From NCBI RefSeq assembly GCF_018977255.1, contig NW_024704742.1, positions 92,692,001-92,756,000 on the forward strand: a DNA stretch of 64,000 nt, given 5' to 3'. The notes beneath the pieces are model-generated. The model did not search any database, had not been told where the DNA came from, and saw only the letters and a list, made by a program, of their open reading frames with translations. Source of the DNA: Callorhinchus milii. Its lineage: Eukaryota. The position numbers and the translations under genes were made by a program. Every line of letters begins with the position of its first letter. Within the stretch, counting starts at the first letter, position 1. Positions 1-64,000 of the stretch are shown in pieces.

Positions 1-744
1 TTGCTGCCTAGGTTACATTATTCTAATTATAATGTGGTCGTCTAGGCTGATACTCCAATGCAATTTCTGGGGCCCTGCTGCATTCTCAGAGGTGCAGTCC
101 TTCAGATGAGACATTAATACTGAGGTTTTGTCTACCTGTTCAGGATGTTAAAGATCACATAGCACTATTCAATAAGGGAGTTTCTCCCGGTGTCCTGACC
201 AACAAACCCCAGAGCAAAGGTACATAACCAAAAGTGGTCATTCACTTCATGGCTGTTTGTGGGATATTGCTGTGCACAAACTGACTACCATATTCCTTCC
301 TATTAACATTCTTTTGACTTGGAAAAAAACTCATCAGTTACTCACTAATTCTGTTCCCTTCTGCTCGCACACCATTTACTTAGCAAGTCGTGGAAATCAA
401 TTGTCCTGGTTGTTCTTTCCAAGCCAGGTTGATAATGTGCTCTGTGATCTTACCACACACTGAAGATTTATAATTGTAAACTAGCTTAAGAATGTAGATT
501 GGATTATTTTGACACAGATGCTTACCTGTTTCCTTTTCACCCACAAAATATACAGTCAATTCACTTTACGGTATATTCTGTGAAACGCTTTGAGACGTCT
601 TGAGGATGTGATAAGGTGCTGTATCAAATGCAAGAATTATTTTTATCTGCTAATGTATCAGCCTGACTCTTGCCTCTTGAGTCGGAAGGTTGTGGGTCCA
701 AACCCCCTCCTGCATTTTGGGCTTGAACTGGTAGACTAGAATGA

Positions 745-1285
745 CTCCTCACTTCGTGATTGCACAAAGGACACACAATTTAGGGCTTTGTGGTTGACAT
801 CAATAGTCCCAGTGCTTTAAAATCAAATCGACATTAAACTCACAATTGCCTCTTGCTGAGGATATAAAATCAAGATATTCACATTTTCTGGGGGGCTGTT
901 CATATACCTGAAATTATATTTGGATCCTGATGGTGTTAGTCACAAAGTCACAGAGATCGTGACCTTATCGAGCCATTCGGCCATTTTCTGGAAGGAAAAT
1001 AATCTGATAATCTTGAGGTGAGTTCCCTCAAAATTACCATTTATTGTGCTACTGTGATCACATTCATCTTTCATTCTTATTCTCTGAGAGTAAGAATAAG
1101 AGATGAATGTGGTCGCACTAGCACAACATCTCCTATTAAAATGAGTTGGAAAAACACAAGCTAAGGACCAGATGAAACTCATGAATAACTCAACCGAGTG
1201 GGAAGCTGTAACTCTGGATAGAAATCAACATTGTCACTCTGTGACCCATTGATACATGACCAAACTGTGGCGTCTTCATTCAACC
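745..1285 (+). repeat. Unclassified ~500-bp dispersed element, copy 1
   Basis: Collinear reverse-complement similarity to 29795-30266 (e.g. ctcatgaataactcaac, gtgacccattgatacatgaccaaactgtggc). Confidence 0.8.
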
Positions 1286-2248
1286 TACTGTCCTGGAGAT
1301 TTCAATCCAGTATTGTAGTGAATCTGGGGTTTTGAGTATCAATTAATAACATGAATTTTCCAAAATATAGAGAAGCAATAAACAAGAAACTACTGTAACA
1401 CAAGCAGCAGTAAAAGTCAATGAAAGACCAAATCTGGTAGTACAGTAACTCAAAAGACTTCAGTACACAATGTTGAATATTAACAAGTTATTGCAGCTGA
1501 TATTGAGAAACATATCTGTAATTCACAATTGACAATCAGTCATAGAAAACGGCATTATTGGCAAATGATAATGTGATCTCACTTTGTACATTTTCATTCC
1601 AAAGTATATCTGTCAACCTGCTTATTTAGTAGAGCTCTCACTTCTGAGTCAGAAGGTTACGGGCTTCTACGGTGATACTGTGCTATAAACATACAATACC
1701 GTGCTATAAAAATGCAAGCTCTACCTTTATAAATATAAATGGGATTTTTTATAGTCTTTCTACCTTTCCTCTACCACCACCCCAATAAAACTGGCTATTC
1801 TCCAATATCTCACTGAGAAGGTAATTCATATGCATGAGCTCTGGACATTGAATGTTGGCAGAGCATTCAACCAAAGTTGACATCACAGCCAAACCCATTC
1901 TAACCACACCCACATCAGTGAATTGAACAGTAATTAATTTGGAATTTAAATCCTAAACTGAAGTTCATTTTCCCCTCCCTCACCCAAGGGTACAAAGTGT
2001 AGTGTGAAGTTGTATTTAATGTAAATGATGTGAGCTTATCAGCTTTTGATGACACGCACAACCACCCCAGGTTTTGTGCTATGAAAAGAAAAGGAAAAAC
2101 ATGAACACTTTAGGATTATCATTAGTGATCAGGGTGGAGTTGAATCTTTTTAATCGCTTGTCAAATACAATTCTTATCACCTTTTTAAGTGGAAACTTTG
2201 TTTTGCTGAACTCTATTTTCATAAACCACTTTCTCGAATACCCTACAT

Positions 2249-2590
2249 GGAGTCCTGTAGCTCAGTGGTTAGAGCACTCGCCTCACATGCGAGAGACTTG
2301 GGTTTGATTCCAGGCAGGGATCACTTTCTGGGAGTAATAATCCCTCTCCCGGTCCCCCCCCCCAAAAAAAATGATAATTTGGTCCACGACTGTTTGTGGG
2401 ACACTGCTGTGCCCACAGAACACACAGTCAATCCACTTTACAGTGTGTTCTGTAAAGCTCTTTGTGACGTCTCAGCGCCTTTCATTTCAGGAGGATATCT
2501 CAAAATGCTTCAATGTATATTCTGTGAAGTGCTTTGAGATGTCTCGAAGACGTGATAAGGCATTATATCAAATCAAGGATTTTTATTATG
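2249..2590 (+). mobile_element. Same tRNA-SINE family, diverged copy
   Basis: ggagtcctgtagctcagtggttagagcactcg head and tail. Confidence 0.8.
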
Positions 2591-3600
2591 TATACTCATC
2601 CAGATTCTGTTCTTTTCTTCTCTCTTAACCCCCACCCCCAACAGCAATACTGAACAGTCGTTGTATGGTTTCAAGCGCATGTGGTTTATGCAGTGTTATT
2701 TATAGTTTCCTGCCTGAACAATGTCACTAATTTAGGACATTGCAGAGCTGTGTCTTGGCAGCTCCAAACGGTCTGGTGTAAGTCATGTCGCTATTATTTT
2801 TTTCTTCTCTCCAGCTCCTGTGCTGTGGATTACATAGAGAGATATTAGCATCCAAAGTAGGGTTGATGTACAAAGTAGTGCTGGCAAAGAATATTCTGGA
2901 ATGAACAAGTAGATCCAGCATTAGTTGCCCAATAGCATTTACACAACTGTCTTAACCAGTGATTAGAACTCATATAGTCTAGGCTGACACACCGATGCAA
3001 TACTGGGGGTGTACTGCATTGTCAGATATGCCACCCTTCGGATGAGACATTAAACTGAGATAACATCTGCCTATTAAGGTGGACGTTAAAGATGTCTCCT
3101 GATGTCCTGGCCAACAATTTGTCTCCCTCTCCCCCACCCGACTCACAAAGCATGGTTCAGCTAACTGTGAGGGGCGTTATATAAATGCAAGTTGTTGTTG
3201 TGGAGTGGAGCTCCTTCAGAAGAGGCAAGCCACTGGGATAGCACAGAGGGAGCTCCACCAGTGTGATATTTCCATTCCACATTTCCTTTCTTGATTCCCT
3301 GCCTCTCTTAGTGATATTGTCACTTTGTTCTGAATCAGAGGCAGAAAGTTTGCAGAGATTCACCTGCCCCCTCCCCCTCAAAACATATTTCATTGTAGAC
3401 TCTATGTATCTCTGCCAGAGTTGGGAGGGTTTTCATTCCCATCAGTCAAGGCAAGATTTGAACCCAAGCTCCATAGCAGAGATAGTTGAATAATCTAATG
3501 CACCATCTTGGAGCCCAATAGATTCAACCCTGTTGCCAACTAGCCATTGTAAAGTTTCTTTAAACTTGACCTTATTTGATTTTGATTTATTTTTTCGCAG

Positions 3601-3746
3601 AAATATCAAGGGTGGTGTTTTCTAAAGCTGGAGTGTCAAATTATTCGACTCTGCTGCTGAGTGAGAAGCGAGGAATGCTGTACGTGGGAGCTCGCGAAGT
3701 CATCTTTGCTCTGAATTTGTCATATATTGCAGAAAAAATACATGAG
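3601..3746 (+). CDS. SEMA4D: SEMA4D exon (Sema domain start, [40 protein letters not shown]...IHE)
   Basis: ttttttcgcag acceptor, GAG|gtaaga donor; 146 bp. Confidence 0.93.
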
Positions 3747-6700
3747 GTAAGACCTCGCCACACAACCTAATAAAGCTTAGAAAGAAGTGCTGCAACATTG
3801 GGTCAATGCAGAAGTCCCAAAGATTGGCTTTGTCCTGTCTGATAGTTAGCTGGTCTCATTGCCTATAACATTTACAGTTATACATTTTTCATAAGAGTAT
3901 TTTGAATTCAGGATTTTGTGAGAGTCAGTAAAAAGCAATTATCCATCCTTCAAAGAGAAACCTGCTGCATGTTCATCGTATGATGATGAAGAATTTGTAG
4001 TAAACCTGTAAATTGTTGATTTTCACACATTCTACTGTTACAGAAGAAAACTCATTTACACTCATTTATTAGACTAACTTGGAATGCTGGAGTTCCACTG
4101 AGTGTTACCTATACTCCTTGGCTCCTGTCAAAAATCTTCTATCCTACAGCTTTGATCTCCTCAACCTCCCTGGCCTATCCCTCAGGCTCACCAAACCAGT
4201 GTGCAACCTCGGAGTCAGGTTCAACCCACAGCTGTCCTTCCTTCCCCACATCCGGTCCCTGACCAGGACCGCCCTCCTCACCTGCACTAACTCCGTACCC
4301 ATCATACCTGATCTAGCCAGGTTCCACTGGCTCCCTATCACTAAACAGATCGATTTCAAGATCGTCATATTCATCTTCAAATCCCTTCAAGCTGTAACAC
4401 CTCCCTACCTCTCTGACCTGCTTACTCTCCAACCCACTACCCGTTGCATCTGCTTGACTGACTCCGGCCTCCTTGTTTGTCCCTTGTGCCCTCTATTCCG
4501 TCATCGGTAGCTGCACTTTCAGATACTTTGCCCAGAAACTCTGGAAGACTCTTTCTCTATTCTTCCGCCTTGCCCCCTCCTTCCTCATCTTCAGGTCGCG
4601 CCTGAAGACATTCCTCTTCGAATGTGCCTATGGTCACCTCCCATCCCACCTCCTCCGCATTATGCTCCATCAATGTCAAGCGCTCTGGGCCGCTTCCCTG
4701 GTGAAGTCGTCTGTATAAATGCAAGTTGTTGTTATCGAGGCAAGGTGAACTGAAAATGATGAATTATGCACAAGCAGAATTGTTATATAATAAGGTTGAA
4801 AGCACTAATTGAATTAAAAACATTGATTTTTTTGTGTTTTTTGTTGTCTTTTTCAGGTGAATTGGACGGTCTCTGAACAAAAACAGATTCAGTGTAAAAA
4901 CAAGGGAAAGTCTAAAGAGGTACATTTTGAATTTACTAAATGTCTATAATTAACTAAAATATTTGTTATTACGTTTAACATGTTTCCAGAATTACCATAG
5001 TACGAAGATGTTAATCTGAGTGTATTTATAGGAATGGATTCATAGATTGACTATTTCCGCTGTTTGGTTATTTTGTGCCTTTGTTACAGACTGAATGCCT
5101 GAACTACATACGTATCTTGCATGAGTTTAATGATGAAAAGCTCTATGTATGTGGGACGTTTGCATTTCAACCAACTTGCGATTATCTTGTAAGTATTTGT
5201 AACTGGAGGTATATTTTCAATCTGCTTTCCTAAAATAGATTGGACTATTTACTTGCTCATTTGTTGTCCACTTTCAGACCATTAAAGATTTCCAACTGCA
5301 AGGCCAAAATAAAGAGATTAGAGGGCAGTGTCCATTTGACCCTGCTCAGAGATACACTTCAGTAATGGTTGGTAAGTATCTGATGGCAGCTTCCTTGTTC
5401 ATGTTGCTAGTCGCCACCTGTATGAAGGGTGCTATATAAATGGAAGTTGCTTGTGACTCAGTGATGAAGCAGAATAATACAGCATTCAAGGTTTATCAAA
5501 TATATCTCTTATTTTTTCTAAATTTAAAGTAATTCATTTTAATGGAGACTGGGTCGCCATATCAGCACAAGACTGAGCCCTGCCAATTTAAAGTATCCAC
5601 AAATAATACATTTCCAGACTTTTGGTTCATAAGTTTTTTTTTCGGTCAGCCAGATGTTTGACACATGTGGAAACCTATCACCATGTTTAAGAGGATCCAC
5701 ACCAACTGAGAGTTGCATGTATCCCTTACATGTAGAAATTCCCATGTCTGGAATGGAAAGCTCACTCTCTCCTTAGGGGGAGGGACAGGAACACATCCAA
5801 CAAATTTAGTTCCAGAGAGCATTAGCACAGGTTGGCAAGAGCTAAGGCTTGGGGAGCCCACAATATGTATTGAGGTGCGATGTGAGTTTAACCAGTAAAA
5901 TGGTCTGTAACAATACTTACTGTAATGGTGTACTGCTGGAGTTTAATCGGTTTCAGTGGCTTGCCAGTGAAACCACAGTATTTTTCCTCAGTGCTCTCCA
6001 TATTTGTACTGTTGTATGATTTTTGATGAATTAATTCTGAATTGCTCTTTTTTGATGATATTATTTTAGATGGTGAGCTGTACTCTGGAACAGTCAACAA
6101 CTTTTTAGGAAGTGAGCCAATTATTACACGGGGTCAGTTGCGGACCGAGTATTTATTACCCTGGTTAAATGGTGAGTGTGTTTGACACTAAACCCAAATA
6201 TGGATTCTGAATTAACCAAGCTGAAATAAGTAGCAGAACATTTTTGAAACTTAATGGGAAACAGAATGTAACATGATAAAAGACAACAGTGGGGCCCAAT
6301 TATAATGCACTTCTTTTATAGAGCCAACTTGGTTCTAACACAATTGCTGTGTGGACCCTTCCACTGGAAATGTGTGCATTTAGCCCACATTCTTTCCACT
6401 TGCCTGATGGCCTTCTCTCTAAAATGGCCAAGTTTTGGGTCATTGGGTGGATGAGGATGGACCACTCCCTCCACCGCCTATCCTCTCACCTCAACCTTCA
6501 AGGCTCTGTCCTTGAGTAGTTCAGGTCTTATCTCCAATTTGTCTCCGCCAACGGTTTCTCTTCCAGCCCCCGCACAGTCTCGTGCAGTGTTCCTTAGGGC
6601 TCTGTCCTCGGTCCCCTCCTCTTCAACCTCCTCATGCTCCCTCTTGGTGACATCATCCACACGTATGCGGATGACACCCAACTCCATCTTTCTGCCTCCA

Positions 6701-9700
6701 CCCTCGCTTCCAGGACCACTGACGTCCTGACAGACTGTCTGTCAGACATCAAGTCCTGGATGAGAGCCAATTTTTTACAGCTGAATGTCAGCAAGACTGA
6801 GGCTCTCCTGATTGGCTCTCGCCAGGGCCTCCGCATCTCAGGCACTGGCAGAATCAGCATCCATGGATGCATACTCCACCTCACCAAGCCAGTCAGGAAC
6901 CCAGGCGTCTATTCAACCCTCAATTGTCCTTTCTCCATATCGTGCCATGACCCGCTCTGCCTTCCCCCTAGTTTTTTGCCTGTGCCTTTGCTCAACATCC
7001 TTAAATTCCTTGCTCCATGTTGAAACCAACACTTTTGTGAAGAGTTTCAAGGTGTTCGTCTTATGTGAAAGTCACCATATAAGAGTCCTGTAGCTCAGTG
7101 GTTAGAGCACTCGCTTTGCAAGCGAGAGACCTGGGTTCAATTCCAGGCAGGGCGAAACCTTGGGCAAGTTTCCTTACTCCACACGCCTAATAATAATCCC
7201 TCCAAAAAACAAAACAATAATAAATTGGTCATTTTAAATCCACGACTGTTTGTGGGACATTGCTGTGCGCAATTGGCTGCCGCGTTCGCCCACAAATACA
7301 CAGTCAATTCACTTTACAGTGTGTTCTGTGAAGTGCTTTGGGATGTCCTCCCGACGTGAAAAGTGCTATATCAAATGCAAGGATTATTATAAGGGCAAGT
7401 TGCTGATAGTGTTAAAATACAGTAATAACAATACAGTCATAGGAGGCAGCTTCTGCTAACACTTCCAGTGAAGTTCATTCCTTGTAACAGAAGTGATCTT
7501 TTTTTCACTTCAGTCGTTTTCAACAGTTTTCTATGAAAATTCAAAATGAAAACAACGGTTTTCTCATTCACACACACACCAAAAAAGTTGTATAAAAAGC
7601 AATGTTCTTCTGGATTGTTAATTGCAAGAACAGAAGAATTTGCAAGTTTCCAGTCGTACTGTGGACTTTTTAATTTAAGTTCATTTGCTCAAGATGGTGA
7701 ATTCAGTATAATTTTCATTAAATAGATGTTGAAGCCTAATTCTGGTAGCAGTAACAAGTGAGAGGTGATCAGCAGACCAGTCATATGTAAGAGACGGACC
7801 ATGACCCGCTCTGTCTNCCCCCCACCTCCGCAACATTGCTTGACTCCACCACTGCCTCACTCCTCAGGCCGCCGAAACTTTTGTACGCACATTTGTCACT
7901 TCAAGGCTCGACTACGGAAACTCCCTCCTTGTCGGCTTCCCCAACTCTTCCCTCCACAAGCTGCAGATCATCCAGAACTCTGCAGCTCGTGTCCTCTCCC
8001 GTACCAGGCTCCGTGACCCCATCACCCCCACCCTCGCTCAACTCCACTGGCTCCCCATCCCTCAGGATAGAATTCAAAATCCTCGTTCTCACTTTCATGG
8101 TCCCCCACAGCCTTGCCCCCTCCTACATCTCTGAGATGCTGACCCCCATCAACCTGTCCGCTCCATCTGTCTGGTAGTATCTCACTCTACCATCGGGGAC
8201 CGGGCTTTCAGGCTCTTTGCCGCCACACTTTGGAACTCCATCCCACAATCCCTTCACTTTGCTCCCTCTCTTGCCTCCTTCAAGGTACGACTCAAGATTA
8301 TCCTTTTCGACTGTGCCTTCAGTTGCCCTCCTACCTCTCTTCCCTCCCTTATCCCAACCCTTCCCTCCCCCCCACACACTCGGGTCCTGATCCCTGACTG
8401 TTCAGCGCCTTGGGACACCCTCCCGACGTGAAAGGCACTTTGCAAATGTAATTTTATTGTTGGGTCGTCCTCAACAACACTTCCAGCATGTCATGAGCAG
8501 TGCACAGGAAATGACATCTCGGAGATCTGATGATTTGAAAGTTGGCTGTGCTAGCTTCCTCTGCTGAAGAAAAATGGCTGACTATCAGTTCATCAGGTCT
8601 GTTGGTTGACACTGCTGGCATCACTTCCTGCTTTGTGTATAATATAGCAAACAACAACAAAATTACATTTGTATAGTGCCTTTGTATTTGTATAGTGGTT
8701 AGAGCACTCGCCATGTACGCGAGAGACCTGAGTTCAATTCCAGGCAGGGCGAAACCTTGGGCAAGTTTCCTTACTCCACACGCCTAATAATAATCCCTAC
8801 AAAACCAAAAACAATAATAAATTGGTCATTTTCAATCCACGACTGTTTGTGGGACATTGCTGTGCGCAATTGGCTGCCGCGTTCGCCCACAAATATACAG
8901 TCAATTCACTTTACAGTGTGTTCTGTGAAGCGCTTTGGGACGTCCTCCCGACATGAAAAGCGCTATATCAATTGCAAGGATTATTATTACTATTATTATT
9001 ATTTCACGTCGGGAGAACGTCCCAAGGCGCTGGACAATCAGTGTTTCGGACCCGAGTTGGGGTCGGGACCGGGGAGGGTGGGGCCAGGGCTGGAAGGAGG
9101 GTGATCGAAGGCACGGTCAAAGACAAGGGTCTTGAGATGGGTCTTGAAGGAGACAAGGGAGGGGGCGAGGCGGAGGGACTGCGGTATGGAGTTCCAGAGG
9201 GTGGGGGCAGGGTGGCATTACTCGGTAGCACACCTTCTGTTAGAGCTTGGGATGCTTTAAATTGATTGTTTTTCAGTGGGACATGTTTAATGCGGGTTGG
9301 GTGTCATTCATGTACGTTTTATGACTCTTTTCCACAGAGCCAAGTTTTGTTTATTCGGATGTGATAAGAGAGAGTGAAAACAATCCAGATGGTGATGACG
9401 ACAAAATCTACTTTTTTTTCAATGAAGTGGCTGTTGAATATGAATTCAATGGCAAGCTCAAGATGCCAAGAATAGCTCGAGTGTGCAAGGTTAGATTAAG
9501 TTGATACTGTCATCTAATGCTAATTTTTCTTCTGAACATTGCTTAAAGCACAATTTTAGGTGTTAGCCTGGCTCAATTGGTAGTAGTTTTGCCTCCGGAG
9601 TCAGGAGGTTGTGCGTTCAAGCCCTATTTTGGAACTTTGAGCTCATGGTCTACACCAGTGATGGTCAACTTGTGGACCACATGCGGAAAGTGTTACACAT

Positions 9701-12700
9701 GCATAAAACAGTCACAAGTTGGCCATCCCTGGTCTACACTGACACTTGAATACAGTGCTGCAGGAGAGTTTCATTGTCAGAGATGCCACACTTTGAATGA
9801 TAGAGAAGGGAGTTGAGCGGTATGGAGGGAGGCTAGGGAGAGGGTATCGGAGGGGGGAGGTTCATGTGGCATATAAACACTGATACAAACTGATTGATGG
9901 GGCAGTATGGTCTATATCATTCTATGTATAAGATATTAAACAACTTTTTCCGGTGGATGTTAAAGATCCCATGGCACGACTTGAAAAGGGAATGGAGTTT
10001 CTCTGGAGTCCTGACACAAAATCCCCCAGACATAAAAATGATCATTTACTTCATGGTTGCTTGTGGGAAGTTGCTGTGCAAGTTGGCTGCCATGTTTGTA
10101 CAGTCGCTACACTTCATAGTAAAAAGCGCCCTGGGTTGCTACCCCACTTGAAGGGTGCTATATAAATACAAGTTGTTGTAAATTTTTTGAGCCCTTTGAG
10201 TTCCAGTGATGTGATAAGGCACTATATCAATTACAAGGATAATTATTATTTGGTCAAATATCTTGCCAATGAGTTAGACATTTTTATTAAGTAAGATTGT
10301 GAGTCAGAGGCTCACTGCTCTGTAAATGAGATTGTTTCGAAGGAAACCTCTAGTGGCAGAATGTCTGCTGCCAAATGGCTTCAAGCAAAGCAAGAACATG
10401 TGGAGATAGGTGAGGGGATAGTGAGCAAAGCAGTACTTTGTCTGCCCCCACAAGATCTATGGGGTAAAATTCCACCTGGTCGATTTACTCCCATCAGTAT
10501 AGCTTTTCAAAACTTCCAGAATGTGTCAAAATCTTAAATACAATCTTTTAATTTTGAAACTGGTTTTCTGTAAATTCTTTTCAGAAGCTACAGTATACAG
10601 GCTTTATAGTTGAGACTGAATTTAACAATTTTTTGCTGAATTCCGCACGCTCTGAAATGTTAGGTTAATCGAGTAAATCTAGACACAGGTGGAATTTCTA
10701 CACCTTCGTGCTCTGAGTTTCTGCATTGGGAAGACCAGGACAGTCAAAAACCCAGTGAAAAATAATGGGGAAAATGCCATTGCTTGCGTTTTCCCAGCAG
10801 AAGCTTATGTTTGATGGTGGTCCATCATTGATATACTGTGAAGTGGAGAGTGTGTGACTATGTATTTTGTGGGTGACGCGGCAGCCCAATATGGGCACAG
10901 CTATGTCAGATAAATAGCCATGAAGTGAAGGACCAATTTTATTTGGGGGTTTGTTGGGCAGGACACCGGGAGAAACTCCATTATCTTTTCGAATCGTGCC
11001 CTGGCATCTTTAACATCCACCTGAATGAGCAGACAGCCTTGGGATAACATCTCATCCAAAGGACGACACTTCCATCAATGCAGCACTGCCTGAGCACTGC
11101 AATGGAGTGTTAGCCAGTACAAGTTCACCTGCTCATTCTATCTCATGGCCCAATTTCATAAGGCAAGCAATGTTGTTGTCATGCACGTCTATTTTATTTG
11201 TGATGAAATTTATTGGGTATGAATTGGATGCCATCCAAGAATCTTCTAATGACTGTGTGTTTATGTTCTGTGTTGTTTAGGGTGACCAAGGAGGGTCCAG
11301 AACATTGCAGAAGAGATGGACATCGTTTCTTAAAGCTAAACTGATTTGCCATCTGCCTGAATCCAATTTTGTCTTCAACATCGTCCATGATGTTTTTATT
11401 CTGAAAACCCCCAACTGGAAGGAAACTATATTTTATGGTGTGTTCACCTCACAATGGTAAGTAATGTAACACTGCCTGTATTGTCTTTCCAAGCTTAAAT
11501 TACAAATAGATGATCCTATTTCCTTTTTATTTTTTTTGAGGGGTTAATTGAAAGCAGCATTATCCCTTTTGGTGCTATACACTGGCTCTTCTGTGTATTA
11601 GCAAACTATCCTTTGTTAATAGCTGGGCTTGTATGGCCCAGCAGTTGTTAATGCTGTGAATGGGGCTTAATCAAGTGGCAAAGGATTCTTTACTCTATCC
11701 CATCTTGAGAAGCAAAGCAGCTTGGATCAGCTTGCAAATAGCATCACTGTTTTTCTCTACCCTCCTCCACATTGAAGCTGATCCTGTGGGAAACTTTTTT
11801 TTCAACATTGTAATGATAATAATCCTTGCATTTGATGTGGCGCCTTATCATGTTGGAAGGACATCTCCAAGCACTTCACAGGAATTACTGTGAAATGGAG
11901 TGACTGTATTGTGTGGGCCGAACGGCAACACAGTTGCACGCAGCAATGTCCCCCACATTGCCATGAAATGAGTGACCAATTGATTTGATTATTTGGGGGA
12001 TTTTTGGTCAGGACACTGGGAGAACTCCCTTATGTTTTCGAACAGTGCCATGGGATCTTTACCGTCCACCTGAACAATCAGCTTAATTTCATGTTTCATT
12101 CGAAAGACGGCACCTCTGACAATGCAACCTCTCCCCCCGCACCCCCCCCCCCATGCTGACATTCGAATGTCATCTTCGACTATGTGGATTCAAGTCCCAA
12201 AGTGGGATTTGAACCCACAACCTTCTGACCCAGAGGTGAGAGTGCTACCATTGAGTTAATCTAAAGTTCTATACCCATTAAAGTTCCAATTGTTTTCCCT
12301 CTCACTTTGATGTAGTTGAAATATCTCAAGTGTTTTTTCTAAATTGCTTATCAGCAGCATTATTGTAGTAAATCCCATGCCCAGATAGATGCATCCCTTC
12401 TTGCTCATTAATGCACATCAGCAGTACAAAATGAACTTTTGACTTTTTGGTAATCAATCTTGTTGAGTTTTAGAAATTAATCTTAACACACTCGCCTCAG
12501 AGTTGCTGGGATGTGGGTTCAGACCCCATGTCGGGACCTGGAGCCCATATAGTCTAAACTGAAGCTCCACTACCACACAGTCCGTGTGCTGCTCTATTGG
12601 AGGTGCCGTCCTTCAGGTGCGATGTTACACGCCAAGGTCGCATCACAGTCCCCAAATAAAATTATTCACACACTCCATGACTGTTGTAGGATATTGCTGT

Positions 12701-15700
12701 GCTCAGATTGGGTGCCATGTTCGCCCACAAAATATCTGCCTCTGTACCACTTTACAATATATGGAGTTCTGTAGCTCAGTGGTTAGAACACTTGTTTTGC
12801 AAGTGAGAGAACTGGGTTCAATTTCCAGCAGGGTGAAACCTTGGGCAAGTTTCCTTATTCCACACGCCTGATAATAATCCCTCAAGAAAATAAAACAATA
12901 ATAAGGTGGTCACTTCAAACTACGACTGTTTGTGGGACACTGCTGTGCGCAATTGGCTGCTGTATTTCGCCCACAAATATACAGTCAATTCACTTTACAG
13001 TATATTCTGTGAAGCGCTTTGAGTCGTCTAGAAGACGTAAAAAGCGCTATATCACATGCAAGAATTATTATTATATATCCTGCGAAGCACTTTTGAGACA
13101 TCTTGACAATATGTTAAAGCATTGTGAAGTGCAAGGATTATTATATTAGAGTGCTGTGTCGTGCTGATCAGAGTTGTGTGAATGCAATAATGAATATTCC
13201 CATTCGTGTAATTTAAACATCAATGGGGTAACAAACATCAGAATAATTGGAGGGGTAGTCTGGCAGAGGTATGGTTCAGTGCTCGATTCCCAAGGAGAAC
13301 GTGGCACATACCGCTCAGAACAGTGCGGCAGTCAGATATCTGGCATACTTAAGGTTCTCCTTCAGGTCACTAAATAAATCTCAGGCAGAAACAGTAGCTC
13401 CCATCTCGGGGAAGAGAGAGCTTGAATCCTGTGGTTAACAGTGATGAGCTACACTCTGCCTACATACTTGCATTTACAAGCCGTAGCATTAGGTGTGTTC
13501 TAAGTTGACGACAAAGAAATTGGACATACTTTTCCTTATTACTGTAGGACTACTAGCTTGGATGAAACGTACTTTATTTTGGAAGGAGTAATTTCCAATC
13601 ATATGTAATGGAATCTTCAATTTTGCAGTCATAACTGTTCAAGATCAAGCACTAGTTTATTAAGTTTGATTACCGCAAAGTTGAATACGTTTACTAATGT
13701 TGTGTGATACTGGGAAATTCTCAGTGCTATCAATTATTTGTAAAATCAAAAGATGATCTGAAATGTGTATTTGTCTTCACAACCTTGTCAGGAGTAACCT
13801 GGGAATGTCCGCGGTCTGTGCCTTTAACATGTCCAGCGTAGAAGATGTGTTCTCCAAAGGGAAGTACATGCAGAGTGCTGCCTTTGAGCATTCCCACGTG
13901 AAGTGGGTTAGATACAGCGGGCAAGTTCCAACCCCTCGACCTGGCTCAGTGAGTATACACAACACGCTTTCAATCTGATCTTTGGATGTTTGTGAGACCG
14001 AAGGCACTTTCCCCAGGGACTTGGAATGAAAGGAGAATTATTTCCGCAATGATTATAAACCAATAAATACTTGGAGCAATACAAATGAAAAAATCCAAAG
14101 ACCAGATGTGATGCAACTTGTAACTAGGAGTATGGAGACAGTGGGTAAATGAGACTTAAAGGAATGCTCTTTGAAAGCAAAAGAGGCAACACAAACAGTT
14201 TGGACCAAATGGCCTTCTTCTGTACTGCTAAATTTCTGTGGTTTAGCTATGTGAATAACCATAGCAATTAACAATTGATTAACACAACCTTGAATTTAGT
14301 GACTTAATGATAATTAACACATCAACTGTTTCCTGGAGGCTCTCCTCCTCCACCCCAATGGTCTCACCGAGAAGCTGGCAGACCTGTGTGTTTAGCTGCT
14401 GGCTGTCAGATCGCAGCACAGTTAGCAGCTTTACATGATGATTTATTTTGGCTGGTTGATACATTTACTATTGGTGCTAAATAACTCATTACAATTTTTA
14501 AGCTCAGCTTCTAGGAAATTGAGGTGAAGGACCAGGTGTTTCAATGGAAATGACTGAAAAGTGGCTTTTTGTTCTAATTGTTTGGCACCTCTTCTGTCCT
14601 TTACAGTGCATGAACAATGAGGCAAGAGCTCAAAAAATTAACTCTTCGCTCCATCTGCCCGACAAAACACTTCAGTTTGTTAAAGACCACCCTCTGATGG
14701 AGGACCCAGTGAACCCCATTGGAAACGGGCCGAAGTTGGTGAAGAGAAACGTGAACTACAAGCAGATTGTCGTGGACAGAGTCCGAGCACTTGATAACAG
14801 CCTCAATGACGTGTTGTTTGTGGCAACAGGTGGGTTGTGGTGAAATGTGAAATCTAATGTAATGTATTAAAATGACTGTAGTGTGCAGGAGCAGTTGTTT
14901 AACACAGAATTGAGGGTGGAGATACAATACATTGGAAATGTGTTCTTTGGTTCTACATTCAGTTCAAAGGTTTATGTTGACCTTTAATGCTATCTAGACA
15001 TGCATGTTGGAGATGAACACTAGCTGCATTAACATATCACAACATTGTCATTTTCATCTCTCGTTCCTAAACTAGAGTTTAAGAGTCTTCCTTGGATTTA
15101 TTGAGGAAAGCTAAACTGTGTACAGATGCAACATCTTATTTTCGTAAACCAGAAGACGGGGGAGGGGCAGTCTGCCTGTAGAGAAGCCATATCTTTTAAT
15201 GGATCCAGGATTATTGCAGAAACTGCAGTTTAGAAACTACAAGGTCAGAGATGCAAAAGAACTAATTTTGTGCTCTGACACCAGTTTATGCTCGGCTTTT
15301 CAGGATGAACCATAGAAATTTACAGCATAGAAGAACACCAAAAAATCCGTGCCCAGCTTGTCAAGTACCACAAAACCATGCTGGACAGGCTGGAGATTAC
15401 CTTGAAAAGGTGTTTTCACCTGGATATCATTTCACTGCTGCTCTCACTATGTCAAATGCAAGGATTATTATTTTATATTATAAAAGATAATATAAAATAA
15501 TAATCCTTTCATTTGACATCTCACCTTATCACGCTGTCAAAATGCTTCCAAGCACTTCACAGGACTTACTGCAAAATACAATTGCTGTACTTCGCCAGTT
15601 CTGACAAAGGGTCATGAACCCAAAACGTTGACTCACTTTCCTTTCTCCATAGATGCTGCCTGACCTGCTGAGTGTACCCAGCGACTTCTGTTTTTGTTTC

Positions 15701-18700
15701 AGACTTCCAGCATCTGCAGTATTTTGCATTTTTTTTTACAATTGCTGTGTATTTTTTAACGAGCAGCAAATTTTTGCACCACAGTGTCCCTCAAACAACC
15801 ATGTAGTGAATGATTCATTATATCTGGAGGATTGTTGGCCAGGACCCCAGGAAAAACATCCTTCTATTAGTATAAATGAGGAGGGTATGAATTCATCCTG
15901 TCTCTGCTCAAAAATGTTTGTATAAAGGTTTTAGGGAGTTGTCCACAAACTCACAAGAGATCATTTTAATGTTACTGAAGATTTTGTTTAACAGTAATAA
16001 TAACCTCAGTGAAACAAATTTAAACTTGATGGTTTAAATTTCTATGGTTCATCCTGAAAAGCCGAGTATAAACTGGTGTCAGAGCACAAAATTAGTTCTT
16101 TTGCATCTCTGACCTTGTAGTTTCTAAACTGCAGTTTCTGCAATACTCCTGGATCCATTAAAAGATATGGCTTCTCTACAGGCAGACTGCCCCTCCCCCG
16201 TCTTCTGTTTTACGAAAATAAAGTTTTTGGAAGTGGCAGGGTGTGAATAAATAAGTGTTTACGTATATTCTGGCTTGCTCCATGTCCCCACCCTGTACGC
16301 TCCACCATCGGCAGTCGGGGCCTCAGCCTTTCTGCCCCCACCCTCTGGAACTCCAACCTGGAGCCTCTCCACCTTGCTTGTCTCCTTCAAGGCCCGTCTC
16401 AAGGTCTTCCTCTTCGACAGCACCTTCGGTCACCTTCCCACCTCCATCCCCCTTTGCCCTCCACTCTTCTTGAATCCAACCCCTAGTTTTGGCGCAAACC
16501 TTCACTGTCCAGCGCCTTAGGACGTCCTCCTGATGTGAAAGCTCTATATAAATACAAGGTGTTATTCTAATACTGTATCTTCCTTTAACAGATACAGGAT
16601 TATTGCACAAAGCAATCAATTATGACAATGAAATGCATATAATTGAAGAAATCCAGCTTTTTCCCAACTCTGAGCCTGTGCAAACATTACTTTTGGCATC
16701 CGAAAGGGTGAGTATAAAGCTTCTTTACCTTTTTTTAAAAAAAAAATATCTATGCATGGTATAAAATCAAAGAATGTTGCTGCACCAAAATAGACCATTC
16801 AGCCCTTCAAGTCTATGTTTTACTCCATATGGGCCAATATGACCCCACTCTTCTGCTCGCTCCCAATAGCCTTTAATATTCCCACTTCCGTTTTTTTTGT
16901 TATCTTAAATTATCTCCAATCAGTGGAATGAATCTATTCCCGTTTTCCTTATTACTCTATTATGACTCTTCATTATCTTTCTGCCCCCAACCTCTGGAAC
17001 TCCATCACAGAGCCCCTCCGCCTTGCCGCCCCTCTCCCTTTCCTCCCTCAAGGTCTGTCTATCATACTCTTAAGGCAAGAACGCTACCAACTGAACCAGG
17101 CTGACATTGTTTTGAATAGCGCCATGGGATCTTTGACCCATCAGAACAACATAACAGGATCTTGGTTTAACATCTCAAATAAAGCTCAGCACCTCCGATA
17201 TTGCAGCAAAACCCTGCACTGGAGTGTGATCTTAGACTGAGCTCCACATCCTGACATTGGGGCTTGAATGCATAACCTCCTGGCTCAGATGTGAGTGCTA
17301 CCAGCTGAGCTAGGCTGATACTTCTTCCCCATTTGTGGGGAAAAGATGCAGTTTCTCGGTAACAGATTAATTAATGACACAACATTTTAGTTTCACAGCA
17401 ATCTGTTTGTCTCATACTAGTAAATGGCTGGGAAAATTACTTGTAATTGGATTTGAAATGAGCAGAAAAACTGCCAAACTATCTGCAACTGAAAATGGGA
17501 AGGAAACGAGCACCTAGTTCAGGCAATGTTGGTTACAAAATGGAACTGAAACTTCTCTTTCTGTAGCTATGATTTGACAAAAGCATCCATTAGACCAATG
17601 AGAGTCAATGTGTCGCGTGTAAGATATTGCACAGGATAGATACACTTCACATACTGAAGTGCGTTTTTAGTCACAGTTTGCACTGCTGTTTTCCCTATGA
17701 GTGCTTTTTCAAGCCTGATGACTTAATCTGAAACTGGAAGCAGGACTGTGGGTGCTGTATGTCCAACAAGATTTACCAGTTACCACCAGTGGGCTAACCG
17801 TGCCTCGCTGACCTCCCCTACCCCCGCCATTTGCTTTTAGTCTTGGTGTGTATGTTATGCCTGCCGCCACCGACCCGAGCTGCTTCCCCACAATACCCCC
17901 ACCCCTGTCCTCTACCCTCACTTACTCCCGCTCAGTTCTCCTCTCCCACCGTCCTCCTCAACTCTATCCTGCTCGACCGTCCCACTGCCTCCCTCTGCTC
18001 CAGCCTGCGAATCCTCCGTCGGGTCCACCATGGGAGTTGCCGCTGGCTGTCTAACAGCAGCCCTATCCCTTACTCTCGCCGCAAGGCTCACCGGTTCCCA
18101 ACCACAGGGACCAACCTCTCCTCCCTGATCCACATATCTACCCTTCCTGTCAGTCCTCCCCACTCCCCCGGCTCTCCCCCCACTTTCCGTCACCAACTGT
18201 TCCCTCTGCATTGGTCTCAAAACATCCGTTTCCTCTCCAACAAAACACACATCATCCAAGACCTCATCGTCAATGAACATATCGACATCCTCGCCCTCAC
18301 TGAAACTTGGATCACTCCAGGCTACACCTTCCATCACACCCCTTGATCTAACCTCCGTGGTGACGGTGTGGCTCTCGCCTTACTCCTCTGGAACTTTCCC
18401 CTCCTTTAAGCACCTTATCCTTCATCAGCCTCCATCCTTTCCCTCAAAATTCTCCTCATCTATCGCCCCCCAAGCACTCCACCACCTTCATCCCTGATAT
18501 CTCCACCCTCCTATCTTCCCTCTCCCTTTGCTCTGAATACCTCCTCATCCTAGGCGATTTCAACCTTCACTTCACCCCCTCCTGCTCTACCTCTGCTGAC
18601 TTCTCCTCCCTCAATCTCTCCCTCCACATCCACTCGCCACCCAAATCCGCGGTCACCCCCTCGACCTGGTGATCACTTGGGGCCTCACCGTCTCGGACCT

Positions 18701-21700
18701 CACCATCATCGACAAAGTGATCTCGGACCATCACTTCATCTCCCTTAACTCCTCAATCCCTCTCCTCACTGCCACCCAAACCACCTCCATCTCATACTGC
18801 ACCTGGAAAAAAAATATCCCCCCCCCACCCCTCCCTCTCAGCTGCCTTGGAGTCATCTGAACTCCTTCCACCCTGGGCTTCTTCCCGCAATGACCTATCC
18901 TCCTGGGTCACCCTTCTCCACAGCTCTGTTTCCTCCACTCTTGATTCCCTCGCTCCCCTCTCTTCCTGAGCCATCTCCTACTCACACAAATCACCTTGCC
19001 ACACCAGCCACCTCCGCTCCCTTAAAGCCCAGGCATGTTCCGCTGAGCACACCTGACTTAAATCAAACCTAACTGTCCATCAGCAGATTTGACTGGACAA
19101 TCTTGGAGGCGAAGGACAACCCCAGGCTCCTCTTCTCCATCACGAACTGACTCCTCCACCCACCATCTCGCGCCTCACCCATCTTCACCTCAAATGCCAA
19201 ATGCGAGGTGATGCTGGACTTCCTCAAAACCAAAGTTGAGGGAATCCACTCAGCTGCCTCTGCCACTGCATCTACTAACCCCTCCCCATCTCCTCCTCCC
19301 ACTGCAGCCTTTACCCACCCCTCCCGCCACACCTTTTAACCTGTCTCCCTCTCCTCTCTCATCACCACCATAACCCGTACGAAACCCACCACCTGCTCCC
19401 TCGGCCCCATCCCTAACCCCCTCCTTACCTCCCAGCTCCACCTCCTTGCCCCTCTACTCACTGATATTGTTAACCTCTCCCTGTCCTCTGGTACTGTTCC
19501 CACCCCTTTAAAAATCACTGTCATCATTCCTATCCTTAAAAAAACCCTCCCTGGACACTTCTCTACTCTCTAACTACCGCCCCATCTCCAACCTCCCCTT
19601 TCCTAAGTCCTGGAACGAGTTGTTGCTTCTCAGCTTCGCTCCTTCCTCTCCCGCCACTCCCTTCTCGAACCCCTCCAATCGGGCTTCCGTGCCGCCCACA
19701 GCACAGAAAGACCCCTGGTCAAAGTGACAAATGACATTCTGTCCATCTGCAACCAGGGCTTCCTCTGCCTCCTCTTCCTCCTTTACCTCTCTGCTACTTT
19801 CGACACCATCGACCACTCTGTCCTCATCTACCGCCTTTCCTCTCACCTCAACCTTCACGGCGCTGTCCTTGATTGGTTCAGATCATACCTCTCACACCTC
19901 CTGCACTTCATCTCCTCAAACAGCTTCTCCTCTAACCCCCGGACTGTCTCATGTGGCGTTTCTTAGGGCTCTGTCCTTGGTCCCCTCCTCTTCAATATCC
20001 ATAGGCTCCCCCTCGGTGACATCATCCGCAGACATGGGGTCAACTTCCACTTTTATGTGAATGACACCCAACTCTACCTCTCTGCCTCCACCCTTGACTC
20101 CAAGACCACTGCTGTGCTGACAGAATATCTGTTAGACATCAAGTCCTAGATGAGAGCTAACTTTCTCAGTTGAACGTCAACAAGACCGAGACTCTCCTGA
20201 TTGGTTCCCGTCATCGCCTTCTCACCTCAGACGCTGACAGCATCACCGTCCATGGTTAACACTCCACCTCACTGAGCCAGTCCAGAACCTTGGGGTTTTC
20301 TTTGACCCTCAACTATCCTTTCTACCTGACATCTGTGCCATGACCTGCTCTGCCTTCCCCCACCTCCGCAACGATCGCCCAGCTCCGCCACTGTTTCACA
20401 CCACAGGCCGCCGAAACCCTCATACATGCTTTCATTACATCGGGGCTCGACTATGCAAACTCCCTGCTTGTCGGCCTCCCCTACTCCTCCCTCCATAGGC
20501 TGCAGATCATCCAGAACTCTGCAGCCCGTGTCCTCTCCCGCACTAGGCTCCGTGACCCTGTTTGCTCCTTCCACTCAGCGGGCTCTGGCTTACCACCTTC
20601 AAGACCCACCTCAAGACACCCCTCTTTGACCGTGCTTTCGATCTCCCTGCCTCACCCTCCCTGACCCCGACCCTCAGCTCGGGTCCATAACTCTGTCTGT
20701 TCATCGCCTTGGGACGTCCTCCCGATGTGAAAGGCACTTTATAAATGTAACTTTGTTGTTGTTGTATTTTATCTTTTTTTGAGTGTAAAAGGAGAATTTT
20801 AAGTTTTCTTTAAGTGTCTTAACAAATCCATTTGTAAGTTATAAGTGAGGATGAATACTTTTGCTTACTAAATCTCTTTTGCAACCTCCGGAACATCGCC
20901 AGACTACGGCACTACCTCACCCCTCACGCTGCTGAAACCCTGGTCCACGCCTTTGTCACCTCAAGGCTGGACTATGGGAACTCTCTCCTCGCCGGCCTTC
21001 CCGCCACCTCCCTCCACAAGCTGCAGGTCATTCAGAACTCTGCAGCTCATGTACTGTCCCTCACCAGGCTTCAGGACCACATCACTCCCACCCTCGCTCG
21101 CCTCCACTGGCTCCCCATCCCCCAGAGGATCGAATTCAAGATCCTCATCCTCACCTATAAGGCCATTCACGGCCTTGCTCCCTCCTACCTCTCCGACCTA
21201 CTATACCCCTACTTACCTGCCCGTACCTTCCGTTCCTCCGGCTCCGGTCTGCTCCACATCCCCCGCCCCAACTGCCCTACGATCGGTGGCCGGGCCTTCA
21301 GCCTCTCAGCCCCGAGGCTCTGGAACTCCATCCCCCAGTGCCTTCGCCGCCTCCTCCCTTTCCTCCTTCAAGGCCGGTCTCAAAACCTTTCTCTTTGACC
21401 GTGCCTTCAGCTCCCCTCTCGACTCTCTTCCCCCTCCTCACTCCCTCCCTTCCCTCCCCTCACCCTGACCATTTCCCCCCTGCTCGGGTCCTGACCCAAC
21501 TGTGCAGCGCCTTGGGACGTCCTCCTGACGTGAAAGGCGCTTTATAAATGGAATCTTGTTGTTGTTGTTGATGGTTTTTCGTAAGCATTTATATTTTTCA
21601 AGTTGAATATCTTCAATCTCGGCCATTGAACCACACAGCAGTAATTTTTTTGGTGTTTATTGATAATTCATGTTGAAAATTTTATTTTGCAGGACAATAA

Positions 21701-24057
21701 GTTTCTTCAGGACAATAAGTTTTTGTATGCAGGGTCGGATTCAGGAGTTGTTCAAGTTCCTGTTGCCTTCTGTGAAAAATACAAAACCTGCACGGATTGC
21801 ATTTTGGCACGAGATCCCTATTGTGCCTGGAACCCAGAAAGCAATTCATGTATCTGGGTTAGGAAAGGGGACATGAGGAATAGGTATGTGTACTTAACCC
21901 AGATCTCTACATTACTCGGCTGTGGAGTCTACGTTCCATGTTTTACTACGAGCACATTTTGTTTAAGCAAGTGATCTGGTTTCTGGTGTTAAATGTGTTT
22001 AACATTTGTGGAGTTTCTGGTGTGGAGTCCTGTAGCTCAGTGGTTAGAGCACTCGCTTTGCAAGTGAGACACCTGGGTTCAATTCCAGGCAGGGCGAAAC
22101 CTTGGGCAAGTTTCCTTACTCCACACGCCTAATAATAATCCCTCCAAAAACCAAAAACAAAGTATATTCTGTGAAGCGCTTTGGGACGTCCTCCCGACGT
22201 GAAAAGCGCTATATCAAATGCAAGGATTATTATTATTATTATTAAATATACGTTTTATTTTTTCCTCAGCAACTTGATGCAGAATTTGAAAGGAGATGCA
22301 GTTCCATGTATAGCCGAAGATGGTAGGTTAACCAGTGCTGGTGCTTTTAACTAACATCCAACTCTTTCTGCAAATGGTTATTTTAGGGTTTGGGTTGGTA
22401 CTCACAGAAGATGTACCAAATTAGCCTGTTACTCTGGTTACTTTGATAATTGGGTTAATTTTGATTGCTACTCTCAGATTAAGTAGAGGAGATGTTAAAT
22501 TTGCCATTATTATTATTTTATATACAAAAAAGGCCAATGGATAACATTTCCAGATTATTTCTCCAGAAGGTGCCAGAATAATATCACACCTGTTAATTCT
22601 TGTGTAAATGCCCTCACACATCAAAGTTGTGAAATTCATTGACAATCCACATCTACACTAACTGTGGTTCCAGATACAAATATTAACTAGTGGAGGAGCC
22701 AATATAAATAGNAAAATTAGCAATATTGGTGAATAAATGCCATCTGTTTGGCCTTGGTTGGCTCATTGCCCAGGAAGCTAGTAAAAGTAAATCCAATCTT
22801 ATCTTACAATACATATTAAATATAGGAACTTTACACATAAGTAACTAATTTGCAGTAGTACTTCCCTCTGAGAATTGCCTTTCCTTGAAAGCATTGCCTG
22901 TAAAGCAGATTTAAAAACTTCTGTGAACACTTGCTTTAAGGGATATGAATGATTTTCTTACATTAGTATTATGAGAAGTGTTCATAAATGGATTAATAGA
23001 ACAAGCAACTCATTGAAGTGTATGTGGATGGCTTCTAATTCATGGCATGTACCCAGATAGTTGGTGCTTTGCTGTTGGTTGGCAAAGTCTGTTATTCTTG
23101 AATGAAAAATCTTAACCTGCTTTATTTTGTTTAACAGGGAAATTTCTTCACACTCCTGAGTTTAAAATGGAACCTGGAGGTTTTAAAGAGCTGAAGTGCC
23201 ACCTTGCATCCAGACTGGCTACAGTAGTTTGGAAGTTCAATAATGAGAGTCTGAATGATGGCTTAAAATACCGGCTTTACCGAAATAATTTGCTGATCTT
23301 ACAACTGTCTAAGAGGGACTCGGGTGTCTATGAGTGCTGGACAATGGAGGACGTAAAGGGAAACCGGCATGAGCACCTGGTGGAAAGGTATTCTCTGAGC
23401 GTAGAGCCTCTATCTGAGGCTGTAACGGCTCCCCCCACCACATCTTTTACTCAGGCGGAAGGTAATTCTGCAACCACTCAGGCAAGCATAAATAAAGGAG
23501 GAACGGCTTCTCACCCTGTAACAACCCAGATTCAAACTTCTCTTCCCACTTCAACTATTAGCACCCTCACATTTTCTATCCTTAAGTCTTTATCTACAGG
23601 TAGTTCGCTTTCAAACGCACAAGGTGTACTTGAAGCTTCAAGGGCTCAACAAAGCAATTCCATTCTGGTATTTTTCCTTGTGGTATTTGCACTTCTTTTC
23701 CTAGTGCTGCTTAGTTACAACTGTTACATGAAGTACCTGCCAGCTTCTTGCCTGAAACTGCGCACTTGCGTAGTTGGTGACGGGAAGAAGCCAGAATGTG
23801 ATTATGAGAATGTGTCCGAGGGGCTGGTGAAACAGCAGGCAGTGAAAATCAATTCAGATCACCAAGGTGGAGAGCAGATGCCTGCTGGTGACAAGGGTTA
23901 CGAAACTGAATCAGATTGTGGGAATGGCAAGCTTCCAAATACAGAGAAGCCTCAGGAGCTTAAAGAAATCCAAGAGAACCACAAAGTCCAGTCTGCTGAG
24001 CCTGAGAAAGATGTAGATATTAAATTCATTGATGATGAAGCACAGAGCCTTTGCTAA
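3601..24057 (+). CDS. SEMA4D: Semaphorin-4D (CD100), transmembrane isoform; 5'-partial multi-exon CDS (signal-peptide exon not found in window)
   Basis: 13 exons with canonical AG/GT and consistent phases: 3601-3746, 4857-4919, 5090-5188, 5278-5371, 6070-6171, 9338-9489, 11281-11456, 13792-13948, 14607-14829, 16592-16707, 21711(or 21693)-21883, 22270-22322, 23138-24057. Sema motifs [68 protein letters not shown]4D-type tail YNCY..YLP..CLK..GYETE; adjacent to SECISBP2. Confidence 0.95.
4150..4735 (+). mobile_element. L2 LINE 3' fragment (diverged)
   Basis: [25 protein letters not shown]; tail. Confidence 0.8.
4857..4919 (+). CDS. SEMA4D: SEMA4D exon ([21 protein letters not shown])
   Basis: tttttcag acceptor, GAG|gtacat donor; 63 bp, W..C..KGK motif. 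Confidence 0.92.
5090..5188 (+). CDS. SEMA4D: SEMA4D exon ([33 protein letters not shown])
   Basis: ttacag acceptor, gtaagt donor; 99 bp. Confidence 0.95.
5278..5371 (+). CDS. SEMA4D: SEMA4D exon ([31 protein letters not shown])
   Basis: ctttcag acceptor, G|gtaagt donor; 94 bp, after an 89-bp intron. Confidence 0.93.
6070..6171 (+). CDS. SEMA4D: SEMA4D exon ([34 protein letters not shown])
   Basis: ttttag acceptor, G|gtgagt donor; 102 bp. Confidence 0.94.
6455..6970 (+). mobile_element. L2 LINE RT fragment
   Basis: [25 protein letters not shown]. Confidence 0.85.
7083..7390 (+). mobile_element. tRNA(Ala-TGC-like)-headed SINE with L2-derived 3' tail, full length
   Basis: A-box TAGCTCAGTGG, anticodon arm ctcgct-TTGCA-agcgag, B-box GGTTCAATTCC, L2-like stem-loop tail, (ATT)n. 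Confidence 0.9.
7800..8460 (+). mobile_element. L2 LINE 3' fragment
   Basis: [11 protein letters not shown]; same 3' tail as other copies. Confidence 0.85.
8694..9003 (+). mobile_element. tRNA-SINE, slightly 5'-truncated; abuts an inverted L2 3' end (9004-9200)
   Basis: Near-identical to 7083-7390. Confidence 0.88.
9338..9489 (+). CDS. SEMA4D: SEMA4D exon ([37 protein letters not shown]...PRIARVCK)
   Basis: tccacag acceptor, AAG|gttaga donor; 152 bp. Confidence 0.95.
9656..9731. mobile_element. 76-bp hAT (Charlie-like) MITE inserted in a DeuSINE
   Basis: 19-bp TIR CAGTGATGGTCAACTTGTG / CACAAGTTGGCCATCCCTG; perfect 8-bp TSD GTCTACAC (9648-9655, 9732-9739). Confidence 0.85.
11281..11456 (+). 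CDS. SEMA4D: SEMA4D exon ([23 protein letters not shown]...FYGVFTSQW)
   Basis: gtttag acceptor, TG|gtaagt donor; 176 bp. Confidence 0.95.
11820..12265 (-). mobile_element. Older DeuSINE-type SINE (SacSINE1/AmnSINE-like core); related copies near 37-290, 2976-3120, 9563-10160, 10860-11115, 17100-17320, 29040-29330, 30565-30830, 33880-34100, 50700-51040
   Basis: Reverse complement reads gtggacggtaaagatcccatggcactgttcgaaa..ggagttctcccagtgtcctgacc (Deu-domain-like) with a tRNA-like head ctctgggtcagaaggttgtgggttcaa. Confidence 0.7.
12763..13074 (+). mobile_element. tRNA-SINE copy
   Basis: Head, body and (ATT)n tail match the family. Confidence 0.88.
13792..13948 (+). CDS. SEMA4D: SEMA4D exon ([27 protein letters not shown]...VPTPRPGS)
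   Basis: ttgtcag acceptor, TCA|gtgagt donor; 157 bp. Confidence 0.95.
14607..14829 (+). CDS. SEMA4D: SEMA4D exon ([33 protein letters not shown]...VLFVAT)
   Basis: ttacag acceptor, G|gtgggt donor; 223 bp. Confidence 0.95.
15136..16221. repeat. 187-bp inverted repeat (arms 15136-15322 and 16035-16221, about 712-bp spacer)
   Basis: Arms are reverse complements with 3 mismatches found by eye. Confidence 0.92.
15597..15730 (+). mobile_element. Penelope-like element terminal fragment with degenerate hammerhead motif
   Basis: agttCTGACAAagggtcatgaacccAAAACGTTgactc..agatgctgcctgacctgctgag..ttccagcatctgcag; second copy at 37839. Confidence 0.6.
16592..16707 (+). CDS. SEMA4D: SEMA4D exon ([39 protein letters not shown])
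   Basis: ttaacag acceptor, AGG|gtgagt donor; 116 bp. Confidence 0.94.
17800..20765 (+). mobile_element. Long degenerate L2-clade LINE (APE endonuclease + RT remnants, 3' tail)
   Basis: [18 protein letters not shown] (APE), [18 protein letters not shown] (RT), stops/frameshifts; ends gggacgtcctcccgatgtgaaaggc..(GTT)n. Confidence 0.9.
20884..21570 (+). mobile_element. L2 LINE 3' fragment (young subfamily)
   Basis: [23 protein letters not shown]-rich; stem-loop tail + (GTT)n; near-identical to 63104-63830. Confidence 0.9.
21711..21883 (+). CDS. SEMA4D: SEMA4D exon, PSI domain ([40 protein letters not shown]...); alternative in-frame acceptor at 21693
   Basis: PSI cysteine pattern; AG|gtatgt donor; 173 bp from the distal acceptor. 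Confidence 0.92.
22024..22242 (+). mobile_element. tRNA-SINE copy with internal deletion, ending just before the 22270 acceptor
   Basis: Head and tail intact, about 90 bp of body missing. Confidence 0.88.
22270..22322 (+). CDS. SEMA4D: SEMA4D exon ([17 protein letters not shown]); last exon shared by both isoforms
   Basis: tttcctcag acceptor (phase 2), G|gtaggt donor (phase 1); last PSI Cys. Confidence 0.88.
23138..24057 (+). CDS. SEMA4D: SEMA4D terminal exon: Ig domain, Ser/Thr-rich stalk, TM helix, cytoplasmic tail
   Basis: ttaacag acceptor in frame with ORF 23167-24057; ELKC..WKFN..DSGVYEC Ig; [33 protein letters not shown] stop. Confidence 0.95.
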
Positions 24058-24189
24058 TACTATTAATATTACTCATAGCCATATAGAGGCAATCTATTGT
24101 GAGCAAGAGTGTGGAAGTTGAGGGTTTAGAGATTTAGAGGTCATAGTATGTTAGCTAAATTTGTCGTTTGTTCAGAAGTTTTGCTTAGT

Positions 24190-24234
24190 GTTATTAAAGC
24201 TGTTATCTGAAAGTTATTAAAGCTGTTATCTGAA
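24190..24234 (+). repeat. 23-bp tandem duplication in SEMA4D 3' UTR
   Basis: gttattaaagctgttatctgaa(a) x2. Confidence 0.9.
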
Positions 24235-25708
24235 TCTTGCACACTCAACCTGCATTATATTCAGCCAAACAAAATTGTTTTCATACATCTTCAGTTTTCA
24301 TTCCAAATTGGAAAATATTAATTTATCAAATTGGTAAATTTTTCAAAATACTGTCCAAATTGGAGCACAAATTTGTTTCGTATACTGTATATGTGATTCA
24401 TTCCATGGCTGTTTGTGGGACGTTGCAGTGCACAAACTGGCTGACCCACAAAATACACAGTCACTCCACTTTACAGAAGGTTTTGCGAAGCGCTTTGAGA
24501 CATCTGGATGCTGTGATAAGGCGCTATATCAAACTCAAAGATTATTATTATATTGATATTGCACTGAAAGCTTATGAGTGATATTCTGTTAGAAATATCT
24601 GTAGATAATTGCTGCATCTAATGTAGGTTGATGCGTAAGTTGATACTTTTGTTCATTGCTAATATTCTGCAGACCTCAGGGAACAGTCGAATAATAGATT
24701 TCATGTTTTTTTTAATTCTCTAATTGAAAGAAGAAAAAGAAGGGTTATCTGAATTTCTGATTAGATTTAGATCCTAATCTGCTGCAGTGAAACATAGAGT
24801 CCACAAGACTGATTTATAGAACTAATGCCTTTTTTTTAAAACTAGTACCTTACCATTGGCAGAGTGTTCATTGCCCAAATGCTGTTTCTGAGCCACGGCC
24901 TTAATTATAGGGGCTGCCTGCGTTGAAAGGATTTTACCTGTGGAAGATGTTCGACACTTGCTAAGCACTATCACACTTATAGTCACATTGATACAGCGAT
25001 GGATTTTTAAAGTGGCTGTCATAGTGAGAGAAATGAACACATAATGGTGGGGGGACGGACAAACTCCCTGCTGCATTCCTTAAACAAGAATCTTACAGAC
25101 TACATACATGTTGCAGTTTCTCTCAAGACTTTTTAAAGCCACATAACATGGACTCATGCGACTGACTAGAGCTTTGGAGCCTGTGATTTGCCGCTAAAAG
25201 TACTGAACAATTTTAGTAGCCTGCTGGACTGCATACTGAAAATGTGAGCAACTGGTGCAATTAACCAGCTTTTTAATTTGACATTAATGTGGCAGCTCTG
25301 TATATTTGTATAATTTGCATTTCTGTGCATAACAATTTTTTTTTGTTGTACACCTTCTTTGTTTGCTAATATGTACATGTGCAGAAAGAAACAGGATTTT
25401 GAAATTTGAAAGGAAGTTTTTTGTGTAGAGCTAAATTGATGTGGTACTTTAATAGTGTAAACCGGTTCGAATGTATGAAAACTTGTATATAAAACTATTT
25501 TCTATTTTTTTAATTGTGTAAATAGAAGTCAAAGGTTTCAATTGTTGAGTGTTTCCCACTTTGTTAAAATACTAAACATTTGAATGAGCCTCGTTTGTTC
25601 TCAACCTGCCTTCCCACATGTCAGGATTTATGCAAAAACTTAGGTAATACTTCTGTCTGTTCACCAACACTTGTCTTTATCATCTATTAGTGCATGATCT
25701 GTTTCATT

Positions 25709-25752
25709 TATATATAATATATATATTATATATGTGTATATATATATATAAT
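25709..25752. repeat. Imperfect (TA)n microsatellite
   Basis: tatatataatatatatattatatatgtgtatatatatatata. Confidence 0.85.
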
Positions 25753-25796
25753 ATTTTCTTCAGAGCTCTGTTCTTTTGTGCCTTTGTGTCTCACAG

Positions 25797-26012
25797 CCTC
25801 TCCTGTTTTACCTTTTACTCCTCTCGGTTCTTCCTCTCCGTCTCTTGGATCTGATCCACCTCCTTCCCCTGCTATTACCCCATCTGGAGGGTCTTCTCAC
25901 GATTGGTCCAGTGTAGACAGTACAGTGGTCCAGCTGTTAGCCCCACTGCTGAGCGACCAGACACACACTGTGTGTAGCCCTGGATCTGTCCATCTCTTCT
26001 GTCAAGCCATTG
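25797..26012 (+). CDS. SEMA4D: SEMA4D alt exon A ([16 protein letters not shown]...[26 protein letters not shown])
   Basis: tgtctcacag acceptor, ATTG|gtgagt donor; 216 bp; Ig B-strand Cys. Confidence 0.85.
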
Positions 26013-29000
26013 GTGAGTGAGCATCTGCTAACAAGAACGATTTTTACCTTTTTGCACATTTGTTTGGGAGGGGAAAGGGGAGGAAAAAAAGAATTGGTCC
26101 CTTTTACTACTGTGAATCAACTTGTTTTTATCTTGCTAAAGAAGTCTGTTTTGAGTTTGTATATGGGCATGTCAGGTTACAATATTGCAGATGATTGACA
26201 GTACAGAGCCATACCCTGGAGTCTTAGTACAAAAACACTGTAGATCTTAAGACTCCAAAACTATATTCAGTGTTAATAACCGTGTTCTTAGTGAAAACAC
26301 AGTGACCAAGTTTTATAGAGAACTTGATGTGGCTTGTCTCTTGTATCCTTCACTAGGGGCAATGAATCGTTCTTTGATGCTTGGCACCTTACCATAATAT
26401 ATTACTTACTTTTGATCGTCAGCTGAATTATTTTCATAAATGCACAATAAAAGTTGAAATGCAACATTCCCTCGTACGTTTACTAGATGTACATCCCTCG
26501 TACTTTATTTGTTGAACAATGAGTATGGTGCAAACAATGCATGTGTTGATTTTTGCAGGTATCTTAGTTTGATTCATTCATGAACGATGCATCCTCATAC
26601 ACCTCACAAACAATTGTAAATATTTGTTGAAGCAATGTCAAAGGTAGTAGTGACATTGTCAGTTAGGAAGGATTGCCCAACAGGGTTCCCAGTTCCAACA
26701 CCATGACCTTGATCTGTTATGTTTATCAGCTTATATAGTAAATTTGATCACAATGGCTGAATATAATCTCTCAATCTCAAATCATTCACATTTCCAAACA
26801 AATCTTTGTTGTAGTTTTGAAGGTGAGCTCAATTCTGTGAATTAGCTTTTTGTTTTGTTATTCGGTTTATCAAGCCTGCCCTGGTCATATTGGAAGACAC
26901 CAGCCCTTCACATTTGTTCTGGCTATTTCTTTTTCATTTTTTAAAAAAAAACTACCTTCAAAATGAAGCTGAGTATTTTTTCATGAAAGAGGTAGAAACC
27001 ATTGACTTTATGAATCTATGGTCATTTTTAAGCGTTAGCAATTTACTTCTCTCCTGTAATGTTTCTCACCTGGTACCAAGGGAATTGGTTGGAAGCTGTT
27101 CCCAGACACTAGGTATTAATGGATATTGAAACTGAGGAGCACTTGAGACAGACAAGATATTAATGCATATGGAGGTTGGCTTAGTTTGCTACTCAGTTTA
27201 TTCACTGGGGGGGAGGAGTCAATCCCAACCGTCTCCAGCAATTTCCTACAGACAACTATAACCTGACCTCTAACAGTGCTGGGTGGGGGAGGGAGGAAGG
27301 ATGGCACCTGGTTTGCTGTCTGTGTCTTAAACCCCTCATAGAACCTCTCACTTGCAGCCTCCATTTCAATTCACTGTACTCTTTCCTCCACCAATTAATA
27401 AAGGCCCCACACTCACTCTGCAGTGTTATCTGCCAAGGTATGACACAACCATGTAACCCAGGCTTTGTTCTCTCACCCTCCTGGTCCAGGACCCTCCTCC
27501 TGTGAGCCCAAGAGCAGAGAGAGAGAGGCCTCGGGATGGATCAGCTCACAGCTCTAACTCCCTGTCCGCTAGAGGTGCATTACTTGGACCTGCCAACAGG
27601 AAGAGGCGGCACATGAGCATTTGGAATAAGGAAGTCTACTCCAGACTTCTCCTGTAGAGCTAAATGGTAGTTTCCAGACTAGCAGTTCCCTCATTGCCAA
27701 TAATCGTCCAACCGCCCCATGGCATCAGCCACTCCCACTGCACGATATCCACCCTCCAGGCCCATTACCGGGCAGGGATAAACCTTAGGCAAGTTTTCTT
27801 ACTCCGCATGCCTCTGTACCTAACAGTAAGTAGGATCCTGGTTCTTAGCTAATTGGTGGATCGCTTTCTGAGGTAATAATCGCTTTAAAAAAATTAAGTT
27901 ACTCAATCCACGACTGTTTGTGTGGCACTGCTGTACATAATTGACTTCCTTGTTTCACCCACAAAATAACCAGTTAATTCACTTTACTGGATATTCTGTG
28001 AAGCGCTTTGAGATGTCTCAACAACGTGATAAGGCGCTATATCAAATGCAAGGATTATTATTATTACACCATCTTCAAATGCCATCTAGGACCTAGCCCA
28101 GGATGACTTTTCCTTCTGGAGAAGAATACAGCCTCCATTTCATGCCTGGTCAAGAGTACATGTTTGATTGAGAGCAGATTGAAGCTCACTAGCACAAATT
28201 CCACTTCACAATGGAGGTCATATGCCAGAATTCCCGAGGACAGAAATTCCACCTGGTCTTTGACCATTTTAATTTAAAATTTAAGATGGTGCTATGCTAT
28301 ATTGCGGAAAATGCTTAGATTTAATTTGGAGGCTGTTTTTCCCGTTCCTAAAAAGAACTGTCTCCTCAACTAAGACTAGATTTAAACTGTTTCTACAACG
28401 CAACATTTTCAATTTCAAGACAAAATGGTCTTTCAGGCTGAAACTAAGTAGAATTTCAGACCCCCCGGCAGGCAATGCCATGCTGTCCCTTAAGCAATTG
28501 TGAAAGGGGTTTGAGTGATCTCTGTGATCCTGTGCTGTTTCTCGTTCCACTGGATTTTTGATCCTTTGCCCTGGGCTGCTTTGTACAGTATATCAAGTTG
28601 GGCATTAATGAACAGTTTCAGTTGCTTCAATTTGACCTTTTTAAATATTGACTCATTTTGGGAGTATTTTAAGTAACATTACTTTGGCACCATTATTATT
28701 TGTAATATTATTATTAATGATAATATTCCCTGCATTTGACATAGCACCTTATGTCATCCAGATGTCTCCAAGCACTTCACTTCTATAAAGTGGTGTGACT
28801 GTGTATTTTGTGAGCAATTGGGTGAATTCCAATGAACGCAATTGTACTGTGAACCCTGATCACTAATGTGATTACTCACCTAATGCTTCGTTCCCTTTAT
28901 GTGTATTGGCTTTTTGCGCTAAAATAGCCGACTTTCACGCCTAAGTCGCCACCGACATCACTTCCTGCTTCGTACAGGTGCAGGAAGAGACATTTCTGAT

Positions 29001-32000
29001 GACGGGCTTCTTCTCAAAAGAAATTCACTAGATTTACTGTGAAGTGTAGCGGTTGTGTATTTTGCAGGAAAATATAGCAGTCATTTTCACATAGCAATAT
29101 TCCCAAACAGCCATGAAGTGAATGACCAATTTTATTTGGGGGATATTTGGCCAGGACACCGGGGGATACTGCTTTCTCTTTTCAAATAGTGCAATGGGAT
29201 CTTTAATGACCACCCAATCAGGCAGACAGCATGTCAGTTTGATATCTCACCAGAAGAGTGTCAGCTCTGACAATGTATCAATCCTGCAGCACTGCGTTAG
29301 CATCAGTTTAGACAATATGAGTTCCAAGTCCCAATATTTGTCATTGTGAATTGCAGATGTGTTGCCCAACATCAGCTGCGATCGCTTGTCAATATTTAGC
29401 TTTGTGCATGGACGTCTTTTGAGTTCCTGTACTGCCAGATTTGATTGATTTCACTTTCTGGTCATTGACCTTCATTGCGGCCCGTGTTAGAATAGTCTCC
29501 TGTATCTTTATCGCTTCTCTATATTTTGGAAAATTCATGTTATTAATTTGCTATTGAAAACACTAGATTCACTACAACCACAACAACTTGCATTTATATA
29601 GTGCCCTTCATGCGGGGTAGTGTCCCGGAGCGCTTGACATTGACAGAGTTTGATGCCGAGCCAGAGGCAGGGGGGAGGTGACCGAAACCACGATCAAAAA
29701 GGAAGGTCTTTAGGTGGGAATTGAAGGTGGGGAGGGAAGGAGAGAATTCCAGAGTTTTGGGGTGTAGTGGCTGAAAGCACAGCCACTGATGGTGGAATGA
29801 AGATGCCACAGTTTGGTCATGTATCAATGGGTCACAGAATGACAATATTAATTTCTATCCAGAAGTTACAGCTTCCCACTCTGTTGAGTTATTCATGAGT
29901 TACAGCTGGTCGTTAGCTTGTGTTTTATCTACTCCTTTTAATAGGGGACGTTGCGAGAGTGGGAATGAGAGATGAATGTGTTCACACTAGCACAATAAAT
30001 GGTAGTTTTGAGGGAACTGACCTCAAGGTTATCAGATTATTTGCCGTCAGGGGAATGGCCGAATAGCGTCGATAAGGCAGTGATCTCTGTCACTGTGACT
30101 AACACCATCAGGATCTGAAAATAACTAGGTGCAGACATTCCAAAAAGATGTGAATATCTTAAATGTATATCCTCAGCAAGAGGCAATTATGTGTTTAGTT
30201 TTAGTTTTGATTTTAAAGCACAAAGATCTGAATTTTGTGTCTTTCATGCAATTACGAAGTGAGGAGATGTTATTTTCCAATGGATTATTCTTAGTAAAGC
30301 AAAGATGAAATACAGTACCTGACACAGTTTCGATGGAATTAGTATAAAAAAAGGGAAAGTTGTTGCTCACTTTTTAATAAAGCAACATGTTCATAGTTGC
30401 CACAAGGGAAGGTTGTAGCTTTTACAAATCATATTGATGTTCAGCTACTGGCTAGTTACTATTTTGATTGGTGAACTGGAAATGTAAATAGCGTAGACCA
30501 TAATCAGTTCATGATGAAGAAAATAAAAACAATAAGGTAATAATTAGAGTGGTTTCATGAGGTGTCAGTCTGACCCATTTGGTAGCACTCTCACCGCTGA
30601 GTGTGTTCAAGTCTAATGTTGGAACTTGAGATATTAATCCAGGCTGACATTGCAGTGATATTCTGGGGGACCACTGCATTGTCAGAAGTGCAACACATCT
30701 TTCAGGATGTGCGTTAAATTAAAACCCAGTATGGCTGTTCAGGTGGAGATGAAAAGATCCCCCGATACTATTGAGAGTTTATCCTCTTTGGAAGACCTTG
30801 CCGTTTGTGGGACCTTACTGTATGGTTGCCTGTTTACCTACCAATAATAATAGTAATATTTACATTTGATATCATACCTTTCACATTGAGAAGATGTCTC
30901 AGAACTTTTCACAGGATACGCTTTAAAGTGTAGTGACTGTATTTTGTAAGCAAACGCAACACTCAATTTACGCATAGCAACATCTGTAAACAGCCATGTA
31001 GTAAATGACCAAATAGTCACGAGACTTGACAGCAATTACACATAGGGTCCTTTGAGATGTTTTGCCAATATTGGAAAGATATCAAATGCAAAGATTACAT
31101 CATCATCAGAGATCGACGACCAAGTGCAAGAATTGTTTTAACTTTGTATTCTATCCCATGAGGAAAGAGAGGAGAATAGGAGGGGGGAATTAGGAGGGGT
31201 GGGGGCTTTTGTGGAGTATAAACACTGGCAAGGTCTAGTTGGGTCAAATTGCCAGTTTCCATGCTGTAACATTCCACTTTACAATGCTCATCATGGGTGA
31301 GAGCCTCTGAATCAAAAGGTTGCTTTGAGAGAGTAAATGCAGGTGACTGGCATCCGTGCTTTGTGATTAGAGGAAGTGGGCGGGTTTGTAGGGTTTAAGC
31401 AGTTCGGAGCTGTATGGTGGGGCAAAACCTCAGAGGGATTTAAAAGTGAGAATGAGGATCTTGAAATCGATTCTCTGCGGGATGGGGGCCAGTGCAGAAG
31501 TGTGAGGATAATATAACATTGCACCATTTTGCTCAGGTAACAAAACACTTTATTGTTAAGTATCTATGGCAACTGCTGAACGGCAAAGGTCAAGGCATTT
31601 GATCTTTCCAACACAAGTATTACTTGGGCAGAATATATTAGCGGGTCTTTCATGTTTTAATAATAATAACCTTGCTATCCAGCTACCATCTCAAACCTCC
31701 CCTTCCTATCCAAGGTCCTTGAGAGAGCCGTTGCCTCCCAGCTTCACTCTTTCTTCTCCTCCCATTCCCTCCATGAACTCCTCCAATCGGGTTTCTGTGC
31801 TGCCCACAGAACAGAAACTGCTCTGGTCAAGGTCACAAATGACATGTGCGACTAGGGCTCCCTCTGCCTCCACGTCCTCCTTGACCTCTCCGCTGCCTTT
31901 AATACTGTGGACTATTCAATCCTCCTCCACCAACTCTCCCCCCCATCTCAACCTTCAAGGTTCTGTCCTTGACTGGTTCAGGTCCTACCTTTCACACCGC

Positions 32001-35000
32001 CTCCACTTCGTCTCTGCAAACGGCTTCTCCTCCAGCCCCCGCACCGTCTCGTGCAGTGTCCCTCAGGGCTCTGTCCTCAATCCCCTTCTCTTCACCCTCT
32101 ACATGCTCCACCTTGGTGACATCATCCTCAGACATGGGGTAAATTTCCACATGTATGCGGATAACACCCAACTCTACCTCTCTGCCTCCACCCTGAACTC
32201 CAGTACTACTGGCGTCCTGACTGACTGCATGTCCAACATCAAGTCCTGGATGAGCGACAACTTTCTCCAACTCAACGTCAGCAAGACTGAGGCCCTCGGG
32301 CGCTGGCAGCATCAGCCTCCACGCTGCACACTCAACCTCACTAAGCCAGTCAGGAACCTGGGTGTCTTGTTTGACCCTGAACTGTCCTTTCTCCCCCACA
32401 TCCGCGCCATGACCGGCACTGCCTACCACCACCTCCGCAACATTGCTAGACTCCGCCACTGCCTCACCCCTCAGGCTGCCGAAACCCTTATCCATGCATT
32501 TATCACATCAACGCTCGATTATGGAAACTCGTTCCTCATAGGCCTTCCCAACTCTTCACTTCACAGGCTGCAGATCATCCCAAACTCCACAACTCGTGTA
32601 CTCTCACGGACCAGGCTCCGTGACCGCATTACTCCCACCCTCCCCCGACTACACTGGCTCCCCATCTCTCAGAGGATCAAATTCAAGATCCTCGTCCTCA
32701 CTTTCAAGGCCATCCATGGCCTTGCCCCCTCCTACCTCTCTGATCTGCAACTCCCTACCAATTTGCCCACTCCCTCCGTTCAGCGGGCTCTGGTCTGCTC
32801 CATGTCTCCCGCCCGACCATCGGTGGCCGGGCTTTCAGCCTCTCTGCCCCCACACTCTGGAACTCCATCCCACGGTCCCTTCGCCTCGCTTCCTCCTTTG
32901 CCCCCTTCAAGGCCGGTCTCAAGACCCTTTTCTTCGACCGTGCCTTTGGTCGCCATTCCACCTCTCTGCCTTCCCTCACCCCTCCCCCACCCCTCCCCCA
33001 TGCTCGGGTCCTAACCCCTGACTGTTTAGCACTTTGGGACATCCTCCCGACGTGAAAGGCGCTCTATAAATGTAATTTTGTTGTTGTTTTTGCTGCATTT
33101 GATATAGCGTCTTATCATGTCTTCTAGACGTCTCAAAGTGCTTCGCAGGATATATTGTAAAGTGAATTGACTATATTTTGTGGGCGAAATGTGGTAGCCA
33201 ATTGCGCACAGCAGTGTCTTACAAACATTCGTGGAAACAGTTGGGAAACTGAAATACAGTTGTGAAACTGACCTTTTCTCTCTTTGAAATTTAGCAATGC
33301 TTGTCATACTTAGGAGTCTGTTTGCTATTTTCTTCTGTGGTGGAGAGCTTTCATTTTAATTGTGTTGCTTTGCAAACCTGTGTGCATGGCTATTCCCTTT
33401 GTTTAAAGCGTGCTCGTGTTTACACACAGGATTAGTTGGAGAACATTGATTTAAAATTAATAAAAATCTGCAAGACTAGGAACTGGAAGAATATTTCCTC
33501 CATAGAGCAGGGAGTATGTGACATACACTCCCACTGAAGCAATCAATACTACGTCAACTTTAAAAATAAATACCTGTTTAGAAACAGTGGAGTATGAAAC
33601 TTGCAATTTCTAAATGGGAGTGGTGTGAATCAGGACACCTAGTTGTAAATGGGAATGCCTTCTGGGAACAGAGACCACGTCTCATAACCCGTAGGAACTT
33701 TGCTTTGACAGGATCAACTTCAATTATTCCGGTTGTTGGAAGGAATGTTTATTTATTACTCGGACTCCTTATTAAAGAATTCTGTTTGAAATCGCAGCTC
33801 TTTTTGAACCCATGTATTGGAGGTTATAAGACAGGAGCAGACAAAGGTGAAAGTTATTCCATTGCTATTTGCTTATAGGAGTGACAGTGTGTTTTGTGGG
33901 TGAACACAGCAACCAGTTGTGGACAGCAACGTCCCACAAACATCCATGGAGTGAATAACCAATTTTACTTGGAGGGGATTGTTGGCCATGGCATTGGGGG
34001 AAACACCTTTCTCTTTTCAAATAGTGCCATGGGATCTTTAATGCACACCTGAATAGGCAGATAGAATCTTGTTTTTCCGTCTCATCCAAAGTAGGTGTCA
34101 TGTGGAGTCCTGTAGCTCAGTGGTTAGAGCACTCGCTTTGCAAGCGAGAGACCTGAGTTCAATTCCAGGCAGGGCCAAACCTTGGGCCAGTTTCCTTACT
34201 CCACATGTCTAATAATAATCCCTCCAAAACCAAAAACAATAATAAAATTGGCATTTTCAATCTACGACTGTTTGTGGGACATTGCTGTGCGCAATTGGCT
34301 GCCGCGTTCGCCCACAAATTTACAGTCAATTCACTTTACAGTGTGTTCTGTGAAGCGCTTTGGGACGTCCTTCCGACGTGAAAAGCGCTATATCAAATGC
34401 AAGGATTATTATTATTATTATATTATTATTATGGGTACCAGTCGCTACCATTCCTCACATGTGAGCTTGTTCTATGAGGTGTCAGGAAATGTATTAACTG
34501 GAAATTCATCTCACCCGACATTTATACTTCAGCTATGGTCAATTTGAGAGCAGTTAGGAACAAGCGCTTTGGTTATTTCTTGTGCTTTCTAGTTCATTGG
34601 CAGTAAAGCTAATTATAACTGGGGCTGTGTTTCAGATCAGTTAATGCAGCGAAGACCTGGAATCAGCCCTTAGACATTCCTGATCTGCTGCACCATGTGA
34701 TCAATTCACACACACACACACACAGAGGAGACGTGCTAAATATATTTTCTAAGTCTCTTGTATTGAAGTAGGGACCAGATTCTAGAGTAAATACATGGAA
34801 CAATCAGTCCTATTGTATTCTAAACATTGCATATGTTGTAATTGGATGAATGTTGCACTAAGTATCACATAACATGTAATCTTAACAGAATCCAAAATAA
34901 TAACAACAACGTGCATTTATATAGCGCCCTCCACATCGGGCGGCATTTCAGGGCCAATAATATTGACCTTCAAGAGGAAATTAGTTAAACACTTTAAAAA

Positions 35001-38000
35001 GTGTCAGCTTCATGGGAGGTGGGAAAAACGGCAGTTAAGTGGGACTGAAAGGATTGCTCTAGAGGCAGCCAGCAGAGACATAATGGGCCAAATGGCCTTC
35101 TTCTGTGCCATAAATGTCTATGGTTCTATGTCTGTGGTAACGTAAAATCTAACCAGTATCAGGAGCCCCAAGTGCAGCGTGGTGCACTGTAACCGAAAGC
35201 CTTATAATGAGGTCAGTTTATACTTTGATTTGTGTGTGTACAACTCCGATCAAACACTCTGCAATTCACAGACAGTGGAGAGGAACCACAGTGAGTGGAA
35301 GAACTGATGAAACTCGGTGCCAATAGTGATGCAACAAAGTCAACCTTCTCTAGTTTATTCAAAGGATTATTTTAAGAACTACAGAAAAACAAAGTTAAGA
35401 CTGAATTCAATAATGTAGCAAATTTCTGGATGTTCTGAAATGCTAAGAGAATAGAATAAATCTAGTCCCAAGTGGCATTTCTACCCCAGATATCTGTAAG
35501 GAATGGTATTAAGTTTCTAACTTTAAGCATTAAAATTTGATGTCCCTACGTGAAAGGCACTATACAAATGTAATATGTTGTTGATGTACTACAGTATTTG
35601 AACTAGGTCACAAGCTTGTTTCCAGAGCTGTCTGTCACTTGAACTCACTTTCCCTCAGTGGGCTCAGATTCTTTGGGATCTCAGCCAGGTCTCAGTGCAG
35701 AACATCACATGGGAGAGAGGCAATCCACTTCAGGGAAGGGAACCTCCACACAATCCAGCTCATCCCAATGTCCACTGCATGCACATGTTGAGCTCACTGA
35801 GTGGTATTGACTCTTTCAAGAGCAAATTAGATAGATTTCTGTTAGGAAATAACATCTCGGGATGTGACGCATATAGTTTGGGACATGACAAGTGCATGTG
35901 ACTGCCAGGATGGTGGAAGGCAAACTGGTGGACCTGTTTTATCTTGGACTGATAAATAAGAGCAGTAATAATAATTAGCAAAGGGGGGAAAGTTGCAAGA
36001 GAAGTCTACTAACTTACAAACTATATTACATTCCACAGGATTCAGTGATCTGCACTTTATTTGGGAGAGGAATGGGCAAAAGGTGACAAATTCCATTAAG
36101 GACCAATCTCAAGCATTGAGAGACGGGAGGATGCATGTTCTCAGCTGGCTAAAGGACACTATAACTGCTGACACAGAGTATCAATGCTGCGCTGTGTCCA
36201 GGAGAAGAAATGTGGTCTCAAAAGTTCTTATCGTGGTCGAAGGTAAATCATTTAAGTATATTGCATTACTTTCTCCCAGCAATTCTCCAGATAAAATCAG
36301 TCATGATCATTTATGGAACCTTGCTGTGTGTAAACTGGCTGTTGTGCTTTGTCCCAAAAGCAGTCTCTAAACTCTGCAGTGATTACAATGAAGCTTCAAT
36401 GTGATAAGGCTTTATAACAAGGCAGTGTTCTTTTATTTGAGTTAAAGCTGAAACACTGAGCACTCAGTTAGAGAAGCCTATTGGAAGTGACAGCCTATTG
36501 GCCATTAAAATGTACTACTACATGTCCACAGCTTCATTCTACACGATATGCTACAGTACTTTATATGGTAAATACAAAATTGACCCATTTTTATCTCTGA
36601 AACTACACTTCATAAATTCTCTATAGTTTATTCAAACTGTGTTGTGTGTCAGCCTGGCCCAGTTGGTAACACTACTGCTTCTGAGTCAGAAGGTTGTGGG
36701 TCAAGTTCAGGCCTTTACATCAGAACATTGACTTCCTCAATTGGTCATTCACTTGCAGACTGTTTGCGGGATATTTCTATGCACAAATTGACTGCATTTG
36801 CCCACAAAATAGACAAGGTCATACCACTTTACAGTAGATTATAAACTGCAGCGCTTTGAGACATATCAACGATTATCAAATGTAGGGATTATTATTATAT
36901 TATGTATCAAATGCAAAGATATTATTTTTATTTCTTGCAACACTACACTGAGCAATAATTTTCCAAATTCCTATACAAGAAAAAAATTCATAAAACTCGG
37001 ATCAGTTTCACAAATGAAATGCTATTCAGGAAAATGTGATTCCATCACAAGTAATAATGGAAGAGACTTGACAGTTTGGTATGTTGCATTTTACATCTGA
37101 GATTGACGGGATGTACCACATTGTGACAGACAATGCAGCAATTGCAAAAGTCTATTGTTTTCCCTCAAATTTAATTGCTAACAAATCCTCCCTAATTGCT
37201 GTTACACAGGAACTTTTATTCTGAAGAATTTCAGGAATTTTCATTACCCTCAGTGCGAATTGGCAATTCACACAGAAAGGGTTAAACGTGTAAATCCTAG
37301 GCTGGGTGACAAAAGGTATCATGCGAGTCCCTTATCACAATGTTAGATGAATAATTAGATTCTATAGTTTGTGCAGTTTAAAATTATAAAAGAGCACTTG
37401 TTCTGCACTGGTGCAGACTAGAAAAAAATCTCAGATTGGCTTCTGTTAATACTTTTTAGGGTCCTTGTTAATGATGGGAGGGAAAGATTATGATTATGAG
37501 CAATGTTAAGAAAAGAGAAGTGTAATTACAAGGTGCCAACAACTAATAAAATGTTGAGGACAGCTCAATCTTATTCTCATGTTTGAAAGTATATTGCCAA
37601 AACTGTAAGAAATTTATAAATCCAAACCATTTAATTAGTAAGTGTAGGGCAACAATGACAATTTACATATATAGCTGCTCCACATCAGGAGCTGGAGTTG
37701 AGGCAGAGTCGGTGGAGGGGGCAGATTAGGAGAGCAGAGGAAGGAGGAATGGCAGTTTAGGCGGGGGCAGTTTAGGAGAGGGGGAGAGGAAACAGAAACG
37801 GAATAGATAATACTGGAGGATTGAACTTGTCTTATATCAGTTCTGACAAAGGATCATGGACCTGAAACGTTGACTCACTTTCCTTTCTCCATAGATGCTA
37901 CCTGACCCTCTGAGGTTTCCCAGCTCTCTTTGTTTTTGTTTCAGATTCCAGCATCTGCAGTATTTTGTGTTTTGTCTTATATTTGAATGGGTTATGGCTA

Positions 38001-40650
38001 AATCACAGAATCATCCTATCTGTGATGGTGCTAGCTATCACTATTGGAGCTATCAACACTTATCCCATCCTGCTGCTCTTTTGCTATTTTTGTATTTCTC
38101 CACTTACCTTTTATATGTTGTTTTGTGCCCTCGATTACAACAGCAATTTGCAGTAAAACATTCTAACAACTCTGTGCGCAAAGCAATTTCTTCTCATTTG
38201 CTCCTATTTTGAATGATATTCGATACCTCAGTGGCATAAGAACTGAACTAATTTTGCGTACCTTTTGGATTTAGATGCCCTCATTCAAAAGAGGTGGTCA
38301 AAGGAACTGGCAAAGTGGAAGAAGGCAGTGGATGACCACGAGCAAATGATGCAGGCCTGGACCAAGTCATGGGTAGGAATATGAGGATAAACAGTGACAA
38401 GAGTCTCAATCATATTCTCTACTCCTGACATCCTCCTGGCAGCCAACAATCCTCATAAACAATCCAATGTCTTGTATGGAGACACTAAAGTTTTGAGCGA
38501 GAGCAAAATGCTCTTTAACAAATGCAATTTATTTTTTATTTGCTTCCTAACAAACACACTCAGACATCTGTTACTGTATAATAAATCAGCATCCCAGAAG
38601 GGATGTCAGCCTGCATTCTAAACGCGTGTGGGAACTTGCAACATCAAATGGCTGTTTATGGGATATTGCAGGCTGGCTGCCGCATTTGTCTATAACATAC
38701 ACAGTCACTACACTTTATAGTACACCTGTGAAGCGCTTTGAAACATCCTCCCGACATGAAAGGAGCTACATCAAATTTTGGAGGATTATTGGGGTTATTA
38801 TTTAACATTTCTTATTTGCTTCCTAACAACACACTCAGATATCTGTTACTGTATTTAAAAGATACAAAGACGTGCTCGTCAGTCAAAAAAATGTGACCCC
38901 TCCTCAATCAAACCCAACATAAGAATGAAAACATTTTATTCACAAAAATAAGTTGCATTTGTTAAAAAGCATTTTGTTCTCCCTCAAATGTTACACTGAC
39001 TCCATTGAAATACAGTTCCCGACAAAGACAGAAGGGAACTTGACCACACCTTTGGAGATCTGGAACCAGTCATTAGGAGATGTGTCTACATGTGGGTGGA
39101 TGTTCTGGCTGAATTTCCCTTTCTCTTCTTCTGAGAAAGTGCCCTAAACTATTCCAGCCCAAATATCTGAGACTGTGAATCCATCACCAGGTCATTGATT
39201 TGACCACTGCTTCCTGCCAAAGGGTGGAGTGGAGCAGCTGTTGCTTTAACACTCATTTCCCCAATTTGATGTCAGAAGTTCCCACATGCTTTTAGAAAGC
39301 AGGTGACATCCTTCAATAATAATAATAATCTTTGCATTTAGACTAGTGCCCTTTCACGTCCGGAGGACGTCTCAAAGCGCTTCACAGAATTTTAGTGTGG
39401 AGTGACTGTGCATTTGTAGGAAATCCAGTCAGGATTAAGCCTTGCAGAATCTGTATCAGCACACTTATCTTTGCAAGATATATTTTCATATTTCATTTAT
39501 AATGGATCAGCGTGGTTCAATTTGTAGCATTCTCACATCGGGGACCAAGGGTTGTGGGGTCATGTCACACACTTTGGCTTGAAAAACAATGAATTAAGAC
39601 CATTCCACTGACAAAATCTACCCTAGAGACTTGAACTCCTTTATGTAATAGATTGTAAACCTACAGTAGTCAGGAGAGACCCCTGTCTTCTCTACAGGAG
39701 AACAACCAACCACCTCGCCAGACAATAGGAAATCTGTCCCGATACCTCATAGAAACTTTCTGAGGAGCTGCCACTCACCGCTATTGATCCACTAAACACA
39801 AAACAATTACAAGTTAAGTGAGCTGACTGGGTTAGTTGTCAAGCTCTTTTTCTATAGATATCATATCACACTGCACCCAAAGCACACAATAAACCAGCAA
39901 GGAGAAGGTGAGGGGTTTGTTTTTCATGAGTGGAAAATGGTGAATTCCAAACTAAGAAAGTTGCTCTGGTTAGGAATTAGAAGGTGTTCCCATCAAGAGC
40001 ATTTTGGTTGAGTGTATCATCATGGAGAGCAAAACTCCTGTTCTTCCCAATAACTTGCCTCACCCTAACCTCTGAAGAGCATTCTCCACAAAAGTATCTT
40101 GTGCTATAGTACTACATAATGCCAAATTAGGCTTGTGGAGTTGGTTAACCTGCACTTTACGATATATATTCTATGAAGTGCTTTGAAACATACCAACAAC
40201 TTGATAAAGCACAAAATCAAATGCAAAGATTATTCTTATTATTAATAATGCTAAGTGTTGTTGGTAAAGGCCAGGCCATTTTCAAACAGATTCATGCAAC
40301 CATTAGAGAGGAGAGATGTTGCTTTTCTCCACCTGGTGTTGAGATCTGTTAGCCTGGGCTAAAGAATAACAGATTTTTCATCCAAATTAACCTTCATTTA
40401 AATAAATAATAATCCTTGCATTTTATATAACTCCTTATCACATCGCTGAAACCTTTCAAAGCACTTCATAGGAATTACTATTTATTTAGTTGTACTGAGG
40501 TGAAACATGTGATGTTTCTTAACAGATCTGACGATGCATTTCTTAACACGCCATTTAGGTAACATTTCAGAATTTGGTTCACCTCCATTTAACTTGTTTC
40601 TGTTTGACATCTTCTTACAGGGCAGCTGTGAGCACAAGAACCTACAGTGA
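25797..40650 (+). CDS. SEMA4D: Alternative 3' module of SEMA4D (isoform 2 / C9orf164-like): Pro/Ser linker, second Ig domain, Trp-rich helix, no TM
   Basis: Four exons in phase 1-1, 1-1, 1-0, 0-stop, compatible with the phase-1 donor at 22322. Translation recalls human isoform 2 (FLSDQAQHV..YLFCQATG..FVWEKNG..LPDGRAHALSWLQD..EYRC..WTRELSAW..HDRMMQSWRKAWESC). Confidence 0.85.
26446..26451 (+). promoter_or_regulatory. Candidate poly(A) signal AATAAA downstream of alt exon A
   Basis: cacAATAAAagttg followed by T/GT-rich sequence. Confidence 0.35.
29795..30266 (-). repeat. Unclassified ~500-bp dispersed element, copy 2 (inverted)
   Basis: See copy 1. Confidence 0.8.
31680..33090 (+). mobile_element. 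L2 LINE fragment, RT domain to 3' tail
   Basis: [30 protein letters not shown] in ORF 31566-33014; tail. Confidence 0.92.
34104..34431 (+). mobile_element. tRNA-SINE copy
   Basis: Near-identical to 7083-7390. Confidence 0.9.
36039..36242 (+). CDS. SEMA4D: SEMA4D alt exon B ([16 protein letters not shown]...[12 protein letters not shown]...EYQCCAVS...SKVLIVVE)
   Basis: ttccacag acceptor, GAAG|gtaaat donor; 204 bp; Ig C-strand Trp and F-strand YxC. Confidence 0.88.
37839..37970 (+). mobile_element. Penelope-like element terminal fragment, second copy
   Basis: agttCTGACAAaggatcatggacctGAAACGTTgactc.. homologous to 15597-15730. Confidence 0.6.
38275..38372 (+). CDS. SEMA4D: SEMA4D alt exon C ([33 protein letters not shown])
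   Basis: ggatttag acceptor, TGG|gtagga donor; 98 bp. Confidence 0.85.
40621..40650 (+). CDS. SEMA4D: SEMA4D alt terminal exon D (GSCEHKNLQ*)
   Basis: Strong pyrimidine tract cttcttacag; phase 0; matches recalled human ESCSKDTL*; AATAAA downstream at 41391 and 41555. Confidence 0.78.
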   Translation, partial: GSCEHKNLQ

Positions 40651-41390
40651 GACGTACAGGAAATAATTTGTATCTACAAGGTCAGCATGGGAAGGAATCA
40701 GATTAATTTAGTGCAGAACAGATCATTTTGGATTTGATACTCATTTTGTGATTTTTGACCCACTGTATTAAAAAAAAAGTTAATAAGAAATCAGTTGATG
40801 CTTTTTAAAAAAAAGTATTTGAAATGCCATCCCTCACATGAGGAATCTATTAGAAATCATTGTATGTAAGACTCCACTGTCCACAAATAGAATTAGTATA
40901 GGCTCCGCACTGCTTGTTCATGGTGAACCAAGAACTGTTGAAACTAGCACCTGCAGAGTTAAGCAACATGAGCAAACACAGCCCTCAATACAGGGGAATT
41001 GGGATTTAGAGTATGTACTTCAGTGGAGGAACTTGCACCAGCAAAGGCTCAACAGGTCAATTGGCCTCTTGTACTGCATTCCTAAGATCTCAACCTCAAC
41101 TGCAAAACATTTGCAGTCTCCAAAGGGGAACATTTTTGAGCAAAAGTTATGGTATTTCAAATAATCAATGCTTATTTAAACAAAAAGGAAGAAACTGCCC
41201 AACACATTGCTTTATTATAACTATAATTGTTTATAGATCTTTATTGTCTTTTGCTTTTTAACAGCTATGTTTTTGAAAGTGGAAGCCTGGAAACTACTTC
41301 TTTTTTAAAAAAAACTAATCAGACGGTTATTTATTATAAAATAGTTTCCAGATCCTTGGGTTTCCTTTTGCGAGGGTTTCCTTCAAGAAC

Positions 41391-41565
41391 AATAAACATG
41401 TGCACAATTGGATAAACTGTTCTAGTGCTCAGCTCAATGAATCAAAGTCAGTGCTTTCTATAAAAAAAATGGAAGTTGGTCATTGGGTGGGGGAATTTAT
41501 GTGAACCTTTCTGTTATTGTTTTATGTGCCAGAATTATTCATTTGATCTAAAAAAATAAAATAAA
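41391..41565 (+). promoter_or_regulatory. Candidate poly(A) signals of the alternative SEMA4D terminal exon
   Basis: AATAAA at 41391, 41555 and 41560, 0.7-0.9 kb after the TGA. Confidence 0.45.
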
Positions 41566-42088
41566 CGACTCCCATTTTCAGTTGTGCAATATATAAAGCC
41601 ATGGTGCTTTACATAAGTAGGTCCCTTCCTCTGCCTCGGAGTCGTACAATTTAAGCTGTACCAGTAATGTTTCACAAAGCAAATAGCTCTGAAGATAGGA
41701 CCTTAAATGCAAGGTAATTCTGAGTCTGGGCAGCAACAGCTTGTTTTGGTATTTTTATTTGGTCAGTTGGGATTCTCTCACATGCGGAAACCCATCATCG
41801 AGCTTAAAGAGTATCCAAACTTAGACTGAGAGTTCGATGCATACTATGTACTCATACAAATTCCCGTGTTTGGAATGGAATGGGCATTCCCTCCCTGGAG
41901 GGATGTATCCTGCTTACCAAATTCCAGAGTATTACAGTGAAACTCTGATAACTCGTCGCCCCAAGAGAAATAGCTTAAATGACTATGTATCAGAGCACAC
42001 TAATTATCCAAAGTACAGTATCTCAAAAGTACAAAGTACTCGAATTGGTGCGATACAGAAGTTTCTAAATTACTTGAATTTTTTTTGT

Positions 42089-42376
42089 GGAGTTCTGTAG
42101 CTCAGTGGTTAGACCACTCGCCTCGCAAGCGAGAGACCTGGGTTTGATTTCCGGCCAGGGCGAAACCTTGGGCAAATTTTCTTACTCCACATGCCTAAAA
42201 ATAATCCCTCAAGAAAAAAAATGAACTAATAATTTGCTGTGTGTAATTGGCTGCCTCGTTTCGCCCATAAAATATACATTCAATTCACTTTACAGTATAT
42301 TCTGTGATGCGCTTTGAGACATCTAAAAGATGCGATAAGGTGCTATATCAAATGCAAGGATTATTATTATTATTAT
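42089..42376 (+). mobile_element. tRNA-SINE copy
   Basis: Head and tail match the family. Confidence 0.85.
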
Positions 42377-45300
42377 TCAAAAAGATCTCATTAGTCTGAG
42401 ATTTACAGTAGGTCATACAGGAATGCAAAAAACTGAATGGTAAATTTTAACTGCACGAATACTAAATTGCAAGCAAGCTGATAACACAACGCATATCGAA
42501 AATGGCCAATGACAAAAAACTAAGGTCACAGGAAAGGGAACAATTTTATCTGCACGCCACACGGTGTGGCTGGCTGAGGTTAGTGGGAGGAGGAAGACCG
42601 GTAAGTACAGTTCGCAAATCCCCGTTTGTTTGTTGTGTGTGTGGGGCGTGTGCGGAAATCAAACCAGGATTTGCGATCCATATTTACCAGTCTTAAGAAG
42701 GAAGCAAATTCCACTTAGCAATTGAAAGACTGAATAAAACAATGAGTTATCAGAAGGATGTAACATGCAAATACTGTATTTAAATCACAAAAATCTGACA
42801 AGGGGAGAAGGATGACGTGACCACCGATGGTACGGCTGATGGCAGGGTCACACAGTAGGCCCAAGTTTGCTGAGGACATGGGAGGAGCAGGAATGGGGTA
42901 GGTCAAGGTCAGAGATAACAAGGCCATTTATTAACTTCATTTTTCTTATTAATAATTCACATTATTGACCCAGAGAAATCAAAACAAGAAATGAGGAGGA
43001 GCCAGTCTAATTTGCTAGCCATGTGTTCATCAATATTACATTGAACAGCTAGCAGATTATAGATTAAAATGTGCAAAGATGCTTGCAATGTTTACTTAAA
43101 ACTTGAAGATAGTTTGAGCTTTAACTGAACCCATTAGCTCTGGTTCACATTATATCTAGCTTGTGGTCATTTTAAAAGGTTACATATCCATTGTGAAAAT
43201 TCAGGATCAAACCAGCATCCTTTAGACATTCAAACAGAGCTATTTTGCCCTCTGGAGATGCCAGTCTTTTAGATAAGTAGTGTTGGTTTTAGATGGATTA
43301 ACCTTTGTCCTCCACACTGCTATGTTAAATTCACAGTGAATGTCAATGTTGATCTTACCATTTTATTAATCTGAGTTTAAAGGTTCACATTTACGTAAAG
43401 ATCTCCAATAAAAATAAGTTATTTGCTTGATTACAAACACATGCTTGCTATGACACGACTTGCATTGAAACATTATCAGGCCCCTTGCAATATCATGTCA
43501 GAAGAGATGGATGTTCTTTCTGACTCTTCATTCAGAACCAAAGTTGTTCATGATGACTGTGAGAGTATTGCCACCATCTTTCTGTCCACAGCTCAGGCAC
43601 ACGTCCCTTCCCATCGAACGATGGTTCCACCGGTTGGAGGTGCGGAGTTTAAGCAGTAGCTTGCCCCTTTAATCCATATGGCTAATCTCTGAACACACCT
43701 TATCAGCAAACTATAAGGCAGGAAATAACATACGAAGCAGTTTGTTTGAGACCAAAATAAAGAGAAAGAAAAAACAGACAGAAAGACAGATAAATAGAAA
43801 GCGAATTCTGCTTCGCAGAATTTTACTGTAAAGTGTAGAGATGTGTATTTCATAGATGAATGAAATAGAGACCTATCGAAGAAAACCTTAACCATTTGTC
43901 TTTTTTTTAATTACTTGGCAATGACATGTTAAAAGTAATATTATTTAATATAGAGGTTGTCAGAAGCTCCAAGAAATTATGTACATTCTGTGCCAACCAG
44001 TATTAACAATTACTTTGCACACTGCTACCCCTCAATCTTTTTTTTCCTGTGATAATAATGTAAGACTACTGAAATATACTATTTTAAACAATTTTAAATA
44101 CAATAAAATGTTCTGTAAAAAAGGTCACTTGTGCTCCCTGCCTGGCTTCTCTTTTTCTTACCTATCTTCCTTTTCTTTTTTTACTGTTCATCAACTTTCA
44201 TATCTAAATATTGATCAGTCTGTTATATTGCACCTCCTCCATTCTCCCATCTGGCATTCCATATGTTGCCACATAGTTTTAAATCCCTCTATTTGGCTAA
44301 AAATAGTTAATTCACTTTATAGTACATTCTGTGAAGCGGTGTGAGACAACTCAAAGACATAAGGCGCTATATCAAATGCAAAGATTATTATTATGAATAT
44401 TAAAAATGGGCTCCAAAGACTTAATACTAGATTTTATACTAATTTCATATTTGGTTAGGGTCACTAGAATGATGAAGTGTGGTGCTAATAGGAACTCAAT
44501 TCAAGGCATTTTGAGGCAAATCAGTGTTGGGTTTGGGTCAAATTTAACCATTATTTAATACCATAAATATAAAGTCTAATTTTTCACTTCTTGACTGTCC
44601 TCCTTGCAGGTTTCCTTGGAGCTGAACTGGCTCCAGAGTGACATGCTTGGCAATGAAATATCAAAATTGAGCCTACCCTCTATGGCGGTCTCGGTATTTC
44701 AGTTCCTGAGCCAAGTGGGTCGGCAGTACTCCAGGGCACTGCTGATGACATCCTGGTTCATTGGCTGGACTTGGTACAACAAAAAAAATTACATTTATAT
44801 GGAGCCTTTTCATGATGGAAGCATGTCCCTCAGCGCTGGGGAAAGCGGTCTAGACACTGGGGGCTGAGACTCTTCCCACTCAGCTCCTTTTAACCCTACA
44901 AGCCAAAGCCCTGGTTTAGGGTGGTCCTAGCTGGACAAATAGTGGGAAAGCTTGTCAGGCAGTGCTCTCAATGGCAAGTTGTGCGGAATCAGCTGGTTAG
45001 ACTACAGCAGTACTCCACAATGGGGTCCCCAAGCCAAGCCTTGGGTCTTACCAACCTGTGCCTAATACTCTACGGGATTAGGTAAGTAGGATGTGTCATT
45101 CCAGGGAAGGATCTCACATCCCATTCCTTTAAACTCCTTGGAGTTTGGTTTGGATACTCCCATGGTGATGGGTTTTCGCACGTGTGATACTCTGCTGACA
45201 AAAAAAAACCTGTGGAAGACATTTTCCCAAAAAATACACCGAGGGGAGGTGGACGAGGTGAAGGGACAGAGGCCAGGAGTTCCAGAGGTTAGTGACAGAG

Positions 45301-46454
45301 TGACTGAATTTACAGAGTTGGTACACTTTTAATTTTTTTGTTAAATCAGGATATATGAATTTGCTGAGAAAAGGAATCAAGCTGCTGCCATCAAATGCTG
45401 AGCAACCATTGCAGTGACATCTTCAGTTTATAAAGCAATTCTGGCATTAACACTCCTTCAATATCCAGAACAGGCACTTCAGAAACAACAGAAGTATCTG
45501 ATTTAAATCAGTTTGGTGGGTGCCGCATGATAGTTTTCGTGGGAGGTGAAGACAGTCTGGAGCAACCTGCTAAATAGTATCAAAATTGACACTTTGGATG
45601 GATTTTGTGTTATAATTGAGGTGCAACATTACACAACACACTAACAATGAATATCATATACCTATGATCCATTTAACACAGCTGGAGGTGAAATTTGGAT
45701 AATAATGCATTCAATGTAATAATTGTATATGAAATTATGAATTATGAAAAGCTGCAAATGTCAGCACTTTGCTGCAACTTTACTTACCTGCTGTTTTATA
45801 CTATAATGAATTAAAGGCACATTAAATTGTGTGACTTGATTATATTTGTCCATCAATATGTTTTAAACGAATATGGAGAGCACATCATTAATACGTTTCA
45901 GTCAAACACAACTTTGATACATACATGTTGGACAAAAATGCAGATGCTTCAAGGTTTGAACATCCCTTTCTCACACTCAGTTTTTCAGGAAGAATCGTAC
46001 TTAATGATTCAAACATATTTAATTTTTTGATAATTCTCCTTTGCTATGCTCAACGGATGCGTTTAAAAATAGCTCGGGCTGCGGATTCAAATCAGTTTGG
46101 TTTTGGTTTTAATACAGTAGTTATTTACATCTCGTTGGGCATGTGTGAACAGAGGTTAAATTGCCACTATCCATCACACAAACATATGCCATAATGCCTG
46201 ACCTTTGCAACTGAAGTCACTTGAGGGCATTAGCAAGGTCAATTTGAATTGGGTCAAACTTGACAACCACAACTGCTTGACAAAAAATACCTTCAGACCT
46301 GATCACTGGAGGGAGACTAATTTAAATAGAAATGAACTGGAGCTGTAATTTATGGATTTAGTAAACGGTCTTTGCTTGCGGCAGTGGATACTTGGAATGG
46401 TCACAGCTGCACAAAGCCTAAATGTTTCTAACAGTCCATTGATTTAAGTTATTA

Positions 46455-47000
46455 TGCTAACTCCCTGCTCACCGGACTTCCCAACTTCCCTCCACAAGGT
46501 GCAAATTATTCAGAACTCTGCAGCTCATGTCCTCTCTTCACACCGGGCTCCATGATCTTATTTCTCCGACCCCAGCTTTACTGGCTCCCTAACCCCCAGA
46601 GGCTTGAGTTCAAGATCCTTGTCCTTATTTTTAAAGCCCTCCACGGTCTTGCCTTTCCCTATGTCTGTGACTTGCTAAAACCTTACCAATCCACCTGTTT
46701 CCTCCACACCATGGGCACTGGCCTGCTCCATGTCCTTTGCCCTGTCCTCCCCACCATTGGTAGTCAGGCATTTAGCCTTTCTGCCCCCATTCTTGGGAAC
46801 ACCATCCCAAATTCCCTTCATCGCACTCCCTCCCTTGCCTCCTTCAAGGCCTGTCTCAAGACCTTCCTCTTTGACCTTCCTCAGTCATTCTCCCAACCCT
46901 GCCCCCACTTATGACTCCAACCTCCAGCTCAGGTGCAAACACTTGACTGTCCAGTGCCTTGGGATGTCCTCCCGACGTGAAAGACACTCCATAAATGCAA
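46455..47000 (+). mobile_element. L2 LINE 3' fragment
   Basis: WLPNPQRLEFKILVLIFKALHGLA; tail gggatgtcctcccgacgtgaaag. Confidence 0.85.
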
Positions 47001-50000
47001 TCTGTGCATCAAGCTAATGTTGCAGAGGATGTCAGAACAAGAAAAGCCTTAAGTTAATTTGATCACTAATATTCCTAACTTTTTATCTATTTACATTTCT
47101 TTCTATTTTATTCTGAAGATCTCCACAGTCCCCCCCACCCCTCACCTGTGAAAAAGAAGGCCATCCACCCTTCACAATGACTTGTCAGAAACAGGAATGC
47201 CAGTAATGATAAACTGATCAGCTGTTTGAGCCAATGCATGCATTCACACACTTTGAAACAAGACAATGAATGTTAACTAAACAAGCTATTTTCTGAGATA
47301 CTTTCATTTTTACAAAAAACATTTGCAAAAAATGTAACTTGGACAAGGCGAATCATACCATGTAAGATTTAATAGTCTTTAGGAAAAAATCCAACATTAC
47401 CCAGTGTTAAACTGGATTTTTTAAATCGTTTTTCAAAATACAGCAGATTTGAAGTGGTAACATTTAATAGTGGTGTCTATGCTCAATATAAATCTGTAGC
47501 TTACAAAGAATGTTACATTCATTTGCATAGGACTGACCTTCATAAAGTATTAAAGGAACAAAGTTAGGTTTTCAAACAAACCTTTAAAAACTTTCACCAT
47601 GTATTTCTTCTCCTTTTTATAAAAAAGGCAAGTCCTACAATTCAGAATATATTCTACTCTTGAAAAATTAGAATTTTCTTTTAATCACGTGCAATATTTT
47701 TACGTAGCATTTAGTCAGATCAAAAGTTTTACCAAAAATAAACATGTACAGAACATTTACTGTCCTGACAATGGGAGATTAAGCTGAGATACACACAATA
47801 TAAAAGCAGAGTGAGTCTTGATTGATCTTCCAGTAGCTTTTTCAATTTGAGGGGCAGCAGTGTGTCCAGTGTAAGTATTTTAATCTTATATTCAATTTTT
47901 GATTTTATTTTTTAATTTTTTAAACTAAGCACTTTTATCGAGTAAACAAAATAATCCTAATAGAAATCTTTAGGATTTTTCTCCGACAAAATTAAAAGAA
48001 AAATTGATTTAAAATATGCCTGCACCCAAACTCAGAATCACCTCAAATGTACTTTTGTCCATTTAGGTTTTTAAACCAATTAGAGCGATGAGCAACAAGG
48101 CTGCAAAACCGAAGTCATTGCAATACTTTAGCCAATCCTCCTCAAGCTTGAGGAGAATAAACTACTATAAGGATGAGCCAACTCAGGAAAGTGGGAGCAA
48201 TAAAGCAAGTGGTAGCACTTATCCTGTGTCTGCCAGCTTCTCAAATCCTCCATAGTATGAATGAGAGGGTTTTGCATCCCAGTATCATACCCATTAAAGT
48301 TACCCATCTGACAAGCCATTGCAGACAGAGTAATATATTGAACTACAGCACAGATTTTAAGTGTGCTAAAACATTAAGGGGTAATGATTAGTACTACATC
48401 ACCACAATAAGCTGATGGTAGGATACAGGAGACAGGTTAAAGCAATGTCCTTGGTACCACTGCAAATATAGAATATGGAGCATATGTTTTATGCGATTTC
48501 TATTACAAAGTGAACCACAAAATTAAATGTACTGTATGAATGCACATTGTAAAGTCTATTGTTGTTCACTATCTATATCCCAACACAACAATTAGCAAGA
48601 CAATAACCATAAACATGTTACTAATTTCACTGGTCGAAATAGAACTTGGGCTTGCAGTCACAAAAATCAAATGCACATCAGCATCAAATCTGATTCAGAA
48701 AATCATTTTTTTTAAAAAAATCAAAACCTAACTGCAACCCCATTGCTTTGTTACAATTTGCTGTGCCACAGAATGAAAGATCACGTGTTTCTTGTCTAGT
48801 TTACCGAGTCACCAATTAGATTTGTTACCAGGAATGAGTGACATACAGTCTTATAGGTACTCTCCTATAAGAAAGTAGTGAGTGTAAAAAAGCAATCAAG
48901 TTGTTTTCAACAGTTCCCATGCACCTCATAATAATGGCTGTAAACACATTGCTTGCAACTTTGGGAAAGGAATGGAATCAAAACAGAGGTGTTTATACGC
49001 TTGTCTTTGCTAATAAAAGAACAAATTCAGTATGTAGGTTTCGTTGGATTATATGATACACTTGACATTATTTCACAGGCTTTGCTTTGTTTAAAAAAGC
49101 AGTCGTTTGTGAAAAAATGTTTTTACAATCTTAAAAATAGTTATCATGCACATCACCCAGATTGACTTTAAAATAGCCATTCCTGTTATCACTATAATAC
49201 CTTTGGTGATATATCTAATAACAGTCCTCTCAAATATATGAAACACTGAATTGAATTGTGTTGGAATCCATCAGAAGAGCAAGATACATCTCCACTGATT
49301 ATGGATGTCACAAAACTATGACATTTTCTGTTACATTCCCTTCCCAGTTCAAAAACTACACGTTATAAATAGAATATGTTGTGGTCAGTCATGTGATATG
49401 TAACTTCAACTGTGACATTGTCACTGAAGACTTCTCTGGCGAGGTTGACTCATGGAGACAATTATTGCATGACACAGCTAACAGCTACATATCCTTTCAT
49501 CAAACTTCAGAGGGAAATAGTCTTCCCTAGCAAATTTCAATTAAAACCTGCCATTTAAAGTCTTAATGATTACCTGTTCGAAATGGTATGACGTAATCAT
49601 ACTATGTAGGAATTATACAGTAGAATGCTGGTTAACTTCATCCCAACTCTTTGCACATCCACTTATGGGTGTTTGATACCAGTAAAAATAATCATTTCTG
49701 GTTAGTAAAGGACGCACTTCAGTCAAGTAGTATAGGTAAATCGCGGGCCTGATAATCTTGCTAATTAGAATGTGCACAATTTTTTTGATTAAAGATATTT
49801 AATATTTACTTATATACTGGAAAGTTAGTCAAAGAAAGAGATAAACAAATAATATCATAGCGAAAAAGATAATGTCATGGAGAGCATAATACTCAGGGGC
49901 AGACAGACAAGAGATTTAGACAGAAAGAAAAAGGAGGAATGAGAGAAAGAAAACTATAGAGTAAGAGATAGATAATGTATTATAGAGTACAACTGAATTA

Positions 50001-52390
50001 ATTTTTTTTAGTTAGCACTGTAACCAACCTGCTTTTTTTTGTGATGCCCAATGTTCTGCAATATACCCCTTTCCACAACAAGCCTGGTCTCAATTAGTGT
50101 GGATAATTGGACTTCCTATTTAATGTAGAGAAAAGCAATATAACTTTTATTTTATATTGTGCACTCTGGTATAAGGTGTTATATAATGGACAGCAGTTGC
50201 AGAAGCCACTTAATGTATTGTTAACTAAAGATATTTCAAAATAATTTACAAAGTGGGTAGCAACCAATGCTGAGACGAAGTATAGCAAACCCCATTTATT
50301 ACCAAATTTAAATATCTTCACTACCATTTAAAAGTCACCCCATCCCCACCACTGTTTCCCAAATTCAAAATTGTAGTCAGCAAATTGAACGTGACACAAT
50401 TAGGTTATTCACTGATACATTCAGAGAACACCTTCCATCAAATAAATCGTTATCTGCCTCTCATGCTGATATTGACTTTGTAAATGCTGTTGTTTGGTTC
50501 TGATGGATGACAAATGCAACCAAATGGTTTATTGCTTAGCAAAATACTACAGAGGTTTTACATCTCTCCGCTTTCACTTAATGCTTAGTAAGACAGGCAT
50601 TGGTTGAGTTTTACTCTGGTTTAAGCTGCGGCTGTAGTAAATCCTAATTAGAAGTTTGGAATGATATAAAAACATGGAATTTGATCATTTGGGATTTATA
50701 ATAATAATCATTGCATTTAATATAGCGTCATATCATGTCACTGAAAGGGCTAAAAGCACTTCACAGGATTTATTGAAGTGACTGTGTATTTGAATGTGAA
50801 CACAGCAGCCAATTTATACACAGCAATGCTTTACAGACAGCCACAAAGTGAATGACCAATTTTATCTGGGGGAATGTTAGTCAAGACATCGGAAGAAACT
50901 CCCTTCTCTTTTCAAATATTGTCATGGCACCTCTGACAACACAGGGCTACCCAGCACTGCTACCCAGTCAGCCTTGACTGTGAGCTCAAAGTCCTCATGT
51001 GGGGCATGAACCCACACCCTGAGAATGCTACCAACAGAGGACTGAGGGAAAACCACCAAAGTAGAATGTTTGGAATGCAAACCTAACCTGGCTTTACAGA
51101 TCACAAGTCGAGTGTAACCCATTAATATAATTTACGCAGGATTTTCAAGTGGCATTCAAGTGGCTCATTAGCCGGTTGAATTGAAAACTAGTTTAACAAT
51201 AGAAAGGAAATGAAAAACAGGAAAAATATTGTTTTGAGGGTAATGAGTAAGTAATAGTCCTGCAGGAACTGATTGGTTATTAGTTTTTTTTACAGGACAA
51301 ATTATTTGGAAGAAGGCACTTTTGAGAATAAAATGTGCCAATAACAAGAGGTTAATGTGAGAAATTTGGTATAATACAATGAAATTAATCAAGATCAGGA
51401 TTTCAATGACCACTGAAAAGAAAATATAAAATGTGTACTTGAAGGGATGTCCATCAGCAAAGTAGAAAAAGGACTTGGGAGCATTCATTGATCTTTCACT
51501 AGAAGTATCCAGTCAATGTGAGGCTGCCAGAACATGTACAGTACTAGGAAATATTTCAAGGATATTTGACAAATAAGTTATAATTTCATATAGGTTACCG
51601 GAATAGCTGCATTTGGAATATTTTGGGCACTCAACCTTCAAAAAAGAAATTAAAGCTTCAGAAAGGTTCAGGAAAAAGCAACAATGATGATTCCAGTACT
51701 TAACCCGCTCAGTTATGGAGGCAGATTTCTGCAATTTAACTTGTTCTTACAAGAGAATGCTGAACCAAATTCTGAGTGGAAAGGATGACATTGATGTAAA
51801 TTGATTATTTAATTTAGACTTGAGCAAAAGTGGCATTAAAATGAATACGCTTGGAATTTCTCACCTGATAGCAATGTACAGGCAGGGATTTCACCTGAAG
51901 AAACCATCATGCTGGGGCAGGACATATAGTAAAGTGATCAAGGGATTCCAGAAAACAGGGGAAACAAATACACAGGAAATGCCAGACTATGGTCTTGGGG
52001 ACACTGAATCAATTTTCAGTCACCCACCATTCTCAAGCTTTGTGTCCAGCCAATCCTCACTCCTTGCACATACTTTCACTACTGCTTAATTAAACAGACC
52101 TTAAAGCCAATAAATCAGAATTTTGTCAAAATGAGGTGCAGCTAAATTAAGTTTACTTTCACTCAGACAATAACCTGGATGGAGTTTTTGTTAAGGATAA
52201 ATTTTAATTACTATTCACTGCACAAATTACCCAAATTCTGCTTTGGATAGGTGACAGCCATATGACATGTTCCAGTGTGACTAGAAACTACATTCAAAAC
52301 TTTGATATTTCCTGAAAAACTGTAAAGAGTTACTAGCGTCCTCTTCAGAGCCATGGTAGAGAGGCTATGAAGGTGTTTGTTCTCAGCAGC

Positions 52391-52440
52391 TCAAAGACTT
52401 GGATCACACTGATTCTTGAGCAGGTTTCTCCATGTAGTGA
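52391..52440 (-). CDS. SECISBP2: SECISBP2 terminal coding exon (VTTWRNLLKNQCDPSL*; TGA stop)
   Basis: ctcttccttcttccag acceptor in phase 1; EY-xxx-W-R/K motif typical of the SBP2 family C-terminus. Confidence 0.8.
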
Positions 52441-55400
52441 CTGGAAGAAGGAAGAGTTATTTTGCATCAAGACACCATTATCTTTTTGAAACACACGTCA
52501 AATCTCAAATCGTAAACCAAATTGATCATCTATAATCTGTTCTGTTCTACTGGAGTTCCCCCCAACCCCCTTCTCTTTTGATAAGCTTTACTTATCGAAT
52601 ATTATCTAATGGTCACTTAATGTAGGAAGCATTTCAAAAACAGTAAAAGATTACTGTTTTTCTGAAGAAAACTAAAAGTGCTAAATTTATCCAAAAACTT
52701 GTTTTCCTTATCTGAAACTGAACGTGTTGCAAATTCAATTAATTTTAAGTAGAAAGGCTAGTCTTGAATAAAATGAAGCAAACCATACTTGGATTGTTCT
52801 TTTTTAAATGGAATCATTCTTCAGTTACAGCACATTATCAAACACTGTTCCCATGGTACACAGTACACATTGTATTGTAGTACGGAGCGAATCTTGCTAA
52901 ATTGCTTGCGATGGCCCAGTTGACTTGTCCAGTGATTAGTACAAGTGTCTGTGTGTTGTGCTGCAGATGTCTGTTTTGCTAGTATGGTCTAAATTGTGGC
53001 ATTTCCTAACAGATTCCTTACTAAGGAATTTGAGTTGTGCAAATGGGGAATCTTTCTGGAAATTGGAACTATGTCACCAACCCTCTGCTCCAACGCAATC
53101 CTTGGATAAGCTGATAGCCAACAACCAAGTACTCAGGAGAGAGAGCTTTTCATGAACCAATAGCTTGAATATTTATAAAACTACACTTAATGACACATTC
53201 ATCCTACTGCCTCTTAATATAGTAGAACCCTGCCAAAATGCAGCTTGTTACAACTATGGTTCATTGCTAAGGCGTGTGCCTTGCATTGGATTCAGTACAT
53301 GAACTGGTTCATTCCCACTGCTGCCATGACTTCCTGTATGCCAAAGTATGTGCACAGGAAGTGGCGCTGTCATTTCCTGCATTCTATGTGCAGAAAGCAA
53401 TGTCAGTGGCAGCCTGATTACCCAGATATCGGCCACCTTGTTGCAACTCAGGGCCTGAGAGATTGGACTCAGGCGACCAGGTTAGAACAGTACTATAGTT
53501 TCCTTTCTGTAGTATGATTATGAATCCTATCCGAAGCACGTGCCTCCATGTATATAGTGCAGTACTCCATGTATCATCTCACAGCAGAGCATCCTGAATT
53601 ACACCATATACACTTGGGAGGGATGTTCCTCCAACTGATCTCTACTGTTGTACAATACTGGATTATGTACCATATTCAGGTTCATCAGCTTCAGAGAAAG
53701 GTTGAGAGGTCACGTTGTTGAAATGAATAGTGCTGCTCTCAGATGAAATTAATGGCTGTTCCTCTGAATCTCCCTTTTCTTCATCTGCCTCAAGTTCCTG
53801 TTGCAGAGCGTCCAGCATTTCCTGATAGGCTTTTCTGGCTTCTTCAGTGATCTCCACCATTTGATGAAACTGGTTCTGTGAATGAAAGGTGCAATTTCAC
53901 ATTGAACAATTGTAAGCCAGTGTCATGACAGAACACATTCATTATCATCAACAAAAGAGGTTCTCAACGTCTTTTTAGCTTCTGAGTCAGTGGTGGCCAA
54001 TTCATATCATAAACTGGCATATTTTACACACATTTTAATTCCTGTGGCATGTGTCTAAAGTCCCATAACCTGAACAATTGGTATGGCTAGAGTCAATAAG
54101 ATCTTTACTGGAATATTTGCACTTAATATTTAATTAAAGTACAGTGAGAGAAAATGTTGCACGCCTCAAGAACTAATCAGGTACTTTTACTTGTATTTGT
54201 TTTTTTCTCCATCCTTGTCCATGAATCAATTGTCCACAATACTATAAATCGCAAACTGTGCACTGTGTCAAAAGAAAGTTTTGCTTCTTCAATCCTTATA
54301 TCCTCTGATATCACCTCAGTACCAATCCAAGCAGTTGAAATGGACATGTAAGCATCACAGAGTATAATGCTTAAAAGCTGCTCATCTATCAAATTACTGA
54401 AGAGCTGAGTGATCAAATACCAGTCTTCCTATTAATTCAGATTGCTTATGAGCCAACAAATACTTTCATTGTTAACAATTTCCTAGGATTACCAATTAAT
54501 GTAATTAGATCTGACACCGTACTACTACACACAGTGTGGGTGCTGACAATATCTATAGAATTCAATTCAATGATGTCTCACAAAACGTTTATATTGACAC
54601 AATAAACTACATTCACTCAGACCTTTCTGGAGGGGGTTCAACTGTAAATGCATCATTCTTCCTGGTTGTAACTAACCTCAGCCCCATCGTAACTGAAGAT
54701 TCCAAGCACACTAACAGGAACTGGTTTATTCACACATTGGCCCAGAGCTTTGCGATTGAGAGCAAATACAAATGGAATCTCTTGTTCACAAGCAATGCTG
54801 ATGATATTATGCAGTGCATCATCCAAGCCACCTGGTAAAAACAGAAAGTAATTATATATAGCTAGCAATCTCAGACACAATTTACTAGTGCGCCTACAAT
54901 TCACATTATCTGAAGTCCAACTGAATTTCTGATTTGTTGAAACATTTTCACATAGTTCACAAATTACTGTCCTGTGCAGAACCAATATTCCTCATCCTAA
55001 AATTCAAACCATGCACCAAAAGCTTCAACTGCTGGCACATCCAGAGAAATGTCAGTGTCCCAGGGCCAGCAGTTTAATTTAATAACCTTACACAATGCTT
55101 AAATACATTGATAGTAATAACATGGACACCTGAGTAGCTTAATACTTCTGACATGTAAGGTCACAATAATACATATATGATTTTCATTTCTGCACCTTCT
55201 TCCATGCATGTTTGAACCCAAATAATTAGGCCAATCTAGATTTTTGTTTTTTTCTGCAGCTTCTGTGAAATGTAATTCTAAGTGCTCACATAACATGCAC
55301 TTTCAAATGATATCTCTGCTGATTCTTGCTCTCTCTCCATCGCGTAGTTGACTACTCAGTAAACATGTATTTCCTACCTCTGGACTGTATTTTTTCACAG

Positions 55401-58400
55401 TTGGGCGAGATGATGATGCATTTTAGCCTCTTCAGCTTCAGGTGTTTCAAAACTTCTCTCAGTCCCATAACAATCCTACGTTTTTTCTTAGCTTTGATTG
55501 GATCTTTTTGGTACAAGCGATCTTGAAAACGGACAAGTTCTTTCAGAAGGTCTGTTACACAGCTATCAACATCTTTACTAAGAACCTGGCTGCAATATCT
55601 GAAAAGAAAAATAATACTATAATAAATAATCCTTGCATTTGATCCACAACTTTCATGTTGTCGAGATTCACTAGGATGGTACCAGGGATAATACATGTAT
55701 TATTAAGAGACTTTCAAAGGTTAATTATCAAAATTATGAATAGCTTTGATAGAAACTACTTCCATTGCAGGGTGAGTCAGCAAGAAAAAGGCATAAATTG
55801 AAGATTAGCACCAGAAACAAAAAATGAAAGAACTTTTTTTTTTACAGAGGTGTGTTTAAAACCAAATAGTGTTGAATAAATGCAAAGAAACAACAACTTG
55901 CATTTATATAGTGCCCTCCACACGGGGCGGCGTCTTAAGAGTGCTTAACAATGGTGGAACCCGAGCCAGGAGGAGGGGGAAGGTGACAGTAGGTGCAGTC
56001 GAAGAGGAAGGTCTTCAGGTACGACCTGAAGATGGGGAAGGAGGGAGTGAGGCTAAGAGGTTGAGGGAGGGGGTGACAAAGTTTCGGGGCATAGTGGCTG
56101 AAGCCATGACCACCGATGGTGAAGCGGAGGGTTCGGGGGACACGGAGGAGGCCAGACAGTAGAGCGGAGGCAGCGGGTACTGCTGTGGGGAGACAGGAGG
56201 TTAGAGAGATAGGGGAGTGCCAAGGAATGGAGGGATTTAAACACCAGAGTGAGGATCTTGAAGTCGATCCACTCTGTGACAGGGAGCCAGTGGAGTTGGC
56301 AAGGACTGGAGTAATTGGGGTATGAAGTTTGGTGCGGGTGAGAATGCGGGCGGCAGAGTTTTGTGAATTTTGTGAATAGTGGAGGAGGGGAGACCGGTGA
56401 GGAGGGTGTTAGAGTAGCGCAGCCGAGAGGTGACAAAGGCGTGGACAAGGGTTTCGGCAGCTTTTGGGGTGAGGTATTGGCGGAGACGGGCAGTGTAGTG
56501 GAGGTAGAAGAAAGCGGTGCTGGTCAGGGACCGGATGCGGGGGGAGGAAGGATAGCTGGGAAACAGAGAGAATGAGACAACTTGAACTGATCAGCGAGTT
56601 AATTTTCTTCTTTCGTATGGCAAGAGAGGTGATTAGTTGCATTCAAATAACCAAATCCATGTCAGTGAGCCAGTGGGTAGTTTCAGATGTGGTTTGGTTT
56701 AAGTTTGAGATGCCACTGATGACAAATATAGCAATGCTCTTGTAGATGTGGCAAGTGCGCCAAAATGTATGTGATGTGCACTGTATAAAAATACGTTATT
56801 GTTATAGTGAGTCGGACAATTTCGCTCCTCGCTTATAATGCGGTTTATAATGAGACAATGGACTCAACTGACCGTATTATATGGGTTTTTCTGTTTTCAA
56901 GCGTTTACATGGATCTCCCCTCCCCCTCACTCGGTCCCGGGATCCGAAACTGTAAAGCGCTCTGAGACGCCATACGGCGTGGAGGGCGCTATATAAATCC
57001 AAGTTGTTGTTGTAATAATATTTTAAAGCACTGCCCATAAATTCGGATACCTATGAAGGTTACTCTCCCTTAGTTTGCAATTTGCTTGTTTTCTCCCTTC
57101 TCTTTTGAAGACACTGATAAATGATAAATATGATAAATGACGACAATCTATTACGTGTTAACACAACTAATGTCATCAAAAAGCAACCAGTCTTCGATTT
57201 GTTGATAATAATCATCCTTGCATTTGATATAGAGCTTTTTCACCTCTTCTAGACATCTCAAAGCACTTCACAGAATACACTGTAAAGATCTCCCAGTATG
57301 ATTAGCAAAATGATTAGTGAGTCAATAATAGAGGGTCGTAATTTAAGTATAATGACTAGAAGAAACAAATATTTTTATAGTGTTGTTACAAAGACAAATA
57401 GTTGTTGAATCTGACTCCATAAAAGCATTTAAAAGAAGGTTGTAGGAAAAGAGCATAATAATAATTGGAGCAGATAGGTCTAATAGGGTAGTGAATACCA
57501 GCACAGTGCGAACACAGAGCGAACACTTTTTTTTGTAGCCCCAAATTTAGTTATGATTTTATAGACGTTACCATCTGCTAGTAATTTCTGTCATGAGGTT
57601 TTTGGTTTGCCATTTTGGGTAGTTTTTGTTTGCCTTCTGTCTCACAGCAGGAAGAACATCTTATCAGATCACTGAATAACAGAATGTTTACTGCACAGAA
57701 GCATGCTGCTGGAATAGTTTTAGGGTCCATTGAACCCAGAAATGACACGATTACTGACTTTATATGGGCTGTTACACATAGCTGTCATTTGTTATTGTAG
57801 TTCACAATCAGAAACCTTGATGTCATCACACATCACCAATCTGTAGTTTTGCAATGTATTAAAACTTGCTTTTTAAAAAAAAACTCCAATCAGTTAGTCA
57901 ATTGGTTTCCAAGGCTGACAGGACTCCCATTATCTCTATCTGGAATAGTGTGATCAGCTCTGAACGTCTTTGCTGCATCATCATTCTGTGTCCAAGTGAA
58001 GATTTACCTAATCTTACACATCATGGATGCACCAAAACACAATTTTTTTAACAAGAGGTCATATGTAAACACATCAATTAAACAATTCTTCTATTACTGC
58101 AAAATGCAAGTCAAATCTAGATAAGCTTTTAAAAAACACAATATTAACTGGTCTTGAATGAAATAAAATAACCTCCTCTAAGCACCAACAACAAAAAAAA
58201 GAAATATCGTTGATCAAAAACTCATAAAATGGGAGTCCTAATAAAATGGAGTAGGTTAGTGGTTGGAGCACCCGCCTTGCAAGCGAGAAGACCCGAGTTC
58301 AATTCCCTGCGCTATATCAAATGCAAGGATTATTATTACATTATAATAAAGTAACATATAAATGTTTCCTTTATTCTCATTAAAAACAGAATGCCTCAGC

Positions 58401-60629
58401 CTTGAGATGTGGTTAGAATACTTCATGCTCGGAGATGAAACCACCTCTTCCTGTAAAGAACTGTTAAGGTTTTTTTGTAAATGCAAATGTTGAATCTCTT
58501 GCAGTTTAGTTCCTCACAGACTGCATTAAAGTAAACGTCAAGGTACTGCAGTTAAGAATGCTCAAAACTTCCCCAAGCAGTTCACAGTATATAAAACGCA
58601 ATACATAGGTTTATCATCATACTATCATGGGTAGAGCACAAAATAACAACTACTGCAGGGCCTAGATGGTCCCATATTAAGTATATAAACACAAATGGTT
58701 AACTTGAAATAATTTAAAAGAACACTGAACAAACCACAAGGAAGATCACTGATACAGATTTACTTCTTCAGCTTGTACATTGTAATGGAGGCTAGTTGTG
58801 TAGAATTTGGCTTCATTCAAGTGACTCAGTAGCAGAAACAAGCTAACCCAGTGGTGGCCAACCTGTGGCCCGTGGGCTGGAAGTAGCCCATGGGGCAGGC
58901 AAGAAGCCGCCCCACCCCAACATTCGCACGAGTCTAGGTCAGTCCGTTTTTGATCGGTAGTGTGTTTTCACTTCCTTTTTGATGAATATTTCTTGAATAT
59001 TGAATTGATTCCTTCTTGATTGAATATTTATGGCATAAATCAAGAAATATTCAATCAAGAAAACTTATTTTGTTGGTCAACCACCACTGAGCTAACCTAA
59101 GTGAGAAGGAAATCTGAGCTCTGCACACATTACTCCATCTGCACAACCCACCTCCTCCTGCAAAAGAGTGGCATACAGAGGCTTAGTCAACTGGATAGCT
59201 TATACATCGTGAATGAGTAATGGGTAGACCACTTTATCTACATTCCATGGGAAAGTATACATTTTACCTACGTGCAATGTGAAAACATGAGTCCTGTAAT
59301 TCAGTGGTTAGAGCACTCGCTCTAACCACTGTGAGAGACCTGAGTTCGATTCTCGGCAGAGCGAAACCGTGGGCAGGTTTCCTTACGCCACATGACTAAT
59401 TTGGTCACTCATTCCACGACTGCTTGTGAGACACTGCTGTGCACAATTGGCTGCTGCGTTTCACCCACAAATATACAGTCAATTCACTTTACAGTATATT
59501 CTGTGAAGCGCTTTGAGATGCTTAGAAGACGTGAAAGGCGCTATATCGAATGCAAGGATTATTATATTTATATTATAATAATCCTTGCATTTGATATAGC
59601 GCTATGACTATTGCTCAATTTCTCTCCCTCTTACAAGTACTTTGTTTCCACTTGGCCCAGAAACCAGTGTCTTGCTAAGATCTGGAATGTTTGTGTGGGG
59701 ATTTCAAAGCACTGTGAGTAAAATGTCCCATCTCTCGCTCCTGTCAATGACATATTTAATAGCACTGGGTTAAAGCACACGCTTTAAAGCAATGCTTTTA
59801 TTGCACCTTACTGTTTCCTGCAAAGGTTTCTTCTGGTCCTGCTGTTATAAACATAAATAATTAGAAACAAAAGTAAGTTACTTCTTCAATTGACACGTTT
59901 CCATTTTTAAAAAAAAATATGCATTCACTTTTGCTGGGAAACTGGAATGGAGGTACAGAATAAAGGTATTTGGAGATAAGAAGTAGAGACATGTGCTTGC
60001 CCACAGGAGGGTCTGTATTTTTGATTATCAATGGTCTAATGGTCATTTGAAGTCAATGATAATCTAGAAATTTTCCCTGGCAAATTCATACAATTTAATT
60101 TATGTAATAACTTTCACATTGAGAGGATGTCTCAAAGTGCTTTACACTGCTGGTTGGCTGAGCACCTGAGCTGGTGGGTAGGAGCTGAAGAGGTTGTGAA
60201 GAGGAAGGATGACCAAAAGCACGTAGAAAGAGGTACGGTTGAGTAGGCTTTGAGAACAGGGAAGGGAGAAGTCTGAGAGAGACCTAGAGAGGAAAGGATC
60301 CAAAGTTTGGAACCTTCTAAGACCTGAAACATATTTGAATTCTCTCCCACTATTTATTGGTAGGCTGAGATAGACTTTGATAAGAGTTTGATAAGTCGTT
60401 CTAATACACGGCAGCAATGTTTTATTAATCACTCTTTTAGAAGAAATTGAAGAAATTATCACTTGCAGTACTTACTCTCTGAATCGTCTACTGTGAATCT
60501 TGGGACGATTGGGATTCACCAGAACATCTGCTGTATTGGTTTCTTCAGAAGTCTTTTGCGTATCAGAAATGGATTGTAAATTTTCTTCAGATGGCGACGA
60601 TGTGAAATTGACCAAATCTTCTGTAGAAT
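52391..60629 (-). CDS. SECISBP2: SECIS-binding protein 2, 5'-partial (last five coding exons; SID end, L7Ae RNA-binding domain, C-terminus)
   Basis: Exons 60629-60476, 55598-55378, 54831-54677, 53875-53671, 52440-52391. Motifs PKIHSRRFREYCSQVLSK, LVRFQDRLYQKDPIKAK, GLREVLKHLKL, ISPNCEKIQSRGGLDD, IPFVFALNRKALG. Short C-terminus and SEMA4D linkage favour SECISBP2 over SECISBP2L. Confidence 0.92.
53671..53875 (-). CDS. SECISBP2: SECISBP2 exon (NQFHQMVEITEEARKAYQEML...EADEPEY)
   Basis: ttcattcacag acceptor, TATG|gtacat donor; 205 bp. Confidence 0.92.
54677..54831 (-). CDS. SECISBP2: SECISBP2 exon (GGLDDALHNIISIACEQEIPFVFALNRKALGQCVNKPVPVSVLGIFSYDGAE)
   Basis: ttttaccag acceptor, GAG|gttagt donor; 155 bp; L7Ae core. 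Confidence 0.95.
55378..55598 (-). CDS. SECISBP2: SECISBP2 exon (YCSQVLSKDVDSCVTDLLKELVRFQDR...NCEKIQSR)
   Basis: ttttcttttcag acceptor, G|gtagga donor; 221 bp. Confidence 0.95.
55890..56560 (-). mobile_element. L2 LINE 3' fragment, reverse orientation
   Basis: LHWLPVTEWIDFKILTLVFKSLHSLA on - strand; (AAC)n tail on + strand. Confidence 0.85.
58849..59089. mobile_element. 241-bp hAT (Charlie-like) MITE
   Basis: Ends CAGTGGTGG / CCACCACTG; perfect 8-bp TSD AGCTAACC (58841-58848, 59090-59097). Confidence 0.82.
59289..59575 (+). mobile_element. tRNA-SINE copy with local inverted duplications
   Basis: Head, body and tail match the family. Confidence 0.82.
60476..60629 (-). CDS. SECISBP2: SECISBP2 exon (DSTEDLVNF...NRPKIHSRRFR)
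   Basis: ttggatttag acceptor (alternative in-frame AG 9 nt downstream), GA|gtaagt donor; 154 bp. Confidence 0.88.
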
Positions 60630-61459
60630 CTAAATCCAAGACATTTGTGTTAGCGTAACAATCTATCACAATATAAATCTATGATGTAAAAGACTTCATA
60701 CCTCAAGATCATTTTGGCACCCTTACTCCCTCTGGGTCAGGATCACTTTGACTCCATCCCAAAATATGGTCAATATGTGTAGGGGAGATGGAGACAAAGA
60801 TATGCTCATTTGATATTATAAAGTAGTCATTAACTTGATAAGATTCTAGTCTCAGAGCTATGCTTCTCAACCCATTTTGGATGTTTTTAAACTAATTTTA
60901 AAATTTAAAATTGCATAGAATGGTGAGGCATGGCAACAGGCCATCTGGCCTAACCTAACCTGTTCTGGAGTTTATACAACAACTTGTATTTACTTCTGCA
61001 CCTCGTTTTAGAAGCAGCAACAAGTGGAAATAACCTATCGACTTCCACCTTATCAAATCCTTTCATAATTATAAACACCTCAATCAGGTCTCTTCTTGAT
61101 CATCTCAGCTCTAGAGAGAAAAGCTCCAACCTGTGCAATTTTTATTGATAGACATCCATGTAAATCTACGCTGTACTCTCACCAATGCTACAACAATAAT
61201 AATAATCCTTTCATTTGATATAGCGTCTTATCATGTCTTCGAGATGTCTCAAATTGCTTCACAGAATACACTGTAAAGTTAACTGACAGTATATTCTGTG
61301 GGTGAAATGCGGCTGCCAATTTCGCACAGCAGTGCCTCACAAATAACCGTGGATCGAGTGACCAAATATATATATTTTTGAAGGGATTATTGCACCCCGG
61401 AAGGACAGGTGGTAATAAATTCTAGATGGTTAGGAACTTCAGTAAGCAAAAAGTTGTTG

Positions 61460-61700
61460 TAGTTTAGCCTGGGTGTGGACATCAAGTAAAAGACTCTATT
61501 TGCATTCTTTATGGCCTTGTTCATCTGTGCTGCTATTGTGAACCTGAATTCCTAGATCCTTTTGTTCCTCTATCAACAAGGGTATAGTCAGCCGCTTTAT
61601 TCTTCCTACAAAAGTGAATCGCTTCACAATTCTCTTTATTAAATTTAATTTGCCACCTATCCACCCATTCTGCATTGAGTAGTTTAAAAAAACAATTGTG
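61460..61700 (-). mobile_element. CR1-clade LINE RT remnant
   Basis: EWVDRWQIKFNKENCEAIHFCRKN resembles CR1 WA..WQM.FN..KC.V.H.G.KN. Confidence 0.7.
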
Positions 61701-62743
61701 CAAAGATATTTTGGTCACGTAAAGGTCACATTACTCTACCACAAAGAAAGAGAAAGGAAATCAAGCATTCTCTCACAGCACCCCTTAATCTATCACTAAC
61801 AGCCTGAAGGCTATAATCCTGAAATTGCTATGAAAGCCCATTTGCAGTCTTGCAATAGCACACCACAATTATAGGAAAATCCATGGATGGAACATGCCCT
61901 GCTATCCCAGTTGAAAATGCACCAGGAGCAAATTGGTTAAAGAGAGCAAGTGAAGAAAACAGATTATGGAATCACTTCAAATGACCTATTTATTCCAGTA
62001 TATAATCTTTGCTGCTTTCTTTTTTTAAAAAAAGGGTACACAGAATATTTTTGAAGTCAATTCAACAGATTAAAACCTCTCCCACATAAATTCATACCTG
62101 ATAATTCTATGCCTATTATTCTAATACTTGCTGGACCATTTATAATCCTTGGCCAGAACAACGGTATGAATTTTGAAACACATTCCTACCTTTGTGATTG
62201 ATATCCTCACCTTTCTGTAGAAATGCAATTTTGTAATTTAAACTATTTAATCTAGATGTGGGAACTAGTGAATATCTGACACCCCCTACCATGTTTAATC
62301 TACCACCTGAATGCATTTGTAATTGGGAACAATATCCCTTTTCTCTTTTCTGGGCACAAACAATTCTGAGAAAAGAATTGAGGCTGTCGTAAAACCTGCC
62401 AAAAACCAAACAAAAAATGTTGCAAGTTCCCTTGTCACAAAGCCACATTTACCCTAAAAAGATAAATTAACTTTGTAACGTCTTCAGAATGTTAAATCCA
62501 GCAAATATTTATATTTACACAGCTCCTTTCATATCAGGAAATCAGGAAGATATCTCAAAGCGCCTCAAACAGCTGACTCAAAACCCAAACGAGAAAGTGA
62601 CCCAAAGTGTAGTCGAAATACTGTATAGTGTATAAAAAGCTTTTTTAAGTTTATAAGATTCTAATTTATTTTGAAAGGGAATTAGATATTGGAAAAAGGG
62701 AATACTGTATTAAAGGGTAAAGGGAGCAAGTAGATGATTAAGA

Positions 62744-63830
62744 TGCTCCCCCTTGGTGACATCATCCGCAGACATGGAGTTAACTTCCACATGTATGCGG
62801 ATGACACCCAACTCTACCTTTCCTCCTCTACTCTCAACTCCACGACCACCGATGTCCTGACAGCCTGCCTGTCCGACATCGAGTCCTGGACGAGAGACAA
62901 CTTTCTTCAGCTCAACGTGCGAAAAACCGAGGCCCTCCTGATTGGCTCACGTCAGCGCCTCCGCACCTCAGGCGCTGACACCATCAGCATCCAAGGCTGC
63001 ACTCTCCACCTCTCAAAGCCAGTCAGGAACCTCGGCGTTTTGTTCGACCCTGAGCTGTCCTTTCTCCCTCACATCCGCACCACAACTGGCACCGCCTTCC
63101 ATCACCTCCGGAACATCGCCAGACTACGGCACTACCTCACCCCTCACGTTGCTGAAACCCTGGTCCACGCCTTTGTCACCTCAAGGCTGGACTATGGGAA
63201 CTCTCTCCTCGCCGGCCTTCCCGCCACCTCCCTCCACAAGCTGCAGGTCATCCAGAACTCTGCAGCTCGTGTACTGTCCCGCACCAGGACCACATCACTC
63301 CCACCCTCGCTCGCCTCCACTGGCTCCCCATCCCCCAGAGGATCGAATTCAAGATCCTCATCCTCACCTACAAGGCCATTCACGGCCTCGCTCCCTCCTA
63401 CCTCTCCAACCTACTATCCCCCTACCTACCTGCCCGTACCCTCCGTTCCTCTGGCTCCGGTCTGCTCCACGTCCCCCGCCCCAATCGCCCTACCATCGGT
63501 GGTCGGGCCTTCAGCCTCTCAGCCCCGAGGCTCTGGAACTCCATCCCCACAGTGCCTTCGCCGCCTCCTCCCTTTCCTCCTTCAAGGCCGGTCTCAAAAC
63601 CTTTCTCTTTGACCGAGCCTTCAGCTCCCCTCTCAACTCTCTTCCCCCTTCTCGCTCCCTCCCATCCCTCCCCTCACCCTGACCATTTCCCCCCTCCTCG
63701 CTCCCTCCCTCCCCTCCCCTCACCCTGACCATTTCCCCCCTGCTCGGTTCATGACCCAACCGTGCAGCGCCTTGGGACGTCCTCCTGACGTGAAAGGCGC
63801 TTTATAAATGGAATCTTGTTGTTGTTGTAG
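62744..63830 (+). mobile_element. L2 LINE 5'-truncated copy with RT C-terminal half
   Basis: ORF 62734-63612: [35 protein letters not shown]; tail (GTT)n. Confidence 0.92.
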
Positions 63831-64000
63831 AATAACAATGATAATCGTTGCATTTTTGATATAGCGCCTTTTCACATCTTCTAGATGTCTCAAAGTGTTT
63901 CACACAATATAATATAAAGTGAATTGAGTATGTTTTGTGGGCGAAACGCGGCAGCCAATTGCGAGCCAGAGTAGCTGGCTCATGTACAGAACAACACAAG

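What the first reader, a model, noticed from the sequence alone, without database searches (positions are those of the whole stretch)
25797..40650. Hidden four-exon module that would turn CD100/SEMA4D into a splice-encoded secreted protein with a different Ig domain
Seen: four exons (25797-26012, 36039-36242, 38275-38372, 40621-40650) with canonical splice sites, no internal stops and exactly compatible phases. The first accepts the same phase-1 donor (22322) as the TM exon. The joined product is a Pro/Ser linker, an Ig fold (LFC..FIW.RNG..EYQC) split by a 10-kb intron, and a Trp-rich tail with no hydrophobic segment. Known (from memory): this matches the little-studied human SEMA4D isoform 2 / C9orf164 C-terminus, whereas soluble CD100 is normally attributed to metalloprotease shedding. 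Inference: intact retention in a probable cartilaginous fish implies a pan-gnathostome membrane/secreted switch made by alternative last exons, analogous to secreted versus membrane immunoglobulin, and with its own Ig domain.
Basis: partly seen in the sequence, partly recalled or inferred. Interest (0 to 1): 0.8.

Follow-up and report, generated by a model that had tools for sequence, protein, structure and literature searches.

The report
Annotated secreted-type SEMA4D alternative C-terminus
The four exons are real and encode a deeply conserved, membrane-anchor-free alternative tail of semaphorin-4D (an extra Ig domain plus a tryptophan-striped helix), but it is already in the gene annotations of this fish, of humans and of many other vertebrates, so the open question is its function.

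Summary
The window is the Callorhinchus milii SEMA4D locus. The four exons exist exactly as described: AG/GT borders, open frame, matching phases. They are not hidden. Joined to upstream exons, they reproduce residues 543-849 of NCBI model XP_007898196.1, semaphorin-4D isoform X3. A profile of the module finds 152 proteins, nearly all named semaphorin-4D isoforms, from sharks to primates. These include a cluster holding human NP_001358131.1. Teleost and Xenopus models also carry it.

The module is a disordered Pro/Ser linker, an Ig domain and one long helix with an invariant W-W-H-W-C heptad stripe. It has no hydrophobic segment. It is conserved as well as or better than the canonical Ig.

Annotated C. 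milii and shark isoforms keep the canonical Ig and splice from an inner donor at 23461, not from 22322. Tetrapod short forms do use the donor homologous to 22322. RNA-derived contigs gave only indirect hints of splicing and none at acceptor 25797.

Verdict: observation confirmed, interpretation partly supported, feature already known by annotation, function unstudied in the papers I could search.

The parts
21693..21883 (+). SEMA4D PSI-domain exon (upstream context)
   Evidence: Pfam PSI E 2.5e-10 on the enclosing frame. Acceptor ttgcag|GAC and donor TAG|GTATGT. GT..AG joint 21881>22268 (cut +2) in X8 and X9 contigs.
22270..22322 (+).
   Evidence: Joint 22321>23137 (cut +1) to the canonical exon seen in X8 and X9. 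No joint to 25797 among the 15 of 996 joints shown.
23138..24057 (+). Canonical terminal coding exon: Ig domain, stalk, transmembrane segment, cytoplasmic tail, stop TAA at 24055-24057
   Evidence: Pfam ig E 1.8e-07. Hydrophobic 19-mer scores 3.12. Stop confirmed.
23459..23467 (+). Inner donor AAG|gtaatt (last exon base 23461, phase 1) used by NCBI isoforms X3 and X2 to reach the module while keeping the canonical Ig
   Evidence: The same junction position (after T-Q/K-x-E) is seen in shark, ray, coelacanth and tetrapod long forms.
24058..27033 (+). Region after the canonical stop that is covered by unbroken contigs; it contains module exon 1
   Evidence: X8 contigs 23137-24473 and 24447-27033; X9 contig 24447-26013. 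ATTAAA at 24193 and 24216. Genomic A-run at 26941-26953.
25797..26012 (+). Module exon 1: Pro/Ser linker and first part of the second Ig domain (through the B-strand Cys, LFCQA)
   Evidence: The X9 contig ends at 26013, the place expected for a graph branch at this donor (indirect).
36039..36242 (+). Module exon 2: rest of the second Ig domain (FIW, YQC)
   Evidence: 100% identical to three database proteins. Intron contigs of X8 and X9 start at 36213, 30 letters before the first intron base (indirect).
38275..38372 (+). Module exon 3: helix with the W148/W155/H162/W169 heptad stripe
39698..39763 (+). Further alternative terminal coding exon inside intron 3, used by NCBI isoform X2 (XP_042189171.1) in place of exon 4
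40621..40650 (+). Module exon 4, coding part (GSCEHKNLQ, stop TGA) with the invariant Cys176; the transcript runs on past 41600
   Evidence: The X9 contig starts at 40620 and runs beyond 41600.

Best explanation
The four exons are a conserved, protein-coding alternative 3' module of the semaphorin-4D gene.

Splicing into the module occurs from one of two donors. One is an inner donor in the stalk-coding part of the canonical terminal exon (23461), as annotated here and in other cartilaginous fishes. The other is the exon after the PSI domain (22322), as in tetrapod short forms. Either route removes the transmembrane segment and cytoplasmic tail. What is added is a disordered Pro/Ser linker, a second Ig domain and a roughly 38-residue amphipathic helix. 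The helix a/d heptad positions are hydrophobic and its d positions read W-W-H-W-C.

The product should therefore be a secreted semaphorin (inferred). I also infer that the helix self-associates as a coiled coil and that the final Cys makes an interchain disulfide. This would hold the Sema dimer together without a membrane anchor.

Choice between the membrane and secreted forms would be a contest between cleavage/polyadenylation after the canonical exon and splicing to the distal exons (inferred). Module exon 1 lies inside the transcribed region that follows the canonical stop codon.

Shown: exon structure, identity with annotated isoforms, deep conservation, Ig fold plus helix in a model, and no hydrophobic segment. 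Inferred: secretion, dimerisation, regulation, and which donor this species uses.
For: Exon borders, phases and open frame. Exact reconstruction of residues 543-849 of XP_007898196.1 from window segments.

Distribution. A search with the module region of P0003 found 13 proteins at E <= 0.001, from sharks, rays, chimaera and coelacanth. The module profile found 152 proteins at E <= 0.01. Of the 120 listed, all carry semaphorin-4D-type names except a few unnamed, 'hypothetical' or misnamed entries. The module is present in 136 of 136 fetched proteins. Xenopus and teleost members were named. Human NP_001358131.1 carries the linker, part of the Ig and the tail.

Conservation. C. milii against 10 species: second Ig 44-69% identical, tail 34-73%, canonical Ig 27-49%. 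In 15 taxa there are 29 invariant columns, including C69, W81, Y120, C122 and W148, W155, H162, W169, C176. The 'a' positions are hydrophobic in 15 of 15.

Structure. The AF2 model has mean pLDDT 70.8: beta-sandwich 44-140 and one helix 142-179. Foldseek gives probability 1.0 to Ig domains, with 433 matches at E <= 0.001. No hydrophobic segment.

Identity of the gene. The ectodomain is SEMA4D: 1olz E 1.1e-243, with Sema, PSI and ig Pfam hits.

RNA, indirect only. Contig ends at 26013, 36213 and 40620 fall where de Bruijn-graph branches at the predicted donor, donor and acceptor would lie, in runs X8 and X9. Those runs do contain spliced canonical joints.
Against: None of the module's junctions is among the 15 joints shown of 996, so I have no direct junction read-out for this species.

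Contigs of X8 (24447-27033) and X9 (24447-26013) cross acceptor 25797 unbroken. Contigs of X8, X4 (25798-26216) and X1 (25785-26038) cross donor 26012 unspliced. Many transcripts therefore carry exon 1 as plain continuous sequence downstream of the canonical stop.

The runs are recorded only as 'RNA?' guesses.

Several pipelines model the module as separate short proteins: P0106, P0114, P0140, P0141, P0145, P0177.

Pfam Ig hits of the module alone are below gathering cut-offs: Ig_3 20.8 bits against 30, C1-set 19 against 21.

All supporting proteins except the human NP_ record are computed models. No protein-level or functional study was found.
Confidence: 0.8

Rival explanations
1. The module is transcribed from its own start, as a separate gene or short isoform, and is not joined to the SEMA4D ectodomain.
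For: Stand-alone models exist in pangolin, fur seal, Peromyscus, elephant, a snake and electric eel. X8 and X9 contigs run unbroken through acceptor 25797 from 24447.
Against: In the window the frame upstream of 25797 is closed at 25717 and has no Met between 25718 and 25796. The stand-alone models begin with arbitrary read-through sequence, and I could see no evident signal peptide in them by eye (no predictor was run), although the domain is a disulfide-bonded Ig. The phase-1 entry matches two SEMA4D donors, and the junction positions are conserved from chimaera to mammals. Most fetched models are joined to a Sema domain.
Confidence: 0.07
2. The splicing is real but lies mostly in the 3' untranslated part of canonical mRNAs. 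In that case the module frame is not translated, and the introns serve regulation such as decay or localisation.
For: Exon 1 lies within continuously covered sequence after the canonical stop. The X9 contig that ends at 26013 reaches back unbroken to 24447. So at least some users of donor 26012 may still carry the stop at 24055.
Against: Untranslated sequence would not keep 44-69% amino-acid identity, an intact Ig signature, an exact heptad of invariant W/W/H/W/C and an open frame across cartilaginous and bony vertebrates.
Confidence: 0.08
3. A chance open frame flanked by chance splice-like sites.
For: None beyond the fact that AG and GT are frequent.
Against: Letter-for-letter identity to annotated proteins, and homologues at E down to 1e-84.
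Confidence: 0.01

Closest known systems
Mammalian SEMA4D short isoforms: primate 738-aa models, human RefSeq isoform 3 NP_001358131.1. Transcript NM_001142287.1 is listed as SEMA4D in PMC11595178 table 2, passage seen. That it encodes 'isoform 2' is recalled.
   Same: Homologous linker, second Ig, heptad helix and C-terminal Cys (42-47% identity to the C. milii module). No membrane anchor. Entry in phase 1.
   Different: The mammalian short forms leave from the exon after the PSI domain and drop the canonical Ig. The annotated C. milii forms leave from the stalk and carry two Ig domains. Human isoform 3 lacks most of the exon-2 equivalent.
Shed soluble Sema4D/CD100, the 120-kDa product of proteolytic cleavage (abstracts of PMC3669357, PMC10273054, PMC6173139 from the listing)
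   Same: A soluble form of the same ectodomain (Sema and PSI, with or without the Ig).
   Different: It is made by proteolysis of the membrane form, not by splicing, and it has no second Ig or Trp-striped helix.
Immunoglobulin heavy-chain membrane/secreted switch (recalled textbook case)
   Same: An inner donor in a terminal coding exon splices to downstream exons, in competition with use of the nearer poly(A) site. Alternative C-termini decide membrane against secreted fate.
   Different: The polarity is reversed: here the near end gives the membrane form. Regulation is not shown. Here the distal exons add a whole folded domain.
Class 3 semaphorins (recalled: secreted Sema-PSI-Ig proteins with a C-terminal tail and an interchain disulfide)
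   Same: Works alike in outline: a secreted semaphorin with an Ig and a C-terminal tail bearing a Cys that could link the dimer.
   Different: No homology of the tail was tested or seen. The class 3 tail is basic, this one is a Trp/His heptad helix. The PDB search aligned Sema3A to residues 27-530 only, with no match in the module.

Membership tests
Semaphorin-4D gene (class 4 semaphorin) | Sema domain, PSI domain and Ig domain in that order; closest solved relative is SEMA4D | tested here: met
   Pfam Sema 7.4e-65, PSI 7.7e-10, ig 6.1e-11 on P0003. 1olz/3ol2 SEMA4D at E 1.1e-243 over residues 26-672; the next best hit is Sema3A at 1.7e-108.
Semaphorin-4D gene (class 4 semaphorin) | Canonical form has a single transmembrane segment and a cytoplasmic tail | tested here: met
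   The frame of exon 23138-24057 holds a 19-mer scoring 3.12 ([19 protein letters not shown]), followed by about 110 further residues.
SEMA4D alternative C-terminus of the isoform-2 type | C-terminal module homologous to that of the mammalian short isoforms | tested here: met
   Profile hits E 1e-40 to 1e-56 in mammals, birds and reptiles. 29 invariant columns in 15 taxa.
SEMA4D alternative C-terminus of the isoform-2 type | Joined directly after the PSI-region exon, so that the canonical Ig is replaced | tested here: inconclusive
   Phase and last base fit, and tetrapod short forms have this junction. The NCBI models of C. milii and of the eight other cartilaginous fishes fetched keep the canonical Ig. 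No joint to 25797 was shown. The two UniProt/Ensembl models that skip the Ig have irregular junctions.
SEMA4D alternative C-terminus of the isoform-2 type | No membrane anchor | tested here: met
   Best 19-residue hydropathy is 0.94, inside the Ig core. A GPI signal was not tested.
Immunoglobulin-superfamily domain | Beta-sandwich with B-strand Cys, C-strand Trp and F-strand Y-x-C | tested here: met
   C69, W81, Y120 and C122 are invariant in 15 of 15. AF2 strands span 44-140 with block pLDDT 78-89 over residues 61-140. Foldseek probability 1.0 to B7-H3, beta-2-microglobulin, MHC II and shark UrIg constant-type domains. Pfam scores of the module alone are below the curated cut-offs.
Coiled-coil dimerisation helix with terminal disulfide | Heptad repeat with hydrophobic a and d positions over at least 4 heptads | tested here: met
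   d = W148, W155, H162, W169, C176, invariant in 15 of 15. a = L/F/Y, V/I/A/L, M/I, W/L/M. Single helix 142-179 in the model.
Coiled-coil dimerisation helix with terminal disulfide | Actual self-association and interchain disulfide | not testable with these tools
   Needs non-reducing gels, SEC-MALS or a solved structure.
Splice versus poly(A) switch of the immunoglobulin heavy-chain kind | Inner donor in a terminal exon plus downstream alternative terminal exons | tested here: met
   Donor AAG|gtaatt at 23461 inside the canonical terminal exon. Distal exons at 25797-40650, and another terminal exon at 39698-39763. Usage rests on NCBI models.
Splice versus poly(A) switch of the immunoglobulin heavy-chain kind | Regulated, cell-state-dependent choice | not tested
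   No tissue labels or raw reads were available.

The most novel reading that the evidence does not exclude
Jawed vertebrates have kept a dedicated secretion-and-dimerisation cassette on SEMA4D since before the split of cartilaginous and bony fishes. It consists of a second Ig plus a Trp/His-zipper coiled coil closed by a disulfide. If so, part of the 'soluble Sema4D' measured in body fluids would be a splice-encoded, covalently dimerised protein with its own extra binding surface, rather than a shed ectodomain. Its output would be set by a contest between splicing and polyadenylation, because its first exon sits inside the canonical 3' region.
Probability: 0.3. Interest if true: 0.65.

Novelty: already known. 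Interest (0 to 1): 0.35.

Why it matters
Soluble Sema4D is a studied biomarker. The papers listed explain it by proteolytic shedding. A splice-encoded soluble form with a different C-terminus would differ from the shed form in ways not yet characterised, such as antibody recognition or sensitivity to protease inhibitors. It might also dimerise or bind partners differently.

First, the module is at least as conserved as the canonical Ig from chimaera to mammals. Second, two alternative entry donors, giving a one-Ig and a two-Ig form, are both conserved. Third, the tail is an exact heptad of invariant W/W/H/W/C. These make cheap, pointed experiments possible.

The existence of the isoform itself is already in public annotation, so the finding is not a discovery of a hidden gene part.

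Tried and rejected
(1) The look-up of sequencing runs with exon 1: no RNA holder listed. 14 of 15 rows hold the stretch, all as 'RNA?' guesses or '?'.

(2) Read laying. Only 15 of 996 joints are printed, mostly SINE artefacts, and none of the module's junctions is among them. Parts without cover, and depth differences between contigs, are not used as evidence because the tool warns that depth is one figure per contig. For the record, X9 shows exon-2 contig 191.3 against the next intron contig 10.9, and exon-4 contig 74.6 against 23.5.

(3) Complex prediction, two copies of module residues 44-182: no answer (0.26, mark 0.32). This is not evidence either way.

(4) Pfam on single exons: only a sub-threshold C1-set hit on exon 2.

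(5) Regex classification of isoforms was useless and was replaced by hmmsearch/phmmer.

(6) The search of protein representatives with the module profile. It found 781 hits at E <= 0.001, but the top of the list is dominated by giant multi-Ig proteins matched through the generic Ig part. Only the short whole-module hits were useful; 10 of the 150 listed were named.

(7) Paper searches found no description of the isoform. One search found the accession only in primer tables. One search found C9orf164 only in gene lists. The 'secreted isoform' hit in PMC7843241 concerns netrin-1.

(8) The search of earlier findings: nothing relevant.

(9) The script failed on a stop character and was rerun.

(10) dN/dS could not be computed because no orthologous DNA was available from the collections on offer.

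(11) Chance ORF and stand-alone gene readings were considered and ranked low (see rivals).
Full report
WHAT IS THERE

The window carries no organism label. A search with the translation of the second claimed exon returned three proteins at 100% identity, all semaphorin-4D of Callorhinchus milii, the elephant shark. Upstream frames hold Sema-domain and PSI exons. The annotated protein's best solved relative is human SEMA4D (1olz, E 1.1e-243). On the minus strand at 54.6-55.7 kb lie two L7Ae-domain exons of a neighbouring gene.

CHECK OF THE OBSERVATION

The product is 181 residues. It equals residues 668-849 of P0003 = XP_007898196.1, 'semaphorin-4D isoform X3'. Window segments 22270-22322, 23138-23461 and the four exons give residues 543-849 of that protein exactly. 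A second NCBI isoform (X2, P0135) and UniProt/Ensembl models (P0001, P0002, P0136) also hold the module.

ANATOMY OF THE LOCUS

The canonical terminal exon (23138-24057) encodes the known Ig domain, a stalk, the transmembrane segment and the cytoplasmic tail.

Two phase-1 donors, both ending in G, can feed the module. One is 22322 (ATG|gtaggt), at the end of the 53-nt exon after the PSI exon. The other is an inner donor, 23461 (AAG|gtaatt), in the stalk-coding part of the canonical exon. NCBI's X3 and X2 use 23461, so they keep the canonical Ig and add a second one.

Intron lengths are 2,335 nt (23461 to 25797), then 10,026, 2,032 and 2,248 nt. The 10-kb intron splits the second Ig domain and holds a reverse-transcriptase fragment. 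Isoform X2 ends in another small terminal exon at 39698-39763.

RELATIVES

- A search with the module region of P0003 found 13 proteins in sharks, rays, chimaera and coelacanth.
- A profile of five modules found 152 proteins at E <= 0.01. The 120 listed are semaphorin-4D isoforms of sturgeon, caecilians, axolotl, crocodilians, turtles, birds, squamates and many mammals, apart from a few unnamed or misnamed entries.
- The 90% cluster of the 738-aa gelada protein holds human NP_001358131.1, 'isoform 3 precursor'. That protein carries the linker, the first part of the Ig and the tail.
- Ten short representatives from the exhaustive profile search were named. They include Xenopus laevis and the teleosts Arapaima, Synaphobranchus, Electrophorus, Pleuronectes/Scortum and Salarias.
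- The module is thus found in all major jawed-vertebrate groups sampled. I saw nothing from jawless fishes, which is no evidence of absence.

TWO ENTRY FORMS

hmmsearch and phmmer on all 136 fetched proteins found the module in 136 and the canonical Ig in 31.

- Long forms (about 838-867 aa, two Ig domains) have the junction after a conserved T-Q/K-x-E. This corresponds to 23461 here.
- Short forms (about 729-740 aa) have the junction after G-D-A-x-x-C..., the homologue of 22322.
- Several species have both, including marmot, grey squirrel, turkey and the worm lizard Rhineura.
- The NCBI models of C. milii and of all eight other cartilaginous fishes fetched are long forms. Some start the module at an inner acceptor (GSSHDW) and three skip exon 1 altogether.

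It is plausible here but not shown. The two C. milii UniProt/Ensembl models that skip the Ig have irregular junctions, so I do not count them as RNA evidence.

CONSERVATION AND FOLD

Against ten species carrying both Ig domains, the C. milii second Ig is 44-69% identical and the tail 34-73%. The canonical Ig is 27-49%.

In 15 taxa, 29 columns are invariant. They include the Ig hallmarks C69, W81, Y120 and C122, and in the tail W148, W155, H162, W169 and C176, spaced exactly seven apart. The positions four residues after each are hydrophobic in 15 of 15. This is an a/d heptad pattern over four heptads that ends in a Cys.

The AlphaFold2 model has mean pLDDT 70.8. It shows a disordered linker (1-43), a beta-sandwich (44-140) and one helix (142-179). 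Foldseek matches constant-type Ig domains at probability 1.0 and about 20% identity. Pfam Ig hits on the module alone stay below the curated cut-offs. The module has no hydrophobic segment (0.94 against 3.12 for the canonical exon).

RNA EVIDENCE IN THIS SPECIES

One run search (exon 1 as query) and one laying were allowed. No holder is on record as RNA. Contigs of X8 and X9 do carry the canonical GT..AG joints 21881>22268 and 22321>23137, so they derive at least partly from spliced RNA.

None of the module's junctions is among the 15 joints printed of 996.

For the module, weakly:
- An X9 contig ends at 26013.
- Intron contigs of X8 and X9 start at 36213.
- An X9 contig starts at 40620.
- Allowing for shared letters and a 30-letter overlap, these are the places where graph branches at donor 26012, donor 36242 and acceptor 40621 would fall.
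- X8 and X9 belong to one study.

Against:
- Contigs of X8 (24447-27033) and X9 (24447-26013) cross acceptor 25797 without a break.
- Contigs of X8, X4 and X1 cross donor 26012 unspliced.
- Exon 1 therefore lies inside sequence transcribed continuously after the canonical stop. Splicing into 25797 was either rare or absent in what was kept.
- Contigs show presence, not absence.

HOW IT MOST LIKELY WORKS

Shown: a conserved coding module without a membrane anchor, annotated as part of SEMA4D.

Inferred: the product is secreted. The amphipathic Trp/His helix forms a coiled coil whose last d position, Cys176, makes an interchain disulfide. This would stabilise the semaphorin dimer that plexin signalling needs (the last point is recalled, not tested). 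The choice between the membrane and secreted forms would depend on whether the pre-mRNA is cleaved after the canonical exon or spliced onward. That resembles the immunoglobulin heavy-chain membrane/secreted switch, with reversed polarity.

RIVALS

- A stand-alone gene is suggested by separate short models in several genomes. Those models start in read-through sequence, and I could see no evident signal peptide in them by eye. In the window, the frame upstream of 25797 has no Met.
- Purely untranslated 3'-UTR splicing fits the contig continuity but not the protein-level conservation.
- Chance is excluded.

COMPARISON WITH WHAT IS KNOWN, AND NOVELTY

The isoform is in RefSeq and UniProt for this species, for humans and for more than a hundred other vertebrates, so the feature is already known. 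NM_001142287.1 is listed as a SEMA4D transcript in PMC11595178 (table 2, passage seen).

Abstracts of papers on soluble Sema4D attribute it to proteolytic cleavage (PMC3669357, PMC10273054, PMC6173139; listing). Eight searches of the held library found no paper that describes or tests the splice-encoded form. Subscription journals are not covered.

VERDICT

Observation confirmed. Interpretation partly supported: right on homology, on the lack of an anchor and on deep conservation; wrong on 'hidden'; unproven on the donor and on 'replaces the Ig' in this species. Interest is moderate-low (0.35). It is an annotated but functionally neglected isoform, with some sharp, testable features.

Noticed in passing
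window 54656-54991 and 55355-55699, minus strand: Two exons with Ribosomal_L7Ae-family matches (E 1.6e-07 and 1.7e-09). This is a convergent neighbour gene. By recall it resembles SECISBP2, the human neighbour of SEMA4D; no tool named it.
   Followed up: partly
window 39698-39763, plus strand: A further alternative terminal coding exon ([21 protein letters not shown], stop TGA) inside intron 3. NCBI isoform X2 (XP_042189171.1) uses it, replacing the Cys-bearing end of the tail.
   Followed up: partly
window 31560-33011 and 62734-63609, plus strand: Long open frames with reverse-transcriptase matches (PF00078; E 2e-12, and 3.9e-06 below the cut-off). These are LINE remnants, and one sits in the 10-kb intron that splits the second Ig domain.
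   Followed up: partly
window 22021-22242, 34101-34421, 24444-24551, 27957-28064 and others: SINE-like repeat copies, 75-96% alike. They attract very high contig depth and produce most of the 996 'joints' in the laid runs.
   Followed up: partly
window 24058-27033: Unbroken contigs of X8 and X9 extend about 3 kb past the canonical stop. The only AATAAA or ATTAAA hexamers found between the stop and exon 1 are ATTAAA at 24193 and 24216. A genomic A-run at 26941-26953 lies near where cover drops. The true 3' ends are unknown.
   Followed up: partly
window 18001-20000: GC 0.55 with GC skew -0.55 and long overlapping Pro/Ser/Thr-rich open frames in all three plus-strand frames. This lies in the intron upstream of the PSI exon. 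The repeat type was not determined.
   Followed up: no
proteins P0140, P0287, P0141, P0145, P0177, P0106, P0114 (other species): In Peromyscus, elephant, a snake, electric eel, pangolin and fur seal the module is modelled as a separate short protein, or 'uncharacterized LOC', starting in read-through sequence upstream of exon 1.
   Followed up: partly
window 36199: A C>T difference in one X9 contig within exon 2 is synonymous, TCC to TCT, Ser.
   Followed up: yes
window 7817 and 22712: Single N letters in the assembly. 22712 lies in the intron between donor 22322 and the canonical exon.
   Followed up: no
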